Shown: positions 1-60,000 of the stretch, one piece after another | How positions within the stretch are numbered: position 1 is the first letter of the stretch | How the letters are laid out: the number at the start of each line of letters is the position of its first letter | NCBI GenBank assembly: GCA_044892525.1 | Contig: CM097885.1 | Coordinates: forward strand, 22,880,001-22,940,000 | Reading direction: 5' to 3' | DNA: 60,000 nucleotides | From: Schmidtea polychroa | Taxonomy: Eukaryota | Translations under genes and position numbers: made by a program | Notes under the pieces: generated by a model | What the model was told of the DNA's origin: nothing | Databases searched by the model: none | The model's input: the letters and a program-made list of their open reading frames with translations, nothing else

Positions 1-1078
1 ATTTTTCTTTCATTTCTATTGCAAATTTCATTTTTATGTTTAAAATACACATTTCGTGTTTTCAGACTTTGTTGTTAACATTTTAATGATCCTTATGTGT
101 AAAAATGGCGGAAAATAACCAAAGTGAAGAACAATGTGAATTGAAGACGAGTTGCTGCTAGAGAAAATGCGAGAAATCGTCGTGGAGCAAACAGTTCCAA
201 AGGCTTGCTGCTGAAACAGGACTTCGTCAAATCGACGATCCTCAGAATGATCCTCACAAATGAGTGCAGATCGAATTCAAAGGGGTTCTCAATCTTCTAA
301 AATGTGGAATTTGTTTTACCTCCGTGAATATTTCACGGGTAGAAAATAATGTGAAAGAAAATAACAAGCTGATAACTGAATATTTAAGATATTTTTTTGC
401 TACTTTAATATGATTTTACATTGTTTTTGTGTAGTTATTATGGCCCAAGTGAAAATGTTTTAAATGTTGAACTATTGACATTCAGATAAATATTCTACTT
501 AGATATTTTGTATGTTTTTTAATTTAATTATTTTTAATCCAATGAAAATGAAATTAATCGATAATCTTATGTGCAACCGATATATGTTATCGTGCAACTG
601 CCCCCTTGCGATAACCGATAATGTTAATCAGTTTTTGGTAACTACGAAATTCTTTGGTTGGAAATTTTTTAATTGGTTAATTGAGTTTTAGCGAGATTTC
701 AAAAAATATTTTATTATAACTAAGGAAACGAGCCAGATTTTACCTTAGTTACCAACAACAAATAGATGTTTCATCTTTTGTTCAACAAACACATACTATC
801 AAAACCCAGAAAAAATGTTTTCGTTCTCTTTGAATCCAAGGAAAAACAAAATTAATCGATAATTTTCAAAATTAATTCTATGTCCAAATTTTAAAAAATA
901 TAGATTTCTGATAATAATCGATAATCTACAAAAATAATGTTCCCAGTGTAATATAACATATAAATGGGAACTTTGAATTCAAAATTCCGCCAAAAATAGC
1001 TTTAATATATTTTCAATGGAATTGTTATTAATTTATTAAAATATATAAAAAAAACAAGTGGAAATTTCATTTATAAGC

Positions 1079-1771
1079 TTACTTCTCATTGCCAACATCA
1101 TTCAAAATGTTATTATTCGTGTCAAACTCCAGCAAGCTTATTGTTGTATAAATGAACTCGGTGCATAATTGAGAATCAAGACTTGTTATACACCTTTTGC
1201 AATGTTCATTTTCATTTTTAACTGAAATCCAATTCGTCAAATCTGGTATTGATTTGAGGAAAACATTTTTAAATAAATTATGATTAGATTCGTTTAAATT
1301 TTTTATTAATGGACAGAAAATCGAATGCTTCCCAGATTGTCTTGATAGTTTTACGAATTGCATAATTTGTACCATATATTTATCATGGTAATAGATTAAA
1401 AAATATTTTAAATAATGAGTTAAAAATAATTCAATTTCATTATAAAAAATGAAATTTCTTTTATCAGTCAATATTTTTACAAACTAAAAATTAGTCAACT
1501 TCTTAAAATCGTTAAACAATTTACCATTTCCAAATTGAAATTATTCATTGAGAAAAATTCCATAAATACACATTTTGAAATAATTAAATTATTCGATTTG
1601 TTAGACAGATTAATACTTTCAGTTTTTTTATATACAGATTTCGAATAAATTTGAAATAAAAAAACCATTAGATTCGACTTGATATCATTTGTTATATAAA
1701 TTTTAATAAGATTAGAAATTTCCAAACTAAATTTCGACGTCAAAGGTCCACTGCATTGAATATCAAATCCC
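1079..1771 (-). other. Possible host coding exons of an unidentified gene
   Basis: Two adjacent same-strand ORFs (130 and 82 aa) with protein-like composition in AT-rich DNA; no recognisable motif, exon boundaries not resolved. Confidence 0.25.
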
Positions 1772-4700
1772 TGAATTAAAATTAAAAATTATTTTGTCAA
1801 TGTAATTATTTTACATCAGCCTCTAGAGTATTAAAAACTAGCTGAATAATATCTATTTCAGATGTAAGACTTTCAGATAACATACGGTTTTTAAATTTTT
1901 AAACTTATGTTAACGAATATATAAACAACTTTGTTTAGAACTATTTAGAATACTGAATATTTATGATAAAATGGATTATTAATATCTTAATTATAATTTT
2001 TAATATTATAAGAACTTTTTTTCCAATTTCACTACTGATTTTTTTTCCATTGTATTTATTAAAAAGAGCTTGAAGACTATAAATAAGTAAATATATCGAT
2101 GTTTTTGATATTCACGAATTTTCAGCACTGACTTTTTCAAGTGAATTTTTAAGTCAAATTTTCTGATTTTTCTAAGAAGTATATTTTCCACAACTAAATT
2201 CTATTTCCTTGAACATCAATTCTGTACTTGTCACAATTTTATATTTATATGTTTCATTCAATTTCCATTTTATTTTCATTAAATATTTCATTTTAGTTTA
2301 GAGACCTCAACAATATCCAAAAACGCAATTGAAATATAAAGCGAATGCAACAAAAATATGTAGATTATTAAAAATATTTGCAACTCTATCAGTGATATTG
2401 TGTGTAATGGCAATAGCGTCACTACACCAAACACCACTGAGAACCGTTTCCTATAATATAACAAAAAAATCAATAATCTTACATTATAGAAACATACATA
2501 CTTACTTTGATTTCACGTTGATGTTTTCATTTATAGCTCAGTGAGATACATCTTATACTATAAAAATCTGAAAAGTGGAAGAAAAATTACAAACTGCTCA
2601 CAAACGCAACGCATATTAAAAAACACATACAAACTTTTGATTCGTCGAAATGTAACGATGGGATACGTTTCTATAATAAATTTATTTTACACAATTTTTA
2701 GAAAAAAAATGTCGTTGAAAATTTTTTAAAATTATATTTTTAATGATAATATCAAGAGCAGATGAATTTGGTTCAATATCTTTTTACTCCAGATTTGATT
2801 TCCTTAAAGAATTGAGCTCAGAAAAAAAAATTACATAAATTAAAAAAATTATTTTAATCAGCGATTTTTCCCAAAATGTTTTTAAAAAATGCACATTTTT
2901 GGTGATTTATTTATTTATTAATTAATTATAATTAAAACTATATCGGATTAACATTTTTTAGAAATAATTCCAAGATAAATATCATAAAATTCCTAAAAAA
3001 ACCTTGAAAAATAATTAAAATTAATTTATAATTATACTGTTGATTAAAAGTAATATTTAAGAACTTGAATAATGATCTCATATCTCATATGGATCAGAAT
3101 TCAAGTGTTAAAATTTACTTTAAAAAAAAATTATTTGAAAGCCATTTGTAAAATGGCTAAAATAAATTTCCAAATAAATTTCAATTTCATGATAAATGAA
3201 TAAATGTGATGATGAGTAAATCGGTGAGTGAATCGGTGAGAAATTGTTCTACACGCCAACCACCATTATAGAGAACGTATCTCAGTGGTGTTTGGTGTAT
3301 CGGGTACAAGCCGCATCAAGTTACAACAAAATGAAAAATTTGACAGAGAAGACAGAATTCTGTCTAGTTAAGTTCCATAACCTATCGTAGTTAAATACAT
3401 GAGTGGGCACAGAGTGCCACTTTGTAGACCGTATGGTGCTTATATGAATACAAGATTCAGAACTGTTTGGATCAAAATCATGAGTAATTTGTATAAGTGT
3501 CAAGTCACGTGATTTCATGCAATTCAAAACGTTGTTTACATACTCCTTTTTTTGTAAATAAATAATCTTGTGAAATTTATACTTTTATTTCATACTATCT
3601 GTATGTGTGTGGTTTATTATGAGAGGTCCTTTTCAAAATTGAAACTCGTAAAGAACAATCAATAGTTCTTCATTGGACTGTCAAGACTTTCTGATATGGC
3701 TTTATTATCCTTTGAAAAATACGAAATTTTGATTTTGATGCAGTTCTCGGATGCATAACATCATATTTTTACAGTAAATTTTATTGTTTAAATTGTTTTT
3801 TCTTATGTCCTTATTAACCTTTGACTTATTTTACAAACATTACTATCGTCAACTACGTATGGTCTATTAAACGAAGACTGTGAAGAGGAAAATGTTTCCA
3901 CGGTGGAAGTTTGACTTGAGCGAGTGGGTAACACAAACCAAAGTGGCGTCTATGCGTAAATTAAAGATCTTTTCAAAGCTATGGAGGCTGAAAATCTATT
4001 TGAGAAAAACAGTAATACAAGAAGATGTAAAAGATTAAGATTTGCTAAATATGCATCGAAATATTGAAGGTGACATAAACGATGTTATCAATGAGCTGGC
4101 AAAGATAAAAGAAGATTAAATTTAAATTTATAATTAGTTTATGGAATTTTTTTAGAAATTAAATTTTTATTTTTTGCGCAGTACCTCCTAGATTTAATGT
4201 TTTTTCTTTTATGTATTTGAACCAAATTAGTGGAATGTAAAAATTATTAGTGAAATAATTAATAAAATTGGAATTAAGACTTCAGCTAAATTTTCCGTTA
4301 TCTTTTAAGCTTTCTCAGCGGTTACGCCTTATTTTGTTAACCACTACAGGACAAAATAGAGGGTTCAAACCTGATTACAACTAATTCTATTTTACATTGT
4401 TTTTACATGCCAAGTAAGCCATTAATGTTATCCAGTGTTTCTATTAGTCCTTTCTGTCCAAGTTCATAGATATATCTACACTAGTTCTCTATTAATGCAT
4501 TTATACTATTAATATAAGATTTCAAACACTATGATAGTTCTGTACACTTTATTTCCAAAGTTTTCACCTTTTATGCATTAATGTCTTTTTAGAGACCTTT
4601 GTACAGCTCTTGGATGTACTTTAAAATTTCATTTTCGTTAATAATTCTGTACAAAATATTATTGGCTAACTATCAGTTGTTTATCTCGTTGTTTCCAGTT

Positions 4701-5498
4701 CTTTGATTCGGATCTCTTTGTATATTTGTTTCAACTCCATTTCTTGATTTATGTATTCAAATTTGATCACCAATGATAATTGTCTTATTCTTTTTATTCT
4801 TTTAGCTGTAGTCGTTGTATTTTCCCCAATTTTTTGTCTTTTTATAATTACCGTTGTAATTCTAATTGCTGTTGAACTTCTTTGATCCCGTGTCTTTATT
4901 ATCTGTATCCGGCTGCTTCTTTAGTTTATAACCAGACTATATATTTGGTATTTGCTTTCAAATTTCACACATATCCGTTAAATTCGTTTTATCCATGTTA
5001 ATATTATTACTAATTGGTTGCTGCCGATTGTTGTTCATACTTGTATTCTTAAAATTTCCCTAGCTTTTGCCGTTGATGCCATTCTACTTGCAATATTTAC
5101 AAGATGCCTGACTCTTTTGAGCCGGCACTGTTTGAGTCTAAGATTTATACCAAATTGAACTTTTACCAGATAAATTCAAATTCAGTTTATTTCATTTTCT
5201 TCAAATTTTAAGAAAACAGATCATTTATGTTTGAATTAATTAATGGTATTTTAATTATTAAATCAGTATTTTATTCATTTTTGTTTAATTAATTAATAAT
5301 TAATAATTAAAAAATATTTTATTAGTAAATTATATCATTTTCCATATATCTTTATTATTTTACCACAACGATGGACATAGTATCTTTCCAAAAATCTGAT
5401 TTAAATATTTTTCACAGACAAATATGAAAATATTTTGATTTCATTTAGTCTTTGAACAATATTTTCATTTCAGCATAAATCTGAAAATTAGTTCATCA

Positions 5499-5533
<35 letters not shown>

Positions 5534-6318
5534 CATTAGTATAAAGCAGTGTTGTCCAAACTGTGTGCCGTGGCGAGTGACCAGGTGTGCCGTGAAATTT
5601 TTTTAAAAATAAGTCAAAAAACCCGGTTTTTCCAAACAACTTAATAAAAGGAAATTGAATTGTGGATATTTTAACAGTTATTTCAAATTTAAATGTTAAT
5701 CAGTCAATTAAATCAAAGAAGCAGGAACGTATGGTTAACATTGATCAAGAATTAAGAGTTTGTTTGTCAAAAACTCCACCACAATTGGAACTTATTTGTT
5801 CGGAACATCAAGCATATAAATCTAGGATTAATTAAATTTTAAACAATTAAATGATAATTTAAGCAAATTTAAGAAATTGACAAGGACTATCGTATAGTTG
5901 AAATTTTTTCCATTTTTATTAAATATATTATTCCCAGCAAAAGGCTTAAATAATAATAATAAGAATTGTAAGACCTACACGTTTTTTGACAATCTATTTT
6001 ATCACATTTTCATAATATTTAAATAACGTAATTTATTTAATATTACATTATTATATACATCCCTTCCAGATTCGCCTGAATCTTCAACAACTTTTCTAAC
6101 AACACTCAAGTGCCGTGGCATATCATATCCGTTACTTCTGAATAAACATAAATGGTTTTATGACATGTCAGAATTATTATCTTTCTGTCCATTTTTTATT
6201 CAGGTTCGATTTTATTCATGTCAGGTCACCAGCAGAATGTTTTCCTTCGATTATAATTTCATTTTTATTGTGGCCTTGCAAGTACAGTCTTGGTTTATAG
6301 TTATATATAACTCTAGAG

Positions 6319-6367
6319 CAGTGGTTCTCAACATCGGGGTTGCGAACCCTGATGGGGTCGCCATATT

Positions 6368-6410
<43 letters not shown>

Positions 6411-6936
6411 GAAAAATTGTTTCCAATCCTTCTGGTAAATAGTATATAACAGGGGTCGAAAAATGGCTCGCAAGTGGAATGCGGATATTTTGAGAGTTTT
6501 ACTATGGCTCTGGAAAACGAAATTTTCTAAAATATTTCATTAGAACATAATAATTTTTTAATATACAGTTTTTTAAAAACTATAAAAGATTACTAAAGAT
6601 TATTAAGAAAAAGCATAAACATTGTCTATCAAATATATTTTAATTTAAAAATTTTCCTATTACCTTTCAGTATGGTAAGGAAAATTTACGGTAACAATTC
6701 ATAAAAAATGCCATATTTCGCGTAATAAATTTACAAAAAAAATTATACAAAAAATATTTTTCAACCTCTTTATTAATTAAAAAAATATTTTTGCATTAAT
6801 AAAAACTTTCAAGTTTAAATAGATGGTCAATTTTTCAAAAAAATTCAATAAAATCATTCATTTCTAAAAAATTTGGGTCGTGACGTCGTAAAAAAATATC
6901 AATGGGGTCGCCAACACAAAAGGATGAGAACCACTG
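6319..6936. mobile_element. Non-autonomous hAT-type DNA transposon (MITE)
   Basis: TIRs CAGTGGTTCTCA...TGAGAACCACTG, subterminal GGGTCG motifs, 8-bp TSD CTCTAGAG at 6311-6318 and 6937-6944. Confidence 0.9.
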
Positions 6937-6944
6937 CTCTAGAG

Positions 6945-8110
6945 GGACATATATTATTGTTGTTTGGTATATAGTTAACCCAATACACAGCTTTTCCGTT
7001 CGTTCTAGAGGATCTAGCTGCTAGTGATTTGATTGACCTATGACTGCGTTCAATGATCCGGTTTCCAGGGGAGTGGTTCACCGTTCTAAACACTAACTTC
7101 ATATTCCACTTATCTACTAACTCTTGAAACTTCCTGGGTCTAAATGACAAATAATTATTTAATAATATCTTCCTTGAACGTCCTCGTTTATATAACACTT
7201 CATTTAATGCATATTTCTACATTTTCATTTTAAATATTCTTCCAGATTGGATATCTTGCTGGCCCACAATCAATAATTGTTAAGTATTTTTTTAGCAAAT
7301 TTAGTTACCTCTATTTCTAAGCGACACAAATTTTTATCAAAACTTAATCCACATTTTCCCAATCCATTATTCACATTTCATAGTCCCGTTTCCGATTCTA
7401 AGAACTGCATATAAGTTTTCCCAACATGGTATTTCATGTGAATTTTTAATAACATCTCTTTCGAGCTTTTTGAACTAGATAACGATGCGACTTCCTTTTG
7501 TTAACCATTCAGTCCACTGGTACTCTCATTAGTACATCAGGCTTGTTATTCGCTATAGATACGAACTCAAAGCCCATATTAAGTTCATACTCAATACCTA
7601 GATTCTTTAAAAGCTCCAATCTTCGTTGTATTAACAACTCTGAATTTGCCTTTTAATGTCTTTTTTGTCGTTTTATAATATACTTTTAACCTAGCACACA
7701 ACTAATTTACTATCAGATTTCATTTTAATGTACGTTAGGTTCCATTTGATGCATAAATTAATGCTCTTCTTGAATTATTAGATTTCTTCAACTATCAATC
7801 AACTTTAACAATCGAGACTATTATATGTAGTGCTATTCCAAAGACGATTGAACTTGCGTTGCACTACTTTAAACTTGTCTGATTGTTAGGAACGTTTTAA
7901 ATACCCGACGAAGGGATTTTTGTATTCTTTTATCTAATAACCATTTTACTTTCTCAAAAATATGGTGTTCTACCAAATCATCCCAATTTCACTGAATAAT
8001 CTTTTGATTTATGAGAAAGCTGGGCGCAATCAACGTTCCCTCTAATTCCCTCTAAGATGCGAAGAAATAATTTTACACCCTTTGCTGGATGCAATTAAAG
8101 GCCTGTGCGA
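6945..8110 (-). pseudogene. Degenerate Gypsy-like LTR retrotransposon pol remnant (RNase H/integrase)
   Basis: ORF 6899-7198 contains an integrase-like segment (HSPGNRIIERSHRSIK..AVYWVN); upstream fragments resemble the RNase H end (NNKPDVLMRVP); many stops. Boundaries approximate. Confidence 0.65.
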
Positions 8111-8410
8111 ACAGGAAAAGGTGTCAGACACAAGCAAGCATGTTGGTTTAATAGTTTAGAAGACATATATAGAGTTTTATAGTTTATATAGTGAGCAATG
8201 TTTACAATTTTTAAATCATCTTCTTCCTCCACTTCCATTTTTAACAAAAAAATAACACAAAACTAATGGTACAAATGGTAGAAAAATAAACACTTCAATG
8301 CTAATTACTCTAGAATCACTCATTTTGAATTTTAAATTCAAAGCATAAACTTGTTATGTATCTGACACTATTACAAATAGCAATCAGCAATATATACCAT
8401 AGTATAAACC

Positions 8411-9395
8411 TGTTGGGTTATTGAGTTGGTGATAAATTTCAAATGTTACTCTGACTCCAAGCTTGTCTTTATATGATTCACAAATAACACTTGACAACAG
8501 AAATCTTTATTGATAATCACAAATAAACTTTCACTTGACACTGACAATAAATTCAACACTCTGCTTGGTGACTATACAATGCTTATTACAACACTCGGTG
8601 AGGAATAGCGCTTGTGTATAACACCGGGTTTAAAGATCACAAATTACTGATTGGTTTCTAAACTGGAATTTTGAGCTGGTTGTTTTCTTTGACTTTCTTC
8701 ACAACTTTATTCGAATAATCAAACAACTTCTTTTCGTTTTATTTTTCAACTAATTCTTTTCTTCAACTATTCTCCAATAATTATTCTCCACAATTATTTC
8801 CTTTGCAATTATTTTGACAAACGTTTGTCCAACAACGTTTCCTCCAACGTCTAATTTTCTCCAATAACTTTTTCTCTCAAATCGTCTTCCAAATTGTTTT
8901 TAATTTCGCGTCACTTTGTCTCTAATTTTCTTCTCTTCTTTCATGTCCACCAGTTTTCCCTTATATAGTTCACTTCTCTTGTGGCACTCCAGATAATCAA
9001 GTGTTTTTCCATTTTCCTTCTCCTGCTTTCCCCGACTGTCCCATTTTAATCTCTGACAGCTGTCAAGTTGTTTTCCCTTTTCCTTTTTTTGTTTGACCGC
9101 CTTCTCCCAATAATTCTGTTATCACTGGCTAGCTGTCGAGATAAGGATATTGTTGTTTTCCTTTTTCCCCGATTTCAAAATTCCTTTTCCTTTTTGTACT
9201 AATTAATTAGTACTGATCTTGATTTTTATTTTCCTGTTTGATTCCTTTTATTTCCTTTATCTTTCTCACTTTTAATTTCTGTTCACTTCCGTTTTCTTTT
9301 CTGAGTTTCTATAGATCGTCCCGTTTGTCATGGCGATCTTCCCCCAGGTAATTTTATTTATTTATTTGTAAATTGTTATTTAGGTATCCTCAACA
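8411..9395. mobile_element. Probable solo LTR
   Basis: Begins TGTTG, ends CAACA, flanked by 4-bp direct repeat AACC; no coding capacity. Confidence 0.6.
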
Positions 9396-10751
9396 AACCG
9401 AAAATAAGGACGGCTTGGCAGTAAGTTGAGAAAATTTGATTACTAAACTGAATTCAAGCGTTTAAATTGAACTATGTGACTTGCTTGGTAGTAATTAGAT
9501 CCTATTAAATAGACTTTTGTTCTTTAAATTGGAAGCAAAGTATATAACGAAAATAAAAAGCAACAAAAAATGATAGATTTCTTAATTTTTAGAATAATTT
9601 CTAATTAAAATCACTAACTGGGATACCCGGTGTTGCCAATGGCAATATAAGTTGTGTTGTAAAATTGTTTTCCTTCAGTAAAAACACTAATTGCACTAAT
9701 GAATATAACCACAAAATAAATAAGAAGTTGAAGAGTTAAGCAAAGAATCTTACCAATATGTTGTTTATTGGTACTTTACTCAGTAACCAGAAAACAGGAT
9801 CAGTAAATAATGTACTCTCACGAGGTCAAAATTTTGGGTAGAAAGTAGCCTATAATCTCGGCCTGGGTAAAAAAGGAAGCTGTCCAAATGTTGGTTGAGA
9901 TGTCTTCAGAAATTTGGATTTGTATAACGAACATACAGACAGAGAGACAGACACAAATTCACGATTATATATTAGACTAGCTGATACCCGTCAAAAATGA
10001 CGGAATCATGTCATCAATCCAAATACATAATTCTCCATTTGTATTGTTAAAAAAAATTCAATATGTGGTTTAATTCTTATTAATTATAATTTATTAAAGG
10101 AAAATTGAGTAACATAGGGACTAAAAAAGAATTAATGGTCCGAATTGGACAAATTGTATATCAATCGTTAGAGGAAGGACGATTTTCAGAAAACATTAAA
10201 ATATGTTGTCGATCAAAATTAAAAGTTATAATAAAATTTGCCATTTGGTGATTTTAATTAAGCATTATTCCATAATCACTCATTCCCATACATAGATAGA
10301 GAATTATGTATTTAGATAACTAAAGAAATATTGATTATTAGTAAATAAAATATAATAATAGAAATCGACTTATGGCGTTAAAATCAAAAATAAAGTAACA
10401 GAGAGAATAGCATGTTATAAAAATGAAAAGTACAAAATCTCACAACTATTTTAATTTGTCTGAATTTATAGGTTAATATCAAAAAATGACAGTGAATTAA
10501 AATGTTTCCAATAATACCTAGCATTAGAAAAAAATGACGATTGACAAACGAAAAATTCATACGCCATCTAAAATATCAAATTTGCACCATTTACGATAAA
10601 ATAAACTATATTTTTTTGGGCTATCAAAAAATATCTAAGTTTGCGGGTTTGGCATCAATGATAGGTCCCTGTAAATTTTTAACACACCCACCCACCAACA
10701 TGTATGGGTTTTATAGTTTCGAAGACATATTTAGAGTTTCATAGTTTAGAT

Positions 10752-11001
10752 CAGGGGTGGGGAACCTTTTTATATCCATAGGCCACATTGAAATTTGTCG
10801 CCTTCAAATGAGGCCGCAGTCAAAAAGTATTTCGTTTATATTTCGTTCTTTGTGCTCGGCGGGATGCTTGTACAGTACGGTATATATACAATTCAGTAGT
10901 TACAAGCATTTTTATTTGTAAATCCTCAAAATTCATGGTTTTTTATATAGATTAAGATTTATTTTTATAAGGCTCCGGAGGCCGCAGGTTCCCCACCCCT
11001 G
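10752..11001. mobile_element. hAT-type MITE
   Basis: TIRs CAGGGGTGGGGAACC...GGTTCCCCACCCCTG with 8-bp TSD GTTTAGAT (10744-10751, 11002-11009). Confidence 0.92.
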
Positions 11002-11007
11002 GTTTAG

Positions 11008-11187
<180 letters not shown>

Positions 11188-11411
11188 TTTTCTATTAATT
11201 TTTTTCAACTGTAAAACATAATATTCCCTAAAATATTCATTAGGAGAAATTCATAACTTACTATGACTTATAATATTATTTTAGCCTGAAAATTGACACA
11301 CGCGATCAAGCAAGGAAGCAAATATTAATATAGTACAGTAACTGTTACACAACATTCGCCTTACATCGCCTTACATATTTCTGTCAACTCTTATCTACCA
11401 CAAATGGACCA

Positions 11412-12866
11412 ATGAAATTCAATTTAGAATTTAGGTTAATTATGTCTTTAAACTGGGATGATTGTTTGGCAGCAATGGTAATATGCTTAAACTTCTTTAT
11501 GCTAGGTATCCAGGAAAGCAGTTTATATACAATATTGCCAAAATATTTGGTTGATGAACCTGTCAATGCTACAACAAATTTGACCTTCCAACACAATACA
11601 AGTCGTACAATATTCCAATGCCATTTGCAAAAGCCTCCATATTTTATTGTTAGTATGATATTCCTATCTAAAAGTCTTGCTCAATTCTTTTTTAACTGCA
11701 TTATTGGTTGTTTTGTGGATAAAGTGAATAATTTTATCATTTTACTAAGCGCTCAAGGCCTCGGAATTATAATCGCGTTGATTTATGCATTGAATAATTC
11801 TATTACAATGTATATAGTTGGTCGACTCTTAGATGCTTTTGTTAGTTGCTCTTTATTTATCGGAGGTTTTTCAATTGTTTCAAAATTGTTTAGTAACGTT
11901 AATACGAGAGGACGATATTTCGGTTTGGGTAATACTTTGTATTTTGTCAGTCATTCTATCGGTCCAGTTTATGGTGCTGAAGTCGACGTAAGACTGGGAA
12001 AATCAGCAGTTTTCTTTTTACTCATACCCTTATGGATTGCTACTATGTCAGCTACATTTATATTGAACCGAAGAACACAGAAACGATCTAACAAATCCAA
12101 GAATAAAATAACTGAAAACTTTTCAAACAATAAAACGCCTGATGAAATGGATGAATTAAGCAATCCCAATGAATTGAAAATAGAAATTATTATTTCTTCA
12201 GATTCTAAAGTGCCTGAAACATATCCTAATTTGACAAGAGAAAAAAATATTCAAAAAGAAAGCAAGAAGACATTTATGAAATTATATAAAATAATGAAAA
12301 ATCCATACGTTTTATCATGTCTCTGTCAACTGTTCATTGTTAATCTCAGTATGTTTGCGTTGCCAGCAACACTGCCTTCGTGGATGGGGTTCCGATTGTG
12401 CGCAACGGAAATTCAGCAAGGATTGGTTTGGGCTTTTGGATTTATTGGATATATGAGCGGGGTTGGATTGGTTGTACTGTTACTTAAGTGCGCTTATCGG
12501 CTGCGCTTTTTTTCACCAATAATAGCGCAGATTATTGTTGGAATTTTATTGATTTTATTGCCATTCAGTTATGATTGGCGCTTGCTGTTCATTCCGATTA
12601 TTGGCATGTATTTCAGCGTTGGTGTTATTGAGCAAGTACTTTTTCCCTTGACAACATACCTGGCAGATCATCACTTCAATTCCGATTACGGCTCAATGGC
12701 ATCTTTAACTTCTCAATCTCTCACACTCAGTGGAATAGTTGGAACCTTATCAAGTGGTCCAATAGCACAGAGATTTGGGTTTCGGTCTTTGTGTATCAGT
12801 CTAGGAACTATAAACTTATTATTTTGTCTTTTATCATTACCTCATCAAAAATTGTTACAGTCTTAA
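11412..12866 (+). CDS. Intronless MFS transporter, SLC18 (VMAT/VAChT)-like
   Basis: 484 aa with about 12 hydrophobic segments and a central hydrophilic loop; LSKSLAQFFFNCIIGCFVDKV resembles the SLC18 TM2/loop (FASKA..Q...NP..G...D), plus GR in TM4 and GPVYG in TM5. Confidence 0.8.
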   Translation: MKFNLEFRLIMSLNWDDCLAAMVICLNFFMLGIQESSLYTILPKYLVDEPVNATTNLTFQHNTSRTIFQCHLQKPPYFIVSMIFLSKSLAQFFFNCIIGCFVDKVNNFIILLSAQGLGIIIALIYALNNSITMYIVGRLLDAFVSCSLFIGGFSIVSKLFSNVNTRGRYFGLGNTLYFVSHSIGPVYGAEVDVRLGKSAVFFLLIPLWIATMSATFILNRRTQKRSNKSKNKITENFSNNKTPDEMDELSNPNELKIEIIISSDSKVPETYPNLTREKNIQKESKKTFMKLYKIMKNPYVLSCLCQLFIVNLSMFALPATLPSWMGFRLCATEIQQGLVWAFGFIGYMSGVGLVVLLLKCAYRLRFFSPIIAQIIVGILLILLPFSYDWRLLFIPIIGMYFSVGVIEQVLFPLTTYLADHHFNSDYGSMASLTSQSLTLSGIVGTLSSGPIAQRFGFRSLCISLGTINLLFCLLSLPHQKLLQS

Positions 12867-13748
12867 TATAAGATTTAATTAATTTTTATAAATATTTTGA
12901 AATTTTTTACTATTTTAATATTACTATAAAATTAGGAATGACTTTCAATTTTAATTTATTTATTAATAAAATTAATTCAATCACTGGTAATTGAAATAAA
13001 TTTGGAAATTTTTTTTTAGTTTTACAGTAAACTTTACTGAATGAAATTTTCGCTTAAACTGTCACATTTACAATAATTATTATTATTTTAAAATTAAGTT
13101 TTAAAGTGATAATTAAAGGATCTCGTCGGTATCATGTAAGAAACTCGATAACATCCTGGATCGAAGGCAGCAACTTTATGACCAGACCCTAGAATTGGGT
13201 TACTACATCAGCAGGTCTCATCAAATATCGCATTAAATATCTTTTTATTTTAATTCTTAATTTTATTCACTAAGTCATAGGAACTACAAAATCATTTGAT
13301 TCTATTTTATTACTTACAGCTACCGGATACTACAGCAAACTTTAATTGTGTTTACACTCATGTGGTGGCACAAGAATGATACTGTTCATACGCATATTTC
13401 TAAAATATCAAATATATTTGATATGAATGGTATACAAAAATATTGGTATTTGATGTAGCTTGGTGGTGGAGTGGTCAGATTTTGGGGTATGATCACACTT
13501 GGATTCGAGTTTCTTATGTTGAGGATCTATATTTGGGTAAAAAATATTGTCATTATTATAGTTAGCATCAGAAATATTTTAGTTGAAATTAATATTGTTA
13601 TTATTATTTATATTATTATTTGTTTTAATGTGATAAAATTGTTTTGATTACCTTTATATTGAAATCGGAAATTTTTAAATATCTGAATAAATCAAATCTA
13701 ATTAAACTAAGAATCACGGTTTTATTTACATCAACTATCATGTTTGAC

Positions 13749-14194
13749 CAGGGCCGTAACAAGGCATTATTGCGTCCAGTGCGGTTCATATATCTGGCGC
13801 CCCTAAAACCTAAATTCAAATCAGCCTACATAATAATTATAATATTCATGTTGAGATTGTTAATTATGTATTCATCTCCAGCTATTATATTAGGTAGTAA
13901 TGCTCTTAAAATTCTGTTGCTAATTGAAAACATGACCGGAGCCCATTTTGTGGACTAACATTTTTTTAAATACACACCTACGAAGGCACGCTAATGGACC
14001 AGTCCAATCAGCAATGTTAAATATAGGCTAGTTAGTGTGTTGTTTTTTTCGTGCAGGCCATTTGATAATTTCTTTTATTTATATTTTGTTATTTTTTGGT
14101 AACATTAAAAAAATGTTACATTCCAATTTTGCGACCCTTTCAGATGTGCGCCCTGTGCGATTGCACCGCTCGCACCACCCTTGTTACGGCCCTG
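13749..14194. mobile_element. hAT-type MITE
   Basis: TIRs CAGGGCCGTAACAAGG...CCTTGTTACGGCCCTG with 8-bp TSD TGTTTGAC (13741-13748, 14195-14202). Confidence 0.9.
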
Positions 14195-14259
14195 TGTTTG
14201 ACTCCAATTGCATAAGCCAACAAAGCATGCTCTAGAGTTTGACCATTTTTTGAAATACC

Positions 14260-14490
14260 AGCTTCAGATTCACCAATAATCATCAAACCCTTTCCTTTTC
14301 GATAAAGGGTTTTTGTATTCACCAGCTGCTTAGCTAGCACCGTATTGCAACATTTGATTGCAGACGGTCTCCGGTTTAATTTCAAATCACAATGAGCCAT
14401 ATTCAAATATAACTTCACAACATGACCCCATCGAATTTTCTCCTCGTCATCGTCTAATGGCATAGCATATAATATATCCAATCTTCATAA
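14260..14490 (-). pseudogene. TPR fragment of an FKBP-type immunophilin (FKBP6/Shutdown-like); isolated exon or gene fragment
   Basis: [13 protein letters not shown]...AIKCCNTVL...[17 protein letters not shown] matches the immunophilin TPR consensus (LNxAxCxLKL...KALYRRGxA); flanking exons not found. Confidence 0.6.
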
Positions 14491-16749
14491 ATATTAATCG
14501 AAAACAATATTATTTAATGAAATGAACAAAAAAAAGTCGACTGACTTAGGGTAGAAATTATTTAACGTTAATTGGTTATTTCCTGCACCAAATTCTTGAT
14601 GTCAAACGTAACTATTTAACTGAGGATCGAGGACACTGTTTGACGCAATAAATTTATTGGAGAAAAATTAGAAGATGAAATCGGAGAAACAATTTCGAAA
14701 AATTTATTCAGCGCAATAATTCAAAAATATTAAGTTAAGGAAAAGAAGGCAGTTAAATCAATTATTCCACGATATTGAAATTAGAACCAATCGTTATATC
14801 AATGGTCGGCGAACTGCTGTTCTTTTTTTTAATTTTTTATTAAAATTTTTTAATTTTAATTTGCCATTTGAACTTTTATTACTTAATAAACCAAAACTGA
14901 AAATAATGAGAATTAATTTACTGAGCCAGTTCAGAACAAACTATGTGGATGATTGGCCACATTATGAACATTAAATTAGTGGTGGACCGCAAGTGAAATA
15001 CTATTTTTAGATATACGTTATGTTGGGCTAAGAAACACGTGAATCAGAACAAAACTTAGTGATATAGATTTAAGTAAACGAATGAAATAAGTAAAACAGT
15101 AAGGATATGTGAGCCATTTAGCACAGTCGCTTCTGATTGGTTGAATAAAAACATGACTCATCCCAGTGATTTCACTTAGATCACTTGGATTATAACTTTC
15201 CAACGAATCTTGGTAAGGTTCATCATCTGACTAAATTTCGTTGAGAAAAGTTTCTATACGTGCATGTTCTTTTTCGTTATAACCCATGATAACGTGGTTC
15301 ATAAGACAAATGACCACTACTGCAAGAATATGAACTATACCGAATATAACACTAATTACGTGACCCTCCCTTCACAAACGTGCAAGTTTTAACATGCGCA
15401 AAATGTGAATCATGAAGAAAAGTGCTTCTTGGGCCGCGTGATGCAACCGTGATTCACGCCGGAAAAAACAACTTATATTCTGAAATAAACTGAAAATCAA
15501 CACGAAAACTGCATAATATATGATTTACATTAAAACTGACAAACACATATCAGGTGGCCTGTGGGATTATATTCTTTTAGAATTGCGGCGTTCAGCGTGT
15601 TAAACACTTAAATATTTGATCGAAAATTAGTCACACTACTCTCAAAACTATTAATTAATTAATATTAATTGGACGATAAATTTTGATATTTTTGTTCCAG
15701 ATTCACACTACCGATATTGAGTAAAGTTTGTTTTATACCATTTGTTTTTTATGCTGGTAATGTAATAATTTTGAAAATATTATTTATTATCAAAGACATA
15801 TCAGAGTTCAGTTTTCCCAATTTTTATTTTTACAGATTTTTGTTATACATAAGTAAAATAATTGTTTAATAAAGTAAAAAAAATTCAAAATTAAATATTT
15901 ATAATTCACTCATTTGTATTTTATCTTATGCGGCTCATCTCTCTTTATGATTAGTTAATTGTGAATTCTACGTTTTAAAGTACTTAATTTTAATTGTTAA
16001 ATTATTTAATTATTTTTATCGTTGTAATTCTATGTGAAAACTAAATTTTAACGCAGCTGATCCAAGAAAAACTTTGAAGTCAGATTAACATTTAATAATT
16101 TATTATGGTACTCTCCGGTTATCTCGACCTCATCATAAAATGAACAGTTTCAATTATAAAAATCTATAGACATTTACACATAGTCTGAGTTTATCTGACA
16201 ATTTATTTTGATCCCCTAGGGTTACAAATCACACTGGGACTGGTCTAAAGTTCCTACACGTCCTACTCTGGGTAGGACAGTCCTAAAATTTGGATATTTG
16301 TCCTAAATACTACTGTAGTAGGTTATTGATTTGTCCTACTTTGAGCCTTTCAATATGTGACAACCCTAGAGTGGTCGTAATCAACAAACACAACCATTTC
16401 TTGGAATTTTTTCGATGTGGTTGAAATAACCGGGAAATATCTTTATTATTTCAGCAATAAAAAACAACATTTGAAATATACTGATGAGAGTCAAATAATC
16501 CCAAAAATAGTCAGCCTATTTGTTAATTACAATAAAATTTGATTTTTTTTTGCATTGAATACTACTCTAGTTATGATAATGCATCAAAAGTCAAAGACCT
16601 AATGAGCAATCAATTTTATTATTCATTACGTAATCAAATACAATAAATTAGAGATTGTGCAACCTTTACTATTTAGATAATTGAAATTATTTTATTAAAA
16701 TTTTACATATAAGAAATTTAATTTCCCTTTATATCAGGCTGCCAATCAT

Positions 16750-17230
16750 CTTACTCTGAAATATAAGTAAAGGTGTCTTTCAACAACCTAACAATGCTAT
16801 GCAAGTAGATCTTAGTCATGCCAGTATTTTTAAATTCATCGTATGACCTTACAAGACCTTAAAAAGATTAGTTGAATTGGAACAAGCACCCTTTTACTGT
16901 TTAATTTGAGAGTGTGCTTTTGAACTCCATAAAAGTGCTGCCATTTCGAAATTAACAATTATTGTTTCTGGTGAAAAGGTAATATTTAGACTTATAGAAA
17001 CATCTTTTAATTGATAATTGATTTTTTCATATACAAGCCTTGTTTTTTGCAAGCAATGGACATAAACACAAGGGGAGGTATTGCCGAAAGCATCTCGTTG
17101 TATCGTATACAATTGGAAAAACTTTCGGGGAACTGTATCGAAAGACCCGTTGGCGAAGATTTGGGTACTTTTACATAAAGATTGTAGACCACTTAATTAA
17201 TTTAATTAATCACAAGGTGTTATGTTCTTA
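16750..17230 (-). pseudogene. MULE-type transposase remnant
   Basis: FSPETIIVNFEMAAL followed (frameshifted) by a KGCLF-like segment; multiple frameshifts. Boundaries approximate. Confidence 0.6.
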
Positions 17231-17464
17231 AATACGAGTTACTTGATGTGTTATCGCTGATTTTAAGTTGACTTAAAACGGTTACAAGCTTTTATTTTAT
17301 AAACTCTCTATATTAACTTCACTTTGTCTGTCTGAATGTTTGTATGAGCCACACAAATCTTGAGACGGCAAATTAACCTACTTCCAGTGATCTCATCGAG
17401 ATGAAATTTGGCAGATAGATTCGTTGTCGAGAACAAGCATTCTCTCAAAATTTCAGATTCATCA

Positions 17465-18192
17465 TTTTGATATCTAAATTGTAAATTTTATTTGTCAGAA
17501 AATAGTAGATTACAGTTGCTAAGCAGCTTATGTAAATATTACTATTTGATCTATCGAATTATTTACTAAATAATTATTGATGTGCTTTGATGAATGAATT
17601 GAATTATGCGTTGAAAGATGTATTCCGTTTTTGATTCACATCAATTTATCAATAAACTGACAGAAAAGGCTATATTTGAAAAAAGCCTATATCCAAGAAG
17701 CAGTTCAAGTCCCACTATATTCTGTCCATCGTATGTCCTATTTCCATCGTCATCATTTAACGTTTTTTGCTATCTGTCACTTAAGTACGTTTTTAGTAGA
17801 CTTGTGGTAGAGAGCAGGTTTCGTATAAATGAGGGTCATTGTAAGTGTGTATGTTTTTTATGTCGCTTTACCACAGAAGACCAGAATGTTCGTAAGGCCA
17901 TTTCAAGGGAAAATGTGCGTTGTGATAATCGCAATGTAAAGGAGTATTTGTGTTTTACACAGATTTATGCCAAGTATTTATAGTCAAATCACTGCAACAT
18001 GTATTTTTTAAATATTATGTATTGTCAAAATTACTAATTAATCGAGTCAAAACATTTGTTTCCCATTAAAAATATAGTTTTCGAACCAATGTTCAATATA
18101 TATAAAGAAAAAACATTATTTTTTTTTTAAAAATGGTTCCTGATAAAAACCAATTTGAAAAGATGGGAAGCAATCTTCTGTCGAAAAAAGGA
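17465..18192 (+). repeat. Left part of the composite piggyBac-derived repeat interrupted by the Polinton
   Basis: Reverse-complement match to ~46895-46920 and ~47000-47889; ORF 17618-17983 has a Cys-rich segment resembling a piggyBac C-terminal domain. Confidence 0.7.
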
Positions 18193-18198
18193 CATATT

Positions 18199-19901
<1,703 letters not shown>

Positions 19902-20080
19902 GACTCCACTGTTATTGTTGTATTGTGTGAGCACACACTCGTTATAATAATTAGCAATATGAATAGAGTTTTCATGGTGTATCAAATCAAAACCTTTCTT
20001 TTACATTTATAGTCTATCAACCAATCAAAATCATCCGGTATTAGTATAAATAAAACATCATATTTTAAATTATTGTAAAA

Positions 20081-20601
20081 ATGTCTCAATTTATGGAAAA
20101 TCTTTTAAGAGAACTCGTCAACAGGAATATTATGGAAAGCCTATGTTTCCTGGTCGATCGGACCGAAAAGATTATAGAAGGTAATCACATTGATTATGAC
20201 GATGTGATCAATTCTGATTGTCTCGAAACCAAAAAATTCTATTTTAATAGAATTTTTAACTGTCTATGCGACGATCAGATGAAGTGGACCCGAATACTAG
20301 TAGGGTTCGCTTATATGAAAATAATAATCCAAAGAAGTCTATGGGACTCAGAGCACTATTATCAGTGGTCTCAAGAAGTAATACTTTTATAATTTATATT
20401 TTATTAATATTTATTTTCTAGATAATCAAGTCAAAGTTTCAACCATGGATTGAAGCCAATGGCGGATGGGGAGTACTCAATCAACTCGCCAGAAATGCAA
20501 AAGAAATAGACGATCAGAAAAGAAAATTTAAAAACTATGTAAAACTTGCAACAGGTGTTGCTATTTTGTATATTTTAACCAGATTTTTAAATAAAAATTA
20601 A
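20081..20601 (+). CDS. Bcl-2 family protein, 2 exons (20081-20377, 20422-20601), 158 aa
   Basis: BH1-like FNCLCDDQMKWTRILVGFAY; after a 44-bp phase-0 GT-AG intron, BH2 PWIEANGGW and a C-terminal TM anchor LATGVAILYILTRFL preceded by basic residues. Confidence 0.88.
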
Positions 20602-20684
20602 TATAGTTATTTTTGTTTGATTTTTAAATAAATTTTTAAATAACATTTTAAATAAATTTACAAACACTAATTAACTAAGATTTA

Positions 20685-21056
20685 TTAATTAACACATTCG
20701 CAGTCGTCATCTCCACATTTCATTATATTTTCAACGACATGATCAATACAATCATTCGTAATATTATCTTTAGATTCATCTTTAGGTTCCTCTATAGGTT
20801 CCTCTATAGGTTCATAGATTTCCTCTTGAGTTTCTTCCTCATCAATTTCTTGAGTTTCTTCCTCATCATCAAATCCTGTATCTTGACTCTCAACTAACCA
20901 GCCGATATTTAAGGCATTTGTAATAGATAATATATCCTCCATTTTCACACCAGATATTTCTGCTAACTTTTCCAACAAAAAGTTGATTAAAAATTCTAAA
21001 TAATAAATAATTCGGTAATTAATTAATTAATCATGTTAACCTTTTTCTACAGTCAT
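20685..21056 (-). CDS. Small acidic protein, 2 exons (21056-21041, 20995-20685), 108 aa
   Basis: ATG exon MTVEK joined in frame through a 45-bp GT-AG intron to EFLINFLLEKLAEISG...; Glu-rich repeats (DEEETQE, IEEP). Confidence 0.65.
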
Positions 21057-21191
21057 TTTCATCACTTTAAAACTAAATTATAAGTTTGTTTATAGATTTT
21101 CTTTGTTAAATTTGCATGTCATTTGCATTTATGTTGCAATTAATAAAGAGAAAAAAAACAAATCTGACTAATACATTTATTAAATATAACA

Positions 21192-21602
21192 TTAAAATAT
21201 TTGTGAAAGTCTAGCAGACATAATTTTCCAAATAGGAGAATATACATCATTATTATCAACTTTATATCCCTGGATTGCAATTGTTATATACCAATTTTCA
21301 TTTTCTTTGAAAGCGATTTCATCAAAGGAATCATAAAATCTTGCATATTTATTGTTGAACCATGCATGTTGATTACACGATAGATTCGAATCTATCCGTT
21401 TAAAAACATCATCAATAGTTTTGACATCAATCATTGAAAGCGTGCCGGATAAGAATTCAAATTTAGTTGGAATTAGCTTGACTGGTGCAACCAATTTCAT
21501 ATTGATTTCTTCTTTCAAAAAATACATTTTGTAGTTGTGGAACATTTGAACTGGTTGTACCATTTCTTTAGGTTTTTCGGTGCTTGAAATTTTCTTGGTC
21601 AT
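21192..21602 (-). CDS. Putative OB-fold ssDNA-binding protein (136 aa)
   Basis: Beta-rich; C-terminal WYITIAIQGYKV....YSPIWKIMSAR resembles the end of viral gp2.5-like SSBs; TATA and CCAAT boxes upstream. Function is inference. Confidence 0.5.
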   Translation of the reverse strand: MTKKISSTEKPKEMVQPVQMFHNYKMYFLKEEINMKLVAPVKLIPTKFEFLSGTLSMIDVKTIDDVFKRIDSNLSCNQHAWFNNKYARFYDSFDEIAFKENENWYITIAIQGYKVDNNDVYSPIWKIMSARLSQIF

Positions 21603-21962
21603 CGTGAATAATGAATAAATTTAAATGTTACAGGGTTTTTATACCTTTGACTCATGCCTATCAACCAATCAGATTATAGCATGTCTTTGTTTAAATTGCA
21701 TTCAAAATGCATTGATGTTGCATTGTCACATGTTCTATTTACAGATTTATTATTAATGTTTAAATTATTACATGTTTTGATATATGTACAGATTTATTAT
21801 TAATATGTTTCATTATTATTAATGTTTTTACTATTATTACTATTCATATTTCTATTACTATTATTATTATTATTACTATTATTATTATTACTATTATTAT
21901 TTCAAATATAAAACACAATAAAACACAATAAAAAAGATAAAACACAATAAAAAATACATTTA

Positions 21963-22376
21963 TTAATAACCCAAATCTACAATCTTGGAGTAGTGAAACC
22001 TTCTCAGAGTTTTCACTAACTCCCATTCGACATATCGCCGATATCGATCGGCGCAACATGAGCATCCGATGATGCACTGGTACTCTGGCTCCATTTGTTT
22101 GATGGTTCTGTTAATCTTTATATCCCACAGAAACTGGTGAAATACATCCATGATTCGAATTTGAGTCGCATAGAATATCAGATCTGGAATGATCTCAGGT
22201 TCGCGATCCTTGATAATTTCAATAATTTGAGGATAATAATATTTTATCCTTTTTATCATAACTTCTAAATATTTCTCTAAAATAATAAATAGTAAATAAT
22301 GTGAAAAAAAAATTTTAAATTTACCGGAATCGTCGATATCTTTCATGAGGGTTGCAGAGCTTGGTAATTTGTACAT
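21963..22376 (-). CDS. Hypothetical protein with CxxxCxCC motif, probable 48-bp intron (22277-22324)
   Basis: ATG at 22376; an in-frame AT-rich GTAAAT...TTTTAG segment looks intronic; three CCAAT boxes at ~22430-22466. Confidence 0.55.
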   Translation of the reverse strand: MYKLPSSATLMKDIDDSGKFKIFFSHYLLFIILEKYLEVMIKRIKYYYPQIIEIIKDREPEIIPDLIFYATQIRIMDVFHQFLWDIKINRTIKQMEPEYQCIIGCSCCADRYRRYVEWELVKTLRRFHYSKIVDLGY

Positions 22377-22450
22377 AGTGTTGAAAAAATGAATTCTAAA
22401 CAAAAAACCGTTTGTTTAAATCAATCAATAACCAATTAGAAATTAACCAA

Positions 22451-22888
22451 TTAGAAATCGACCAATGAAATTATCTCATTTCGAACATTGTCAACAAATT
22501 CTCTATACTCCAAATTTCTCAACCCCAACATGACAACCTTTCCACTAGCAAACACGTTGACACATATAGGGTTATATTTTAATAGTCTTAGTGCCGGAAA
22601 CAATTCCGGTTCAAACATACAATCACATTTTTTCGACATGTTATATAGATTGATACTATGTCCCATATCCATAGTAACGGTAATTGATTGGATTTTAATA
22701 TTATTTATTCGATATTGTAATTTATTAATATCCAAAGGTTTCTTACATCCCATGATTCTGCATTTACCAGTCTTGAAAAATATTATCGGATATTTCCCAC
22801 TTCTATCGATAATTTGCTGGGGTTTCCCTGGTGGGAACCTCATATTCGATACATCAAAATTTCCTCGATAATTTATATTTGCTAACAT
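22451..22888 (-). CDS. TATA-binding-protein (TBP)-like protein, 145 aa
   Basis: Two-repeat TBP core: LANINY / IIFFKTGKCRIMG and IQSITV...INL / FEPELFPAL / VNVFASGKVVMLG (cf. TBP YEPELFPGL...LIFVSGKVVLTG). Confidence 0.88.
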   Translation of the reverse strand: MLANINYRGNFDVSNMRFPPGKPQQIIDRSGKYPIIFFKTGKCRIMGCKKPLDINKLQYRINNIKIQSITVTMDMGHSINLYNMSKKCDCMFEPELFPALRLLKYNPICVNVFASGKVVMLGLRNLEYREFVDNVRNEIISLVDF

Positions 22889-22987
22889 TATTAAATCATT
22901 TATGAAAATTAGTCTTTATATACAAATTGAGCACGAGTTCATTAAATCATCGAATATAAACAAATACACATTTATAAAATATTTGAA

Positions 22988-23614
22988 ATGGAATTAAGAA
23001 ATGATGCTGTATACCAAATCGTTGGTCCGAGTGGTAGTGGAAAAACATTATTTGTTTGTAAATTACTAAAATCCAATTTATTCAAATCAAAATTCAACAG
23101 GATTTATTGGCATAGGGGTGCTGATGAAGAACATGGATTAACTCAATCAAGTTTCTGTAAATTAAAAAACATGAAAATAGTAAAGGGATTCGATAAAAAC
23201 TGGTCCAGCCGATTAAAGAAAGGCGATGTCATTATTATCGATGATTTGTATCAAGAAGCTAATAAAGAAAAAGATTTTAATAATTTATTTACAAAGATTA
23301 GCAGACATGTCGGTGTAACAGTTATTTTCATAACTCAAAATCTATTTCATCAAGGTGGGGCACATCGAACACGTAATTTAAATGTACAATATTTAGTCAT
23401 TTTCAAGAATCCTAGAGATGCAACAGTGATTGATTTTCTTGCACGTCAAGCATACCCTAACAATCGTAATTTTCTTATCAGTGCATTTCAAGATGCTACA
23501 AAAATACCTCATGGATATATATTTCTTGATTTCACACAACAATGTCCCGATGATTTACGTGTAAAAACAGATATTTTCAACCCAAAAGGTGCCATGGTTT
23601 ATAAACAAAGTTGA
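22988..23614 (+). CDS. Genome-packaging ATPase (A32/FtsK-HerA type)
   Basis: Walker A GPSGSGKT, Walker B IIIDD, SRH..VTVIFITQ, R-x-N and FKNPRD motifs typical of Polinton ATPases. Confidence 0.95.
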   Translation: MELRNDAVYQIVGPSGSGKTLFVCKLLKSNLFKSKFNRIYWHRGADEEHGLTQSSFCKLKNMKIVKGFDKNWSSRLKKGDVIIIDDLYQEANKEKDFNNLFTKISRHVGVTVIFITQNLFHQGGAHRTRNLNVQYLVIFKNPRDATVIDFLARQAYPNNRNFLISAFQDATKIPHGYIFLDFTQQCPDDLRVKTDIFNPKGAMVYKQS

Positions 23615-23632
23615 AAACCTCTATGAATAATA

Positions 23633-24166
23633 ATGTTTCTAAAAGCAAGGGTGAAAAATATTAGGAAATTAAGAAAAGGTATTAGAAAGACTATTAAAGT
23701 TCCAAAGGTTCCACCAACAACTAGTTATACACCATCTAAAAAACTTGTAACTGAAAATTTCTCTGCAATGAATCTTATTTCGAAAAATCCTAAACCTAAA
23801 CGTAAAACCCGTAAAACCCGTAAAACCGGTAAAAAAGTAGTTAAAAATCATCGCAGTTTTCCATTTTTTAATGCATTGTTAAAGGCTCCGAGTATGAAAA
23901 GAATGAATATATTGCAATCATTCCCAAATTTTGTTGTCGATGATTTACTCAATATTATACTTAAAGTAGTCAAAGGCAAAATTAAAATCAGTAAATCAAA
24001 AAAGCATTTATTGAGCAAACATAGGAAACCTTTATTATCTTTAGTAAATAATAAAAATCGTAAGCAAATGAGGAAAATTATATATAAACAACAAGGTGGA
24101 TTTATTGGTGCCTTGATACCTCTGGCATTATCATTATTAGGTGGAGTTGTAGGAAATCAATCATAA
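23633..24166 (+). CDS. Basic core protein with adenovirus pX(Mu)-like C-terminus
   Basis: Very K/R-rich; ends QQGG|FIGALIPLALSLLGGVVG, resembling the adenovirus pX GG|[FI]LP.LIP.IAAAIG tail. Confidence 0.75.
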   Translation: MFLKARVKNIRKLRKGIRKTIKVPKVPPTTSYTPSKKLVTENFSAMNLISKNPKPKRKTRKTRKTGKKVVKNHRSFPFFNALLKAPSMKRMNILQSFPNFVVDDLLNIILKVVKGKIKISKSKKHLLSKHRKPLLSLVNNKNRKQMRKIIYKQQGGFIGALIPLALSLLGGVVGNQS

Positions 24167-24169
24167 ACA

Positions 24170-24397
24170 ATGGGTGCTAATCCTTCATTGCCCGACATTA
24201 AATTTAATTTTAAATCTTCTTGTTGTAATGGAGAAGATTTGGACGAACCCAGAAGACGAAGCCGGTTTCGGTGGAGTGGCAAAATTAAACAAAAGAGTTC
24301 CGAATTCGAAAAAAGAAACCCAGAAGTGGTTATCAGATCAGCTTGCGTACAGTTTGAACAAACCAATGCGGAAAAGATTTCCAACAAGAGCGTATAA
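24170..24397 (+). CDS. Putative small myristoylated protein overlapping the integrase 5' end
   Basis: Starts 3 nt after the pX-like stop in context ACAATGG; MGxxxS motif, CC pair and basic patch. Confidence 0.4.
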   Translation: MGANPSLPDIKFNFKSSCCNGEDLDEPRRRSRFRWSGKIKQKSSEFEKRNPEVVIRSACVQFEQTNAEKISNKSV

Positions 24398-24615
24398 AAC
24401 ATTTGGTATTGACGATTTATGGCAAATGGATTTGATGGAGATGATACCATATTCGAAAATTAACAATGGGAATAAATATATTTTAACATGTATTAATGTA
24501 TACAGCAGGTTTGCACGAGCAATACCAGTCAAGGCAAAATCTGCAGAAGAAATGTCCAAGGCAATTAATATTTTATTTAAAGATGGACATCCTAATAATT
24601 TGCAAACAGATTTAG

Positions 24616-24704
<89 letters not shown>

Positions 24705-25334
24705 TTAGGTAAAGAATTCTACAATAGCAAAGTTAAGCAAATCCTCGATAAACTGAAAATAAATCACTACTCGGTACATTCTCAATACAAAGCTGCCCAT
24801 GTTGAAAGATTTAATCGAACATTGAGAGATAGATTAAAGAAATTGTTCGTGCATCAAGGTAATAAAAAATGGGTAAATGCTTTACCGAAAATAATAACAA
24901 GTTATAATCATTCATCACATCGAGGACTGAATGGATTGAGACCGGTTGATATTACATCAAAAACACCATTATCTAAAAAATCTGTAAAAATTGCAAAACC
25001 TAAATATAAAGTCGGTGACCATGTTAGAATTAGTAAAATTAGTGCATCACCATTTATTAAAAATTTTGATACAAATTGGAGTGATGAAGTCTTTGTAATT
25101 TCAAAAATAAATACTAAACAGAATCCTGTAATGTATGTCATCAAAGACAATGATAATAATATTGTACAGGGGAAATTTTATGAGCAGGAATTACAAGTCA
25201 TTCCTCCCCCAAAAGTATTTAGAATTCAAAAAATATTGAAAACTAAAAAGGTCGGTAAGGATAAACAATACTATATCAAATGGCACGGTTATCAAAACCC
25301 GTCATGGATATCGTCAAAAGACCTAGTAAAATGA
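24228..25334 (+). CDS. int: Retroviral-type (rve) integrase with C-terminal chromodomain; 2 exons (24228-24615, 24709-25334), 337 aa
   Basis: WQMD, LQTD-LG-KEF (after removal of a 93-bp intron) and VERFNRT DDE motifs; YKVGDHVRI, NWSDEVF, GKFYEQEL; chromodomain RIQKIL...YYIKWHGY..PSWI. Confidence 0.95.
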
Positions 25335-26335
25335 ATTTTTATATTATTTTACCTAGCAATAGCTGTCCACTTATTCATCCAGATAATAAAGCCAGCAAAT
25401 TCAGGGTCAATCTTCAAAATCCGATATATTTGGATAATAGCTGGGAAGTTGCTCTGTTGGATTTTACATTTGTATACCAAGCCTTTCCATTTTATAGTAA
25501 GGCTAAAATTGGATACAAAAAGAATGAGTGGCAGGATAGATTATTGTCTATGATCATTGATAATGCAGATGATGAAGTTCGGTTGTCTAACTCAACTGAT
25601 CCAGCTGTGAAAATGTATATTAACCATTCATATATAGTAGTTGAATGTAAACATTATCCTTTTACTGTAAAATTTGATAGTTTGGAAATGGCAAAACGAT
25701 TGGAATTAAAAACCCAAAGTCATAAAGTTCTTTCCGATAAATTCACTATGCTACGACCGGGATATTCCAAAACTGTACAGCGATTTGAACCAATTTTATT
25801 TACAGTTTCATATCCGGGTATAACGTCTGGTACATTTGAGTTCAAAGATAATTTATACATTTCGAAATTGGATGAATTACAGACATATTTAAAACAAAGT
25901 GGTTTATTTAAATCATTGGAAATATCAGACAGATTCAAATTCAGTTTGAATCCCGAATTTACTGAAATTACTTTTGATGCAAATCTAATAAAAACATTAG
26001 GATTATCAAAAGCAACATATGCTCAAGATGATCAAGGTACCCTAGCTCCGAAAATAATTAAACTTCACCAACAAATGTTCATCTATAGTAATATTGTTGA
26101 TCCTGTAATTGTTGGCGATTCTTTGGTCCCACTCCTGAAATCTGTTTGGATTGAAAAATATGAACATGATGAAGTAGTCAATATAAATATCGATAATCCC
26201 ATGTATTTACCTGTGTCAACCTCATGTATAAACAATATAGAAATAAATATACGTGATGATTCTGGTAAATTAATCGCATTTCCAAAAGATTCAAAAACTC
26301 ATTTAACATTACATTTTCGTAAAGTAGATGGCTAA
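25331..26335 (+). CDS. Minor capsid protein (penton)
   Basis: N-terminal FYIILPSNS...N....F...L..P..L...WEVAL and C-terminal IYSNIV....VGDS..PLL...Y.PV....I..IEI.IRDD.G...LHF motifs; ATGA overlap with the integrase stop. Confidence 0.9.
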   Translation: MNFYIILPSNSCPLIHPDNKASKFRVNLQNPIYLDNSWEVALLDFTFVYQAFPFYSKAKIGYKKNEWQDRLLSMIIDNADDEVRLSNSTDPAVKMYINHSYIVVECKHYPFTVKFDSLEMAKRLELKTQSHKVLSDKFTMLRPGYSKTVQRFEPILFTVSYPGITSGTFEFKDNLYISKLDELQTYLKQSGLFKSLEISDRFKFSLNPEFTEITFDANLIKTLGLSKATYAQDDQGTLAPKIIKLHQQMFIYSNIVDPVIVGDSLVPLLKSVWIEKYEHDEVVNINIDNPMYLPVSTSCINNIEINIRDDSGKLIAFPKDSKTHLTLHFRKVDG

Positions 26336-26693
26336 TTCGGATATTATAAGTATGTATAGTGGTAGCCAATCTGGCGGTGAATTACCATATTTTATTGGTA
26401 AACAGTACGGATCAGGATGGTTGAGAACAATTGGTAGATTTGCACTTCCTATTCTTAAACGTATTGGTAGTTTTGGTATGAAAACTGCTAAAGATGTTAT
26501 TATGAATGAACAGAAAATATTACCATCTCTAAAATCAAATGCTTTAGCAGAATTAGGGAAAGTTTTACCCGGGGTTGCAGGTATGTTTCAAAAACCAGCT
26601 CCAGCTCCAGCTCATGCTCCAAAACGTAAAAGACATGGAATATCACGTATAAACAAACGAATGAAAGGCCATGGAACTATATTTGCAAAATGA
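26328..26693 (+). CDS. Conserved Polinton virion core/cement protein (PW-like)
   Basis: QSGG.LPYF.G.QYGSG followed by an amphipathic basic helix (WLRTIGRFALPILKRIG); lies immediately upstream of the MCP. Confidence 0.7.
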   Translation: MANSDIISMYSGSQSGGELPYFIGKQYGSGWLRTIGRFALPILKRIGSFGMKTAKDVIMNEQKILPSLKSNALAELGKVLPGVAGMFQKPAPAPAHAPKRKRHGISRINKRMKGHGTIFAK

Positions 26694-27913
26694 TTTGTGG
26701 TAAATCTGAATTATGTATATTTGATAGACCGTCGCCCCAGGCTGTAATAGAATTTGGGGCGTTTGAGGAAGTTTTTCCAATGAATTCAATTACTGATAGT
26801 AGAAATGATATAGAGTTTTATATTAATGGTTCGCAAACTGAATATTTAGATTTGAACGATACTTTATTGACTGTTCAGATCAAGGTTATAGATAAAGATA
26901 AAAAAGCTTTGGGTGATGCTGCTGATGCAATACCGAACAATTTCATGTTTCATACTCTTTTTAAAGATGCTGTGTTGGGATTTAATAATATCAAGATTGA
27001 AGGTGGTAATAATACATTCATTCACAAGGCTTTGATAGAAACTATTTTAAATTACAATTCCGATACTAAAAATACATGTCTTACTCCAATGGGATATGCT
27101 GCAACCGACGATGAAAGAAAAAAGTGGATTAAAGGCTCAAAAACATTCACCATGTGTTCATCGTTACAACTCGATTTTATGGATCAACCGAAATATTTGC
27201 TTCCAGGAGTTAATGTCCACATTCGATTGAAAAGATCCGATTCTGCACTAACTCTTACTAGTGCTACAGGTGCACCAATATGTCAATTAGTTGATGCAAA
27301 ATTATTGGTGAGAAGAGTTCGAGTAGACCCCTCAGTATTAGCTGGTCATCAATTGGGTCTTAATTCAAAACATGCAATTTATCCATTAAAAACAAAGGAA
27401 ATTGTACAATTTGCTATTGCTAAAGGTGCTTCATCATTCTATAAAGAACAAATATTTGGTGACAGAAGAATGCCTAATTTTATTCTGATAACATTTCAAA
27501 GTGAAGCACAATATAATGGATCATATACTGCGTCCAGCTCAATTTTCAAAAACTTCGGTGTTACATCATTGACTTTGTCGAAAAATACTGATTATAGAGA
27601 AACATATATTCAAGATTTCGAGAATGACAATTACTGCGCGACATATATGCAGAGTATTGTTAGAAATCTCGGTTATTTAGATAAAAATTTGAATTGCGGA
27701 ATAACACTAGAAGAATTTAAAAGCAAATACCCATTTTTTACATTTGTTTTAGCCCCTGATTTTGATTTAAATCAAAGTCAATTACCTCAAAATGGAAATT
27801 TACGACTGGATATAAAGTTTGCAAAAGCTATTACTGAACCAGTACATGTTATAATATATGGAGTATTTGAAAATGAAGTTCAAATTACTGCAAATAGAAC
27901 AGTGTTGGTATAA
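26690..27913 (+). CDS. Major capsid protein (double jelly-roll)
   Basis: C.KSEL..F start, IEF.I.G...YLDL..T.L, Q.KYL..GV...I.L.R, G.LRL..KF...L......I.YG.F...V.I...R motifs of Polinton MCPs. Confidence 0.93.
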   Translation: MICGKSELCIFDRPSPQAVIEFGAFEEVFPMNSITDSRNDIEFYINGSQTEYLDLNDTLLTVQIKVIDKDKKALGDAADAIPNNFMFHTLFKDAVLGFNNIKIEGGNNTFIHKALIETILNYNSDTKNTCLTPMGYAATDDERKKWIKGSKTFTMCSSLQLDFMDQPKYLLPGVNVHIRLKRSDSALTLTSATGAPICQLVDAKLLVRRVRVDPSVLAGHQLGLNSKHAIYPLKTKEIVQFAIAKGASSFYKEQIFGDRRMPNFILITFQSEAQYNGSYTASSSIFKNFGVTSLTLSKNTDYRETYIQDFENDNYCATYMQSIVRNLGYLDKNLNCGITLEEFKSKYPFFTFVLAPDFDLNQSQLPQNGNLRLDIKFAKAITEPVHVIIYGVFENEVQITANRTVLV

Positions 27914-28325
27914 ATGTATACAGAAACACAAAAAGTTATCATGGAGTAAGTTGTTTTTTATACTCTGGATTTATTTAAATAGTTCTGTTCAGGTCAATAA
28001 AATCGGAAAACAGATATTGGGAAATGAATTTGTTGGAGTTTTTCCTCTTGATAAAATTCCATATTTGAGCAATAATCAAGCAATAATCGTCAATACTCAA
28101 TCGTCTCATCTTGGTGGAGAACATTGGATAGCTATATATGTGAAACCTGGTAATATATTCGTGTTCGATCCTATGGGTTTCTATTACCCAGCTTTGTTGA
28201 TATCAAAACTACAAACAATGGGAAAACCTATTGTGTATAATAAAACTATGTTTCAAAATCCTTTGACCCAAACATGCGGTCAACATTGTTTAGCTTGGTT
28301 ATTGTACAAAAAATTTGATGTTTAA
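27914..28325 (+). CDS. Adenain-type cysteine protease; 2 exons (27914-27945, 27983-28325), 124 aa
   Basis: F.GVFP.D, IVNT.....GEHW, FDP.G, Q.....TCGQHC catalytic motifs; a 37-bp GTAAGT...AG intron restores the MDSVQV start. Confidence 0.92.
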
Positions 28326-28414
28326 AGAAAAATGTTTAATAAATTTGATGTTTAATAAATGTATCCTTTCCTTTGTTGTTGTGTTATTATTATTAATATT
28401 ATTATTATTATTAA

Positions 28415-28460
<46 letters not shown>

Positions 28461-28821
28461 ATTATTAATATTATTATTATTGTGAAAAATATTATTATTT
28501 TTAATTAATTTTATTATTATTCTAATAAATATTATTATTTGTAACATAAAGACTGCCTTTGCATGAGGCATGCACAGTGCAAGTTAACAAAGGCATGACT
28601 AACAAAGGCAGTCACATGTAATTCTGACTGATTTACATTACATACATGCATGCGTGTGATTGGTTGAGAGAGTAAAATATTCAATGTATATGTGTGTGTG
28701 TCTATATTCTCATTGGCTGGGACAGGAAAATATTCATTCTCTTTATAAACATTGACAAATCTAAAATTTGTCACAATTATTTCAAATTTTTCAAATTTCG
28801 ATTTCAATTTTAAAAATCTAA

Positions 28822-29496
28822 ATGGCTAACAATAATAAAAATGGAATTCTAAGAAATCTTTTGACGACAATGGGTAATTTATTTTATTTTATTTTATTAT
28901 ATTTTATTTTATTATTATTTTAGAACCATTCGATTGGTACGATGTAACGGAAGATGACTCGATATTAACAGTGGATAAGATCTTCGGTAAATTTATTATT
29001 ATAATTTTTAATAAATTATTTTTTTTTCAATTCAGAAAATGCTTCAAATAGCGACGATGATGTCGTCTTTATCGGGGAAAGTAATGCTCCTAATAAGATC
29101 TTTGGTAAATTTATTATTATTTTTTTTATTAAATTATTTTTTTTTCAATTCAGAAAATGTTTACAATAGCGACGATGATGTCGTCTTTATTGGGCAAACT
29201 GATGCCCCTAATTATGCCCCTAATTATGCCCCAGTTCTCAAAGAAAAAAGTAAATTTTATTATTATTTCTATTAAATTAATTTTCATTTCAGAAAATGTT
29301 TTAAATGTTGATATTGACGAAGAAGAAATTAATGTCCTCGCATCGGATGATGGTGAAATCTGTGAGAATGATGGGCAAATCTCATCGGATGATGATCAAA
29401 TCTCAGAGAATGATGGGCAAATCTCATCGGATGATGATCAAATCTCAGAGAATGATGGGCAAATCTCTGAGAATGATTCCGACATGGAATCAAAAT
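28822..29496 (+). CDS. Five small exons (28822-28873, 28924-28986, 29036-29104, 29154-29249, 29293-29496) encoding an acidic leader with SIM-like motifs; probably the 5' part of polB
   Basis: Four 43-50 bp phase-1 GT-AG introns keep one open frame; duplicated exons encode SDDDVVFIG; ends at a phase-1 donor GTAAGA at 29497. Confidence 0.7.
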
Positions 29497-30244
29497 GTAA
29501 GAAATATTTATTTTTATATATATATTTTGTTTTTTATTTATATGTTAAATTTGTAATAACTTATTTAAATATTTTGATAAAAAACTTTTTTAAATATTTT
29601 AATAAAAATTATGATGAAACTTCTGAAGAAAATGATTTTATGATTTATAATGAAAATATACCGAAAAATTATGAAGAAAAATGATTATATGTTTTATAAA
29701 GAAAATGATGAAAATATGACGAAAATTATGATGAAGAAAATTATGAATTTATGATGAAGAAAATAGGATGAAAATCAATTATGATGAAAATGATTTACAA
29801 CCAAAATTATGATGAAAATGATTTATGATGATATAATGAAAATGAATTATGATGAAGATATGACGAAAATTATGATGAAAATGATTTATGATGATATAAT
29901 GAAACTTCTGAAGAAAACTATTTTATGATGAAAATTATTTATACCGAAAATTATGAATTTATGATGAAAATGATTTATGACCAAAATTATGATGTAAATG
30001 ATTATACTAAGTTTCTGAAAGTTATTATTATCAAAATATTTAAAAAGTAAAAAAAAAAATCAAATTTTATTTTATTAAATTTCTCGGGCCTCCTGGCCAA
30101 GAAGGGGAGATCGATTCTCACCCTTATGTAATCTGAAGCTTTTATTTGGATAAACAATAGATGCTGGAGTGTAATACTCCTACATTAAACGTTCTGTAAG
30201 AGTTCTGTCAGGTTTCGGTATTAGTTGTTGATGTTAGGAATTGT

Positions 30245-30821
30245 TAGGAGAGGCTTGTTAAGGCTTCTGTCAGGTTCAGTATTGTTAAGGCTTCTGTCAG
30301 GTTCAGTATTGTTAAGGCTTCTGTCAGGTTTAGTATTGTTAGGCTTCTGTCAGGTTCAGTATTGTTAGGGCTTCTGTCAGGTTTAGTATTGTTAGGCTTC
30401 TGTCAGGATCAGTAGGAGAGGCTTGTTAGGGCTTCTGTCAGGATCAGTAGGAGAGGTTTGTTAAGGCTTCTGTCAGGTTCAGTAGGAGAGGCCTGTTAAG
30501 GCTTCTGTCAGGTTCGGTAGGAGAGGCTTGTTAAGGCTTCTGTCAGGTTCAGTATTGTTAAGGCTTCTGTCAGGTTCAGTATTGTTAAGGCTTTAGTATT
30601 GTTAGGCTTCTGTCAGGTTCAGTATTGTTAAGGCTTCTGTCAGGTTTAGTATTGTTAAGGCTTCTGTCAGGTTTAGTATTGTTAAGGCTTCTGTCAGGTT
30701 CAGTAGGAGAGGCTTGTTAAGGCTTCTGTCAGGTTCAGTAGGAGAGGCTTGTTAAGGCTTCTGTCAGGTTCAGTAGGAGAGGCTTGTTAGGGCTTCTGTC
30801 AGGTTCAGTAGGAGAGGCTTC
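30245..30821. repeat. Tandem minisatellite of 26/27/35-bp units (core GGCTTCTGTCAGGTTCAGTA)
   Basis: Many direct copies visible, with outliers at ~30200 and ~31150-31215. Confidence 0.9.
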
Positions 30822-31619
30822 TATGTGGTTAGGAGCACTAAAAGTTAATTAAGTAGGGCGGAGTTGGAAGACTCCATTTGTGGTCAAATATTATACATTA
30901 TATTATATTAAGTATTAGAAAGATAGGTCAAAGGAAGAGGTATTATTAAAGATAGGTGGTTATAATGGATATACAACAAACTAAGAACTAAAAAAATTGA
31001 AAAAAAGGAATTATCAGTGAGGCGGAGCCGCTACAGGGGCTCCTACATTGACCTACACTGATAATATACACGGATAATATGTCAGATAGTTTAGTTGCAA
31101 TCTGAGTCCTAGGTGGGACGTGGGAGGTTTGTCGGGTGATGTTTTAGTATTGTTGCGGCTTCGGTCAGGTTCTGTAGTAGCTGTTGGGAGAGGCTTGTTA
31201 AGGCTTCTGTCAGGTTTATTCATCAAAGGATGTGGTTGGATTCATTCAGGTTATATTTGCTGTAGATTATAAGTAAATATATTGTATATAGATATAGGGT
31301 TTTCCCATTCCGGTCAGTGCTATGAATGTTTTAAGAAACAGAATAATTCAGATAATCATATCAATTTATTTCTAAATGTAGTTTAATATCAATTAAAGTA
31401 AATATAGGAAGGATGTTGTATAGATTTATAGTTAGAGAGATAATGCAATTTTAAATTAAGATTAGTTAATATTCATAAGAGGAGTATGATAAGTATATAT
31501 AGTCAAATTAAAATTGACTCAAAAATCAAAGTTAATTTAAATATTAGGAATATAAATTAGCGAATATAAATGAGGGTATTTAATATATATACATATATAT
31601 TGTAACTTAGTTAAATTAT

Positions 31620-32725
31620 TTAGATTGAGATATTTGAAAATCTCAATTTCCAAAATAACTAGTAATTTAAACAATTGTCAATTAAATTCGAAATGTATTT
31701 TATTACCAATTTAATTCAAAAAGTATTTTATTATAAAATTATTTAATTAAATATAGATAGGATTATGTATACAATAAAATTTTAAATATAGTTAGTATTC
31801 AAAAGATGAATATATATATAGTTAACCAAAATCCAAGTTAATTCATACCTTAAGAGATTAAGGTATAGATATAGTCAAATTAATTAAATTTTAATGAATA
31901 TAATTTTATAATAGGAAATTATAAATAAGGGTAAGTTTTATATCTAGTATATATAAAGATAACGATATTTGAAAATTTCAAATTCCAGGATAATTAGTAA
32001 TTTAAACAAATATCAATTAATTCAATATATAGATATAGTTAAATTAATTATAATTAAGCTTTTAAGGAATATAGTTTTATAATGGTGATATGAAGGTTAG
32101 ATATAAATAAGGGTATATATATATATATATATATATGAGAAATTAAATATAGATAGGGGTACATATAATTTATAAAAAATTTAAACAAAATTTAAACAAG
32201 TGTATTTTATTACCTATTTAATTCAAAAAGTATTTTATTATAAAATTTAATTAAATATAGATAGGATAATGTATACAATAAATTTTAAATATAGTTAGTA
32301 TTCAAAAGATGAATATATATAGTTAAATTAAAATTAAACCAAAATCCAAGTTAATTCAAACCTTAAGAGATTAAAGTATAGATATAGTCAAATTAATTAA
32401 ATTTTAATGAATATAATTTTATAATAGGAAATTATAGATAAGGGTATTTTTTATATCTAGTATATAATGATAGTAAAATTATTTAAATTGAGATATTTGA
32501 AAATTTCAAATTCCAAGATAATTAGTAATTTAAACAAATATCAATTAATTCAATTTATAGATATAGTTAAATTAATTATAATTAAGCTTTTAAAGAATAT
32601 AGTTTTATAATGGTGATATGAAGGTTAGATATAAATAAAGGGTATATATACATACATACATATATACATACATACACATATATATATATATAAATATGAG
32701 AAATTAAATATAAATAAGGGTATAT
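31620..32725. repeat. Imperfect ~0.5 kb AT-rich tandem duplication
   Basis: Blocks such as TTTAATTCAAAAAGTATTTTATTATAAAATT (~31710, ~32217) and GATATTTGAAAAT recur. Confidence 0.75.
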
Positions 32726-32768
32726 ATAAAAAATGTTGAAGATATTTCACCGTGATACATAGCTGAGC

Positions 32769-34532
32769 TTATAAATCCAAGTTGCAGTCTGCATCATAGG
32801 ACGAATCGGAAGTAGAATCTGAATTGGAGATATTATCGGAGTCTGAATCACAGGGAGGATCGGAAATGGAATCGGAGCTAGAGATGTTAAGAGGGTCTGA
32901 ATCTGTGTATGTGCATTCAGTGATGTAGTTTGGAGCATAGACACGAACGGAAGCATAATTTCGATCATACTCAGAAATTGAGTCAGAATCTGGGTATGAA
33001 TCAGTATCAGAGCTAGACTCGGAATCTGGATCAGAATCAGAGAATGACTCTGAATCTGGATATGAATCAGGTTGTTTCTCAATATCTGTCATCTTCTTTT
33101 CAATAATACTGTCATCAATAAGATTTATATAGTGGGCATTCAGTGTTGTAGAGTGGTTTTGAATTTGGGCTGTTGGTAGATAAGTATTCATGATAAATAG
33201 ATTATCTTCTTTGTTGGCAGTTTTAGTAGGCTGTTTTTCAGTATCCGGTTTTGTTTTAGTAATGCTGTCGTCCATAATATTGACATTATGGGCATTCAGT
33301 GATGTATAGTTTTTTGAATTTTCGGCTGTTGGTGGATCAGTGTTCATGATAAATAGATTATCTTCTTCGTTTGTATTATTAGGTTCATTGCTCGGTAATT
33401 CGGTATTAGATCTAGAATTGTCATCTGTTTGGACTTCAACATCGTACCTAGCAGATAATAAATCGAAATGCATATTATCTAGAGTATTAATAGGTTTTAT
33501 TGGTATAGGACTAGAGTAGTGGGGTCTAGGTAGGTTAATATAGTTTGAGGTTTTTGGTTTCCAAATTTTGACGGTCGGTTTTGGTATAGAATAAGGTGGA
33601 TTTATTTGAGTTATTGTATTATTCTTAGGTCTCCTGCCAACATTTTCCGGGAGCCGGCCTCGGGCCGGCGAGCTGCGTATATTATTCTTTTCGTCCTCCG
33701 ACGGAGGACGAAAAAAATTTTCAGCATGGTCATCAGATCTGAAATTTGGTGAAAATTTAAACAAATTTTCCCTTAAATTTTCTTTAAATATTTTAATTTT
33801 TCTATTTTTGATTTTGTTAATTTTTCTTTTTCTCTTTTTATAATTAAATTTCACGTTATTAGGCTTTTCATTATTCATTTTTACATTATTAGGTTCTACA
33901 ATATTAAGTTTTACATTATTATTAAGTTTAGTATTATTAAGTTTTAAATTATTAAATTTTACATTATTAAAATCATTTATGAAAAAATCATTATAATATT
34001 TAATGTTAAGATTATTATTAAGAAAGGATATATATTTGATACTTTGAGAGTCTTTTTTATAATTTTTATCAAAGGGTGTTTTTTTAATTTTATCTTTATA
34101 AGAAATATTATTAGCAGTATTATTTTTGAAAACATTTTTATAATTAGATAGGTAATTTTGATTATTAGTTACTTTTAGCAGCCATATTTCTATGGCCGCT
34201 TCGAACGCGTTTAGGAAATCCACGTGCTGTTCATGGACCAGGTCTCCTATGATGAAACTTCCAAAGACCATTTTATCGGCATATTTGAAAGTGTTTAAAC
34301 TGATGTTCCTAAAGTTGGTGCCGATACTTTCCCATATTGCGATTCGAAGATCCTGTGACATATCAATGTTTCCTGCAAAATAGTTAAATAATTGATAAGC
34401 AAGATAGAACTCATTGATTTCTGCCCCAGTGCTAGTGAATGTTATATGGAGTAATTCTACTAAGCACTGAGGACTTTTACAGAAAATTTTCAGCATGGTC
34501 AAATTATGGTTATAAATCCTTGTAGTTTGCAA
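32769..34532 (-). CDS. Hypothetical 587-aa protein: globular N-terminal ~125 aa, basic NLS-like region, Ser/Asp-rich tail
   Basis: A long stop-free ORF in very AT-rich DNA; KKRKRK, duplicated EDNLFIMNT..PTA motif and SD repeats; no family recognised. Confidence 0.7.
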   Translation of the reverse strand: MQTTRIYNHNLTMLKIFCKSPQCLVELLHITFTSTGAEINEFYLAYQLFNYFAGNIDMSQDLRIAIWESIGTNFRNISLNTFKYADKMVFGSFIIGDLVHEQHVDFLNAFEAAIEIWLLKVTNNQNYLSNYKNVFKNNTANNISYKDKIKKTPFDKNYKKDSQSIKYISFLNNNLNIKYYNDFFINDFNNVKFNNLKLNNTKLNNNVKLNIVEPNNVKMNNEKPNNVKFNYKKRKRKINKIKNRKIKIFKENLRENLFKFSPNFRSDDHAENFFRPPSEDEKNNIRSSPARGRLPENVGRRPKNNTITQINPPYSIPKPTVKIWKPKTSNYINLPRPHYSSPIPIKPINTLDNMHFDLLSARYDVEVQTDDNSRSNTELPSNEPNNTNEEDNLFIMNTDPPTAENSKNYTSLNAHNVNIMDDSITKTKPDTEKQPTKTANKEDNLFIMNTYLPTAQIQNHSTTLNAHYINLIDDSIIEKKMTDIEKQPDSYPDSESFSDSDPDSESSSDTDSYPDSDSISEYDRNYASVRVYAPNYITECTYTDSDPLNISSSDSISDPPCDSDSDNISNSDSTSDSSYDADCNLDL

Positions 34533-34570
34533 TGTGCATCTACAATAGTTAAAATAATAATAATAATAAT

Positions 34571-35025
<455 letters not shown>

Positions 35026-35032
35026 TTTCTTT

Positions 35033-35077
<45 letters not shown>

Positions 35078-35280
35078 TATAAATAATAATCAGACCCCGT
35101 CTACTAAAATCTCTCTAATATTCTATCGAATATATTAACCTATTTTCTATAATGATTTATCATCATTTGTTATTTAATTCAAATGAACTATATAACAAAT
35201 GATGATAAATCCTTGTAGAAGTAACAATTAGTTTTCTATATAGAAAAAAACAATAAAATTTTAATTTTATTATTTAACAG

Positions 35281-38200
35281 GTATACTATACCCGAACTAT
35301 TGTCAAACATCAATTGGACATAGTGATAAATGTCATAGAACAATGACAAAATATTACCGAAAAAAGTTTAATTCGGTCAACTTTTTTATATGCCCCAAAT
35401 GTGTAACGAGCGAAAAAATAAAATATAGGGAATTTTTTAATAAACATCATAATCACTTAGGGCAATTTTCGATATCAAAAAATGTTTTATTTAAAAAAAT
35501 AAATAAAAAATTAAATAAAAAAAAAAAATTAGAAAATAATTTACAAAAAAACTTACAAAAAAATTTAGAAAATAATTTACAAAAAAATTTGCAAAAAAAT
35601 ATTAAAAAAAATAAAAAAAATATTATTAAAGATTCAAATATTAAAAAAGATGCTATTAAAAAAGATACTATAAATATTATTAAAAAAGATATTATAAATA
35701 TTAAAAAAGATTCTATTAAAAGACCTGCTGGTTTAATTAAAAATTGCATTCCTAATAAATTATCGCGACCTGAAGTGATAGTCATCAGCAAAGATGAATG
35801 TGTAGCTTCAACATCGTTTACACACCAAGCACCCATTACACAACACGCACCCATTACACAACAAGAAGTGATAGTCATCAATGATGAATGTGTAGCTTCA
35901 ACGTCTTTGAACATATGCCAAATAGGCGGCTCTTTATTTGAACCTATGGTAGAATCCGATTTGAACGGATCGCGTAAAACTTTAAGATTTGATATTAGAA
36001 ATCAAAACTTAGTAAAAATAGCCCTAACATCAAAAATTGAAGATAGATTAATACAGGAAATAGAAAAGATGGGCAATGTAAAAATTCAATTCACAATTTT
36101 AATTAAATTTGAAAAAGATGGGGAGATCCGGGATAATTATTTTTCAAACAATGCTCAAGTTTTTACATCAAACTTTATAAACGAGGGGGTGAGCAAATTA
36201 AATGAAAAGATTGAGCAATTCACCTATTTAGGAAGCGGGTGGCGAGTAATGAATATTTTAGAAATAGATTTTATTTTAACGAAATACGCACCCGTCAGTA
36301 GATTATCCGGACATAGCTATATAAAAACCCCATCAGCATTAAAATTAAAACATGCAATAATTAATGTAAAAAACAACGACCATAAGTGCTTCTTGTATAG
36401 CATTCTTGCACTTTTAAAAAGAGAAGAAATAGGTCGTAATCACCAAAGAGCCGCCAAATATATAGAATTTTTACCTCTATTAAATTATGACGAAGACACT
36501 GATTGCCCGATGAGGCTATGCAACATTCCCAAATTTGAAAGAAAAAATAGAGATTTAAACTTGAGCATAAACGTTCTGTCTTATAATCCAGCCAGTTCTG
36601 ATTTAGATATTTCTGAGGATTATGTAGCTCACCACCCTCATCTTAATATAGTACATCGCTCCAAGGTTATAGACGGTAGACCAATTTATTTATTACTTTT
36701 GAGTAATAAAGATAAATATCATTATACAGCCGTGACAGACTTGGACAAATTAATGAATTGTCATGAAAATGAAAATGTAAATGTTCAAATAAGGTGTAAC
36801 TGGTGCCCACATTGTTTAAATGGCTTTAGATATAAGAATGCTTTCGATCAGCATGTTGCTCTATGCTGTAAAAATCAGACTGGCACAACTTTGTATACAC
36901 TTCCTAAAAATAAAGATTTATTATTCACAGATTACGCGAAAACAGTTACACCTCCCTTCGTAATTTATGCCGATTTTGAATCGGTTTTACCAGAACATGA
37001 AACATATCATCAAATACATTTACCCATATCAGCAGGTCTTTTATTAATTAATAATTATACACACACTAAATTTTATTATTATTTTTTTGGACCTAATTGT
37101 ATTTTGGATTTTTTGAGGAAAGTGGAGGAAATTGCTGTCACAATTGTCCTGCCATATTATGATCTTGAAGGTCGTAAAGGTATGTCTACTTTGTCTTTTG
37201 CTCAGGAGCGTGCCTTTCGATCTTCCACTATTTGTTATTTGTGTAAAAAATCTATTATTAATCCTGTGAGAGATCATTGCCATTTTACAGGTAGATATGT
37301 CGGAGCGGCATGTAGGAAATGCAATGTCTCTCGCAGGATTAATAAATTGTTACCTGTTGTCTTTCATAATTTACGAGGCTATGACCTCCACCATATTTTA
37401 AAACATGGTCTCAGTGATTTTCCCCTTTGGGAACTTAATATTATACCTACCTCTACAGAAAAATTTATATCTTTAATTGCATATATTAACAAATTGCCTG
37501 TTCGTTTTATTGACAGCATGCAATTTGTTAATTGTTCTTTAGCAAAAGCTGTGAAAACCTTAACTACTTTTCCTTTGACTTCGTCTGTCTTTCAAGGGTC
37601 GATGATTCACTCTAAAGGTATCTTTCCATATAATTTCGCCACTTCTTTAGATGTTCTTGAATCGACTTTAGAATTACCTCCTATTTGGTCTGATGTTACG
37701 GAAGATCAGTACGCTGAGGCTCAACTAATTTGGAGTCAGCATAACTGTAATAATTTGTTAGATTATATGTTAATCTACCTAAAATTGGACGTATACCTCC
37801 TCGCAGATTATTTTCAGCAATTCCGCGGTAAGGCAATTGCTTACAATGGTCTGGATCCTCTTAATTTCTACGGGATTCCCGGTATGTCATGGGCCTCAGC
37901 GCTTATGACATTAACGGAACCAATAGAACTTCTGCAGGACATGGAAATGTATAATTTCTATGAGGGAGGTATCCGGGGTGGGTTAACATTTGTTAACAAA
38001 CATTACACGGCTACTTCAGATGATACAGAATTATTGTACATTGATATAAATAATCTGTATGGTTGGGCTCTTAGCCAAAATCTTCCGTATGGTGATTTTT
38101 CTTGGGTGAATAATAACTTGAATGATGTTTTACTTGAATGTATGAACACGGATATTGATAACCTTCCATATGGGTATACTATGGAGGTCGATATCGATAT

Positions 38201-39338
38201 TCCGGAATGTGTGCATGACTTTTTGAATGATTTTCCGCTTGCGCCGGAAAAGTTGTGCCCGCCTAATTCAAAAGTTGAGAAGCTTATGCTTACGCATTGG
38301 CCAAAGAGGAACTATGTTCTTCATTGGAGGCTTCTCAAATTGTATATAGAATTAGGTGCGGTTGTTGTAAATATTCATAGGTGTATAAAGTTTAAACAAG
38401 GACCTATCTTTAAATCCTACATAGACACCAACACCACTTTACGATCTCAGTCTACTAGTGAGATATATAGGGACTTGTTTAAATTGTATAATAACTCTCT
38501 TTACGGTAAATCGGTTGAAAATTTGAAAAAAAGAAGGAATTTGAGGTTGTGTAATTCATCCGAAAATATGATAGTATACTCCTCAAAGCCGACTTTCAGA
38601 AAGTCCATAAGAATCGATAACGATCTGATTGCGGCACATTTGGAAAAAGATGTGATTTGTTTAGACAGACCTAGCTACATTGGTCAAACAGTACTAGATC
38701 TGTCTAAACTGCGGATGTACCAGCTCCAATATATTGATTTGGAGAAGTACAGACGCCAATATAAATGTATCATAAATATTATTGCCGGTGATACCGACAG
38801 TTTCTTTTTGGAAATAAAAAATTTAAAATTAACAACTTTATTACCTCAGATGATCTCTGATAATTTATTGGATACATCAAATTACGATCCAACCCACCCC
38901 TTGTATAGTAGGAACCTTGACTCGGTCATCGGGAAGTTTAAAGATGAGAGCAAGGGATTAGGGTATTCTGAATGGGTTTTCTTACGCCCTAAATGTTATA
39001 GTCTTTTAGGTAGTAAGGAAACGGTAAAAGCAAAAGGGGTTAAATTACCAGGGACATCAATAAATCACGAATCATATCTAAATTGCTTTCATTCAAATCA
39101 GGTGATTTCTGTACCGCAGACTAGAATAGGTACTAGAAATCACCAACTTTTTACTTTTAAAAATTCGAAAATTGCCCTAAGTAATAATGATGATAAGCGC
39201 GCGTGGCTAGGAAAAAACTTAAGTTACGCATTTGGGCACTATTTAGGAGTTGACGAATTAAGCGAATATGATGAGGAATTCGGTCCAGCTCCAAGTCCCA
39301 GTTTTGACGACAGCGAATGGGACGAAGATCAAATTTAA
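35281..39338 (+). CDS. polB: Protein-primed family B DNA polymerase (main exon; first in-exon ATG 35343) with terminal-protein/vOTU-like region and EndoVII-like insertion
   Basis: GSGW, DHKCF...HY, ExoI YADFES, CxxC..DHCHFTG.Y.GAAC..CN, ExoII FHNLRGYD, motif A YIDINNLYGWA, motif B KLYNNSLYGK, motif C GDTDS, KCY, KAKGV, DDKR. Confidence 0.97.
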
Positions 39339-39659
39339 ATAGAAAAAACTTTATATTTTTGATTCATAAAAACTTGTATAGTGATTTCATGATTTATAAA
39401 AAATTGTATAGAAACTTTTATTTAAAAACTTGTACAAAAACCTGTATATTGTATAAAACTTGTATTTATATATACATATTCAATAAAATTTTTAATCAGA
39501 TTTTTTAAGTATTTGGTGTTTTATTATAATTTTTTTATATTTAATGGTGATTTTTATATAGTCTGCAGTGAGCATGCAGCTATATGTTTTATATAGTCTG
39601 CAGTGGGCATGCAGCTATATCAATGAAATAATAATAATAATAATATTAATAATATTAAT

Positions 39660-39741
<82 letters not shown>

Positions 39742-39749
39742 TTAATAAT

Positions 39750-39801
<52 letters not shown>

Positions 39802-39879
39802 CTTTAAACAGGTTGCAAAGGGTACTAGTCATGCTTATTATTGTTATACATTTGATGGTTACATTTTGAAAGCTCTATT

Positions 39880-40311
39880 TTGATTTTTAATAAATCAATA
39901 TGTGTTTGTCCGAATACAGCCAAGTTGATGGATATTTTATATATTCTCGATAAACCAAAATGGTCAAAGCATCCAGGAAAAAGAATATCTCAAAGATTGG
40001 AGAATTTAGAAAACAGTTATGAACTAACATTTGAATATATACAAAATATAAAAATTAAATTGATTGATCATATTGAGGTTTTCAATAACTCTATTACTGA
40101 AAATAAAAAGAATATGAAGATTATTGATAAGAAGCATGATTATTTGTTAAAAAAGATTGAATTATTATTAAGAGAAATTCAAACAATCAAAGGATCAATA
40201 GAATATCTAAAAATCAATTCAACGTTACCAATTTCTAACAATAATGCTGCGAATAGAAGTGCATCAATATTTAGTTTACCTTTGTTAATTTTACATTATT
40301 TTATTGTTTAA
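39880..40311 (+). pseudogene. 5'-truncated TIR copy of the coiled-coil/GPI-type gene
   Basis: Protein identical to 19475-19975 from FNKS onward but lacks the signal peptide; the ORF opens on TTG. Confidence 0.7.
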
Positions 40312-40436
40312 ATAAATGTATGTTTTGTTGATTTGTTGAGCGTGACCAGTACCCTTGTGAGCATTACCCATAGGGGGACAAAATATTTTGTCGGATAGAC
40401 TCAGAGTATATAGACTCGGTGTATATAGATTAATAC

Positions 40437-40493
<57 letters not shown>

Positions 40494-41438
40494 GATATAT
40501 GGCTCATTCGAAAGGTCTTGGATTGAGCTTTAAAATGAGCTATCGATTATTAATTTTCGTTGGCGGGAACTTTGAAAAAATTAAAAATAAAATAATAATA
40601 TTTTTAAAAATAATAATAAAAATAATAATATTTTTTAAAAATAATAATATGACCTTGATGAGTCATCGCGATGACTCATATGACCTTGGGAATGACCTTG
40701 GATGAGTCATGTGACCTTGAAAATGACCTTGATGAGTCATAGGATGACTCAGATGACCTTGAAAATGACCTTGAAAATTTTGATGAGTCATCGGATGAGT
40801 CATATGACCTTGAGAATGACCTTGATGAGTCATAAGATGAGTCATATGACCTTGAAAAAAATTTCTCAAGGTCAAATGAGTCATACTATGAGTCATATGA
40901 CCTTGAAAATGACTTTGATGAGTCATACTATGAGTCATGTGACCTTGAAAATGCCCTTGATGAGTCATATTATGAGTCATATGGCCTTGAAAAAAATTTT
41001 TCAAGGTCAAATGAGTCATACTATGAGTCATACGACCTTGAAAATGACCTTGATGAGTCATACCATGAGTCATATGACCTTGAAAATGACCTTGATGAGA
41101 CATGGTCTTTGTTTAAATGACCTTGAGAAAATTTTTTTGACCTTGATGAGTCATATTGTGAGTCATATGACCTTGAAAATGACCTTGATGAGTCATCGGA
41201 TGAGTCATGGTCTTTGTTTAAATGACCTTGAAAAATTTTATGAGTCATAGGATGACTCATGGTCTTTGTTTCAATGACCTTGATGAGTCATATGTCTTTG
41301 TTTAAATTTGACCTTGAAAAAAAATGTACTTTTAGACTTAGAATATTTTTGAAAATCTTACCGACGGGGGGGAGGGGGGAGGGGGGGGGGGTACTGTGCT
41401 AGCGGTGCCCTGTGCCAGCGGTGCCCAATCCATCTACT
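39885..41438 (-). repeat. Right terminal inverted repeat (1554 bp)
   Basis: Reverse complement of 18199-19901. Confidence 0.95.
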
Positions 41439-41444
41439 CATATT

Positions 41445-42360
41445 GATACAAGTTTGGCAATCAAAGACAGAAGTATCTCTTGTCTCTTCAATCCAATCGG
41501 CGGAAATGAAAAAAATCCATAATGTTAACAATAAAGCTCGACAAAAAAATCATAAAATTAAACGCTTTAATTGACTATAATAAGAACATGAAAGGGGTCG
41601 ATCAGTATTTGTCCTACTATAGCATTTTACAAAAAACAGTAAAGTGTACAAAGCGTGCAGCTATGTATATGATAAATTGCGCACTTTTCAATACATATGT
41701 GGTATATGATTACTGTTCTTATTTTTTTATGTAAAATTGTTTGTGAAAAATATTAAAATTAAAAATTGATTATTTTCATTCAATTTTTCATTTTTACTTC
41801 ATTATTTTATATTTACGTGTTTAAAAAATGTAGTTTTTTTAAAACAATAATCATAAAGTTCATATTTGAGTATAAAATAACATAAAATCTCCTTTAAAAA
41901 ACGAAGTAGTTTTCGGTTTATTGAGATTTTACTGAATGACTTAATATCCGCGAGTTTCACGAAAAAACGCCCGCTACAGGCATATGTTCACACAATAATA
42001 TACCCGCAAACAATGTGTTAAAACTGGCACGGACTGCATTTTTTTAGAAATTACGATCTATTTTTGAGATTGACTTGGTGACACATTATCAATGCCATTA
42101 TTAACACAAACATAAAATGATATCAATAGCAAATAATAGGTCTTGTTCAATATGCATTGTCGAATTTTAACAAATACAAATTCATAGCTATTATGGTTTC
42201 TGTAAAGAAACAAAAAGAAAGTAAAATTATATTTCAAATAAAAAATAAGTTGTGTTTAATAAAAATGAATCAAATTATAAGTTTCAAATGTACTACATTT
42301 GACTGGCTTTGAAAAAAATGACACCCAAACAAAATTCCGATTAGTGAATTGGATGAGAGA
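41445..42360 (+). pseudogene. Right part of the interrupted repeat with piggyBac transposase remnant
   Basis: LIDYNKNMKGVDQYLSYY...K..K.TK......INCALFNTYVVY is a piggyBac C-terminal catalytic motif; inverted match to ~46115-46888. Confidence 0.8.
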
Positions 42361-42511
42361 GCTTGATTGTAAAAAAAATTGCATTATAAAGAATTATGTT
42401 AGTTAATTAAAGTCTTTGATTTTGTGATTTTAGTTATTTTTTATGTTTTTGGTTCTTCTTGCATTGACATAAGTATTGATCTGTTTTAATGTCTTTAATA
42501 GTAATAATAAT

Positions 42512-42584
<73 letters not shown>

Positions 42585-43150
42585 TAAATTATAATAATAA
42601 CTTTTTTGAAAATTTTTAATTTCCAAAATTTCTTTCAAAATATTAATAAAAGTAATTCAAAGTAATTTCTTAATTAGGTGATTTTGCGTAATATTAAATA
42701 TTTAATAGCATTGAGTACGCTTATCGAAATTTTAATTTTGAGAGAATGTAAGAGTGAGATATGGAGTTTTAGAAACTGTTTTACAATTAGTTTTTACACA
42801 TTGATTTGCTGTCTAAATCAATTTCTGAGATTTTCTACTGAACTACAACACCTTTAACAATGATTTATCTCAACATTTTTTTGAATTATTAAATTATTCT
42901 TAATCATTTTTATATTCTGGAATAAAAGATTTTAAGGTTTTAATTAATCTGAAAAGTTTTTGTAATAAAGAAATCAACTTGTTTAAAAATATAGCTAAAA
43001 TTGTAAAAATTAAATGTTGCCTAAGATCCATTTAATAATTTTGTTTTATTTTGTTAATTAAATAAATTTGTTTTTTAAATTTTTAATATTTGATATATAA
43101 GATTATTTTAATTTTCCGTGTAAAAATAGATTTTTTAACATTTAAAAAGA

Positions 43151-46100
43151 ATGACATCATCAAATAATTGTGATTTCAGAAAATTAGCTGCCGAAGTAGC
43201 TGAAGTAGTAAAATAATTGAAAATTTAATTTAACTGTTAGTTTAGGCTGATAACGAAAGAGAAAGAGAAATGAAAACGCGAACAGAAGCTCAGTTATTGA
43301 AATTAGAAATTGATCAACAAAATACTGAAGTATTAAAATGCATTTAACTATTTCATATCATGTATTTTTATTAAGGATGATAGTCAAGAACTAACAAATT
43401 ATACAGCAAATGCTGCCACTAATTCTGTGGTATTTCATTATTATAAATAAATTTTTACTTTTTTTAACGTTGATTAATAAAGATATCTGATTCATCATTT
43501 TCATCGAAATATAATTCACGAACTTCTTCTGTCGAACCAATGTCAGCTGATGTAAAAATAAAACAATTGGAAGAGCAAAACAAAGAATATAAATTATCCT
43601 ATATTCAATTAGTTGATCAAAAGGAAGCGTTAATGTAAGGTTTTAATGAATATTTTTTGCATACAAGTTTATTGCCAAACCTTAAATTAATTAAATATAA
43701 ATAATAATTTGTAATTTATAATGTTTTAATTATTCCTTTAATGAAATTTTAATTGTTAATGATATATTTATGAAAGTTTAAATTAAACTAAATTCAAAAC
43801 AAAGAAACTTGAACATGATTTTATTTTTAAAAATGTTAAATATATTTTCCTCGACTTTTAAAATGCTATATTATTATGAGTTTTCATTTTACTTGTTCTT
43901 GCTTTTACAGTTTTCAAAGAGCATTTATTGTCTATTCTCTTTGTTGTTTTTTTCTCGTTAAGTCTCAGCTTGGATGAGTTATCTTTTAAGGTTTTTCGCT
44001 TGTTTAGGGAATTATTAATTTGTAAAACGTTTTCAATACAGTCACAATAGCCATAACATTTATTTAAGTATGTCCGTGCCTCCCCCCCACACACACACAC
44101 ACGCACTTGCCAGCCTCTTATATAACATATGATAATAACAGTCATAGAATAGAAAGGCTTATCCCAGCGAGTATTTCCAAATGAATCAAATAAGTCGGAA
44201 ATATAGCTTTAAATCAGGGGTCCTCAAACTACGGCCCGTGGGTTACATACGGCCCACCATGTAAATTCTAATTTGTTCTTTTTTTGTTATTACTGATTGA
44301 AACCATTGTTAAATTCAAAAAAATGTATGTTAAACATATTCCCGCTTATAATTTTGCCGTACTGTTGTGGTGGTAACATACTGACGCAACGACTCGTTTC
44401 ATTTACGAAGCTAGAATCGAGAGCTCCAGTTTAGTATATGGAACTCGTTAATAGCGTGCACTGGCAAGCCATTCGTGGAGGACGATTTGTTAAAGAATGC
44501 CTTCTTTCCGTTGCCAGAGAAGGCCAAGTCTTTCAGGACAAACATGTACAAGTTTGTTTAAAGTTTAAACAAACACAATAAATGGAAAATCCAGTATTAA
44601 TCCACGCGTCTGATTTCATGATCTTGGAGATTCTTTCAAATTATTCCTATTTTGCGACCTTATTTTCTTTTATCTAATCTTAATTTCCCTTTAAACCTCC
44701 AAATGAATTACTGTTGACAACTTTGGGTCTTATGACGGTATAATCCGTTTGATAATAATAATCTTAACTGTGTGAGTCTAAAACTTAAAATATCAAGCAC
44801 TCGACACCAACGGATATAGTTATTGGGTCTTTTCTTCATTTCCTAGTATAGAGGACTGTGAATAAAATGCAAAAAATACAAAATATGCAAAAAAATACAA
44901 AATATGCAAAAAAGGTAAACTTAATAACACGGAATGTGTACTTAGAATACAAAAAAAATTAAAAGTTAACAATCGATTTGAAAAAACTTCAATATCAAGC
45001 ATGATGTTTAGGGCGAGTAATTTACAAAAAAAATGCAAAAAATAGCAATAAAAATGCAAAATATTCAAAAAAATACAAAATATGCAAAAAATACAGAAAT
45101 TGCAAAAAATACAAATTATGTAAAAAATACAAAATATGCAAAAAAATACAAATTATGCAAAAAATACAAAATATGCAAAAAATACAAATTATGCAAAAAA
45201 AAATACAAATTATGCAAAAAAAAATACAAATTATGCAAAAAATACAAAATATGCAAAAAAATACAAATTATGCAAAAAAATACAAATTATGCAAAAAATA
45301 CAAAATATGCAAAAAAAATACAAAATATGCAAAAAAATACAAATTATGCAAAAAATACAAAATATGCAAAAAATACAAAATATGCAAAAAAATACAAATT
45401 ATGCAAAAAATACAAAATATGCAAAAAATACAAAATATGCAAAAAATACAAAATATGCAAAAAAATACAAATTATGCAAAAAAAATACAAATTATGCAAA
45501 AAATACAAAATATGCAAAAAAATACAAAATATGCAAAAAAATACAAATTATGCAAAAAATACAAATTATGCAAAAAATACAAAATATGCAAAAAATATTT
45601 TCATTTATAAAATTTCAGTAAAAGTTAATTGTTTGAATTTTAACGATATTCAATTCTTTTTAAATTTTTCATCCATGGTCAAAAACAAAAAAAACGGTCC
45701 TCGACAATATTAAACGATTTGTGCGTTAATTCAAAGGTGAGTTTTCTTGTCATCCGACACAAAAATTGTTTTGCAACTTGTGCAGATCACAGTCGTAAAA
45801 TATGAATTTCCATCGACATTTGTTTGTTCATCCTCCTCTATATTCCAAAAGCTTTAAAAATCTTTTATACATCGAAATGGAGACTGAATAAAAACCTCCT
45901 TTATTCACCGCTTTATGATTAGAAAATTTATAAAATATTGATATTCCTTTCTCCTTAAATTTGTGAAAGTCACAAATTACACAGCGCCCTTGGATTATAC
46001 ATTCCCGAACAAAAACCATAAAACTGCCCTATTAGTCGCTTTTTTTCCAATCACCCGACAAATTGTTTCCTACAAATAAAATGCTATCAAAATCAATACT

Positions 46101-49100
46101 GCTTTGTTGTCAAACTTTCTCATCCAATTCACTAATCGGAATTTTGTTTGGGTGTCATTTTTTTCAAAGCCAGTCAAATGTAGTACATTTGAAACTTATA
46201 ATTTGATTCATTTTTATTAAACACAACTTATTTTTTATTTGAAATATAATTTCACTTTCTTTTTGTTTCTTTACAGAAACCATAATAGCTATGAATTTGT
46301 ATTTGTTAAAATTCGACAATGCATATTGAACAAGACCTATTATTTGCTATTGATATCATTTTATGTTTGTGTTAATAATGGCATTGATAATGTGTCACCA
46401 AGTCAATCTCAAAAATATATCGTATTTTCTAAAAAATGCAGTCCGTGCCAGTTTTAACACATTGTTTACGGGTATATTATATGTCTGTAGCGGGCGTTTT
46501 TTCGTGAAATTCGCGGATATTAAGTCATTCAGTAATATCGCAATAAACCGAAAACTACTTCGTTTTTTAAACGAGATTTTATGTTATTTTATACTCAAAT
46601 ATGAACTTTAAGAACAGTAATCATATACCACATATGTATTGAAAAGTGCGCAATTTATCATATACATAGCTGCACGCTTTGTACACTTTGTACGCTTTTT
46701 TGTAAAATGCTATAGTAGGACAAATACTGATCGACCCCTTTCATGTTCTTATTATAGTCAATTAAAGCGTTTGGTTTTATGATTTTTTTTGTCGAGCTTT
46801 ACTGTTAACATTATGGCTTTTTTTCATTTCCGCCGATTAGATTGAAGAGACAAAAGATACTTCTGTCTTTGATTGCCAAACTTGTATCAATATGCCTTTT
46901 TTCTGCAGAAGATTGGTTCCTGTAATGTAACTACTATGTTATGTAACTGTTCTTATTTGGGTTATTTGCGTAATTATTATTATTAACATTATGAATTGGA
47001 ATTTTGACAATACATAATATTTAAAAAATACATTTTGCAGTGATTTGAATATAAATACTTGGCATAAATCTGTGTAAAACACAAATCCTCCTTTACATCG
47101 CGATTATCACAACGCACATTTTCCCTTGAAATGGCCTTACGAACATTCTGGTCTTCTGTGGTAAAGCGATATAGAAGACATACGCACTTACAATGACCTG
47201 TATTTATACGAAACCCGCTTTCCACCACAAGTCTACTAAAAACGTACTTAAGTGACAGATAGCAAAAAAACGTTAAATGATGACGATGGAAATAGAACAT
47301 ACGATGGACAGAATATAGTGGGACTTAAACTGCTTCTTGGATATAAGCTTTTTTCAAATATAGCCTTTTCTGTCAGTTTATTGATAAATTTATGTGAATC
47401 AAAAACTGAATACATCTTTCAACGCATAAAACACAAATTCTCCTTTACATTGCGATTATCACAACGCGCATTTTCCCTTGAAATGGCCTTATGAACATTC
47501 TGGTCTTCTGTGGTAAAACGATATAAAAAACATACACACTTTTTCTACCGCAAGTCTACTAAAATCGTGCTTAAGTGACAGATAGCAAAAAACGTTAAAT
47601 GATGAAGATGGAAATAGGACATACGATGGACAGAATATAGTGGGACTTGAACTGCTTCTTGGTTATAAGCTTTTTTCAAATATAGCCTTTTCTGTTAGCT
47701 TATTGATAAATTTATGTGAAACAAAAACTGAATACATCTTTCAACGCATAATTCAATTCATTCATCAAAGCACAAACAATTATTTAGTAAATAACTCGAT
47801 AGATCAAATAGTAATATTTACATAAGCTGCTTAACAACTGTAATCTACTAATTTCTGACAAATAAAATTTACAATTCAGATATCAAAACAGTCTTATAAG
47901 CGACCAAATGGACGATTTGAGAGAAGAATTGCGCAAAATAATAAAAGAGTTGGCAGAGAAAAGAAAAGAGTGCTCCTATCAAAAATGCCAAATTGATGAA
48001 TTAACCATACGGTGTAATTTTCTAAAATCGGAAGTCTGTATCCGTGATCAGCTGATAGTTGACAACAACTTGATCATGCTGGATGACAACGATTTCAGTG
48101 GGGAAAATAACAACAAATTATCCGATGGTAATCCGTCAGATAGTCCTAGGAATTCAGAACAAAATCCTGAAACGAAAATCAATGGTACAGCATTATTACC
48201 AAAGGATTTGGTGGAGCAATTAAAAGAGTTATCAGAGAATTCATTAGGTTAGTACTATACAATCCTCCATTTCCTTTCTTTTCATTTATTGCATTACATT
48301 GGAATTTTCAGCCTTGCATTTGGTAATAGATATTTTCACAGTGCTATTTTAATCAATATTGATCAGAATTGTGTTTATGGAAAAATTTATGGAAAAAATT
48401 AGTGGCGGAGAAAGTTGAAAACATCGACGAAACTTGCTTGACATTTTGATAATAATTGATAGTTGGGTTATTTTAGGGGTATTTGTGTGTTGTTTAAATA
48501 GTTGAGATTTTGGCGCGCGTATTTAAAAGATAAATTTTTTAATTTATGAAGGAAATCAAACAATTGGTAAAATTTTTTGGCATTATCGATTTTTTAAATT
48601 GGGATTTTCTCGATGAAATACTCGTTATTTCTGTAAATTATAGGTCTGTGAATTGTATGTTACTATTAATAGATTTTGTATGTGTGTAGATTAGGCATGT
48701 TTGCATCCAATCAAATTGTGCTTTGTATGTTACTAATAATAGATTCTGTATGTGTGTAGATTTTGCGGATGGATCTCTTATGTATTTGCACTGCATCGGA
48801 TTTATGTTACTATTAATAGATTTCTTGGTGTGTAAATTTCCCATTTGTGTATCCAATCAAATTATGGATTTGCATTGCATCGGATTTCTATGTTACTATT
48901 AATAGATTTCTTCGCGTGTCAATTATCCATGTATGTATCTAATAATATAATTTGTATGTGTGTAGATTAGGCATGTGTGCATTCAATCAAATTGGGCTTT
49001 GTGTGTTACTAATAATAGATTCTGTATGTGTGTAGATTTTGCGGATGGACCTCCAGTCAAATTATGTATTTGTACTGCATCGGAATTATATGTTACTATC

Positions 49101-52100
49101 TTCGTGTGTCAATTATTCATGTATGTATCCAATCAAATTGGGCTTCAGTATTGCATCTGAATTGTATGCTACTATTAATAAAATTTGAATGTGTGCAAAT
49201 TATGCGGATGTAATTCCAATTACTTGGTCTCGCGGGTAAATTTTATATATGAGCGACCCCTTCTCAAAAATGAAGAAATGATACATGGAATATTTATTTC
49301 TTCAATATATTCAATAATATTTTTTATTCTTAATTCCTACAAACTTTTTTTACTACTAATTCGTCGAATATATCAAAATGTATCTGTTTTATGACCTCGT
49401 GTTCAATTGAAAACATTTTGATGTCGAAAACTTGCCCTAGCTAGTAATAACTGTTAGAAATATGAAAGCGAGGGCCTTGGGAAAAATCCCTGAAGTCCCG
49501 ATCTCTAACCGGGTTCTGTTTAGTTCACTAATGTCACTCATATTTGGCGTTGTCACTGACTATTATTGACTTAAGCTGAAACAGTAACAATCGCACTCGT
49601 TTCGTTTCTTTCAAAATATGTTTCTTACTTTTATTTTCAACAAGAAATTCGATAAAAATTACTTGTATCACTTCGCCTTTATAATCTCCTTTACTAATGA
49701 CATCAAAGTACTGATATTTCATATTCTTTGGCAACAATACCTCCAAAGATCATCTTACAAACTTGTATTGATATAATTCTTTATGGCTTGATTTTTTGCA
49801 CTATCTTTCTATATCTGTAACTGCCACAAGTAAGATGCGAGGTAGTTATTTGTCCTTGACCAAATCGTTACCAAACTTTTCTTGGAAACTTAAATAGGCA
49901 AATAAACCTTTAAAAGTAGAAAGAAATTATAATAAACAAAACTCATTTCCTCATCGCCACCAACATTCCATTTTGAAAGGGAAAAGATAAATTTATTCAA
50001 ACAAAATGTTGGGTTATTATTTTCCAAGTCACTTTTCTCTAACTCCTCGTGTTCTTATTTAAACAAATGAATCGAAACCCAACCCAGAATAACTTTATTA
50101 AACTTCAATCAAAATTACAATTCATCACTAAATTTGCACCTTTCTCTTTGAATAAATATCGCTCGATAAGGTAGACAACCCAAGAGGCAATCACCTTTAA
50201 TTTCTGGTACTAGAATTAAACTTTACTTTTAATCACTGGATTTCGTTCTCCAATCGCTGATTGTCTTATTTGCCAAATTTCTCTCTTGTTTCTTCTACCA
50301 ACTGGCGACCTGCCTGTTTTTGAGCTCTCCTTTTATACCTTTTCTGAAAGGGCAATTATCTACAGAATTGGGATTATTGCACACAATTATCTCTCGAGAA
50401 TCTTAGGTAAACCTTTAAGGGTTTTTAAATTATTTCAATTTCTTTGTCCCAGATTGGCGGTCGTGTGAATTCCCTTCCTTATCTAATCGATCGGGTATTA
50501 CTGGGCTTCGGGTTCCCTTCAACACTCGGGCTTCGCATTACAGATTAATTTATTTGTTTTTACGGTATAACTTTCCCTGTGAACCCCGCATTAAATTTTC
50601 ATTATAATTTCTGGATTTGCCTTTCAATTTGGCGTTCTACCATACCCGTCTCCCCCATTCAATATTGATTTATATATATATATACTAACCCCAACCAAAA
50701 AAACAAAAAATCCATAATGAAAAGAAAAGTACATTTACAACGAGTGATTCCTATGGTAGCATAATAAATAGAATAAATATCCTTTATTGGAATCTGAATA
50801 GTCAATCAGTATTTGATAATTTGACAGTGTGACCAATATTTTTACCCGAATTTAAATTCTCCAACCTATCAATCAGTAAAAACAAAATATCGTTTCAGAA
50901 AACTGCATCAGGAAATTGTTTGATCAGCATCAAAAACATCAAGATTATATAAAAAATTTACAGAGAAAGCTAACTGAAGAAAAAGATGAGAATTCTAATA
51001 GAAAAGGCGATTCAAAGAAACGGAACGATGGTGATTATGATTCATTAAAACAGAATTTCCAAAGTAAGCTGCTTGATTTGGATGAAATTGTTAACAATGC
51101 TTAAAATGACAAATTTTCTAATGCTTATGCATTTACCTAAAAATTATACCCTAAATATCAATTTATCATTGTATATCATGTTATATATTCATATATATAT
51201 TTATTTATTTCTCTATATCTATTTTCTCCTGTGGACAAGTTTTGTTTATTGCTTTGATTAATAAATTTTCTAGACATTTTCATAGTTATTGATTTCTTGA
51301 ACATTTATTTTACGCGAATTTATGAACTATTTAATTGTTAAATTATCTATTAGTTTTTCATAAAAATATAAATTCGGACATAGAATTATTTTCGTTGATT
51401 ATTGATTTCTATTAAAAATCGATAATTGTTGAAAATCTTTATTTTACATAAATTTATAATCTCGATCAATATTTTCCTAATTAATTATTAAATTATCTAT
51501 TGGATTTTGATTTAAATTTTCACGAAAATATAAATTCGGACATAGAATTATTTTAGTTGATTTGTGGTTATATATGGTTTCATGGACTAACGTCATCTAT
51601 AATGCAAGCTAGAGCTTCCAAGTCCAGGATATCGAGATTACCTTTTATAATTTTTTGTTGGGGTTTCTTTAAAATTCATTATAAAATTCAATGTTTTAGT
51701 TAATTTATTATTAAGATATGCATATCGTTAATTAGTAATTCATGTATTATAAAAAATATATTGATAAAACGACATTAATGCAGCCTGAAAATTAATAAAT
51801 ATTGATTAAGTTTTTTATTGCTGAAAGTGGCACCTGAAGAAATAGAGCTCGTCCAGAACTTTTTCACATAAAAAATTTCGTAATTTAATACAAAATAACT
51901 TTGCAGGAAAAAGGCTTTTTCTGATTTGATGCTGGTAGGCTTGCGAGGTTTATTAATTTCTTCTTCTGTAATTTACAGTTACACAAAAATAATTTCATCA
52001 ACTTTCTTCCGCAGAGAAAGCCTAGGGAATTCGTAAAGTTCGGTAATTATTGTTTGCAATCCGGTTATGGAATGATTGGATTTTATTTTTTAAAAATCTA

Positions 52101-55100
52101 CAATTAATTTACGGCACTTAGTTGATATTGAAACTAAAATAAACTCTTTGTCGCGCTGAGAAATTCTATTCAAGCCATAGGTACCTATTATATAGGTAAT
52201 ACAAAATATCCAATTAAATCTGTAGGACGTTGCCTTATTCAAACGTAACTATTAGCAATGTTCGGTTATTTCTTCTAACTTCTGTGATAACACTGGCTCT
52301 ATTTGTGTTTATAAAAACGATATCATTATGCCAGTTAACTACATGTTCAACTGGCTTAAAATATAAAATGAAAGCTCAATTGTTAATCGTGAAAGAGGTA
52401 CAATTCAATGCCGTAGTTGGAAGGCCTAATGAAAACCAAATATATGGCTGATATTTTATAAAATTATGAGTTATTTGCGGATTTTTTTAATTTGAAATGA
52501 GTCATGATAATTTTAAACTTAAATATACTTTTATTATATTATTCTCCATTTTTCATTTTTACAGGCTTTTTGCAAAATTAGGCTAATATTTTGTCTTTTC
52601 TCATTTCATCTCCAAATTTTGTAAATTATAGACCCAACAGAACTTTTGAGAATTCTTTGTGGCTTTCCAAAATGAAAGTAGTATCTCGTAATATTTCACC
52701 ATCCTGTAAATTTAGTTCAATAAAGTCTTCGGAATTTGATTCAAAAATTTCATCTGTTAATTTTTTCAAATAATAAAATTTTCAAATGACTGTTATATGC
52801 AGTGCTTAAAGATATTTGAAAGTTTATATGCATTTTTTACTATGTGTAGTGTTTGTGTGTTAATTTATATAACCACTTTCTCATTTTCTATATAAACTAT
52901 GTTATTCGACGAAATAGACAAAATCAACACACTATTAAGTTTGTGTGTTTATATAATGTAAGCTTATACATATTTTTATAGATGACGTTATTCCGCGGAA
53001 CCAGTTGGTACATACATGCATACTAAGGACAAATGATAAAATTTTACGAAATCAACAATATAAAAGATTTTATTTAAATTACTATAGATCAGTGTTTCTC
53101 AAACTATGGGTCGCGACCCATTTTTGGGTCGCGAAAGAATTTTTGGTGGGTCGCGATGACTAGAATAACTAGAGTTAAATAGAGTTATTCTCATTAAATA
53201 AACATTTATTTTAAAATTAATCTTTGTCATGTGGGTCGCAATAAAATTTTTGGCATGAAATGTCAAAAATTTGGGTCGTGATCAAAAAAGTTTGAGAACC
53301 ACTGCTATAGATCAATGTTTTTCTTACTTAACTCAAATTTTAATCAATAATACTAGATAAAGCAGTACAAAAAGTAAGTGTTACATAAAATAACATTGAT
53401 CTATAGACTATAGTCTAAATCTAAACGAAAATAAATAAATATCAAAAATGCACTAAAAGATAAATAATTTTACTACTCTGACTGTTTCTGGAGAATATAC
53501 TCATCATGAAAATTTGGTATATTTTTATTTAATGACAAATTTAATATTATTTCCTCAAAAGTAGCTAAGGAGTTAATATCTTAGTAAAAATATTTTCATA
53601 ATCTCAATGTGCAATTAAAATACCTGTAGCTATGTAACTAAATGTAAAAAAAAATCTGTAAAAAGCAAAAGAAAATGAGAAAAACTTGAATTTTAAATGT
53701 ACACCATTATCATTTATATAATTGGGAATACAATTATCGATCTGATATTGACCAAATGCCAACAATCACATTTGTTATCCTATCTTCCTAACAAATCCTA
53801 AATAAATAAGCTAAAGATTAAAATCTAGTAACATCAAGCTTTTAAATTCTTTTTACAGATTCTTCATATTGCATATACTTACAAAGTCATATAAAAAGCA
53901 TAATAGCTTGATTTATTTAATATTATATATGTTACTGACAAATTATAAGTAAAATATTAAGTAAAATTTATTTTAATTCATCGCTTGAATTCTTATGCTG
54001 TATTTCCCAGAAAATAAAATTAACCCCTAATGTGTTTTTGAGCAGAAAATAATATAAGACCCCGAATAATGAAAAAGTCAGCGTTTAAAAAATTGCAAAA
54101 AATCAAAATATTCTGGAAAAATAAGTATATTGGCGATGTAATCAGCTGGTGAATTAATCAGAAATATATAATGGTTATATTATAGTAAAAATCTAAAACT
54201 CTAAAATATTTTGTAATATTGCTATATCAGATATGTTAATTATTTAGTATTATTTTATATAAATTAGAATAATTCATAAAAAATTAGATTAAGTTTTATT
54301 TTTTTTATAAATTATTAAATCTATTAGTCGTAAATTCTTCCCTAATCTGGCCTAACTTTTAACTTTGGATATCACTGTATCCATTTCTTTCATCCTCTAC
54401 ACAATTTCCCAAGATCAGTGACGTAACTACAAATTTTGGACAAAAGCAAAATTATATTTTGAAATTCCCTTGGCATCTTAATATTTCGAACGAATGAAAT
54501 ACGTTACGAAATAAAATATAATTTAAAAAACTAATTTTTTACTTATAAATAAAAAAAAATTACATTTAAACTTTTAATAATAGTTTAGTCATTTTATACG
54601 GGAATGGATGTTTGTTTTTTCTAATTTTATGTGATTATTTCTGATTAGATATATATCGTAAGCTTAGGCAATACAATATTAATGAATCATCGCTACTCAT
54701 TATTAACATTCCTTCCTTTTTTCAAATACATTAAGATTTAATGAAAAGCTACAAAGTTCAACTTTTGCACTTCATAATTAAGTATTCTAAGTCATCTGCT
54801 GTACAAAATAGTTAGTAATACAGCACATGGTAAAGTTTAAGGGTGCAGAAATGGCTTTTATACTATATATAGCCAAGCCCCCGGCAAAATCTTGTAGTGG
54901 GTTTTCAGAAATGTATCCAAAGTAGAAAATTAGCCGTAGCATTTTAATTTCTTTAAAGTTCCTTATATTGATCACATAGTTAGACATTGAAAATTTGAAT
55001 TTCTCTTGCATTTTTTTTTGGTTTTTACCAATTCGTTTTTAATATTTAAATATAATATTTTCTAGTTTTCAGCAGCTATTTTTTTTATAAAAATTTATCA

Positions 55101-55396
55101 CATTTGTTTGTAATTTTCAAAATCGATATTAAAGTGAAATAAAAGCATTCTCAATCTAATAATACATTTTTAATCATGATTCTAGCCACAAAAAGTCAAT
55201 GCCAGGAATATAAAAGACAATTGCAGATTTCACAACAGAAAGTGACAGCTTTAGAAGCAGATGTCAGTAAATTGATATTTTTGATTAATTTATAACTTAG
55301 TAATTTGTTAATATTATCACTATTGTTATGATTATTATTATTATTATTATTATTATTGTTAATAATTAAATACAGGTAAAAACATGGGAAAATAAG
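43151..55396 (+). CDS. Host LRRFIP-like coiled-coil gene; exons approx. 43151-43195(or 43204), 43246-43329, 43376-43429, 43483-43634, 47901-48247, 50899-51063, 55186-55262, 55376-55396; 3' end not found
   Basis: Phase-compatible GT-AG junctions; peptide YKLSYIQLVDQKEALIDQMDDL...RDQLI, IRKLFDQ...LTEEK and CQEYKRQLQISQQKVTALE follows the LRRFIP1/2 motif order. Confidence 0.7.
44866..45595. repeat. ~18-19 bp tandem repeat (AAAAAATACAAAATATGC / AAATTATGC), main block 45033-45595
   Basis: Directly visible; adjacent decayed fragments (LFCNLC at ~45765; SMYK..L at ~45870, minus) suggest a DNA-transposon subterminal array. Confidence 0.85.
46115..47889 (-). repeat. Inverted, uninterrupted copy of the repeat that hosts the Polinton, with an internal ~0.35 kb tandem duplication
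   Basis: Reverse complement matches both Polinton flanks, joined across a single CATATT at 46889-46894. Confidence 0.88.
48640..49215. repeat. Degenerate tandem repeat (ATGTTACTATTAATAGATTT / ATCCAATCAAATT units)
   Basis: Recurring shuffled units. Confidence 0.7.
50007..50695. mobile_element. Possible solo LTR
   Basis: Starts TGTTGGGTTATT (as does 8411), ends CCCAAC, flanked by CAAAA on both sides; terminal A missing. Confidence 0.45.
53090..53304. mobile_element. hAT-type MITE
   Basis: TIRs CAGTGTTTCTCAAAC...GTTTGAGAACCACTG, GGGTCGCGA motifs, 8-bp TSD CTATAGAT. Confidence 0.92.
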
Positions 55397-58300
55397 GTTA
55401 TTTAGACAATCTTTAAACTTTATACTGCTTGATTATTTACTGCATTATGTTGATTGACCCACATTTGTATTGAAAAAAACAAGGTGTTTTTTGTATCACG
55501 ATTTTTATTGGCGATTTTTTAAAATATTTCTGTTTGCTTTGATGATATTTGGATGTTTACATTTATTCCAATTATCTTGCACTGAACTGAGTTTTCTATT
55601 TTTTTCTAGAAAATTTTAAGGAAATCAATACAATGTTAATTTCGTGCAATCTATAAATTTAGATAATCAATCATGGGAAACATATAATTTTTATTGATTT
55701 CATTGAATTTATAATAAATTTATAACTTAAGGAGCCTCGAATTACTGGCTCATTTAAAAAAAATAACTTTTTGAACGTGATTGGCCATTAAATAACTTTA
55801 TTACAACTTCTATATTCATAAAATGACAATATTTATCAAAGTTTATGATTTGATTTTATTTGTATAATAATGAAATATTGTTTACTTCGGAAACATTCTA
55901 TATTCTCTTAAAAAAGCTTATATAGGAATTGAAAATATTTTTTTATTGAAATTGCACAATGACGATTTTGAAAGCAAATCAGTTATTTTTGTCCTCATGG
56001 AAATCTATCAACAATGAAAATATCATAGAAACTGGGAGTCTCTAAATCATTTTTGATTCGGATGATAAAATCTCGGATAAACAAAATGTTTAAAATATAA
56101 AATTGTATAAAGCTGAAAACTAAAAATCCTGAAAGAATAATTAAAACTGTAGAAGTATCATCTGTAGAAAAATCCAAAAACTGTGCAGTTGTGAATTGTA
56201 TGTAAAGTTAAATTTTTAAACATAAAGGACTGCTGAAAGTTAGCTTTAAGTCAAGAAATGCAATAATGAAATCTTGGGAAGGATTGGAAATCTAGCTATT
56301 GAAAAAATCAGCTACTTTTGCACCCAGAGAAAACTTATTAATGAGGACAATATCAAATTGGCTTGGTTTCTTGAAACCATCAGTGCAACGGATGATAAAA
56401 ATTTGAATAAACAAAATGCCTAAATTATAAAACCGAATAAAGCTTAAAACTTTAAGTTTCTGAAAAAATTATGAAAACCATTATAGAATTCGAAGAAGAC
56501 TGGGGAATACTACGACAATTCTTCAACCTTAAGGAAATGGCTGTTGAAAGTTGAGATATTTTATAGCTCAAAAACAAAAAAGATTACAAGCAAAGAAATC
56601 ATAAAAAGTTACTTTCTCACATGTAAATATAACATTTTACTTATGGTTTGTGACTTCTTTGGCTTCTTGGCTACTTGCGGAACTCTGAACAGCAAGAAAT
56701 ATACGAATGAATGGCGCTGTTGAAAGACTAAACTTTGAATAAAATTTCACGTGGAAATTATTTTAAAATTTAAAGTCATTTTAAGGAATTTAAAGAAATC
56801 AAATGTTTAAAATATAAACTACAGGTTCAAATTATGCATTATAATGTTGAAATTGTCGATATCGGAATTATTATTTTTTCAATAATCGTGATTATTGATT
56901 AGATTATTGATTTGATTTTCGAATTATTTGATTGAAATAGCTTTATTGGAAAATCGATTTATGTCTGAATAATTAAATGTTATAGCCTCTAATAATCAAT
57001 AGATATGCCGACAAGTCACTTTGATTTCAAATGGGGGAGGTGCCTATCAAATAACCAATGTATAAATAAAATCAATTTTCATTCTGAACCCAAATACCAA
57101 AACGTAAATATTACACATTTCTAATATTTGTCAAGTTAGGAGCCCATACCAAGACTAATAATTACTATTATAAGAATTTGTAGTTTTCTATAAGATGAGA
57201 TATTTTTTGAAATTATTGTGTTACAAAGTATGTATTGATTTTTGCACCCCGGCAAAACAGCCTCGATAAAACAGTTCAATGATATGAGAACCGATAAAAA
57301 AGGTTTTAAAATTATGTAATTAAAAATGGAATATTGGAAAATTCAAAATCAAGAAAATTTGAAAAACGGGTCAGATGCAAATGAGATGATGGGAAAGATT
57401 GTTGCGAGAACGGATTCATCAGAATATGTTCAGAAAGGATCGAAATACAAGAAAACGTATAAAAACAGAAAATCGTTAATTAATTAAGGGAAACCCGAGT
57501 TAAGTAAACAGAAAGAAAAGTAAACAAAGTGGGTTATAATAATGGGAAACAGGAAAGATATATTAACGGGAAAGAAAGAGACACATGGGGGGACAATTAA
57601 TTATTTCTTTCGACGGACAAAAAATAAAAAAGGCCGCGAGGCAAAGCTTGTCAAAAGGAGACTGTCTAGTTGAGATACCATTAATCAAGTCGATTATTTC
57701 AACTATATAAGGGAGCTCAAATTCGGCATTTTTCCTCAGGTAGGGAAGACGAAATCGATAGTAGGGCAAAAAAGTAAAAATTAAAGATAGAAGATGGAAC
57801 TAACGGAAAGGGAAATAAAAGAATCAAGCTAAGTCAAAGGAGTAAATAAAATAGGTGATTTTTGTTGCAGAACGTTCAGAACCAGAGCGGTTACAGTGAG
57901 ACTTATTGAATAGTCAAAATAGGTATTTTATTGCGATATTCGGAGTTTTGTAAATTGTAAATATATATGCGGTGGTAAACTATAAAATTACGATTTTCCA
58001 AGATGTAATAAAAGTAATCAAAAAAATTATAAACACATTTAAAAATTTTTAAAAAAACTTAAATTTAAAATTTTTTCTCAATATTTTAATTAAAAATTTT
58101 TTTTGTTACAATTTAAAAAAATTATATATAATTAATAAAAACTTCAAAAATCTGTAACTTCTATAGTTATTCTATCCTACCTGATGATGTCAGGAAAACT
58201 GTCGAAATATATCGTTTATTAAAAGCCAATTAACCATGTATGTTCAACTATTTATTCAAAAATAACATAAATTAAAAATTCAATTTTGATCTTTTGTCCG

Positions 58301-60000
58301 AATGAATAAAAAGAAATATCGAAATTATCGTGTGATAAGTTTAATTATAAAATTTTAGCTATAAATTTTGAATTTAATGACTGCAATAATAACAACGCAT
58401 ATAAATAGCACAGTTTTTAGAAAAATAAATACTAAAATTTCGACTTATCATAGTATGCCACATGAAAGCATAATTTAGTAAAGCAATACATTTATTATCG
58501 CAATTCCGATACTATTATCCATATCTTTCTGTAATAAAGAAACTAATTATATATGAATATTATGTCGTCCGTGTCACACTCTATTGCGTACAAAATTTTC
58601 AGTTAGTATCGTTCACGTCAGGTGAATTAGTATGTACATTAAGTGACAAAATATTTTTATATTCAGTGATACATTATTTATTAGTTTTTTGAATTTACTC
58701 TGAATTTTGAAAATTGTCCTTAATACACCTATAACTGATAAATTTATCAATGGATAAGATTTTTAATATTTTTCAACATTCAATTCTAAGAGCCTATCGA
58801 TATATTGTGAGATTTAGCGAATAAGAAAGGAATGCGGGTCCCTACATATCTGTACATACGCAGAATGATCGATATTATGTATCAGGTGGTATGTATTACT
58901 CGTAATTTAACTGTCAAAATAGAACAGGTCATGGGTGTAGCATTTTATGAATGCGTGTCGGCATGATGATGAAGTTCTGCATGTTCCATATATGACTACG
59001 AAAAACCAACTTTGCTTCAAACATCATTTGAGTCTACTGTAAAATATTACTTTTGTAATGCAACAATGTTTTTTCCCTTAAAAATAGTTAAATTAATCTC
59101 TTGTGATAAAACTGATAACTTTCACGTAGTAATAACTTGCTAATCTTCGACCATGGTTAAAAACATCTTTATTATTCTATTTCCTCTTTAACATTAGAGA
59201 AAACAATTTCTTACATTTGTTGAGGATATCTGAATAACAAAAAATTAAATAATGATTTGTGGAAAAATGGCTACAATAAATGATGTCATGCTCTGAAATG
59301 AAATCGAACAATGGAATGCACCAAGTTTGTTTTTTATTAATAAGTGCAAATGAAAATGAGGAGAGTAAAAAACAATTTCGGAATGGAAATCCATTATCTT
59401 AAGAGTTTACACGGGGTAATAAATAAATCACTAGAACAGTCGGGAAAATAAAAATGACAAGGAAACGAAATACAATTATGTATATCGACAGATATTACAG
59501 ATAATTTGGGAATTAGAAATGTCTAATAGAATATGCTGGTAAACAAGATAATTATCTACAAGTGTCACGAAATTGCAAGGTATAAAAGAAATACACTAAT
59601 TGCAAATAACAGAAGAAAATTTATTGGAGATTTTATAAGACCGGACATTGAGAAGTGATCGCTATAACCAAATGTGGTATTCAATAAAATCATATTGTTT
59701 GGAATTCATTTTTGTCGTTGAATAAAACACGCTCGGAATCAGATAGTGGTTATTGATTTGTTAAACAACCGACAAAACCCCAACACATTTATTGCAATAA
59801 AAAGTAGTATATTCCACACAGAATGCACGTTTACACTTTGGTAGGACAAAACAACAAACATTGGATGTACATGTTGGATTAGATTTTGGGAAGGTAGAGA
59901 ATGAGGTGTTAAAATAAGACTTTGCGCACATAATATATGGATGGCTCTTAACTTTGAAACTGGGAATAATTTTTGTGGTTTCTCTATTTGGTTGTTAATT

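Follow-up and report, generated by a model that had tools for sequence, protein, structure and literature searches.

A Bcl-2-like gene with a predicted intron in an intact planarian Polinton, probably acquired by way of mRNA from the host gene bcl2-1

Homologues of Bcl2 and IAP have been reported in adintoviruses, and Fig. S2 of that study labels Bcl2 three times (Starrett et al. 2021, PMC8502044). The presence of Bcl2 in this group is already in print; the portions of the text and supplement of PMC8502044 covered here mention neither a planarian element nor a donor gene or an intron in Bcl2. In intact vertebrate Mavericks introns were not seen, according to the parts of the study consulted (Barreat and Katzourakis 2021, PMC8097293), which makes intronlessness a described trait of Mavericks rather than a defining one, and the Polinton-like elements of dinoflagellates are described as carrying introner insertions that are for the most part no older than the genomic ones (PMC11957031). 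In planarians, BCL2-like and BIR domains have been described in Burro retrotransposons (PMC6431247), and RNAi against bcl2-1 of Schmidtea mediterranea is reported to lead to systemic cell death and lysis (PMC4993586, PMC6970515).

The window, a stretch of 60,000 nucleotides from Schmidtea polychroa, contains an intact element of this class, and its features together with those of the Bcl-2-like gene are as follows.

18199..41438, no strand: Polinton/adintovirus-type element of 23,240 bp with AGTAG ends, flanked on both sides by the 6-bp target duplication CATATT
18199..19901, + strand: left terminal inverted repeat, partner at 39885-41438, arms 99-100% complementary
20021..20025, + strand: CCAAT box, conserved upstream of the gene in A1, A2, A3, C and D and in family B
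20046..20053, + strand: TATA box TATAAATA, 36 nt ahead of the ATG, conserved in A1, A2, A3, C and D
20081..20377, + strand: exon 1 of the Bcl-2 homologue, 99 codons, through BH1 (KWTR) into helix 6
20378..20421, + strand: predicted spliceosomal intron of 44 nt with GT-AG borders, in phase 0
20422..20601, + strand: exon 2, 59 codons and a stop, with the BH2 motif WIEANGGW and a predicted tail anchor
20590..20595, + strand: AATAAA, candidate poly(A) signal
22988..23614, + strand: A32-type packaging ATPase, Pox_A32 E 3.6e-7, dN/dS 0.08
24228..25334, + strand: rve integrase with chromodomain, E 1.2e-5, below the Pfam cut-off, containing a predicted intron at 24617-24709
26690..27913, + strand: putative double-jelly-roll major capsid protein, feature score 0.98 (a lead), dN/dS 0.11
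27858..28325, + strand: adenovirus-type C5 protease, E 4.6e-6, dN/dS 0.25
35343..39338, + strand: putative protein-primed family B DNA polymerase, 1331 aa

The A32 ATPase and the C5 protease score above the Pfam cut-off. The capsid candidate gave no Pfam or PDB sequence match, and PF21738 is found on 15-24% of the members of its cluster. For the polymerase candidate, which we take to be PolB from its motifs, Endonuclease_7 was the sole Pfam match. Further reading frames were noted inside the element: a TBP-like gene at 22451-22888 (145 aa, Pfam TBP E 1.6e-15, dN/dS 0.16); a 166-aa ORF at 19475-19975 with a hydrophobic N-terminus and a coiled-coil-like body (dN/dS 0.35), which lies mostly within the inverted repeat and whose 3' part recurs at the right end (39928-40311); a 575-aa low-complexity ORF at 32769-34496 without Pfam match; and an acidic multi-exon gene at 28822-29500, with GT-AG introns of 49-50 nt at 28874-28923, 28987-29035 and 29105-29153 and repeated DDVVFIG motifs that resemble SUMO-interacting motifs. 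A tandem array of 27/35-nt repeats occupies 30230-30860, and elsewhere in the window, at 11412-12866, lies a host MFS transporter ORF of 484 aa.

According to the preliminary description the open reading frame of the Bcl-2-like gene ends after a BH1-like motif, and indeed the frame that starts with the ATG at 20081 meets a stop at 20392, after 103 codons, so that the unspliced product has 103 aa. The same description proposed that removal of a 44-bp GT-AG intron adds BH2 and a tail to give 158 aa. This is borne out by the sequence, with splicing as a prediction: the intron (GTAATA...TTTCTAG) follows 297 nt, i.e. 99 codons, in phase 0, and the translated exons yield a predicted product of 99 + 59 = 158 aa in which exon 2 contributes the BH2 motif WIEANGGW and a predicted C-terminal tail anchor (best 17-residue hydropathy 1.62, versus 1.39 for host bcl2-1 and 2.05 for a Bcl-xL-like protein). 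Its other readings, KWTR in place of NWGR in BH1, which we located in exon 1, and a TATA box at 20046 and a CCAAT box at 20021 upstream, agree with the letters as well. Both boxes precede the ATG in all seven intron-bearing copies examined (5 subfamilies), whereas of 5000 stretches of 120 nt drawn at random from the window 28 contain a CCAAT-then-TATA pair; upstream of the family B Bcl-2 gene (see below) no TATA box was found. The comparison thus confirms a 158-codon Bcl-2-like gene, split by a predicted intron, inside an intact Polinton.

To place the intron, all 36 GT-AG combinations compatible with an open exon 1 were scored against a profile built from 116 Bcl-2-like proteins of the databases, which had themselves been found with a profile containing these exons; the proposed pair came out on top with 59.7 bits (next best 53.1, unspliced 30.0). 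Related subfamilies were collected by a Pfam scan of the 781-Mb genome, from which 20 older copies were retrieved, 18 of them with Polinton genes within 10 kb (one weakly). A predicted intron is present at the same codon in subfamilies A2, A3, C, D and E and absent from host bcl2-1 and from family B. Six intron sequences from A1-A3 measure 42, 44, 45, 45, 48 and 51 nt, all begin with GT and end with TAG, and those of the different subfamilies are unrelated in sequence. Among 18 older copies examined, from subfamilies C, D and E, 15 have GT...AG at that codon around unrelated inner sequence, while GT is lost in one and two are incomplete; subfamily E has the weakest Polinton context, with no Polinton genes within 30 kb of its locus L158. 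If the intron is left in, every subfamily either stops before BH2 or shifts frame. Genome-wide, the intron-containing junction pattern has 881 exact matches and the intron-free pattern none, and in a MAFFT alignment the intron peptide of a copy that reads through forms a clean insertion of 15 columns relative to 68 other rows. On the protein level, residues 10-99 of exon 1 align without gaps to residues 37-126 of planarian bcl2-1 and exon 2 to residues 127-182, so that the exons abut exactly there.

Substitution rates point to purifying selection on both exons when subfamilies are compared: between A1, A2 and A3 the dN/dS over both exons is 0.09, 0.21 and 0.20, with exon 1 dS near saturation, and for exon 2 alone it is 0.13, 0.39 and 0.31, all intervals lying below 1. 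Comparison thus argues strongly for splicing at 20377/20422, given that diverged subfamilies have unrelated introns at one and the same codon, that selection acts on both exons and that the exons abut on bcl2-1. If there were no intron, the gene would be the 103-aa ORF or a broken remnant. Such a view would suit the databases, where only unspliced gene calls of 103-108 aa are found (P0003 cluster) and protein searches with exon 1 returned the unspliced call and nothing longer, but it has to contend with the selection on exon 2, with an insert whose length varies in and out of frame across subfamilies while GT and AG persist, and with exons that meet precisely on bcl2-1, and we regard it as highly improbable.

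Contigs from four sequencing runs speak neither for nor against splicing: none of the 15 rows listed contains the 20377-20422 joint, and the intron letters occur in two presumed-RNA runs, where they could stem from DNA or from unspliced or antisense RNA. Two contigs that start at 20422 were rejected as a sign of splicing, as a variant bubble explains them equally well. One run contig has an untemplated A-tail after 20609; the same run has six such tails, several of them at A-/T-rich sites.

The integrase has a second predicted intron (24617-24709), 93 nt long, with GT, an ATT repeat, TTTTAG and AG|GT at both ends; it is in frame and free of stops, is present in an A3 copy and is absent from both family B copies examined.

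Family membership was assessed by profile and by structure. A Pfam Bcl-2 (PF00452) search, proposed along with the original observation, matched the window's two exons separately and below the cut-off (exon 1: positions 12-66, E 0.01, 16.8 bits; exon 2: positions 86-100, E 0.34, 11.9 bits), but two relatives pass the cut-off of 31.4 bits, namely the sister copy L079, read through its intron, with 34.6 bits and the family B gene with 32.7 bits. The best PDB sequence matches, both weak, were Bfl-1/A1 for exon 1 and Bcl-xL for exon 2. A structure model of L079, with the intron peptide inside and from an input alignment rich in Bcl-2 proteins, reached a pLDDT of 86.6 and a pTM of 0.63. When it was compared with 48,161 chains, the first 22 rows were all Bcl-2 family members (Z 10.6-7.8, residues 2-115), the best having Z 10.6 and an rmsd of 4.9 over 107 aligned residues and Bcl-xL Z 10.5 and 3.0 over 104, Z values near 10 falling within the range of generic helical bundles. 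Foldseek gave weak matches headed by Bcl-xL and viral Bcl-2 proteins, with a best E of 0.006 and no match at E <= 0.001. The model supports a Bcl-2 fold for helices 1-6 only, since the intron peptide displaces BH2 in it.

Canonical pro-survival Bcl-2 proteins have NWGR in BH1, and most have Gly where the Polinton protein has Thr. The Polinton BH1 (KWTR) departs from NWGR, and the Thr together with the low identity to bcl2-1 raises the prospect that binding partners may have changed. Some poxvirus Bcl-2-like proteins do other jobs, so a Bcl-2 fold serving immune signalling, autophagy or pro-death release has to be weighed. The missing NWGR, the fast divergence from bcl2-1 and the poxvirus proteins DPV022 and F1L among the top structural rows, tied with Bcl-xL, would fit such a role. 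Yet the host pro-survival orthologue lacks NWGR too, BH2 and tail stay colinear with bcl2-1, and the helix-2 stretch reads LxxxVD, not the LxxxGD of pro-death BH3 motifs. We consider a different job improbable.

The nearest named relative of the Polinton gene, on our comparisons, is the host bcl2-1 orthologue, a single-copy gene without Polinton neighbours (G000:C1:268544056) that is 89% identical to C9WPR4/ACW83059.1, which the supplementary table of PMC4993586 lists as S. mediterranea bcl2-1. The Polinton protein shares 24% identity with bcl2-1 in exon 1 and 29% in exon 2. As BH1 is RWSR in host bcl2-1 and KWSQ in another close, unnamed relative, KWTR appears to be largely inherited and the absence of NWGR to predate the capture. 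In quick trees without bootstrap (42 rows, then 26 of these without long branches) all Polinton Bcl-2 copies and bcl2-1 fall into one clade (SH-aLRT 89 and 98), within which the intron-bearing Polinton copies form a clade of their own (95 and 97). This bcl2-1 clade also includes four unnamed proteins (P0013, P0014, P0021 and P0027), which leaves room for a lost or unsampled paralogue as donor; with P0013 as query, a viral contig scan found no locus. Seven near-identical host-like Bcl-2 copies with NWGR are clustered on C4 (L061-L067, G000:C4:89.9-90.8 Mb). E1B-19K appears as no more than a 0.86 lead; the link to adenovirus is one of analogy, and the gene appears to trace to a planarian gene.

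The Bcl-2 domain of Burro forms a long branch outside the bcl2-1 clade and is likely a separate capture. A Burro-like, Gag-like polyprotein of ~3,000 aa with a Bcl-2 domain lies at G000:C1:6356233-6365313 (L095-L096), and there are dozens of such matches.

Intron positions were compared with those of host Bcl-2 genes, as had also been suggested at the outset. In host bcl2-1 an intron of about 3 kb follows GGW (residue 142), and 5 of 8 host-like Bcl-2 loci have an intron there, whereas all Polinton copies examined read straight through; the Polinton intron lies 16 codons upstream of the host site. The lack of the host intron and the new one upstream suggest that the gene was likely captured from bcl2-1 mRNA and later gained one intron, which is the simplest history. 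Sliding of the intron from the host position, 48 nt away, was judged unlikely.

A second Polinton family, B (loci G000:C1:15386000-15426000 and C2:50130000-50170000; PolB 58% and capsid 78% identical), encodes an intronless Bcl-2 of 144 aa (L083 1405-1836) in the orientation opposite to the TBP cluster. At 45-48% identity to host bcl2-1 this gene is nearer to the host gene than the intron-bearing copies are, and the family B integrase is intronless too. Its grouping with the intron-bearing clade has a support of only 73, and one capture or two both fit.

The Polinton carrying the window's gene belongs to a young and abundant family with hundreds of copies: all 150 scored exon 1 matches are at least 96% identical and 149 are free of stops. 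From the 150 A1 copies, 40 were chosen for variant analysis, mostly from the more diverged end; 34 of them are intact, 5 broken and 1 incomplete, and GT and AG are kept in 39/39 that align fully. Variants common to at least 3 copies are mostly silent (16 versus 7 replacing), whereas rare variants comprise 13 silent and 26 replacing changes plus 3 stops. Rare variants that mostly replace residues or create stops are as expected for neutral decay after insertion, so the gene seems to be selected during replication of the element and not in resident copies, which favours a benefit to the element over one to the host.

Eight of eight close inverted pairs of Bcl-2 genes examined (L219-L234) prove to be rearrangements in which an element has two left arms; a breakpoint (window 37186/22952) is shared by two of them, and three are near-perfect fold-backs or deletions without PolB. 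Retention of Bcl-2 in these copies was rejected as functional evidence, as the gene adjoins the element end.

From the presence of the gene the preliminary description had deduced that the element has a true infectious or lytic phase and manipulates host cell death. The second part stands in a weaker form, since the protein is likely anti-apoptotic judging by its sequence, but the first does not follow, because the Burro retrotransposons of planarians carry Bcl-2 domains as well, within Burro-like polyproteins. The selection seen on the putative genes for capsid and packaging argues by itself for particles and is silent on lysis. A classic viral Bcl-2 acting in a productive, cell-killing cycle like that of adenovirus E1B-19K would be in keeping with the open frames of the putative genes for capsid, ATPase and protease and with the purifying selection on them (dN/dS 0.11, 0.08 and 0.25), an argument of the kind used for reinfection by vertebrate Mavericks in the parts of PMC8097293 consulted, and with a structural-module marker beside the capsid gene that has 697 exact matches versus 881 for the Bcl-2 junction. 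None of this, however, shows lysis or links Bcl-2 to such a phase, Burro-like retrotransposons of the same genome also contain Bcl-2 domains, and hundreds of near-identical integrated copies equally fit intragenomic spread. We think such a cycle possible but doubtful.

The reading that we find reasonably probable is that of a conserved Polinton Bcl-2, predicted to be spliced, which was captured as bcl2-1 mRNA, gained its intron later, and acts as a tail-anchored pro-survival protein in cells where the element is active. The CCAAT/TATA promoter would drive a host Pol II transcript, from which the host spliceosome would excise the 44-nt intron. The 158-aa protein would anchor via its tail in the mitochondrial outer membrane and restrain Bak/Bax-type effectors, as bcl2-1 is thought to do. 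A cell that excises, copies or integrates linear element DNA could then survive long enough to transmit copies or particles, a role for which no lytic cycle would be necessary. Both the localisation and the anti-apoptotic function are what we infer from the protein sequence.

The benefit might also fall to the host, with copies expressed in stem or differentiating cells adding death resistance in the manner of the Burro1 IAP. The latter is reported, at second hand, to safeguard planarian stem cells (PMC13465017), and Polintons are described as desilenced during normal planarian differentiation (PMC8532177); the host-type promoter and intron and about 880 copies versus one host gene would also be in line with a symbiosis. 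It is difficult to reconcile with the rare variants of integrated copies, mostly replacing or nonsense (26 + 3 versus 13), with the piRNA silencing of planarian Polintons (PMC8532177), and with bcl2-1 RNAi alone lysing S. mediterranea, a species other than the one analysed here. We judge this benefit unlikely, and we are just as sceptical of its extended form, in which an endogenous DNA virus lineage took bcl2-1, gained introns in accessory as well as core genes and now protects host stem cells beside Burro1 through hundreds of expressed copies; were it true, planarians would harbour a second, independent anti-apoptotic symbiosis besides Burro1.

New is a traceable, essential donor gene together with an intron gain, in a class whose vertebrate members are described as lacking introns; in the open-access literature searched we found neither a Bcl-2 gene of a planarian Polinton nor its intron described, while Repbase, subscription papers or supplements may hold one. 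For the proposed pro-survival role the system offers a testable case of what a Polinton accessory gene does, as RNAi of the donor is lethal, the host is amenable to RNAi, and the family combines a young age with a very high copy number. The path of gene capture would be visible in full, from an mRNA-type copy and the loss of the host intron to the gain of a new one, with an intronless sister family alongside, and would include one of the rare clear cases in which a DNA virus-like element of an animal gained an intron. That two unrelated classes of mobile element in one genome contain Bcl-2 domains may point to apoptosis as a main filter for transposons in planarian cells.

Among known systems, the Bcl2 accessory genes of adintoviruses and Mavericks (PMC8502044) belong to the same class of element as the window's Polinton, whose gene differs from them in having a traceable donor and a conserved intron. 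With S. mediterranea bcl2-1 the Polinton protein shares gap-free colinearity over 90 + 56 residues, a non-NWGR BH1, BH2 and a tail anchor; unlike bcl2-1, to which it is 24-29% identical, it has a shorter N-terminus, exists in about 880 copies on a mobile element, and lacks the GGW intron while having a new one 16 codons upstream. Burro is likewise a planarian mobile element with anti-apoptotic domains (BCL2-like and BIR), but it is an LTR retroelement with the Bcl-2 domain inside a polyprotein. The viral proteins E1B-19K, BHRF1, A179L, F1L and DPV022, several of which appear in the top structural rows, also have a Bcl-2 fold and are short and tail-anchored, whereas the Polinton gene apparently originated independently from a flatworm gene. 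Like intact vertebrate Mavericks (PMC8097293), the planarian element has terminal inverted repeats, a 6-bp duplication and core genes under purifying selection; unlike them, it has predicted introns in its Bcl-2 gene, its integrase and a third gene (20378-20421, 24617-24709 and 28874-29153).

Follow-up and report, generated by a model that had tools for sequence, protein, structure and literature searches.

The window is the whole stretch of 60,000 nucleotides of Schmidtea polychroa DNA that was analysed (contig CM097885.1, positions 22,880,001 to 22,940,000 of the forward strand); all positions below are counted from its first letter. It contains a complete Polinton/Maverick element (Table 1) with terminal inverted repeats, AG..CT ends and a 6-bp target duplication, and with genes of an integrase, an A32-like ATPase, an adenain protease and a double jelly-roll capsid protein. 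Pfam matches to Pox_A32 and Peptidase_C5 were above their cut-offs, that to rve (E 1e-5) was below; in Foldseek the major capsid protein matched PBCV-1 and mavirus capsids as well. The polymerase frame, with what we take to be PolB-type motifs, gave no match to PF03175 (Pfam PolB). A small gene for a TBP-like protein, designated vTBP, lies head-to-head with the packaging ATPase gene. In line with the original prediction, Pfam found no RNA polymerase family among 22 ORFs scanned; tblastn with a single host TFIIB-like query, which a very divergent gene could escape, gave no match either to the element or to any of 81 related loci.

Table 1. Features of the Polinton and of its virion module (window positions; late box, site containing ATAAAC)
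Feature	Position	Strand	Basis or remark
Whole Polinton, 23,240 bp	18199..41438	.	AGT..ACT ends, long terminal inverted repeats, 6-bp target duplication CATATT
vTBP gene, 145 aa	22451..22888	-	two-lobed TBP core without N-lobe helices H1 and H2
Canonical TATA box TATATAAAG	22914..22922	-	starts 34 nt before vTBP ATG; putative early, host-TBP promoter
Late box TATAAACA	22955..22962	+	ATAAAC begins 32 nt before ATPase ATG
Packaging ATPase (Pox_A32-like)	22988..23614	+	Pfam
Late box inside ATPase 3' end	23600..23607	+	32 nt before basic 177-aa ORF
Basic 177-aa ORF, putative core protein	23633..24166	+	composition and position; no family match
Two late boxes	24083..24090, 24162..24169	+	before 75-aa ORF and integrase
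Retroviral-type integrase with chromodomain	24228..25334	+	Pfam; probable ATT-repeat intron 24616-24708 (GT..AG)
Late box GATAAACA inside integrase 3' end	25260..25267	+	before putative penton gene
Putative minor capsid (penton) gene	25280..26335	+	position alone
Late box	26227..26234	+	100 nt before 121-aa ORF
121-aa ORF	26328..26693	+	
Late box	26648..26655	+	41 nt before major capsid ATG
Double jelly-roll major capsid protein	26690..27913	+	Foldseek E 3e-16 to iridovirus capsid
Adenain-type protease	27858..28325	+	Pfam; upstream TATAAAT (27909) instead of late box in this copy
Family B DNA polymerase, main frame	35343..39338	+	BLAST 1e-49 to L150 polymerase frame

The vTBP gene is present in at least 150 intact copies: 150/150 scored among 4,174 genome candidates were 99–100% identical and free of stops; 30 genomic copies examined showed 0–9 base differences from the window. 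Probable GT..AG introns were seen in the integrase gene (24616–24708; ATT repeat, in-frame readthrough) and at the protease start (27946–27982). A Bcl-2-like ORF (weak Pfam match, E 0.01) is located within the element at 20081–20392. The neighbouring 136-aa ORF (21192–21602, minus strand) gave no Pfam or Atlas match and was found near vTBP in 21/80 outside loci, in either orientation; presumably it resembles a small single-strand-binding protein. An intronless host MFS transporter ORF (11412–12866) lies outside the Polinton.

For the 145-aa product a bare two-repeat TBP core had been predicted. Pfam TBP (PF00352) was matched with 57.1 bits (cut-off 22.9, E 1.6e-15) over residues 63–125 only, and in sequence searches of Pfam and PDB the TBP match was confined to the second half of the protein; the first repeat was recognised by structure alignment. 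The AlphaFold model (pLDDT 96.4; 90-sequence alignment) was aligned with solved TBP cores over 140–145 residues (VIA Z 11.1–13.3, rmsd 2.4–2.9); the best 38 VIA rows were TBP entries without exception, and the next non-TBP fold had Z 6.7. The predicted core was thus borne out over its full length, and the lack of a TBP fold hit, named beforehand as a refutation, did not occur. As modelled, vTBP belongs to the TBP fold family and forms a two-repeat saddle. It is neither a canonical TBP nor a protein of the ORF24 family: only three of the four Phe of canonical eukaryotic TBP were found, the N-lobe H2 basic patch (TFIIA, TAF1, Mot1, Brf1) is gone (13 residues are absent and the model shows no helix there), and vTBP is not a large multidomain protein devoid of the acidic stirrup, as ORF24/BcRF1 family members are, which bind Pol II by an N-terminal and DNA by a C-terminal domain.

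Residues of vTBP were mapped to what we take to be yeast TBP numbering. F38, F97 and F113 correspond to F116, F190 and F207 (labels as in Table 1 of PMC12529657, with F99 as the fourth), in agreement with the prediction that three of the four intercalating Phe are kept; P23 stands at the F99 position, where Pro was found in 207 and a gap in 20 of 227 family rows, these rows being selected by likeness to the window protein. The C-terminal stirrup EPELFP, read from the sequence originally, is present, and its acidic residues for TFIIB are kept in the family (E93 in 218/227, E95 in 223/227). Near-invariant changes of the DNA face in the same rows were N6 (199), R44 (212), M46 (225), S68 (222) and T70 (199), and in the C-lobe R101 (218), C109 (220) and N111 (223). 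The N-lobe lost F99 and gained N6, Q25, R44 and M46; the equivalents of P191 and N69 are retained. In the available part of PMC1636458 the altered-specificity yeast TBPm3 is changed at the positions matching R101, C109 and N111 (I194, V203, L205); it is also given there that the two TBP lobes share the box, the C-lobe touching its 5' half and the N-lobe its 3' half, that Pro191 restricts box position 1 and that C is disfavoured downstream in the box. By its title, entry 1qn3 is a crystal structure of host TBP on a C(−25) variant. Judged from sequence, the DNA face of vTBP appears rewired at known specificity positions and more polar, with the TFIIB stirrup retained.

Remodelling of the N-lobe had been ascribed to its stirrup. 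The lobe is indeed altered, but not in the stirrup alone: about 11 residues (H1) and about 13 residues (H2) are missing from vTBP in alignments, and the model has no helix at TBP H1 and a mere turn at H2, the helix that in TBP bears the patch for TFIIA, TAF1, Mot1 and Brf1 (PMC7221094, available part). A divergent vTBP clade (L090/L099/L100) retains H1- and H2-length segments and shares most of the DNA-face changes.

Relatives of vTBP (37–97% identity) were recovered as 109 of 113 candidates. Among metagenome loci (best 80 of 182 matches) at least one Polinton core gene was found in 37/80, and in 25/34 loci of at least 3 kb; the linkage to Polinton genes looked for in other elements is conserved. 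In viral contigs no vTBP family member was found (P0001 0; profile one distant TBP, L031; capsid and ATPase queries 0). The window vTBP was compared with nine intact sister frames, dN/dS being 0.08–0.22 in 9/9 pairs, although dS approaches saturation for the three remotest frames; the gene is intact and under purifying selection in sister families, and the absence, decay or neutral evolution in sister elements that would have spoken against the original prediction was not observed. In trees with host TBPs, a comparison proposed at the outset, the vTBP family came out as a single long-branch clade (SH-aLRT 100), separate from the six TBP-related sequences of the host, the larger tree being a quick tree. 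AU tests in which vTBP was joined with eukaryotic, virus-like, archaeal-like or host rows, the group labels being guesses from sequence appearance, rejected none of the placements (p 0.29–0.70; vTBP family with three host paralogues, p 0.29). The host itself has at least six TBP-related loci (L112–L117), of which three are divergent in sequence and have long unbroken frames. A divergent TFIIB-like gene of 301 aa without introns is present in at least 13 copies, in two clusters (G000 C1:23.85–24.19 Mb and C3:38.2–39.1 Mb; L156, L157).

The gap between vTBP and the ATPase ATG is 99 bp. Short length and TATA-like sequences on both strands had been noted for this spacer; the length and both boxes stand, but the boxes are of different kinds, a canonical TATA box towards vTBP and a late box towards the ATPase. 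Both TATATAAAG and TATAAACA were found in 30/30 genomic copies examined. Contigs of three runs guessed to be RNA span the vTBP gene and the divergent spacer, where RNA and DNA are indistinguishable. The divergent arrangement recurred in 12/12 sister-family loci picked by ATPase similarity and in L148, some of them broken; of 26 outside loci with both genes, 23 have vTBP upstream in the same orientation, 2 have the divergent arrangement and 1 has vTBP downstream. The head-to-head layout, emphasised originally, is therefore local and lineage-specific, and was rejected as a functional unit.

ATAAAC was found within 100 nt upstream of the ATG in 58/62 de-duplicated virion-module windows of vTBP-bearing elements (shuffles: 5.7 expected), namely ATPase 24/24, major capsid 11/11, penton 12/15, 121-aa ORF 6/7 and 75-aa ORF 5/5; it was the top 6-mer found de novo in such windows and is strand-specific (reverse complement in 1/62). 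This count leaves out the integrase, whose upstream region overlaps the 75-aa ORF, and ORFs with the start unaligned to the query, among them almost every core and protease gene; in a separate check with 220-nt windows the box was present at the core gene in 9/9 loci and at the protease in 6/9 outside loci with upstream DNA. The consensus is (T/C)ATAAAC(A), with T or C at position 1 in 46/50 sites and A at position 8 in 44; the distance to the ATG is 6 to 100 nt, and 31–36 nt for the ATPase in 13/14 first near-clade loci. Upstream of vTBP and its neighbour ATAAAC was present in 8/71 windows. Canonical TATA was found in 31/56 windows upstream of vTBP genes, and position 7 of the TATA-like boxes there was T or A in 31/33.

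Late boxes are found in intergenic DNA as well as in coding sequence, there in each of the three phases; the codons of the box were used by only 37/209 background Ile-Asn pairs, and in phase 1 (xxT-AAA-CAx) codon bias alone yielded the motif in 37/45 background cases. Both vTBP sub-clades have the box, so that it follows the DNA face, not helix loss. Since box and vTBP gene share ancestry, the p-values overstate independence: the loci with context represent about two deep clades of vTBP, and the controls three lineages. Two more ATAAAC boxes (window 28745 and 21093) precede short or probably multi-exon ORFs, which are candidate late genes. In the divergent clade a phospholipase A2-like gene is situated near vTBP (L100 9086–9487, L083, L088, L090, L143), with ATAAAC upstream in L100, L083 and L088.

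Polintons with no vTBP seen served as controls: ATAAAC was found before 2/39 of their genes, the controls being few, covered in part and partly GC-rich, with gene labels partly guessed. A second, distant AT-rich Polinton group of the same genome had the box before 0/17 genes, with no vTBP profile match in the DNA covered (elements incomplete); the GC-rich Polinton fragments L144–146 had it in 0/16, and L147 before 2/6 genes, with no vTBP in the half covered. In many genes of the second group (L120, L122, L149, L150, L151) the ATG immediately follows an A/T run whose last letters are TAAA or AAAA; late starts of poxviruses resemble this, and a different transcription system might be involved. 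In L145 (about 5200 and 7640) and L146 (about 935 and 3315), from symbiont bins, TATAAGAC and TATAAAGAC were seen before some virion-module genes, possibly as another box variant.

Taken together, vTBP is probably an element-specific TBP of altered specificity that acts as a late transcription factor of the Polinton; its binding, timing and expression we infer to be as follows. Host TBP/TFIID would transcribe vTBP early from the ordinary TATA box. The protein would bind the minor groove of the late box, with its C-lobe on the 5' half and its rewired N-lobe tolerating C at position 7, a base that host TBP would disfavour there, and the intact acidic stirrup would recruit host TFIIB and Pol II. 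In this sub-clade the loss of H2 would remove the TAF1/TFIIA/Mot1/Brf1 patch, by which vTBP could work outside TFIID and escape eviction; as the divergent clade keeps H1 and H2, this step would not be general. The outcome would be an early-to-late switch for the capsid, packaging, protease and integrase genes. Redirection of host Pol II/TFIIB to late promoters had been suggested from the sequence originally, and it is supported both by the box in vTBP-bearing Polintons, with its near absence elsewhere, and by a DNA face rewired at specificity positions with the TFIIB stirrup kept. Against a late factor stand the TATAAAT of the window protease gene, the 3/9 outside protease loci without the box, the 8/71 early windows that hold it, canonical TATA in only 31/56 vTBP windows, the loss of one of the four intercalating Phe, the spread of distances to the ATG, the codon bias in phase 1, the boxes of L147 and the C(−25) variant in the host TBP crystal. 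We lean, by a little, towards a wider formulation, a minimal orthogonal core-promoter system of a broad animal Polinton lineage, in which a single altered-specificity TBP of 145–170 aa and a dedicated ATAAAC promoter would drive a genuine viral early-to-late cascade with host TFIIB/Pol II alone, outside TFIID, and would have originated independently of herpesviruses; if true, this would be evidence that Polintons are programmed to build virions.

It is unlikely that a host factor (host TBP, a paralogue or a Forkhead protein) reads the box and that vTBP has another job. ATAAACA does fit the Forkhead consensus RYAAAYA, TATAAAC is one change away from canonical TATA, and the host's TBP-related loci number at least six; however, GTAAAC, the usual Forkhead core, was found in only 4/62 windows (reverse strand 1/62), the spacing before the ATPase ATG is fixed in 13/14 first near-clade loci (31–36 nt), and the box is missing (0/17) from the second Polinton group in the same genome. 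A dominant-negative decoy, offered originally as the alternative, would titrate host TFIIB or block TATA boxes and so damp host or element transcription, and could also repress at the box. With such a function the kept TFIIB stirrup and the loss of one Phe and of the TFIIA/TAF1 surface would agree, but about eight near-invariant new DNA-face residues would be needless, and a co-occurring box before virion genes only would be left unexplained; the decoy is weaker than the late factor on these grounds and seems distinctly unlikely.

The TATAAAT of the window protease gene, together with the box before some non-virion ORFs (e.g. window 28745, L100 9086), would be expected if vTBP, with relaxed specificity, boosted the promoters of the element in general, without early/late logic; the split of 58/62 versus 8/71 argues against this, and we regard it as very improbable. 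Hardly credible is a recently captured, functionless host TBP copy with the box as codon bias or a polyadenylation signal. The DNA is AT-rich, and the box, which includes TAA, coincides in some loci with an upstream stop codon; such a copy is nevertheless contradicted by the purifying selection on vTBP and by its separate long-branch clade (SH-aLRT 100) away from host TBPs, the box is not AATAAA, since the preceding base is A in only 1/50 sites, and the window ATPase box lies in a divergent spacer where no gene ends.

To our knowledge it is an open question how Polintons without RNA polymerase or helper virus time their capsid genes, and this bears on whether Polintons are working viruses; now that there is a factor with a candidate site, a single small protein and a short oligonucleotide would be enough to test it. 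The ATAAAC box may help to annotate late genes of vTBP-bearing Polintons, and vTBP, as a natural changed-specificity TBP without the regulatory surface, would be useful for studying initiation.

A TBP-like gene was noticed earlier in at least one Polinton-related genome, where it is known from a legend entry alone: the label 'TBP' is found in MELD virus/adintovirus maps of Starrett et al. 2021 (PMC8502044, Fig. 5 legend) and in the legends of Figs 5 and 6 of the preprint (10.1101/697771). The word 'promoter' is absent from the preprint text as available, no TBP function is discussed in section 10 of PMC8502044, and the first 4 million characters of the 2021 supplement are free of 'TBP'. For a Polinton TBP, late promoter or ATAAAC the literature covered, which excludes figures, Repbase records and subscription papers, gave the Starrett legend only; the available part of PMC10675990 describes TBP in mirusvirus-like repeats, not Polintons. 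The evidence provided here consists of the occurrence of the box in two deep vTBP clades, the comparison with vTBP-less controls and the mapping of residues.

Cellular TBP (PF00352; yeast, human and archaeal cores) has the same full-length two-lobed saddle as vTBP, with the equivalents of F116, F190, F207, N69 and P191 and the acidic C-lobe stirrup in common; vTBP differs by about 25% identity only, 145 versus about 180 aa, Pro at F99, a polar DNA face, deletion of H1 and H2 in this sub-clade, and a separate clade. KSHV ORF24 and EBV BcRF1 would be alike in the viral TBP fold, the polar DNA face, a variant late-gene TATA and the use of host Pol II; the structure search gave a weak match to BcRF1 (rank 47, E 0.024). 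As given in the available part of PMC12529657, ORF24 is polar at V122, V161 and L205 (Table 1), reads TATTWAA late promoters with host Pol II, has 752 aa, including domains that bind Pol II and ORF34, needs five partner proteins and keeps four Phe without the TFIIB acidic residues, whereas vTBP is a bare 145-aa core with an intact stirrup and no partner seen. TBPs of large dsDNA viruses, according to PMC7221094 as available, have lost the N-lobe regulatory signature and occur mostly with an own TFIIB, the stirrup being variable; the viral TBP fold and the loss of the N-lobe signature are shared by vTBP, whereas its element, with no TFIIB-like or RNA polymerase gene seen, has kept a stirrup of the host type.

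Follow-up and report, generated by a model that had tools for sequence, protein, structure and literature searches.

The window – the whole 60,000-nucleotide stretch of DNA analysed here – holds a complete Maverick/Polinton, whose integrase gene is split by a short segment of ATT repeats. The main features of the element, other than the integrase gene, are:

18199..41438: complete Maverick/Polinton, 23,240 bp, with AGTAG...CTACT ends and inverted arms that are 99–100% complementary
18193..18198, + strand: target site duplication of 6 bp on the left side, repeated exactly at 41439–41444
18199..19901, + strand: left terminal inverted repeat (partner at about 39885–41438)
22451..22888, − strand: TBP-like gene, 145 aa (Pfam TBP, E 1.6e-15)
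22988..23614, + strand: A32-like packaging ATPase (Pfam Pox_A32, E 3.6e-7)
27858..28325, + strand: adenain-like protease (Pfam Peptidase_C5, E 4.6e-6)

Open reading frames (ORFs) of 1331, 407 and 351 aa stand at the usual Maverick places and gave no Pfam match; a polymerase-like ORF (35343–39338), putatively a protein-primed PolB, and capsid ORFs may be among the element's genes, these labels coming from motifs and layout. Homologues of the TBP-like gene lie near an integrase in 7 of 48 related metagenome loci. Terminal inverted repeats with AG..CT ends, a 6-bp target site duplication, a DDE integrase, a packaging ATPase and an adenain-like protease were all found, and the element thereby resembles animal Mavericks/Polintons (adintoviruses), whose inverted repeats, AG..CT ends, 6-bp target site duplication, rve integrase, A32-like ATPase and adenain-like protease are set out in passages of PMC8097293 and PMC8502044. 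Judged from its perfect target site duplication and from arms that are 99–100% alike, the Maverick at 18199–41438 is evidently young.

The inverted repeats extend into coding sequence, where a 166-aa ORF (19475–19975, − strand) is partly duplicated at 39928–40311 (+ strand). Tandem arrays also occur within the element (30255–30820, 34670–35090), of 27/35-bp units and of ~191-bp units that alternate with AAT tracts 5′ of the polymerase ORF. The terminal repeats, otherwise identical, differ in an ATT tract that counts 52 units on the left (19193–19348) and 18 on the right (40438–40491), pointing to very fast slippage.

The family is very abundant in its organism, the contigs of one sequencing run giving 32,979 records on 2.7 kb, and a Maverick expansion is reported in part of a Dugesia preprint (10.64898/2025.12.11.693146). 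Sibling copies were compared over the upstream flank of the integrase segment in contigs from 4 of 23 sequencing runs, where 35 of 38 coding variants fall at third codon positions (the 38 being among the 40 variants listed of 293, with two intergenic). Diverged Maverick families, about 85% alike, occur in the same runs. None of the 23 listed runs is on record as RNA, and two that might be RNA cover intergenic sequence and may themselves be DNA.

The split integrase gene and other candidate introns

The integrase gene and the segment within it are laid out as follows.

24228..24615, + strand: integrase part before the segment, with the first Asp codon at 24429–24431 and the second at 24609–24611
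24616..24708, + strand: candidate phase-1 GT–AG intron, 93 nt, within the Gly codon two residues past the second catalytic Asp
24618..24704, + strand: pure (ATT)29 microsatellite forming the body of the putative intron, from repeat analysis and inspection of the sequence
24611..24618, + strand: 8-bp direct repeat, copy 1 (copy 2 at 24704–24711)
24709..25334, + strand: integrase part after the segment, open, 73% identical to its best relatives, with the catalytic Glu codon at 24804–24806

The upstream part matches Pfam rve (63–128, E 1.2e-5) below the curated cut-off, because the segment splits the domain. A profile of the integrase alignment matches 23 solved sequences, mostly retroviral integrases; in this match, the region around the second catalytic Asp of the solved retroviral cores lines up with the TD of TDLG. 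Downstream of the segment, 208 codons are open and the invariant columns are kept; the C-terminal part is chromodomain-like in relatives. Residue 90 (codon 24495–24497) is Asn here and Asp in 169 of 172 homologues; as both sisters that are 99% identical (P0144 and P0123) also have Asn, the change is a family trait, and the integrase of this family may be impaired whether or not the segment is removed.

The segment reads GT(ATT)29TTAG, beginning GTATTA and terminating TATTTTAG (TTTTAG), and in 24 of 24 aligned homologues a 31-column gap matches it exactly. The original prediction of a 93-bp GT(ATT)n..TTTTAG segment just past the second catalytic Asp is thus confirmed, and so is its expectation that the segment would be in frame and stop-free: the ORF at 24228–25334 reads through it without interruption as TDLG, 29 Ile (about 30 had been predicted), LG and KEF. 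This openness, however, carries little weight, because (ATT)n translates as Leu, Tyr or Ile in its three frames, none of which contains a stop, and being in frame is a one-in-three event. The retained poly-Ile would have a hydropathy of 4.5 over 19 residues, compared with at most 0.82 elsewhere in the protein, and retention beside the catalytic Asp would very likely inactivate the integrase.

At the two junctions, where AGGT had been noted at both ends, the direct repeat proves real but longer: it comprises 8 bp, TTTAGGTA, with 5 nt to the left and 3 nt to the right. Any intron of the form GTA...TTTAG at this exon junction would, however, yield the same repeat, and a GTA start with a TTTAG end is seen in four of nine hand-picked candidate introns of the window, this one included. 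Likewise, GT..AG flanks are by themselves modest evidence, since any duplication of the site supplies both, albeit among the 14 merged ATT tracts of the window (at least five units each) only this one has GT just before and AG just after, with about 0.12 such cases expected by chance over the 14 tracts. The body is (ATT)29 and does not copy the adjacent exon, only the 8 terminal bases being repeated, so that classical tandem genomic duplication does not apply; an original body might conceivably have been replaced later by slippage.

The Maverick contains seven other GT..AG candidates of similar A/T make-up, picked by eye from a list of sequence patterns:

22277..22324, − strand: 48-nt candidate intron in a 137-aa ORF, used as a control and also in frame; sibling copies have 1-nt indels within it
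20378..20421, + strand: 44-nt candidate intron in a small ORF, by sequence pattern
28874–28923, 28987–29035, 29105–29153 and 29250–29292, + strand: four candidate introns of 43–50 nt in a small gene, by sequence pattern
35221..35280, + strand: candidate intron of 60 nt in phase 1, preceding the polymerase-like ORF, with an upstream ATG in the right phase

At 43–60 nt, all seven are shorter than the 93-nt integrase segment but near it in size. Its donor, GTATTA, is weaker than those of the other eight candidates, which are of the GTAA type. The segment contains neither a YTRAY word nor an internal TAA; because five of the nine candidates likewise lack YTRAY, the host may not need that word. The candidate at 28874–28923 resembles the integrase segment in how it ends and also has no branch-point-like word. 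Ahead of the polymerase-like ORF, at 35199–35342, a tiny candidate upstream exon precedes the 60-nt candidate intron; past the acceptor, an open frame runs on into the long ORF.

The control candidate at 22277–22324 carries a +1 indel with a depth of 11,667 out of 11,866 in X5, 63 out of 63 in X7 and 26,047 out of 337,915 in X1, while 12 of the 14 variants listed for the surrounding 137-aa ORF are at third positions. Given these indels together with the third-position bias, it behaves as a real intron, and its in-frame length in one copy can be a coincidence. None of the 15 joints listed of 202 falls at this control intron, a count that was given no weight for or against splicing. Outside the Maverick, a 36-nt AT-rich GT..AG candidate lies at 9348–9383 (+ strand), with AG|GT at both junctions.

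Relatives with and without the break

In most relatives the motif is whole. It is intact in 327 of 357 gathered proteins and uninterrupted in all 42 metagenome loci that cover it (48 were fetched); among the best 120 of 971 matches to the downstream part, TDxGxEF is uninterrupted in 118, the other two lacking that region. Five further loci comprise three that the same pattern shows to be uninterrupted, a distant relative that is likewise whole, and L052, which has an unrelated insertion. A motif so nearly universal marks the segment as derived. The closest uninterrupted relatives are 78–81% identical, and 5 of the 42 uninterrupted loci have the same 12 bases at the junction without an insert, so that an AG|GT proto-splice site exists there independently of the segment. 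No relative was found in scans of viral contigs; exact look-ups in one protein collection left the integrase and four of five other element proteins unmatched (absence from that collection being weak evidence), while the neighbouring ATPase of this Maverick family was found whole.

A search for short homologues combined with cluster look-ups found five homologous proteins that depart from the family at Gly130/Lys131:

P0144: 99% identical to the N-half; 17-residue Ile-rich tail, mixed rather than pure Ile
P0123: 99% identical; a deletion, in frame, that starts at the Gly of the putative intron boundary and leaves the last 14 residues
P0126 and P0214: about 75% identical; both end in KIII, one from a JGI and one from a Logan assembly
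P0127: 74% identical; ends one residue past the Gly

With five homologues departing at the same Gly/Lys, among them both near-identical sisters that were found (P0144 and P0123), the break appears to be common to other lineages and not private to this copy; these cases are known as proteins, and their termini may reflect the edge of a contig or a chimeric join instead of a stop. Presence of a break at the site thus extends across copies, as seen in protein, but the pure, in-frame and stop-free form predicted from this copy is not conserved. Donors of the GTAA or GTAT type would be consistent with the tails, given a Gly codon ending in T. If the end of the P0144 tail is an acceptor TAG, its intron would measure 56 nt, within the range of the element's other candidates; nothing elsewhere in the window matches the tail itself convincingly. 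The P0123 breakpoint lies at the edge of the tract, which may be fragile, or the junction may be an assembly artefact.

Protein ends are concentrated at the site in 6 of 56 sequences (P 0.007), or in 4 of 54 once near-copies are collapsed (P 0.08), in what was a post hoc comparison. A search of 50% clusters yielded no further same-site read-through case. The broken group does not include P0132 (ending at Lys131, with no tail) or P0157 (ending at 129), either of which may simply stop at the edge of a contig, nor does the count take in P0347 and P0359 (37% identity), which diverge from the family two residues further on. Unrelated breaks also occur near the motif: one in P0157, a residue earlier, and one in L052, rejected as a same-site case on account of an unrelated, GC-richer insertion directly after the Asp codon. 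At L052:262–1009 a related integrase is thus cut, past the catalytic Asp codon, by DNA that starts TGT and is possibly an LTR element.

Inheritance, gain, disablement or control

The feature is real, and most likely an ordinary intron in an unusual place and with an unusual body. The exact gap in homologues, the host-style ends, the same-site breaks and the presence of other short candidates lend the predicted intron indirect support. We lean towards an ordinary host-type (U2-type) spliceosomal intron at 24616–24708, probably constitutively spliced and likely inherited from an ancestor shared with the ~75% lineages, whose body has probably since turned to ATT. An intron would have entered the coding junction AG|GT, a likely proto-splice site, and would have been passed down within one clade of these integrases, the host spliceosome taking GTATTA as the donor and the T-rich TTTTAG as the acceptor. 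The unconstrained body would then have been overrun by ATT slippage, a mark of this genome. With presumably little constraint beyond A/T-richness, the body would be free to drift from copy to copy, in both length and content. The dead products of retention would differ – here a hydrophobic insert of 31 residues, in relatives a premature end – and such differences across copies fit a leak, not a conserved second product.

The likeliest inheritance has to be set against an independent and fairly recent gain of a real intron, with ATT-rich filler entering at a staggered break or target duplication of TTTAG|GTA, duplication of the site supplying both splice sites, and the ~75% lineages broken in parallel. 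The original prediction had likewise derived the intron from AGGT duplication plus repeat expansion. The 8-bp direct repeat speaks for such a gain, but the splice consensus itself provides that repeat, as in the four of nine candidates noted above, and in Drosophila, according to passages of PMC3443670, repeats flank 26% of conserved and 25% of gained introns. Parallel gains are known from new introns in Daphnia (43 of 90), with terminal repeats of 4–12 bp, as described in part of PMC4202315. Two trees of N-halves bear on the number of events, one built from 56 of 145 (the 55 best-scoring plus P0132) and the other from 31. In them the lineages with same-site breaks are 0.45–0.56 changes per site distant, and the broken rows form two groups inside an unresolved clade, joined in 7–8% of bootstrap trees; the free trees call for two changes in more than 90% of bootstraps. 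Yet the test does not reject a single origin, which even scores the higher likelihood, the best tree with the six rows together lying 1.49 lnL units above the free search (p-AU 0.55). By identity, the uninterrupted relatives at 78–81% are nearer than the broken ones at 74–75%, which again favours separate gains, while the 99% sister P0144 has a mixed rather than a pure tract, which does not. We regard independent gain as rather unlikely, and a duplication origin as unneeded for this copy, the consensus yielding the repeat and lineages diverged by ~25% breaking here too.

About equally improbable is that the segment is spliced hardly or not at all, being instead an insertion that disables the gene and was carried along by a subfamily moved in trans by other Maverick families, the GT and AG ends of the insertion being by-products of the duplicated site. 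A weak donor without a branch-point word would agree with this, as would the replacement, in each of the three near-identical sequences, of a nearly invariant Asp by Asn, the loss of most of the P0123 integrase through a deletion starting at the site, and the diverged families in the same runs, which could supply integrase. Against this, the 208 downstream codons remain open with their invariant columns kept, same-site breaks 0.45–0.56 changes per site away are hard to square with a long-lived dead gene, and the element has other candidate introns, one of which shows the indel behaviour of a real intron.

Still less probable – indeed quite unlikely – is the regulated switch that had been proposed on the model of the P element, in which most cells would retain the segment and make an integrase that is inactive or acts as a repressor, integration being allowed where the segment is spliced out, in germ or stem cells or upon piRNA loss. 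The weak donor and the place beside the catalytic Asp, where retention would very likely inactivate, could be read in its favour, and P element IVS3 offers a precedent in passages of PMC7776569; any catalytic-domain intron inactivates when retained, however, so that position is no evidence of regulation. The retention product is not conserved – poly-Ile here, an end within 1–17 residues in the relatives' proteins – most relatives transpose without the segment, and a crude word test of the 120 nt upstream of the donor came up with one GT[AG] and no pseudo-donor pair. The switch therefore gains no support here.

A further reading, which we likewise consider quite unlikely, takes the entire intron for a hypermutable microsatellite with a weak donor and no branch-point word, whose length and purity would govern splicing efficiency; every one of the family's very many copies would then have its own dial on integrase output, tuned by slippage. 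If true, this would amount to control like that of a contingency locus, biasing copies between integrating and quiet or episomal states, and possibly read differently in stem or germ cells.

Known systems and wider consequences

The core genes of vertebrate Mavericks are described as intronless in the accessible text of PMC8097293, as are those of a nematode Maverick element in part of 10.1101/2022.07.12.499685; by contrast, the integrase gene and probably the polymerase gene here carry short host-type intron candidates. The string 'splic' is absent from the accessible part of the adintovirus paper (PMC8502044). A literature search, mostly of papers available without subscription, found no report of a spliceosomal intron in a Maverick integrase or of a pure-microsatellite intron in such an element.

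The closest parallels lie in other mobile elements. Ginger1 DNA transposons likewise have spliceosomal introns (one to four, GT–AG) in a retrovirus-like integrase gene, at positions common to families, according to passages of PMC2836005; unlike the element here, they are cut-and-paste transposons without polymerase or capsid genes, and no microsatellite-only intron was seen in those passages. Dinoflagellate introners resemble the present case in placing introns inside full-length proviruses that resemble Maverick-Polintons, as parts of PMC11957031 describe, but they are transposon families of complex sequence, whereas the segment here is a simple repeat with no sign of mobility.

New introns at AGGT, Daphnia neointrons included, share with the segment an insertion at AG|GT and a short terminal direct repeat, and the routes described for such gain in the accessible portions of PMC3443670 and PMC4202315 are tandem duplication, transposon target duplication and double-strand-break repair; the difference is that the site of the present segment is also broken in diverged lineages. 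As for P element IVS3, retention would abolish transposase activity there much as it would very likely abolish integrase activity in the candidate here. Its tissue- and piRNA-dependent control, its exonic silencer with two pseudo-5′ sites and its 66-kDa repressor are described in passages of PMC7776569; such regulation, a silencer and a defined repressor are features of the P element, whereas the candidate segment has no conserved retention product. The accessible portions of PMC12220804, PMC4683709 and 10.1101/2023.08.22.554363 add nothing further to this comparison.

Surveys count Mavericks as intact only when their ORFs are uninterrupted, and this copy would be classed as degraded. An intron near the active site, common to diverged lineages, would lead intactness screens to miss or misclassify active invertebrate families, and it would tie these lineages to nuclear transcription and the host spliceosome. 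An intron of almost pure (ATT)n that is polymorphic over a high-copy family would also offer a natural way to test how little sequence splicing requires in this host. A regulated switch would matter more, albeit nothing yet supports it.

Outside the Maverick, a tract of ~60 ATT units lies before a host MFS transporter gene, a single long ORF at 11334–12866 (+ strand; Pfam MFS_1, E 4.9e-26). To the right of the Maverick is a 4.4-kb element with 327-bp inverted arms (42040–42366 and 46110–46436; 98%) and an internal 18-bp array.

Follow-up and report, generated by a model that had tools for sequence, protein, structure and literature searches.

A six-exon gene model for the protein-primed DNA polymerase of a Schmidtea polychroa Maverick, with an N-terminal arm that is probably removed by the element's own protease

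Where does the polymerase gene of a Maverick element in the planarian Schmidtea polychroa begin, and what becomes of the protein lying ahead of its terminal-protein (TP) region? The locus was analysed within a window of 60,000 nt (assembly GCA_044892525.1, contig CM097885.1, positions 22,880,001-22,940,000 of the forward strand), to which all coordinates refer. The element spans 18199..41438, with no strand assigned, and measures 23.2 kb, or 18.8 kb minus a nested insertion. Based on its TIRs of ~1.7 and 1.55 kb, AG...CT ends, flanking 6-bp target duplication (18193-18198 and 41439-41444), integrase, ATPase, protease and PolB, it is a Maverick/Polinton of an animal genome. The packaging ATPase matched Pfam Pox_A32 (E 3.6e-07) and the adenain-like cysteine protease at 27858..28325 (plus strand) matched PF00770 (Peptidase_C5, E 4.6e-06), with the rve integrase match (E 1.2e-05) short of the curated cut-off. 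Two ORFs without a Pfam match (26690-27913 and 25280-26335) are putative capsid genes, labelled by size and position only, and an Rfam scan of 28000-40000 returned nothing real. The PolB core (35931..39338, plus strand) carries YADFE, YIDINNLY and DTDS motifs and is 50% identical to one homologue over 1,112 residues. Its TP, vOTU, exonuclease and polymerase regions were labelled from the published layout and from known motifs, including what we take to be the candidate vOTU catalytic Cys motif (36384-36404) and His motif (36720). The PF03175 profile was not matched by the window PolB itself and was present in many of the 543 homologues found at E<=1e-20 among 7,993 scored. A single-sequence fold of the N-terminal 606 residues was unusable (pLDDT 36.5).

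The initial annotation proposed a six-exon polB gene, with five in-frame mini-exons ending at a phase-1 donor (29497) and joined without stops to an acceptor at 35280, and at the DNA level this model holds. On the plus strand, exon 1 (28822..28873, 52 nt) supplies the ATG and a phase-1 donor and is followed by exon 2 (28924..28986, 63 nt), exon 3 (29036..29104, 69 nt), exon 4 (29154..29249, 96 nt, a duplicate of exon 3) and exon 5 (29293..29496, 204 nt, built of acidic 21/42-nt repeats), the last base of which is the first base of a split Cys codon. The introns are all GT-AG and phase 1, measuring 50, 49, 49, 43 and 5,784 nt, and the acceptor of exon 6 indeed ends at 35280, 62 nt upstream of the PolB ATG at 35343. 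The joined exons form a single open frame of 1,513 codons to the PolB stop. The join exceeds what chance would give. Of the 388 AG dinucleotides in intron 5 of the window copy, 12 satisfy a simple rule (AG after a pyrimidine, with T-rich and G-poor sequence preceding it), and 35280 alone opens a frame of >44 codons. When the same rule was applied to a sister's 1,136-nt intron, 2 of 39 AG pass, and the acceptor other than that of exon 6 hits a stop at once.

The length of intron 5 (29497..35280, plus strand), which had been presented as a 5.8-kb feature of the gene, is real in the window copy but is no special feature of polB, as the intron normally measures 1.1-1.5 kb. A mobile element of 4,451 bp, belonging to its own dispersed repeat family, lies nested at 30049..34499 on the minus strand and accounts for 4,451 of the 5,784 intron bases, the remainder being an intron of 1.3 kb; it replaces 5 target bases without a target duplication. 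It is missing from 19 of 20 sister copies, the leader region being missing in the 20th, and another copy carries a different insertion of ~3 kb in this intron. Fourteen of these 20 sisters could be parsed (five have variant anchor sites and one has no leader), and their intron 5 spans 1,136-1,509 nt, so that the proposed check for a shorter intron in sister elements has a positive outcome. The 575-aa minus-strand ORF at 32769-34496 was rejected as a Maverick gene since it is part of the insertion; neither it nor the ORFs of two relatives matched Pfam. A test for a Penelope-like nature of the insertion gave no Rfam hammerhead at E<=1; inspection by eye alone picked out a hammerhead-like core. 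Also rejected as genes were a 153-aa minus-strand ORF (35453-35914), which is a shadow ORF, and a 175-aa ORF (29157-29684), which is intron read-through.

Comparison of copies and lineages carries the gene model beyond an open frame. Among the 14 parsed sisters, exon lengths are constant or shift by 42 nt (exon 5 is 42 nt shorter, with the frame kept, in two of them), while the mini-introns drift by non-triplets over 43-51 nt. A stop lies downstream of the junction in eight of the 14, and many copies therefore make no full protein. Five more Maverick lineages of the same genome, with PolB cores 58-98% identical, retain the acceptor and the split Cys codon, and the acceptor AG and the following G are invariant in all six aligned lineages. 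In the window as well as in two lineages, and in three more when read by eye, the last leader exon ends with T before a GT donor, so that the junction codon is Cys each time. Coding constraint is evident in exon 2, where 14/17 and 12/17 of the differences from two other lineages are third-position changes in the predicted frame. Outside the planarian lineages, six metagenomic relatives place a Cys in the split-codon column within one exon; they have a Met start a few residues ahead of it and no acidic leader. Introns of ~50 nt with GT-AG ends were seen by eye in the arm preceding the TP in the metagenomic relatives L086 and L088-L091, and the exon chains of lineages L057, L065 and L074 were likewise read by eye, not by script.

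Could the mini-exons instead be a small acidic gene of their own, terminated by read-through or polyadenylation within intron 5, with PolB starting at ATG 35343 from a nearer promoter? The exon-5 donor can be read through in an open frame to 29684, with an AATAAA at 29601, and TATA-like hexamers at 35033, 35076 and 35189, shortly upstream of exon 6 but within AT-rich repeats, would suit such an arrangement and count against the spliced gene. The promoter of the latter is predicted at 28659..28750 (plus strand) for Pol II, where CCAAT boxes at 28659 and 28712 and a TATA box at 28744 would direct polB, and two other lineages retain the region, with 152/163 and 118/158 identical positions. In four of the five other lineages, however, reading on past the donor runs into a stop after one to three codons (by eye). 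Moreover, the 20 codons ahead of the ATG are conserved as protein, starting exactly at the acceptor, and an open frame from the same acceptor with conserved coding ahead of the first ATG was found in 18 of 20 other-lineage loci. A start at 35343 would also cut away half of a module that the six relatives possess in full. No junction RNA was seen when splice joints were sought in four presumed-RNA runs over a 2.3-kb stretch of a sister locus (L031) spanning the five donors and the last acceptor: of four joints in total, none had GT..AG ends. Nominally this favours two genes, but because exon cover was poor or patchy and two runs also covered promoter and intron DNA, we treat these runs as evidence neither way. 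Cumulatively, the two-gene arrangement appears very improbable, and splicing of polB in the cell, predicted from the conserved frame and junction, is very likely.

Exon 6 opens with a Cys/His module (35281..35468, plus strand) of the form C-x6-C-x5-H-x3-C followed by CxxC...HxxH, the first Cys of which comes from the splice junction. That the phase-1 join completes a Cys/His cluster had been noticed at the outset, and the module proved to be conserved across lineages and relatives, with the His of the first cluster absent in one lineage. We regard it as a predicted two-zinc unit in which zinc binding is quite likely. A model built from 11 sequences (pLDDT 74.6) had no match in the PDB, BFVD or the VIA library, Foldseek gave nothing at E<=0.001, and the best Z in the structural comparisons was 3.3. 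In comparisons with known zinc-finger families (C2H2, CCHC), the module sequence had no Pfam match and a best PDB sequence hit at E 0.43; atlas matches to C2H2 clusters at 0.81 are leads only.

The arm ends in QIGG (35919..35930, plus strand), downstream of the EVIVI motifs as first described, where the element's own adenain-like protease, the candidate enzyme, likely cuts. Adenovirus protease is reported to tolerate Gln at P4 and, in one serotype, to process pTP at a site of this kind (PMC4246237, from the part of that source available). QIGG departs from the strict consensus, (M/I/L)XGG-X or (M/I/L)XGX-G, through Gln at P4, and agrees with a relaxed rule that allows Gln there at a conserved position; it is therefore filed as an AVP-like site, not a consensus AVP site. 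Among 29 close homologues, 17 have the pattern [QM]xGG or [QM]xGxG between -10 and +2 relative to the predicted TP start, compared with 0.003 per 80 core residues, a contrast to be read knowing that the pattern was picked after the sequences were seen and that the homologues are related. Only 5 of 67 distant homologues have a GG pattern there. Of the proposal of a cleavable module, a likely site at a conserved position is supported.

It is conceivable that the arm is cut by the polymerase's vOTU, or stays uncut, and that QIGG is a ubiquitin/SUMO-tail-like site for the vOTU or a host protease, given that QxGG resembles the SUMO C-terminus. The vOTU has been proposed as an active protease processing pPolB, and yet the same source, in its accessible part, has the vOTU cutting between TP and its own domain, a position downstream of QIGG (bioRxiv 2024.03.18.585575). 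In addition, QxGG or QxGxG occurs in the element only at the TP boundary and within two small basic ORFs belonging to the virion cassette, which are of the kind that adenain-type maturation proteases usually take as substrates (PMC4246237, in the portion available). We therefore consider this alternative unlikely, and cleavage at QIGG by the adenain-like enzyme probable on the strength of site and position.

The least certain part of the arm is its SIM-like motifs. A SIM is a loose motif, defined by a four-residue hydrophobic Val/Ile/Leu core with an acidic or phosphorylatable flank (PMC12751080), and the arm holds four such cores: VVFI twice, as DDDVVFI in exons 3 and 4, and VIVI twice, in EVIVI sequences at 35772 and 35865 that follow a basic low-complexity stretch (35469..35918 in all, plus strand). 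The two DDDVVFI copies derive from one 118-bp exon-plus-intron duplication and the two EVIVI copies sit in near-identical duplicated stretches, read directly; they therefore represent two motifs, not four independent ones. Under an acid flank rule of three D/E within six residues, the two leader motifs pass and the EVIVI pair fails. The first description of repeated SIM-like motifs is right as to their presence, but each pair stems from a single motif that was duplicated, and their number in the leader does not exceed that in shuffled sequence.

These observations lend themselves to a reading that departs from ours at the SIM step only and is otherwise compatible with it, namely that the gene is spliced and its acidic leader is a neutral, expandable spacer in which SIM-like strings arise by chance, with only start codon, Cys and zinc module of importance. 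Shuffling the leader yields one acid-flanked motif in 41% of cases and two in 7%, leader length ranges from ~22 to ~190 residues across lineages (by eye), the motif pairs are duplicates, and the six outside relatives manage without an acidic leader. Within the part of the N-terminal arm examined, an acid-flanked motif is present in only 5 of 25 close homologues, the other 20 having none, and in 0 of 62 distant homologues. On the other hand, the leader motif fits a reverse-type SIM whose acidic-then-VFIG order is kept in three lineages despite diverged flanks, and acid-flanked motifs number 9 over 3,869 residues of arm, where shuffles give 2.3, and 8 over 27,644 residues of core. The short-leader lineages L057 and L065 carry acid-flanked motifs downstream of the zinc module instead, and three outside homologues have PEVIEI repeats, so that SIM-like motifs recur across lineages but patchily. 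A search for host SUMO gave ubiquitin-like matches that we read as ubiquitin, and SUMO was not recovered. On balance, the neutral spacer comes close to an even chance, while SUMO binding by the predicted SIM-like arm is possible but doubtful. Less likely still is the joint proposal that this Maverick clade uses a disposable polymerase arm to engage the SUMO system of its host, that the TP-polymerase precursor is anchored by tandem SIMs and a new two-zinc module to silenced, SUMO-rich chromatin, where excision and replication would begin, that the element's Ulp1/adenain-type protease cuts the arm at the SUMO-tail-like QxGG, and that symmetric phase-1 mini-exons tune SIM number by exon duplication.

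Taken together, our best explanation, to which we assign a probability of roughly 0.7, is a spliced protein-primed Maverick polymerase gene whose arm is likely cut at QIGG by the element's own protease. Transcription would likely start from the promoter at ~28660-28750, and splicing over the five phase-1 introns would likely yield a precursor of 1,513 residues, arranged as an acidic leader that carries SIM-like motifs, a Cys/His module predicted to hold two zincs, a basic stretch, two further SIM-like cores, QIGG, and TP with polymerase. We expect the arm to act like the precursor part of adenovirus pTP, bringing the new polymerase to its DNA template and its place in the nucleus while replication proceeds, and the front ~377 residues would be cut off at QIGG as particles mature.

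How does this arrangement compare with known systems? Adenovirus E2B genes also begin from short upstream exons. In the material available to us, adenovirus pTP likewise has an N-terminal precursor part with a GG-type site ahead of TP, and nuclear targeting is listed among the proposed roles of its processing (PMC4246237); in the window element the TP is fused to the polymerase, and the likeness is one of layout. The element shares TIRs, 6-bp TSD, rve, A32-like ATPase, adenain-like protease and a long PolB (with PF03175 in homologues) with Maverick/Polinton (adintovirus) elements encoding pPolB of TP-vOTU-EXO-PALM layout (Krupovic et al. 2024, bioRxiv 2024.03.18.585575; Starrett et al. 2021, PMC8502044). 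The accessible portions of these two papers make no mention of an arm ahead of TP that combines a Cys/His module with SIM-like motifs and QxGG, and 'zinc', 'intron' and 'SUMO' have 0 occurrences in that of the former. Vertebrate Mavericks, when intact, are described as intronless, with a 'no introns' statement of Kapitonov and Jurka 2006 cited in the available part of the same source (PMC8097293), whereas the window PolB is split by five spliceosomal-type introns. Introns do occur within the introner-bearing maverick-polinton-like elements of dinoflagellates, most of them transposon insertions gained after integration (PMC11957031); in the window element, by contrast, lineages 58-74% identical have inherited introns of the same position and phase, and a conserved codon is formed across one junction. 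Tandem hydrophobic cores beside acidic runs in a low-complexity arm are shared with RNF4, HSV-1 ICP0 and EBV BGLF4 (PMC12751080, PMC12751084), but the window arm has no RING or kinase domain and its spacing stems from recent duplications.

For annotation, an ORF-based approach would place the PolB start at 35343 and lose 182 residues together with half of the conserved Cys/His module. SUMO-dependent silencing is needed for transposon repression in Drosophila (PMC10363806, as far as that source was available), and if the SIMs bind, the arm would connect a self-synthesizing transposon directly to such silencing. The conserved GG site ahead of TP suggests, by analogy, adenovirus-like pTP maturation in Polintons. 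Finally, an inherited intron that builds a codon of the polymerase implies that this enzyme would depend on host Pol II and the spliceosome, which would tie replication of the element to the nucleus.

We found the polB feature in this window to be real and place the probability that it is a spliced gene of six exons at about 90%. It belongs to a complete Maverick/Polinton element (18199-41438), which is bounded by long terminal inverted repeats and has AG...CT termini and a flanking 6-bp target duplication. The element's gene set includes an A32-like ATPase, an rve/chromo integrase and an adenain-like protease. The PolB ORF (35343-39338, 1,331 codons) has hundreds of polinton-type homologues. 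Near-identical copies of the element are numerous in the 781-Mb host genome, where all 40 scored matches to the acceptor region were 99-100% identical and all 105 scored matches to a PolB segment 98-100% identical. A TBP-like gene (22451-22888, minus strand, Pfam E 1.6e-15) lies head-to-head with the ATPase cassette. The element also carries a weakly Bcl-2-like ORF (20081-20392, plus strand, Pfam E 0.01), which an ORF upstream of the polB leader in a more diverged Maverick (L057, ~2801-3230) resembles by eye. A coiled-coil ORF whose N-terminus is hydrophobic (19475-19975, minus strand) lies partly within the terminal inverted repeat and therefore recurs, shortened, at the opposite end (39928-40311, plus strand). 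A host MFS transporter ORF (11412-12866, plus strand) adjoins the element.

The polB leader comprises five exons of 52, 63, 69, 96 and 204 nt, separated by GT-AG mini-introns of 50, 49, 49 and 43 nt, every one in phase 1. When the donor at 29497 is joined to the acceptor that ends at 35280, a single frame of 1,513 codons results, in agreement with the six-exon gene and phase-1 join described in the initial annotation. By a simple rule, 12 of the 388 AG dinucleotides in this long intron resemble the element's own acceptors, and among these 12 only the one at 35280 opens a frame of more than 44 codons. Ahead of exon 1 lie two CCAAT boxes and a TATA box, which other lineages have retained.

Of the 14 parsed sisters (near-identical copies in the same genome), 12 have identical exon lengths and the other two are shorter by 42 nt, while mini-intron lengths differ by non-triplets. 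Other, more diverged lineages in the genome were located by a search with a distant homologue. At 18 of the 20 loci fetched (PolB cores 58-59%, 73-74% and 98% identical to that of the window) the open frame starts at the same acceptor, and about 20 codons ahead of the first ATG are conserved; at the remaining two the frame is interrupted closer to PolB. Across six aligned lineages the acceptor AG and the next G are invariant, and the mini-exon chain differs, with two to five coding mini-exons each. The last mini-exon ends in T ahead of a GT donor in all six (three by eye), so that the junction codon is always Cys. Six metagenomic relatives, which encode the whole Cys/His module after their own Met, have Cys in the same column, just before exon 6, bearing out the proposal that the join completes the Cys/His cluster. 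Comparison of exon 2 with two other lineages places most differences at third codon positions (14/17 and 12/17), and for the stretch of exon 6 ahead of the ATG the bias is only weak (35, 31 and 43 at codon positions 1, 2 and 3). Introns of ~50 nt with GT-AG ends were seen by eye at other positions of the same arm in five metagenomic loci (L086, L088-L091). In the integrase ORF, a 93-nt GT...(TAT)n...AG stretch (24617-24709), which would be read as poly-Ile and whose length differs between sister copies, is likely an intron. Counting against splicing, no RNA splice junction was obtained for the polB leader, with patchy presumed-RNA cover of its exons, and a stop lies downstream of the junction in 8 of the 14 parsed sisters.

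The 5.8-kb intron initially described is present in the window but is not usual, its length being due to a 4,451-bp insertion (30049-34499) absent from 19 of the 20 fetched sisters, all with the same empty site; the twentieth lacks the leader region. Measured in the 14 parsed sisters, as had been suggested, the intron spans 1,136-1,509 nt. The insertion is a dispersed repeat that recurs, with both ends unchanged, elsewhere at unrelated loci; it replaced five target bases with no target duplication, contains 27/35-nt tandem arrays and has an A-run at one end. Its 575-aa minus-strand ORF had no Pfam match, and an 843-aa relative occurs at another locus (L182). A hammerhead-like core was noted by eye near 33690-33745; an Rfam search of 28000-40000 found no hammerhead. 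Intron 5 of another sister (L181, ~2760-5560) holds a different insertion of ~3 kb, whose 577-aa ORF also had no Pfam match. One diverged locus (L074) is rearranged, with two polB segments head to head and the leader exons in the opposite orientation to the nearer one.

In the Cys/His module, a C-x4-6-C-x4-5-H-x3-5-C cluster is followed by CxxC...HxxH, and Cys, Cys, Cys, Phe, His, His and Leu are invariant among 11 aligned sequences; one homologue (P0028) has the module in tandem. Its predicted structure is moderately confident (pLDDT 74.6) and found no match in Pfam, PDB or BFVD. From residue spacing we infer zinc binding; that the module binds DNA or a partner is a guess.

QIGG lies just upstream of where homology to other PolBs starts, a point taken as the start of the terminal protein (TP). 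Among 29 close homologues, [QM]xGG or [QM]xGxG occurs within -10..+2 of the TP start in 17 and within -70..+10 in 21. The corresponding rate for the core is 0.003 per 80 residues, and 5/67 distant homologues have the motif at the TP start; the pattern was picked after data inspection, and the homologues share ancestry. Over 13 ORFs from the element, QxGG/QxGxG is confined to the PolB QIGG and two small basic virion-cassette proteins (23633-24166 and 26328-26693), candidate core proteins that the element's protease may process. According to passages of PMC4246237, the adenovirus protease cleaves at (M/I/L)XGG-X, accepts Gln at P4 and converts pTP into TP, and a passage of bioRxiv 2024.03.18.585575 proposes the cut of vOTU, an OTU-type domain within PolB, further downstream, between TP and vOTU. 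Together with the motif distribution, this makes the element's own adenain the likeliest enzyme for QIGG. Of the cleavable module proposed initially, the motif stands at a conserved position, and cleavage there is predicted as probable. In a metagenomic relative (L088, 1-470), duplicated mini-exons each carry IQTGG, containing the tetrapeptide at the end of SUMO. At scattered loci of the host genome (G000), many ubiquitin-like domains are embedded in long reading frames of up to ~1,400 aa, which suggests a repeat family with fused ubiquitin.

The proposal of SUMO-interacting motifs (SIMs) fared less well. DDDVVFI fits the acid-then-hydrophobic SIM as defined in a passage of PMC12751080, and a SIM-like leader motif is kept in three lineages; however, the EVIVI pair falls short of the acid rule, the two DDDVVFI are one duplicated exon, and leader shuffles gave at least one motif in 41% and at least two in 7%. 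The acidic leader ahead of the Cys/His module is absent in six relatives. In 25 close homologues, counting single-exon frames without leader exons and leaving out proteins with arms <60 residues, acid-flanked cores numbered 9 in 3,869 arm residues vs. 2.3 in shuffles, the nine coming from five proteins with duplicates among them, and 8 in 27,644 core residues. We regard SUMO binding by the arm as putative and rather doubtful, and a role against silencing as less likely still. PML bodies belong to vertebrates and may be irrelevant to this planarian host.

Intact vertebrate Mavericks are intronless according to a passage of PMC8097293, whereas polB in the window is probably split by five introns. 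The passages searched in the adintovirus (PMC8502044) and nematode (bioRxiv 2023.08.22.554363) papers make no mention of a spliced PolB, and the titles and abstracts from literature searches showed nothing about splicing of a PolB leader in Mavericks, about SIMs within such a leader or about a pre-TP GG site. Dinoflagellate elements bear introners, mostly gained after integration, as stated in part of PMC11957031.

A Pol II transcript would likely undergo five splices to yield a 1,513-residue PolB precursor. Its arm, composed of an acidic SIM-like segment, the predicted zinc module, a basic stretch and a second SIM-like segment, would likely place the TP-polymerase in the nucleus during replication, and adenain would cut the arm off at QIGG at maturation, by analogy with adenovirus pTP. 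With symmetric phase-1 exons, the leader can grow by duplication with the frame kept, as exons 3 and 4 illustrate.
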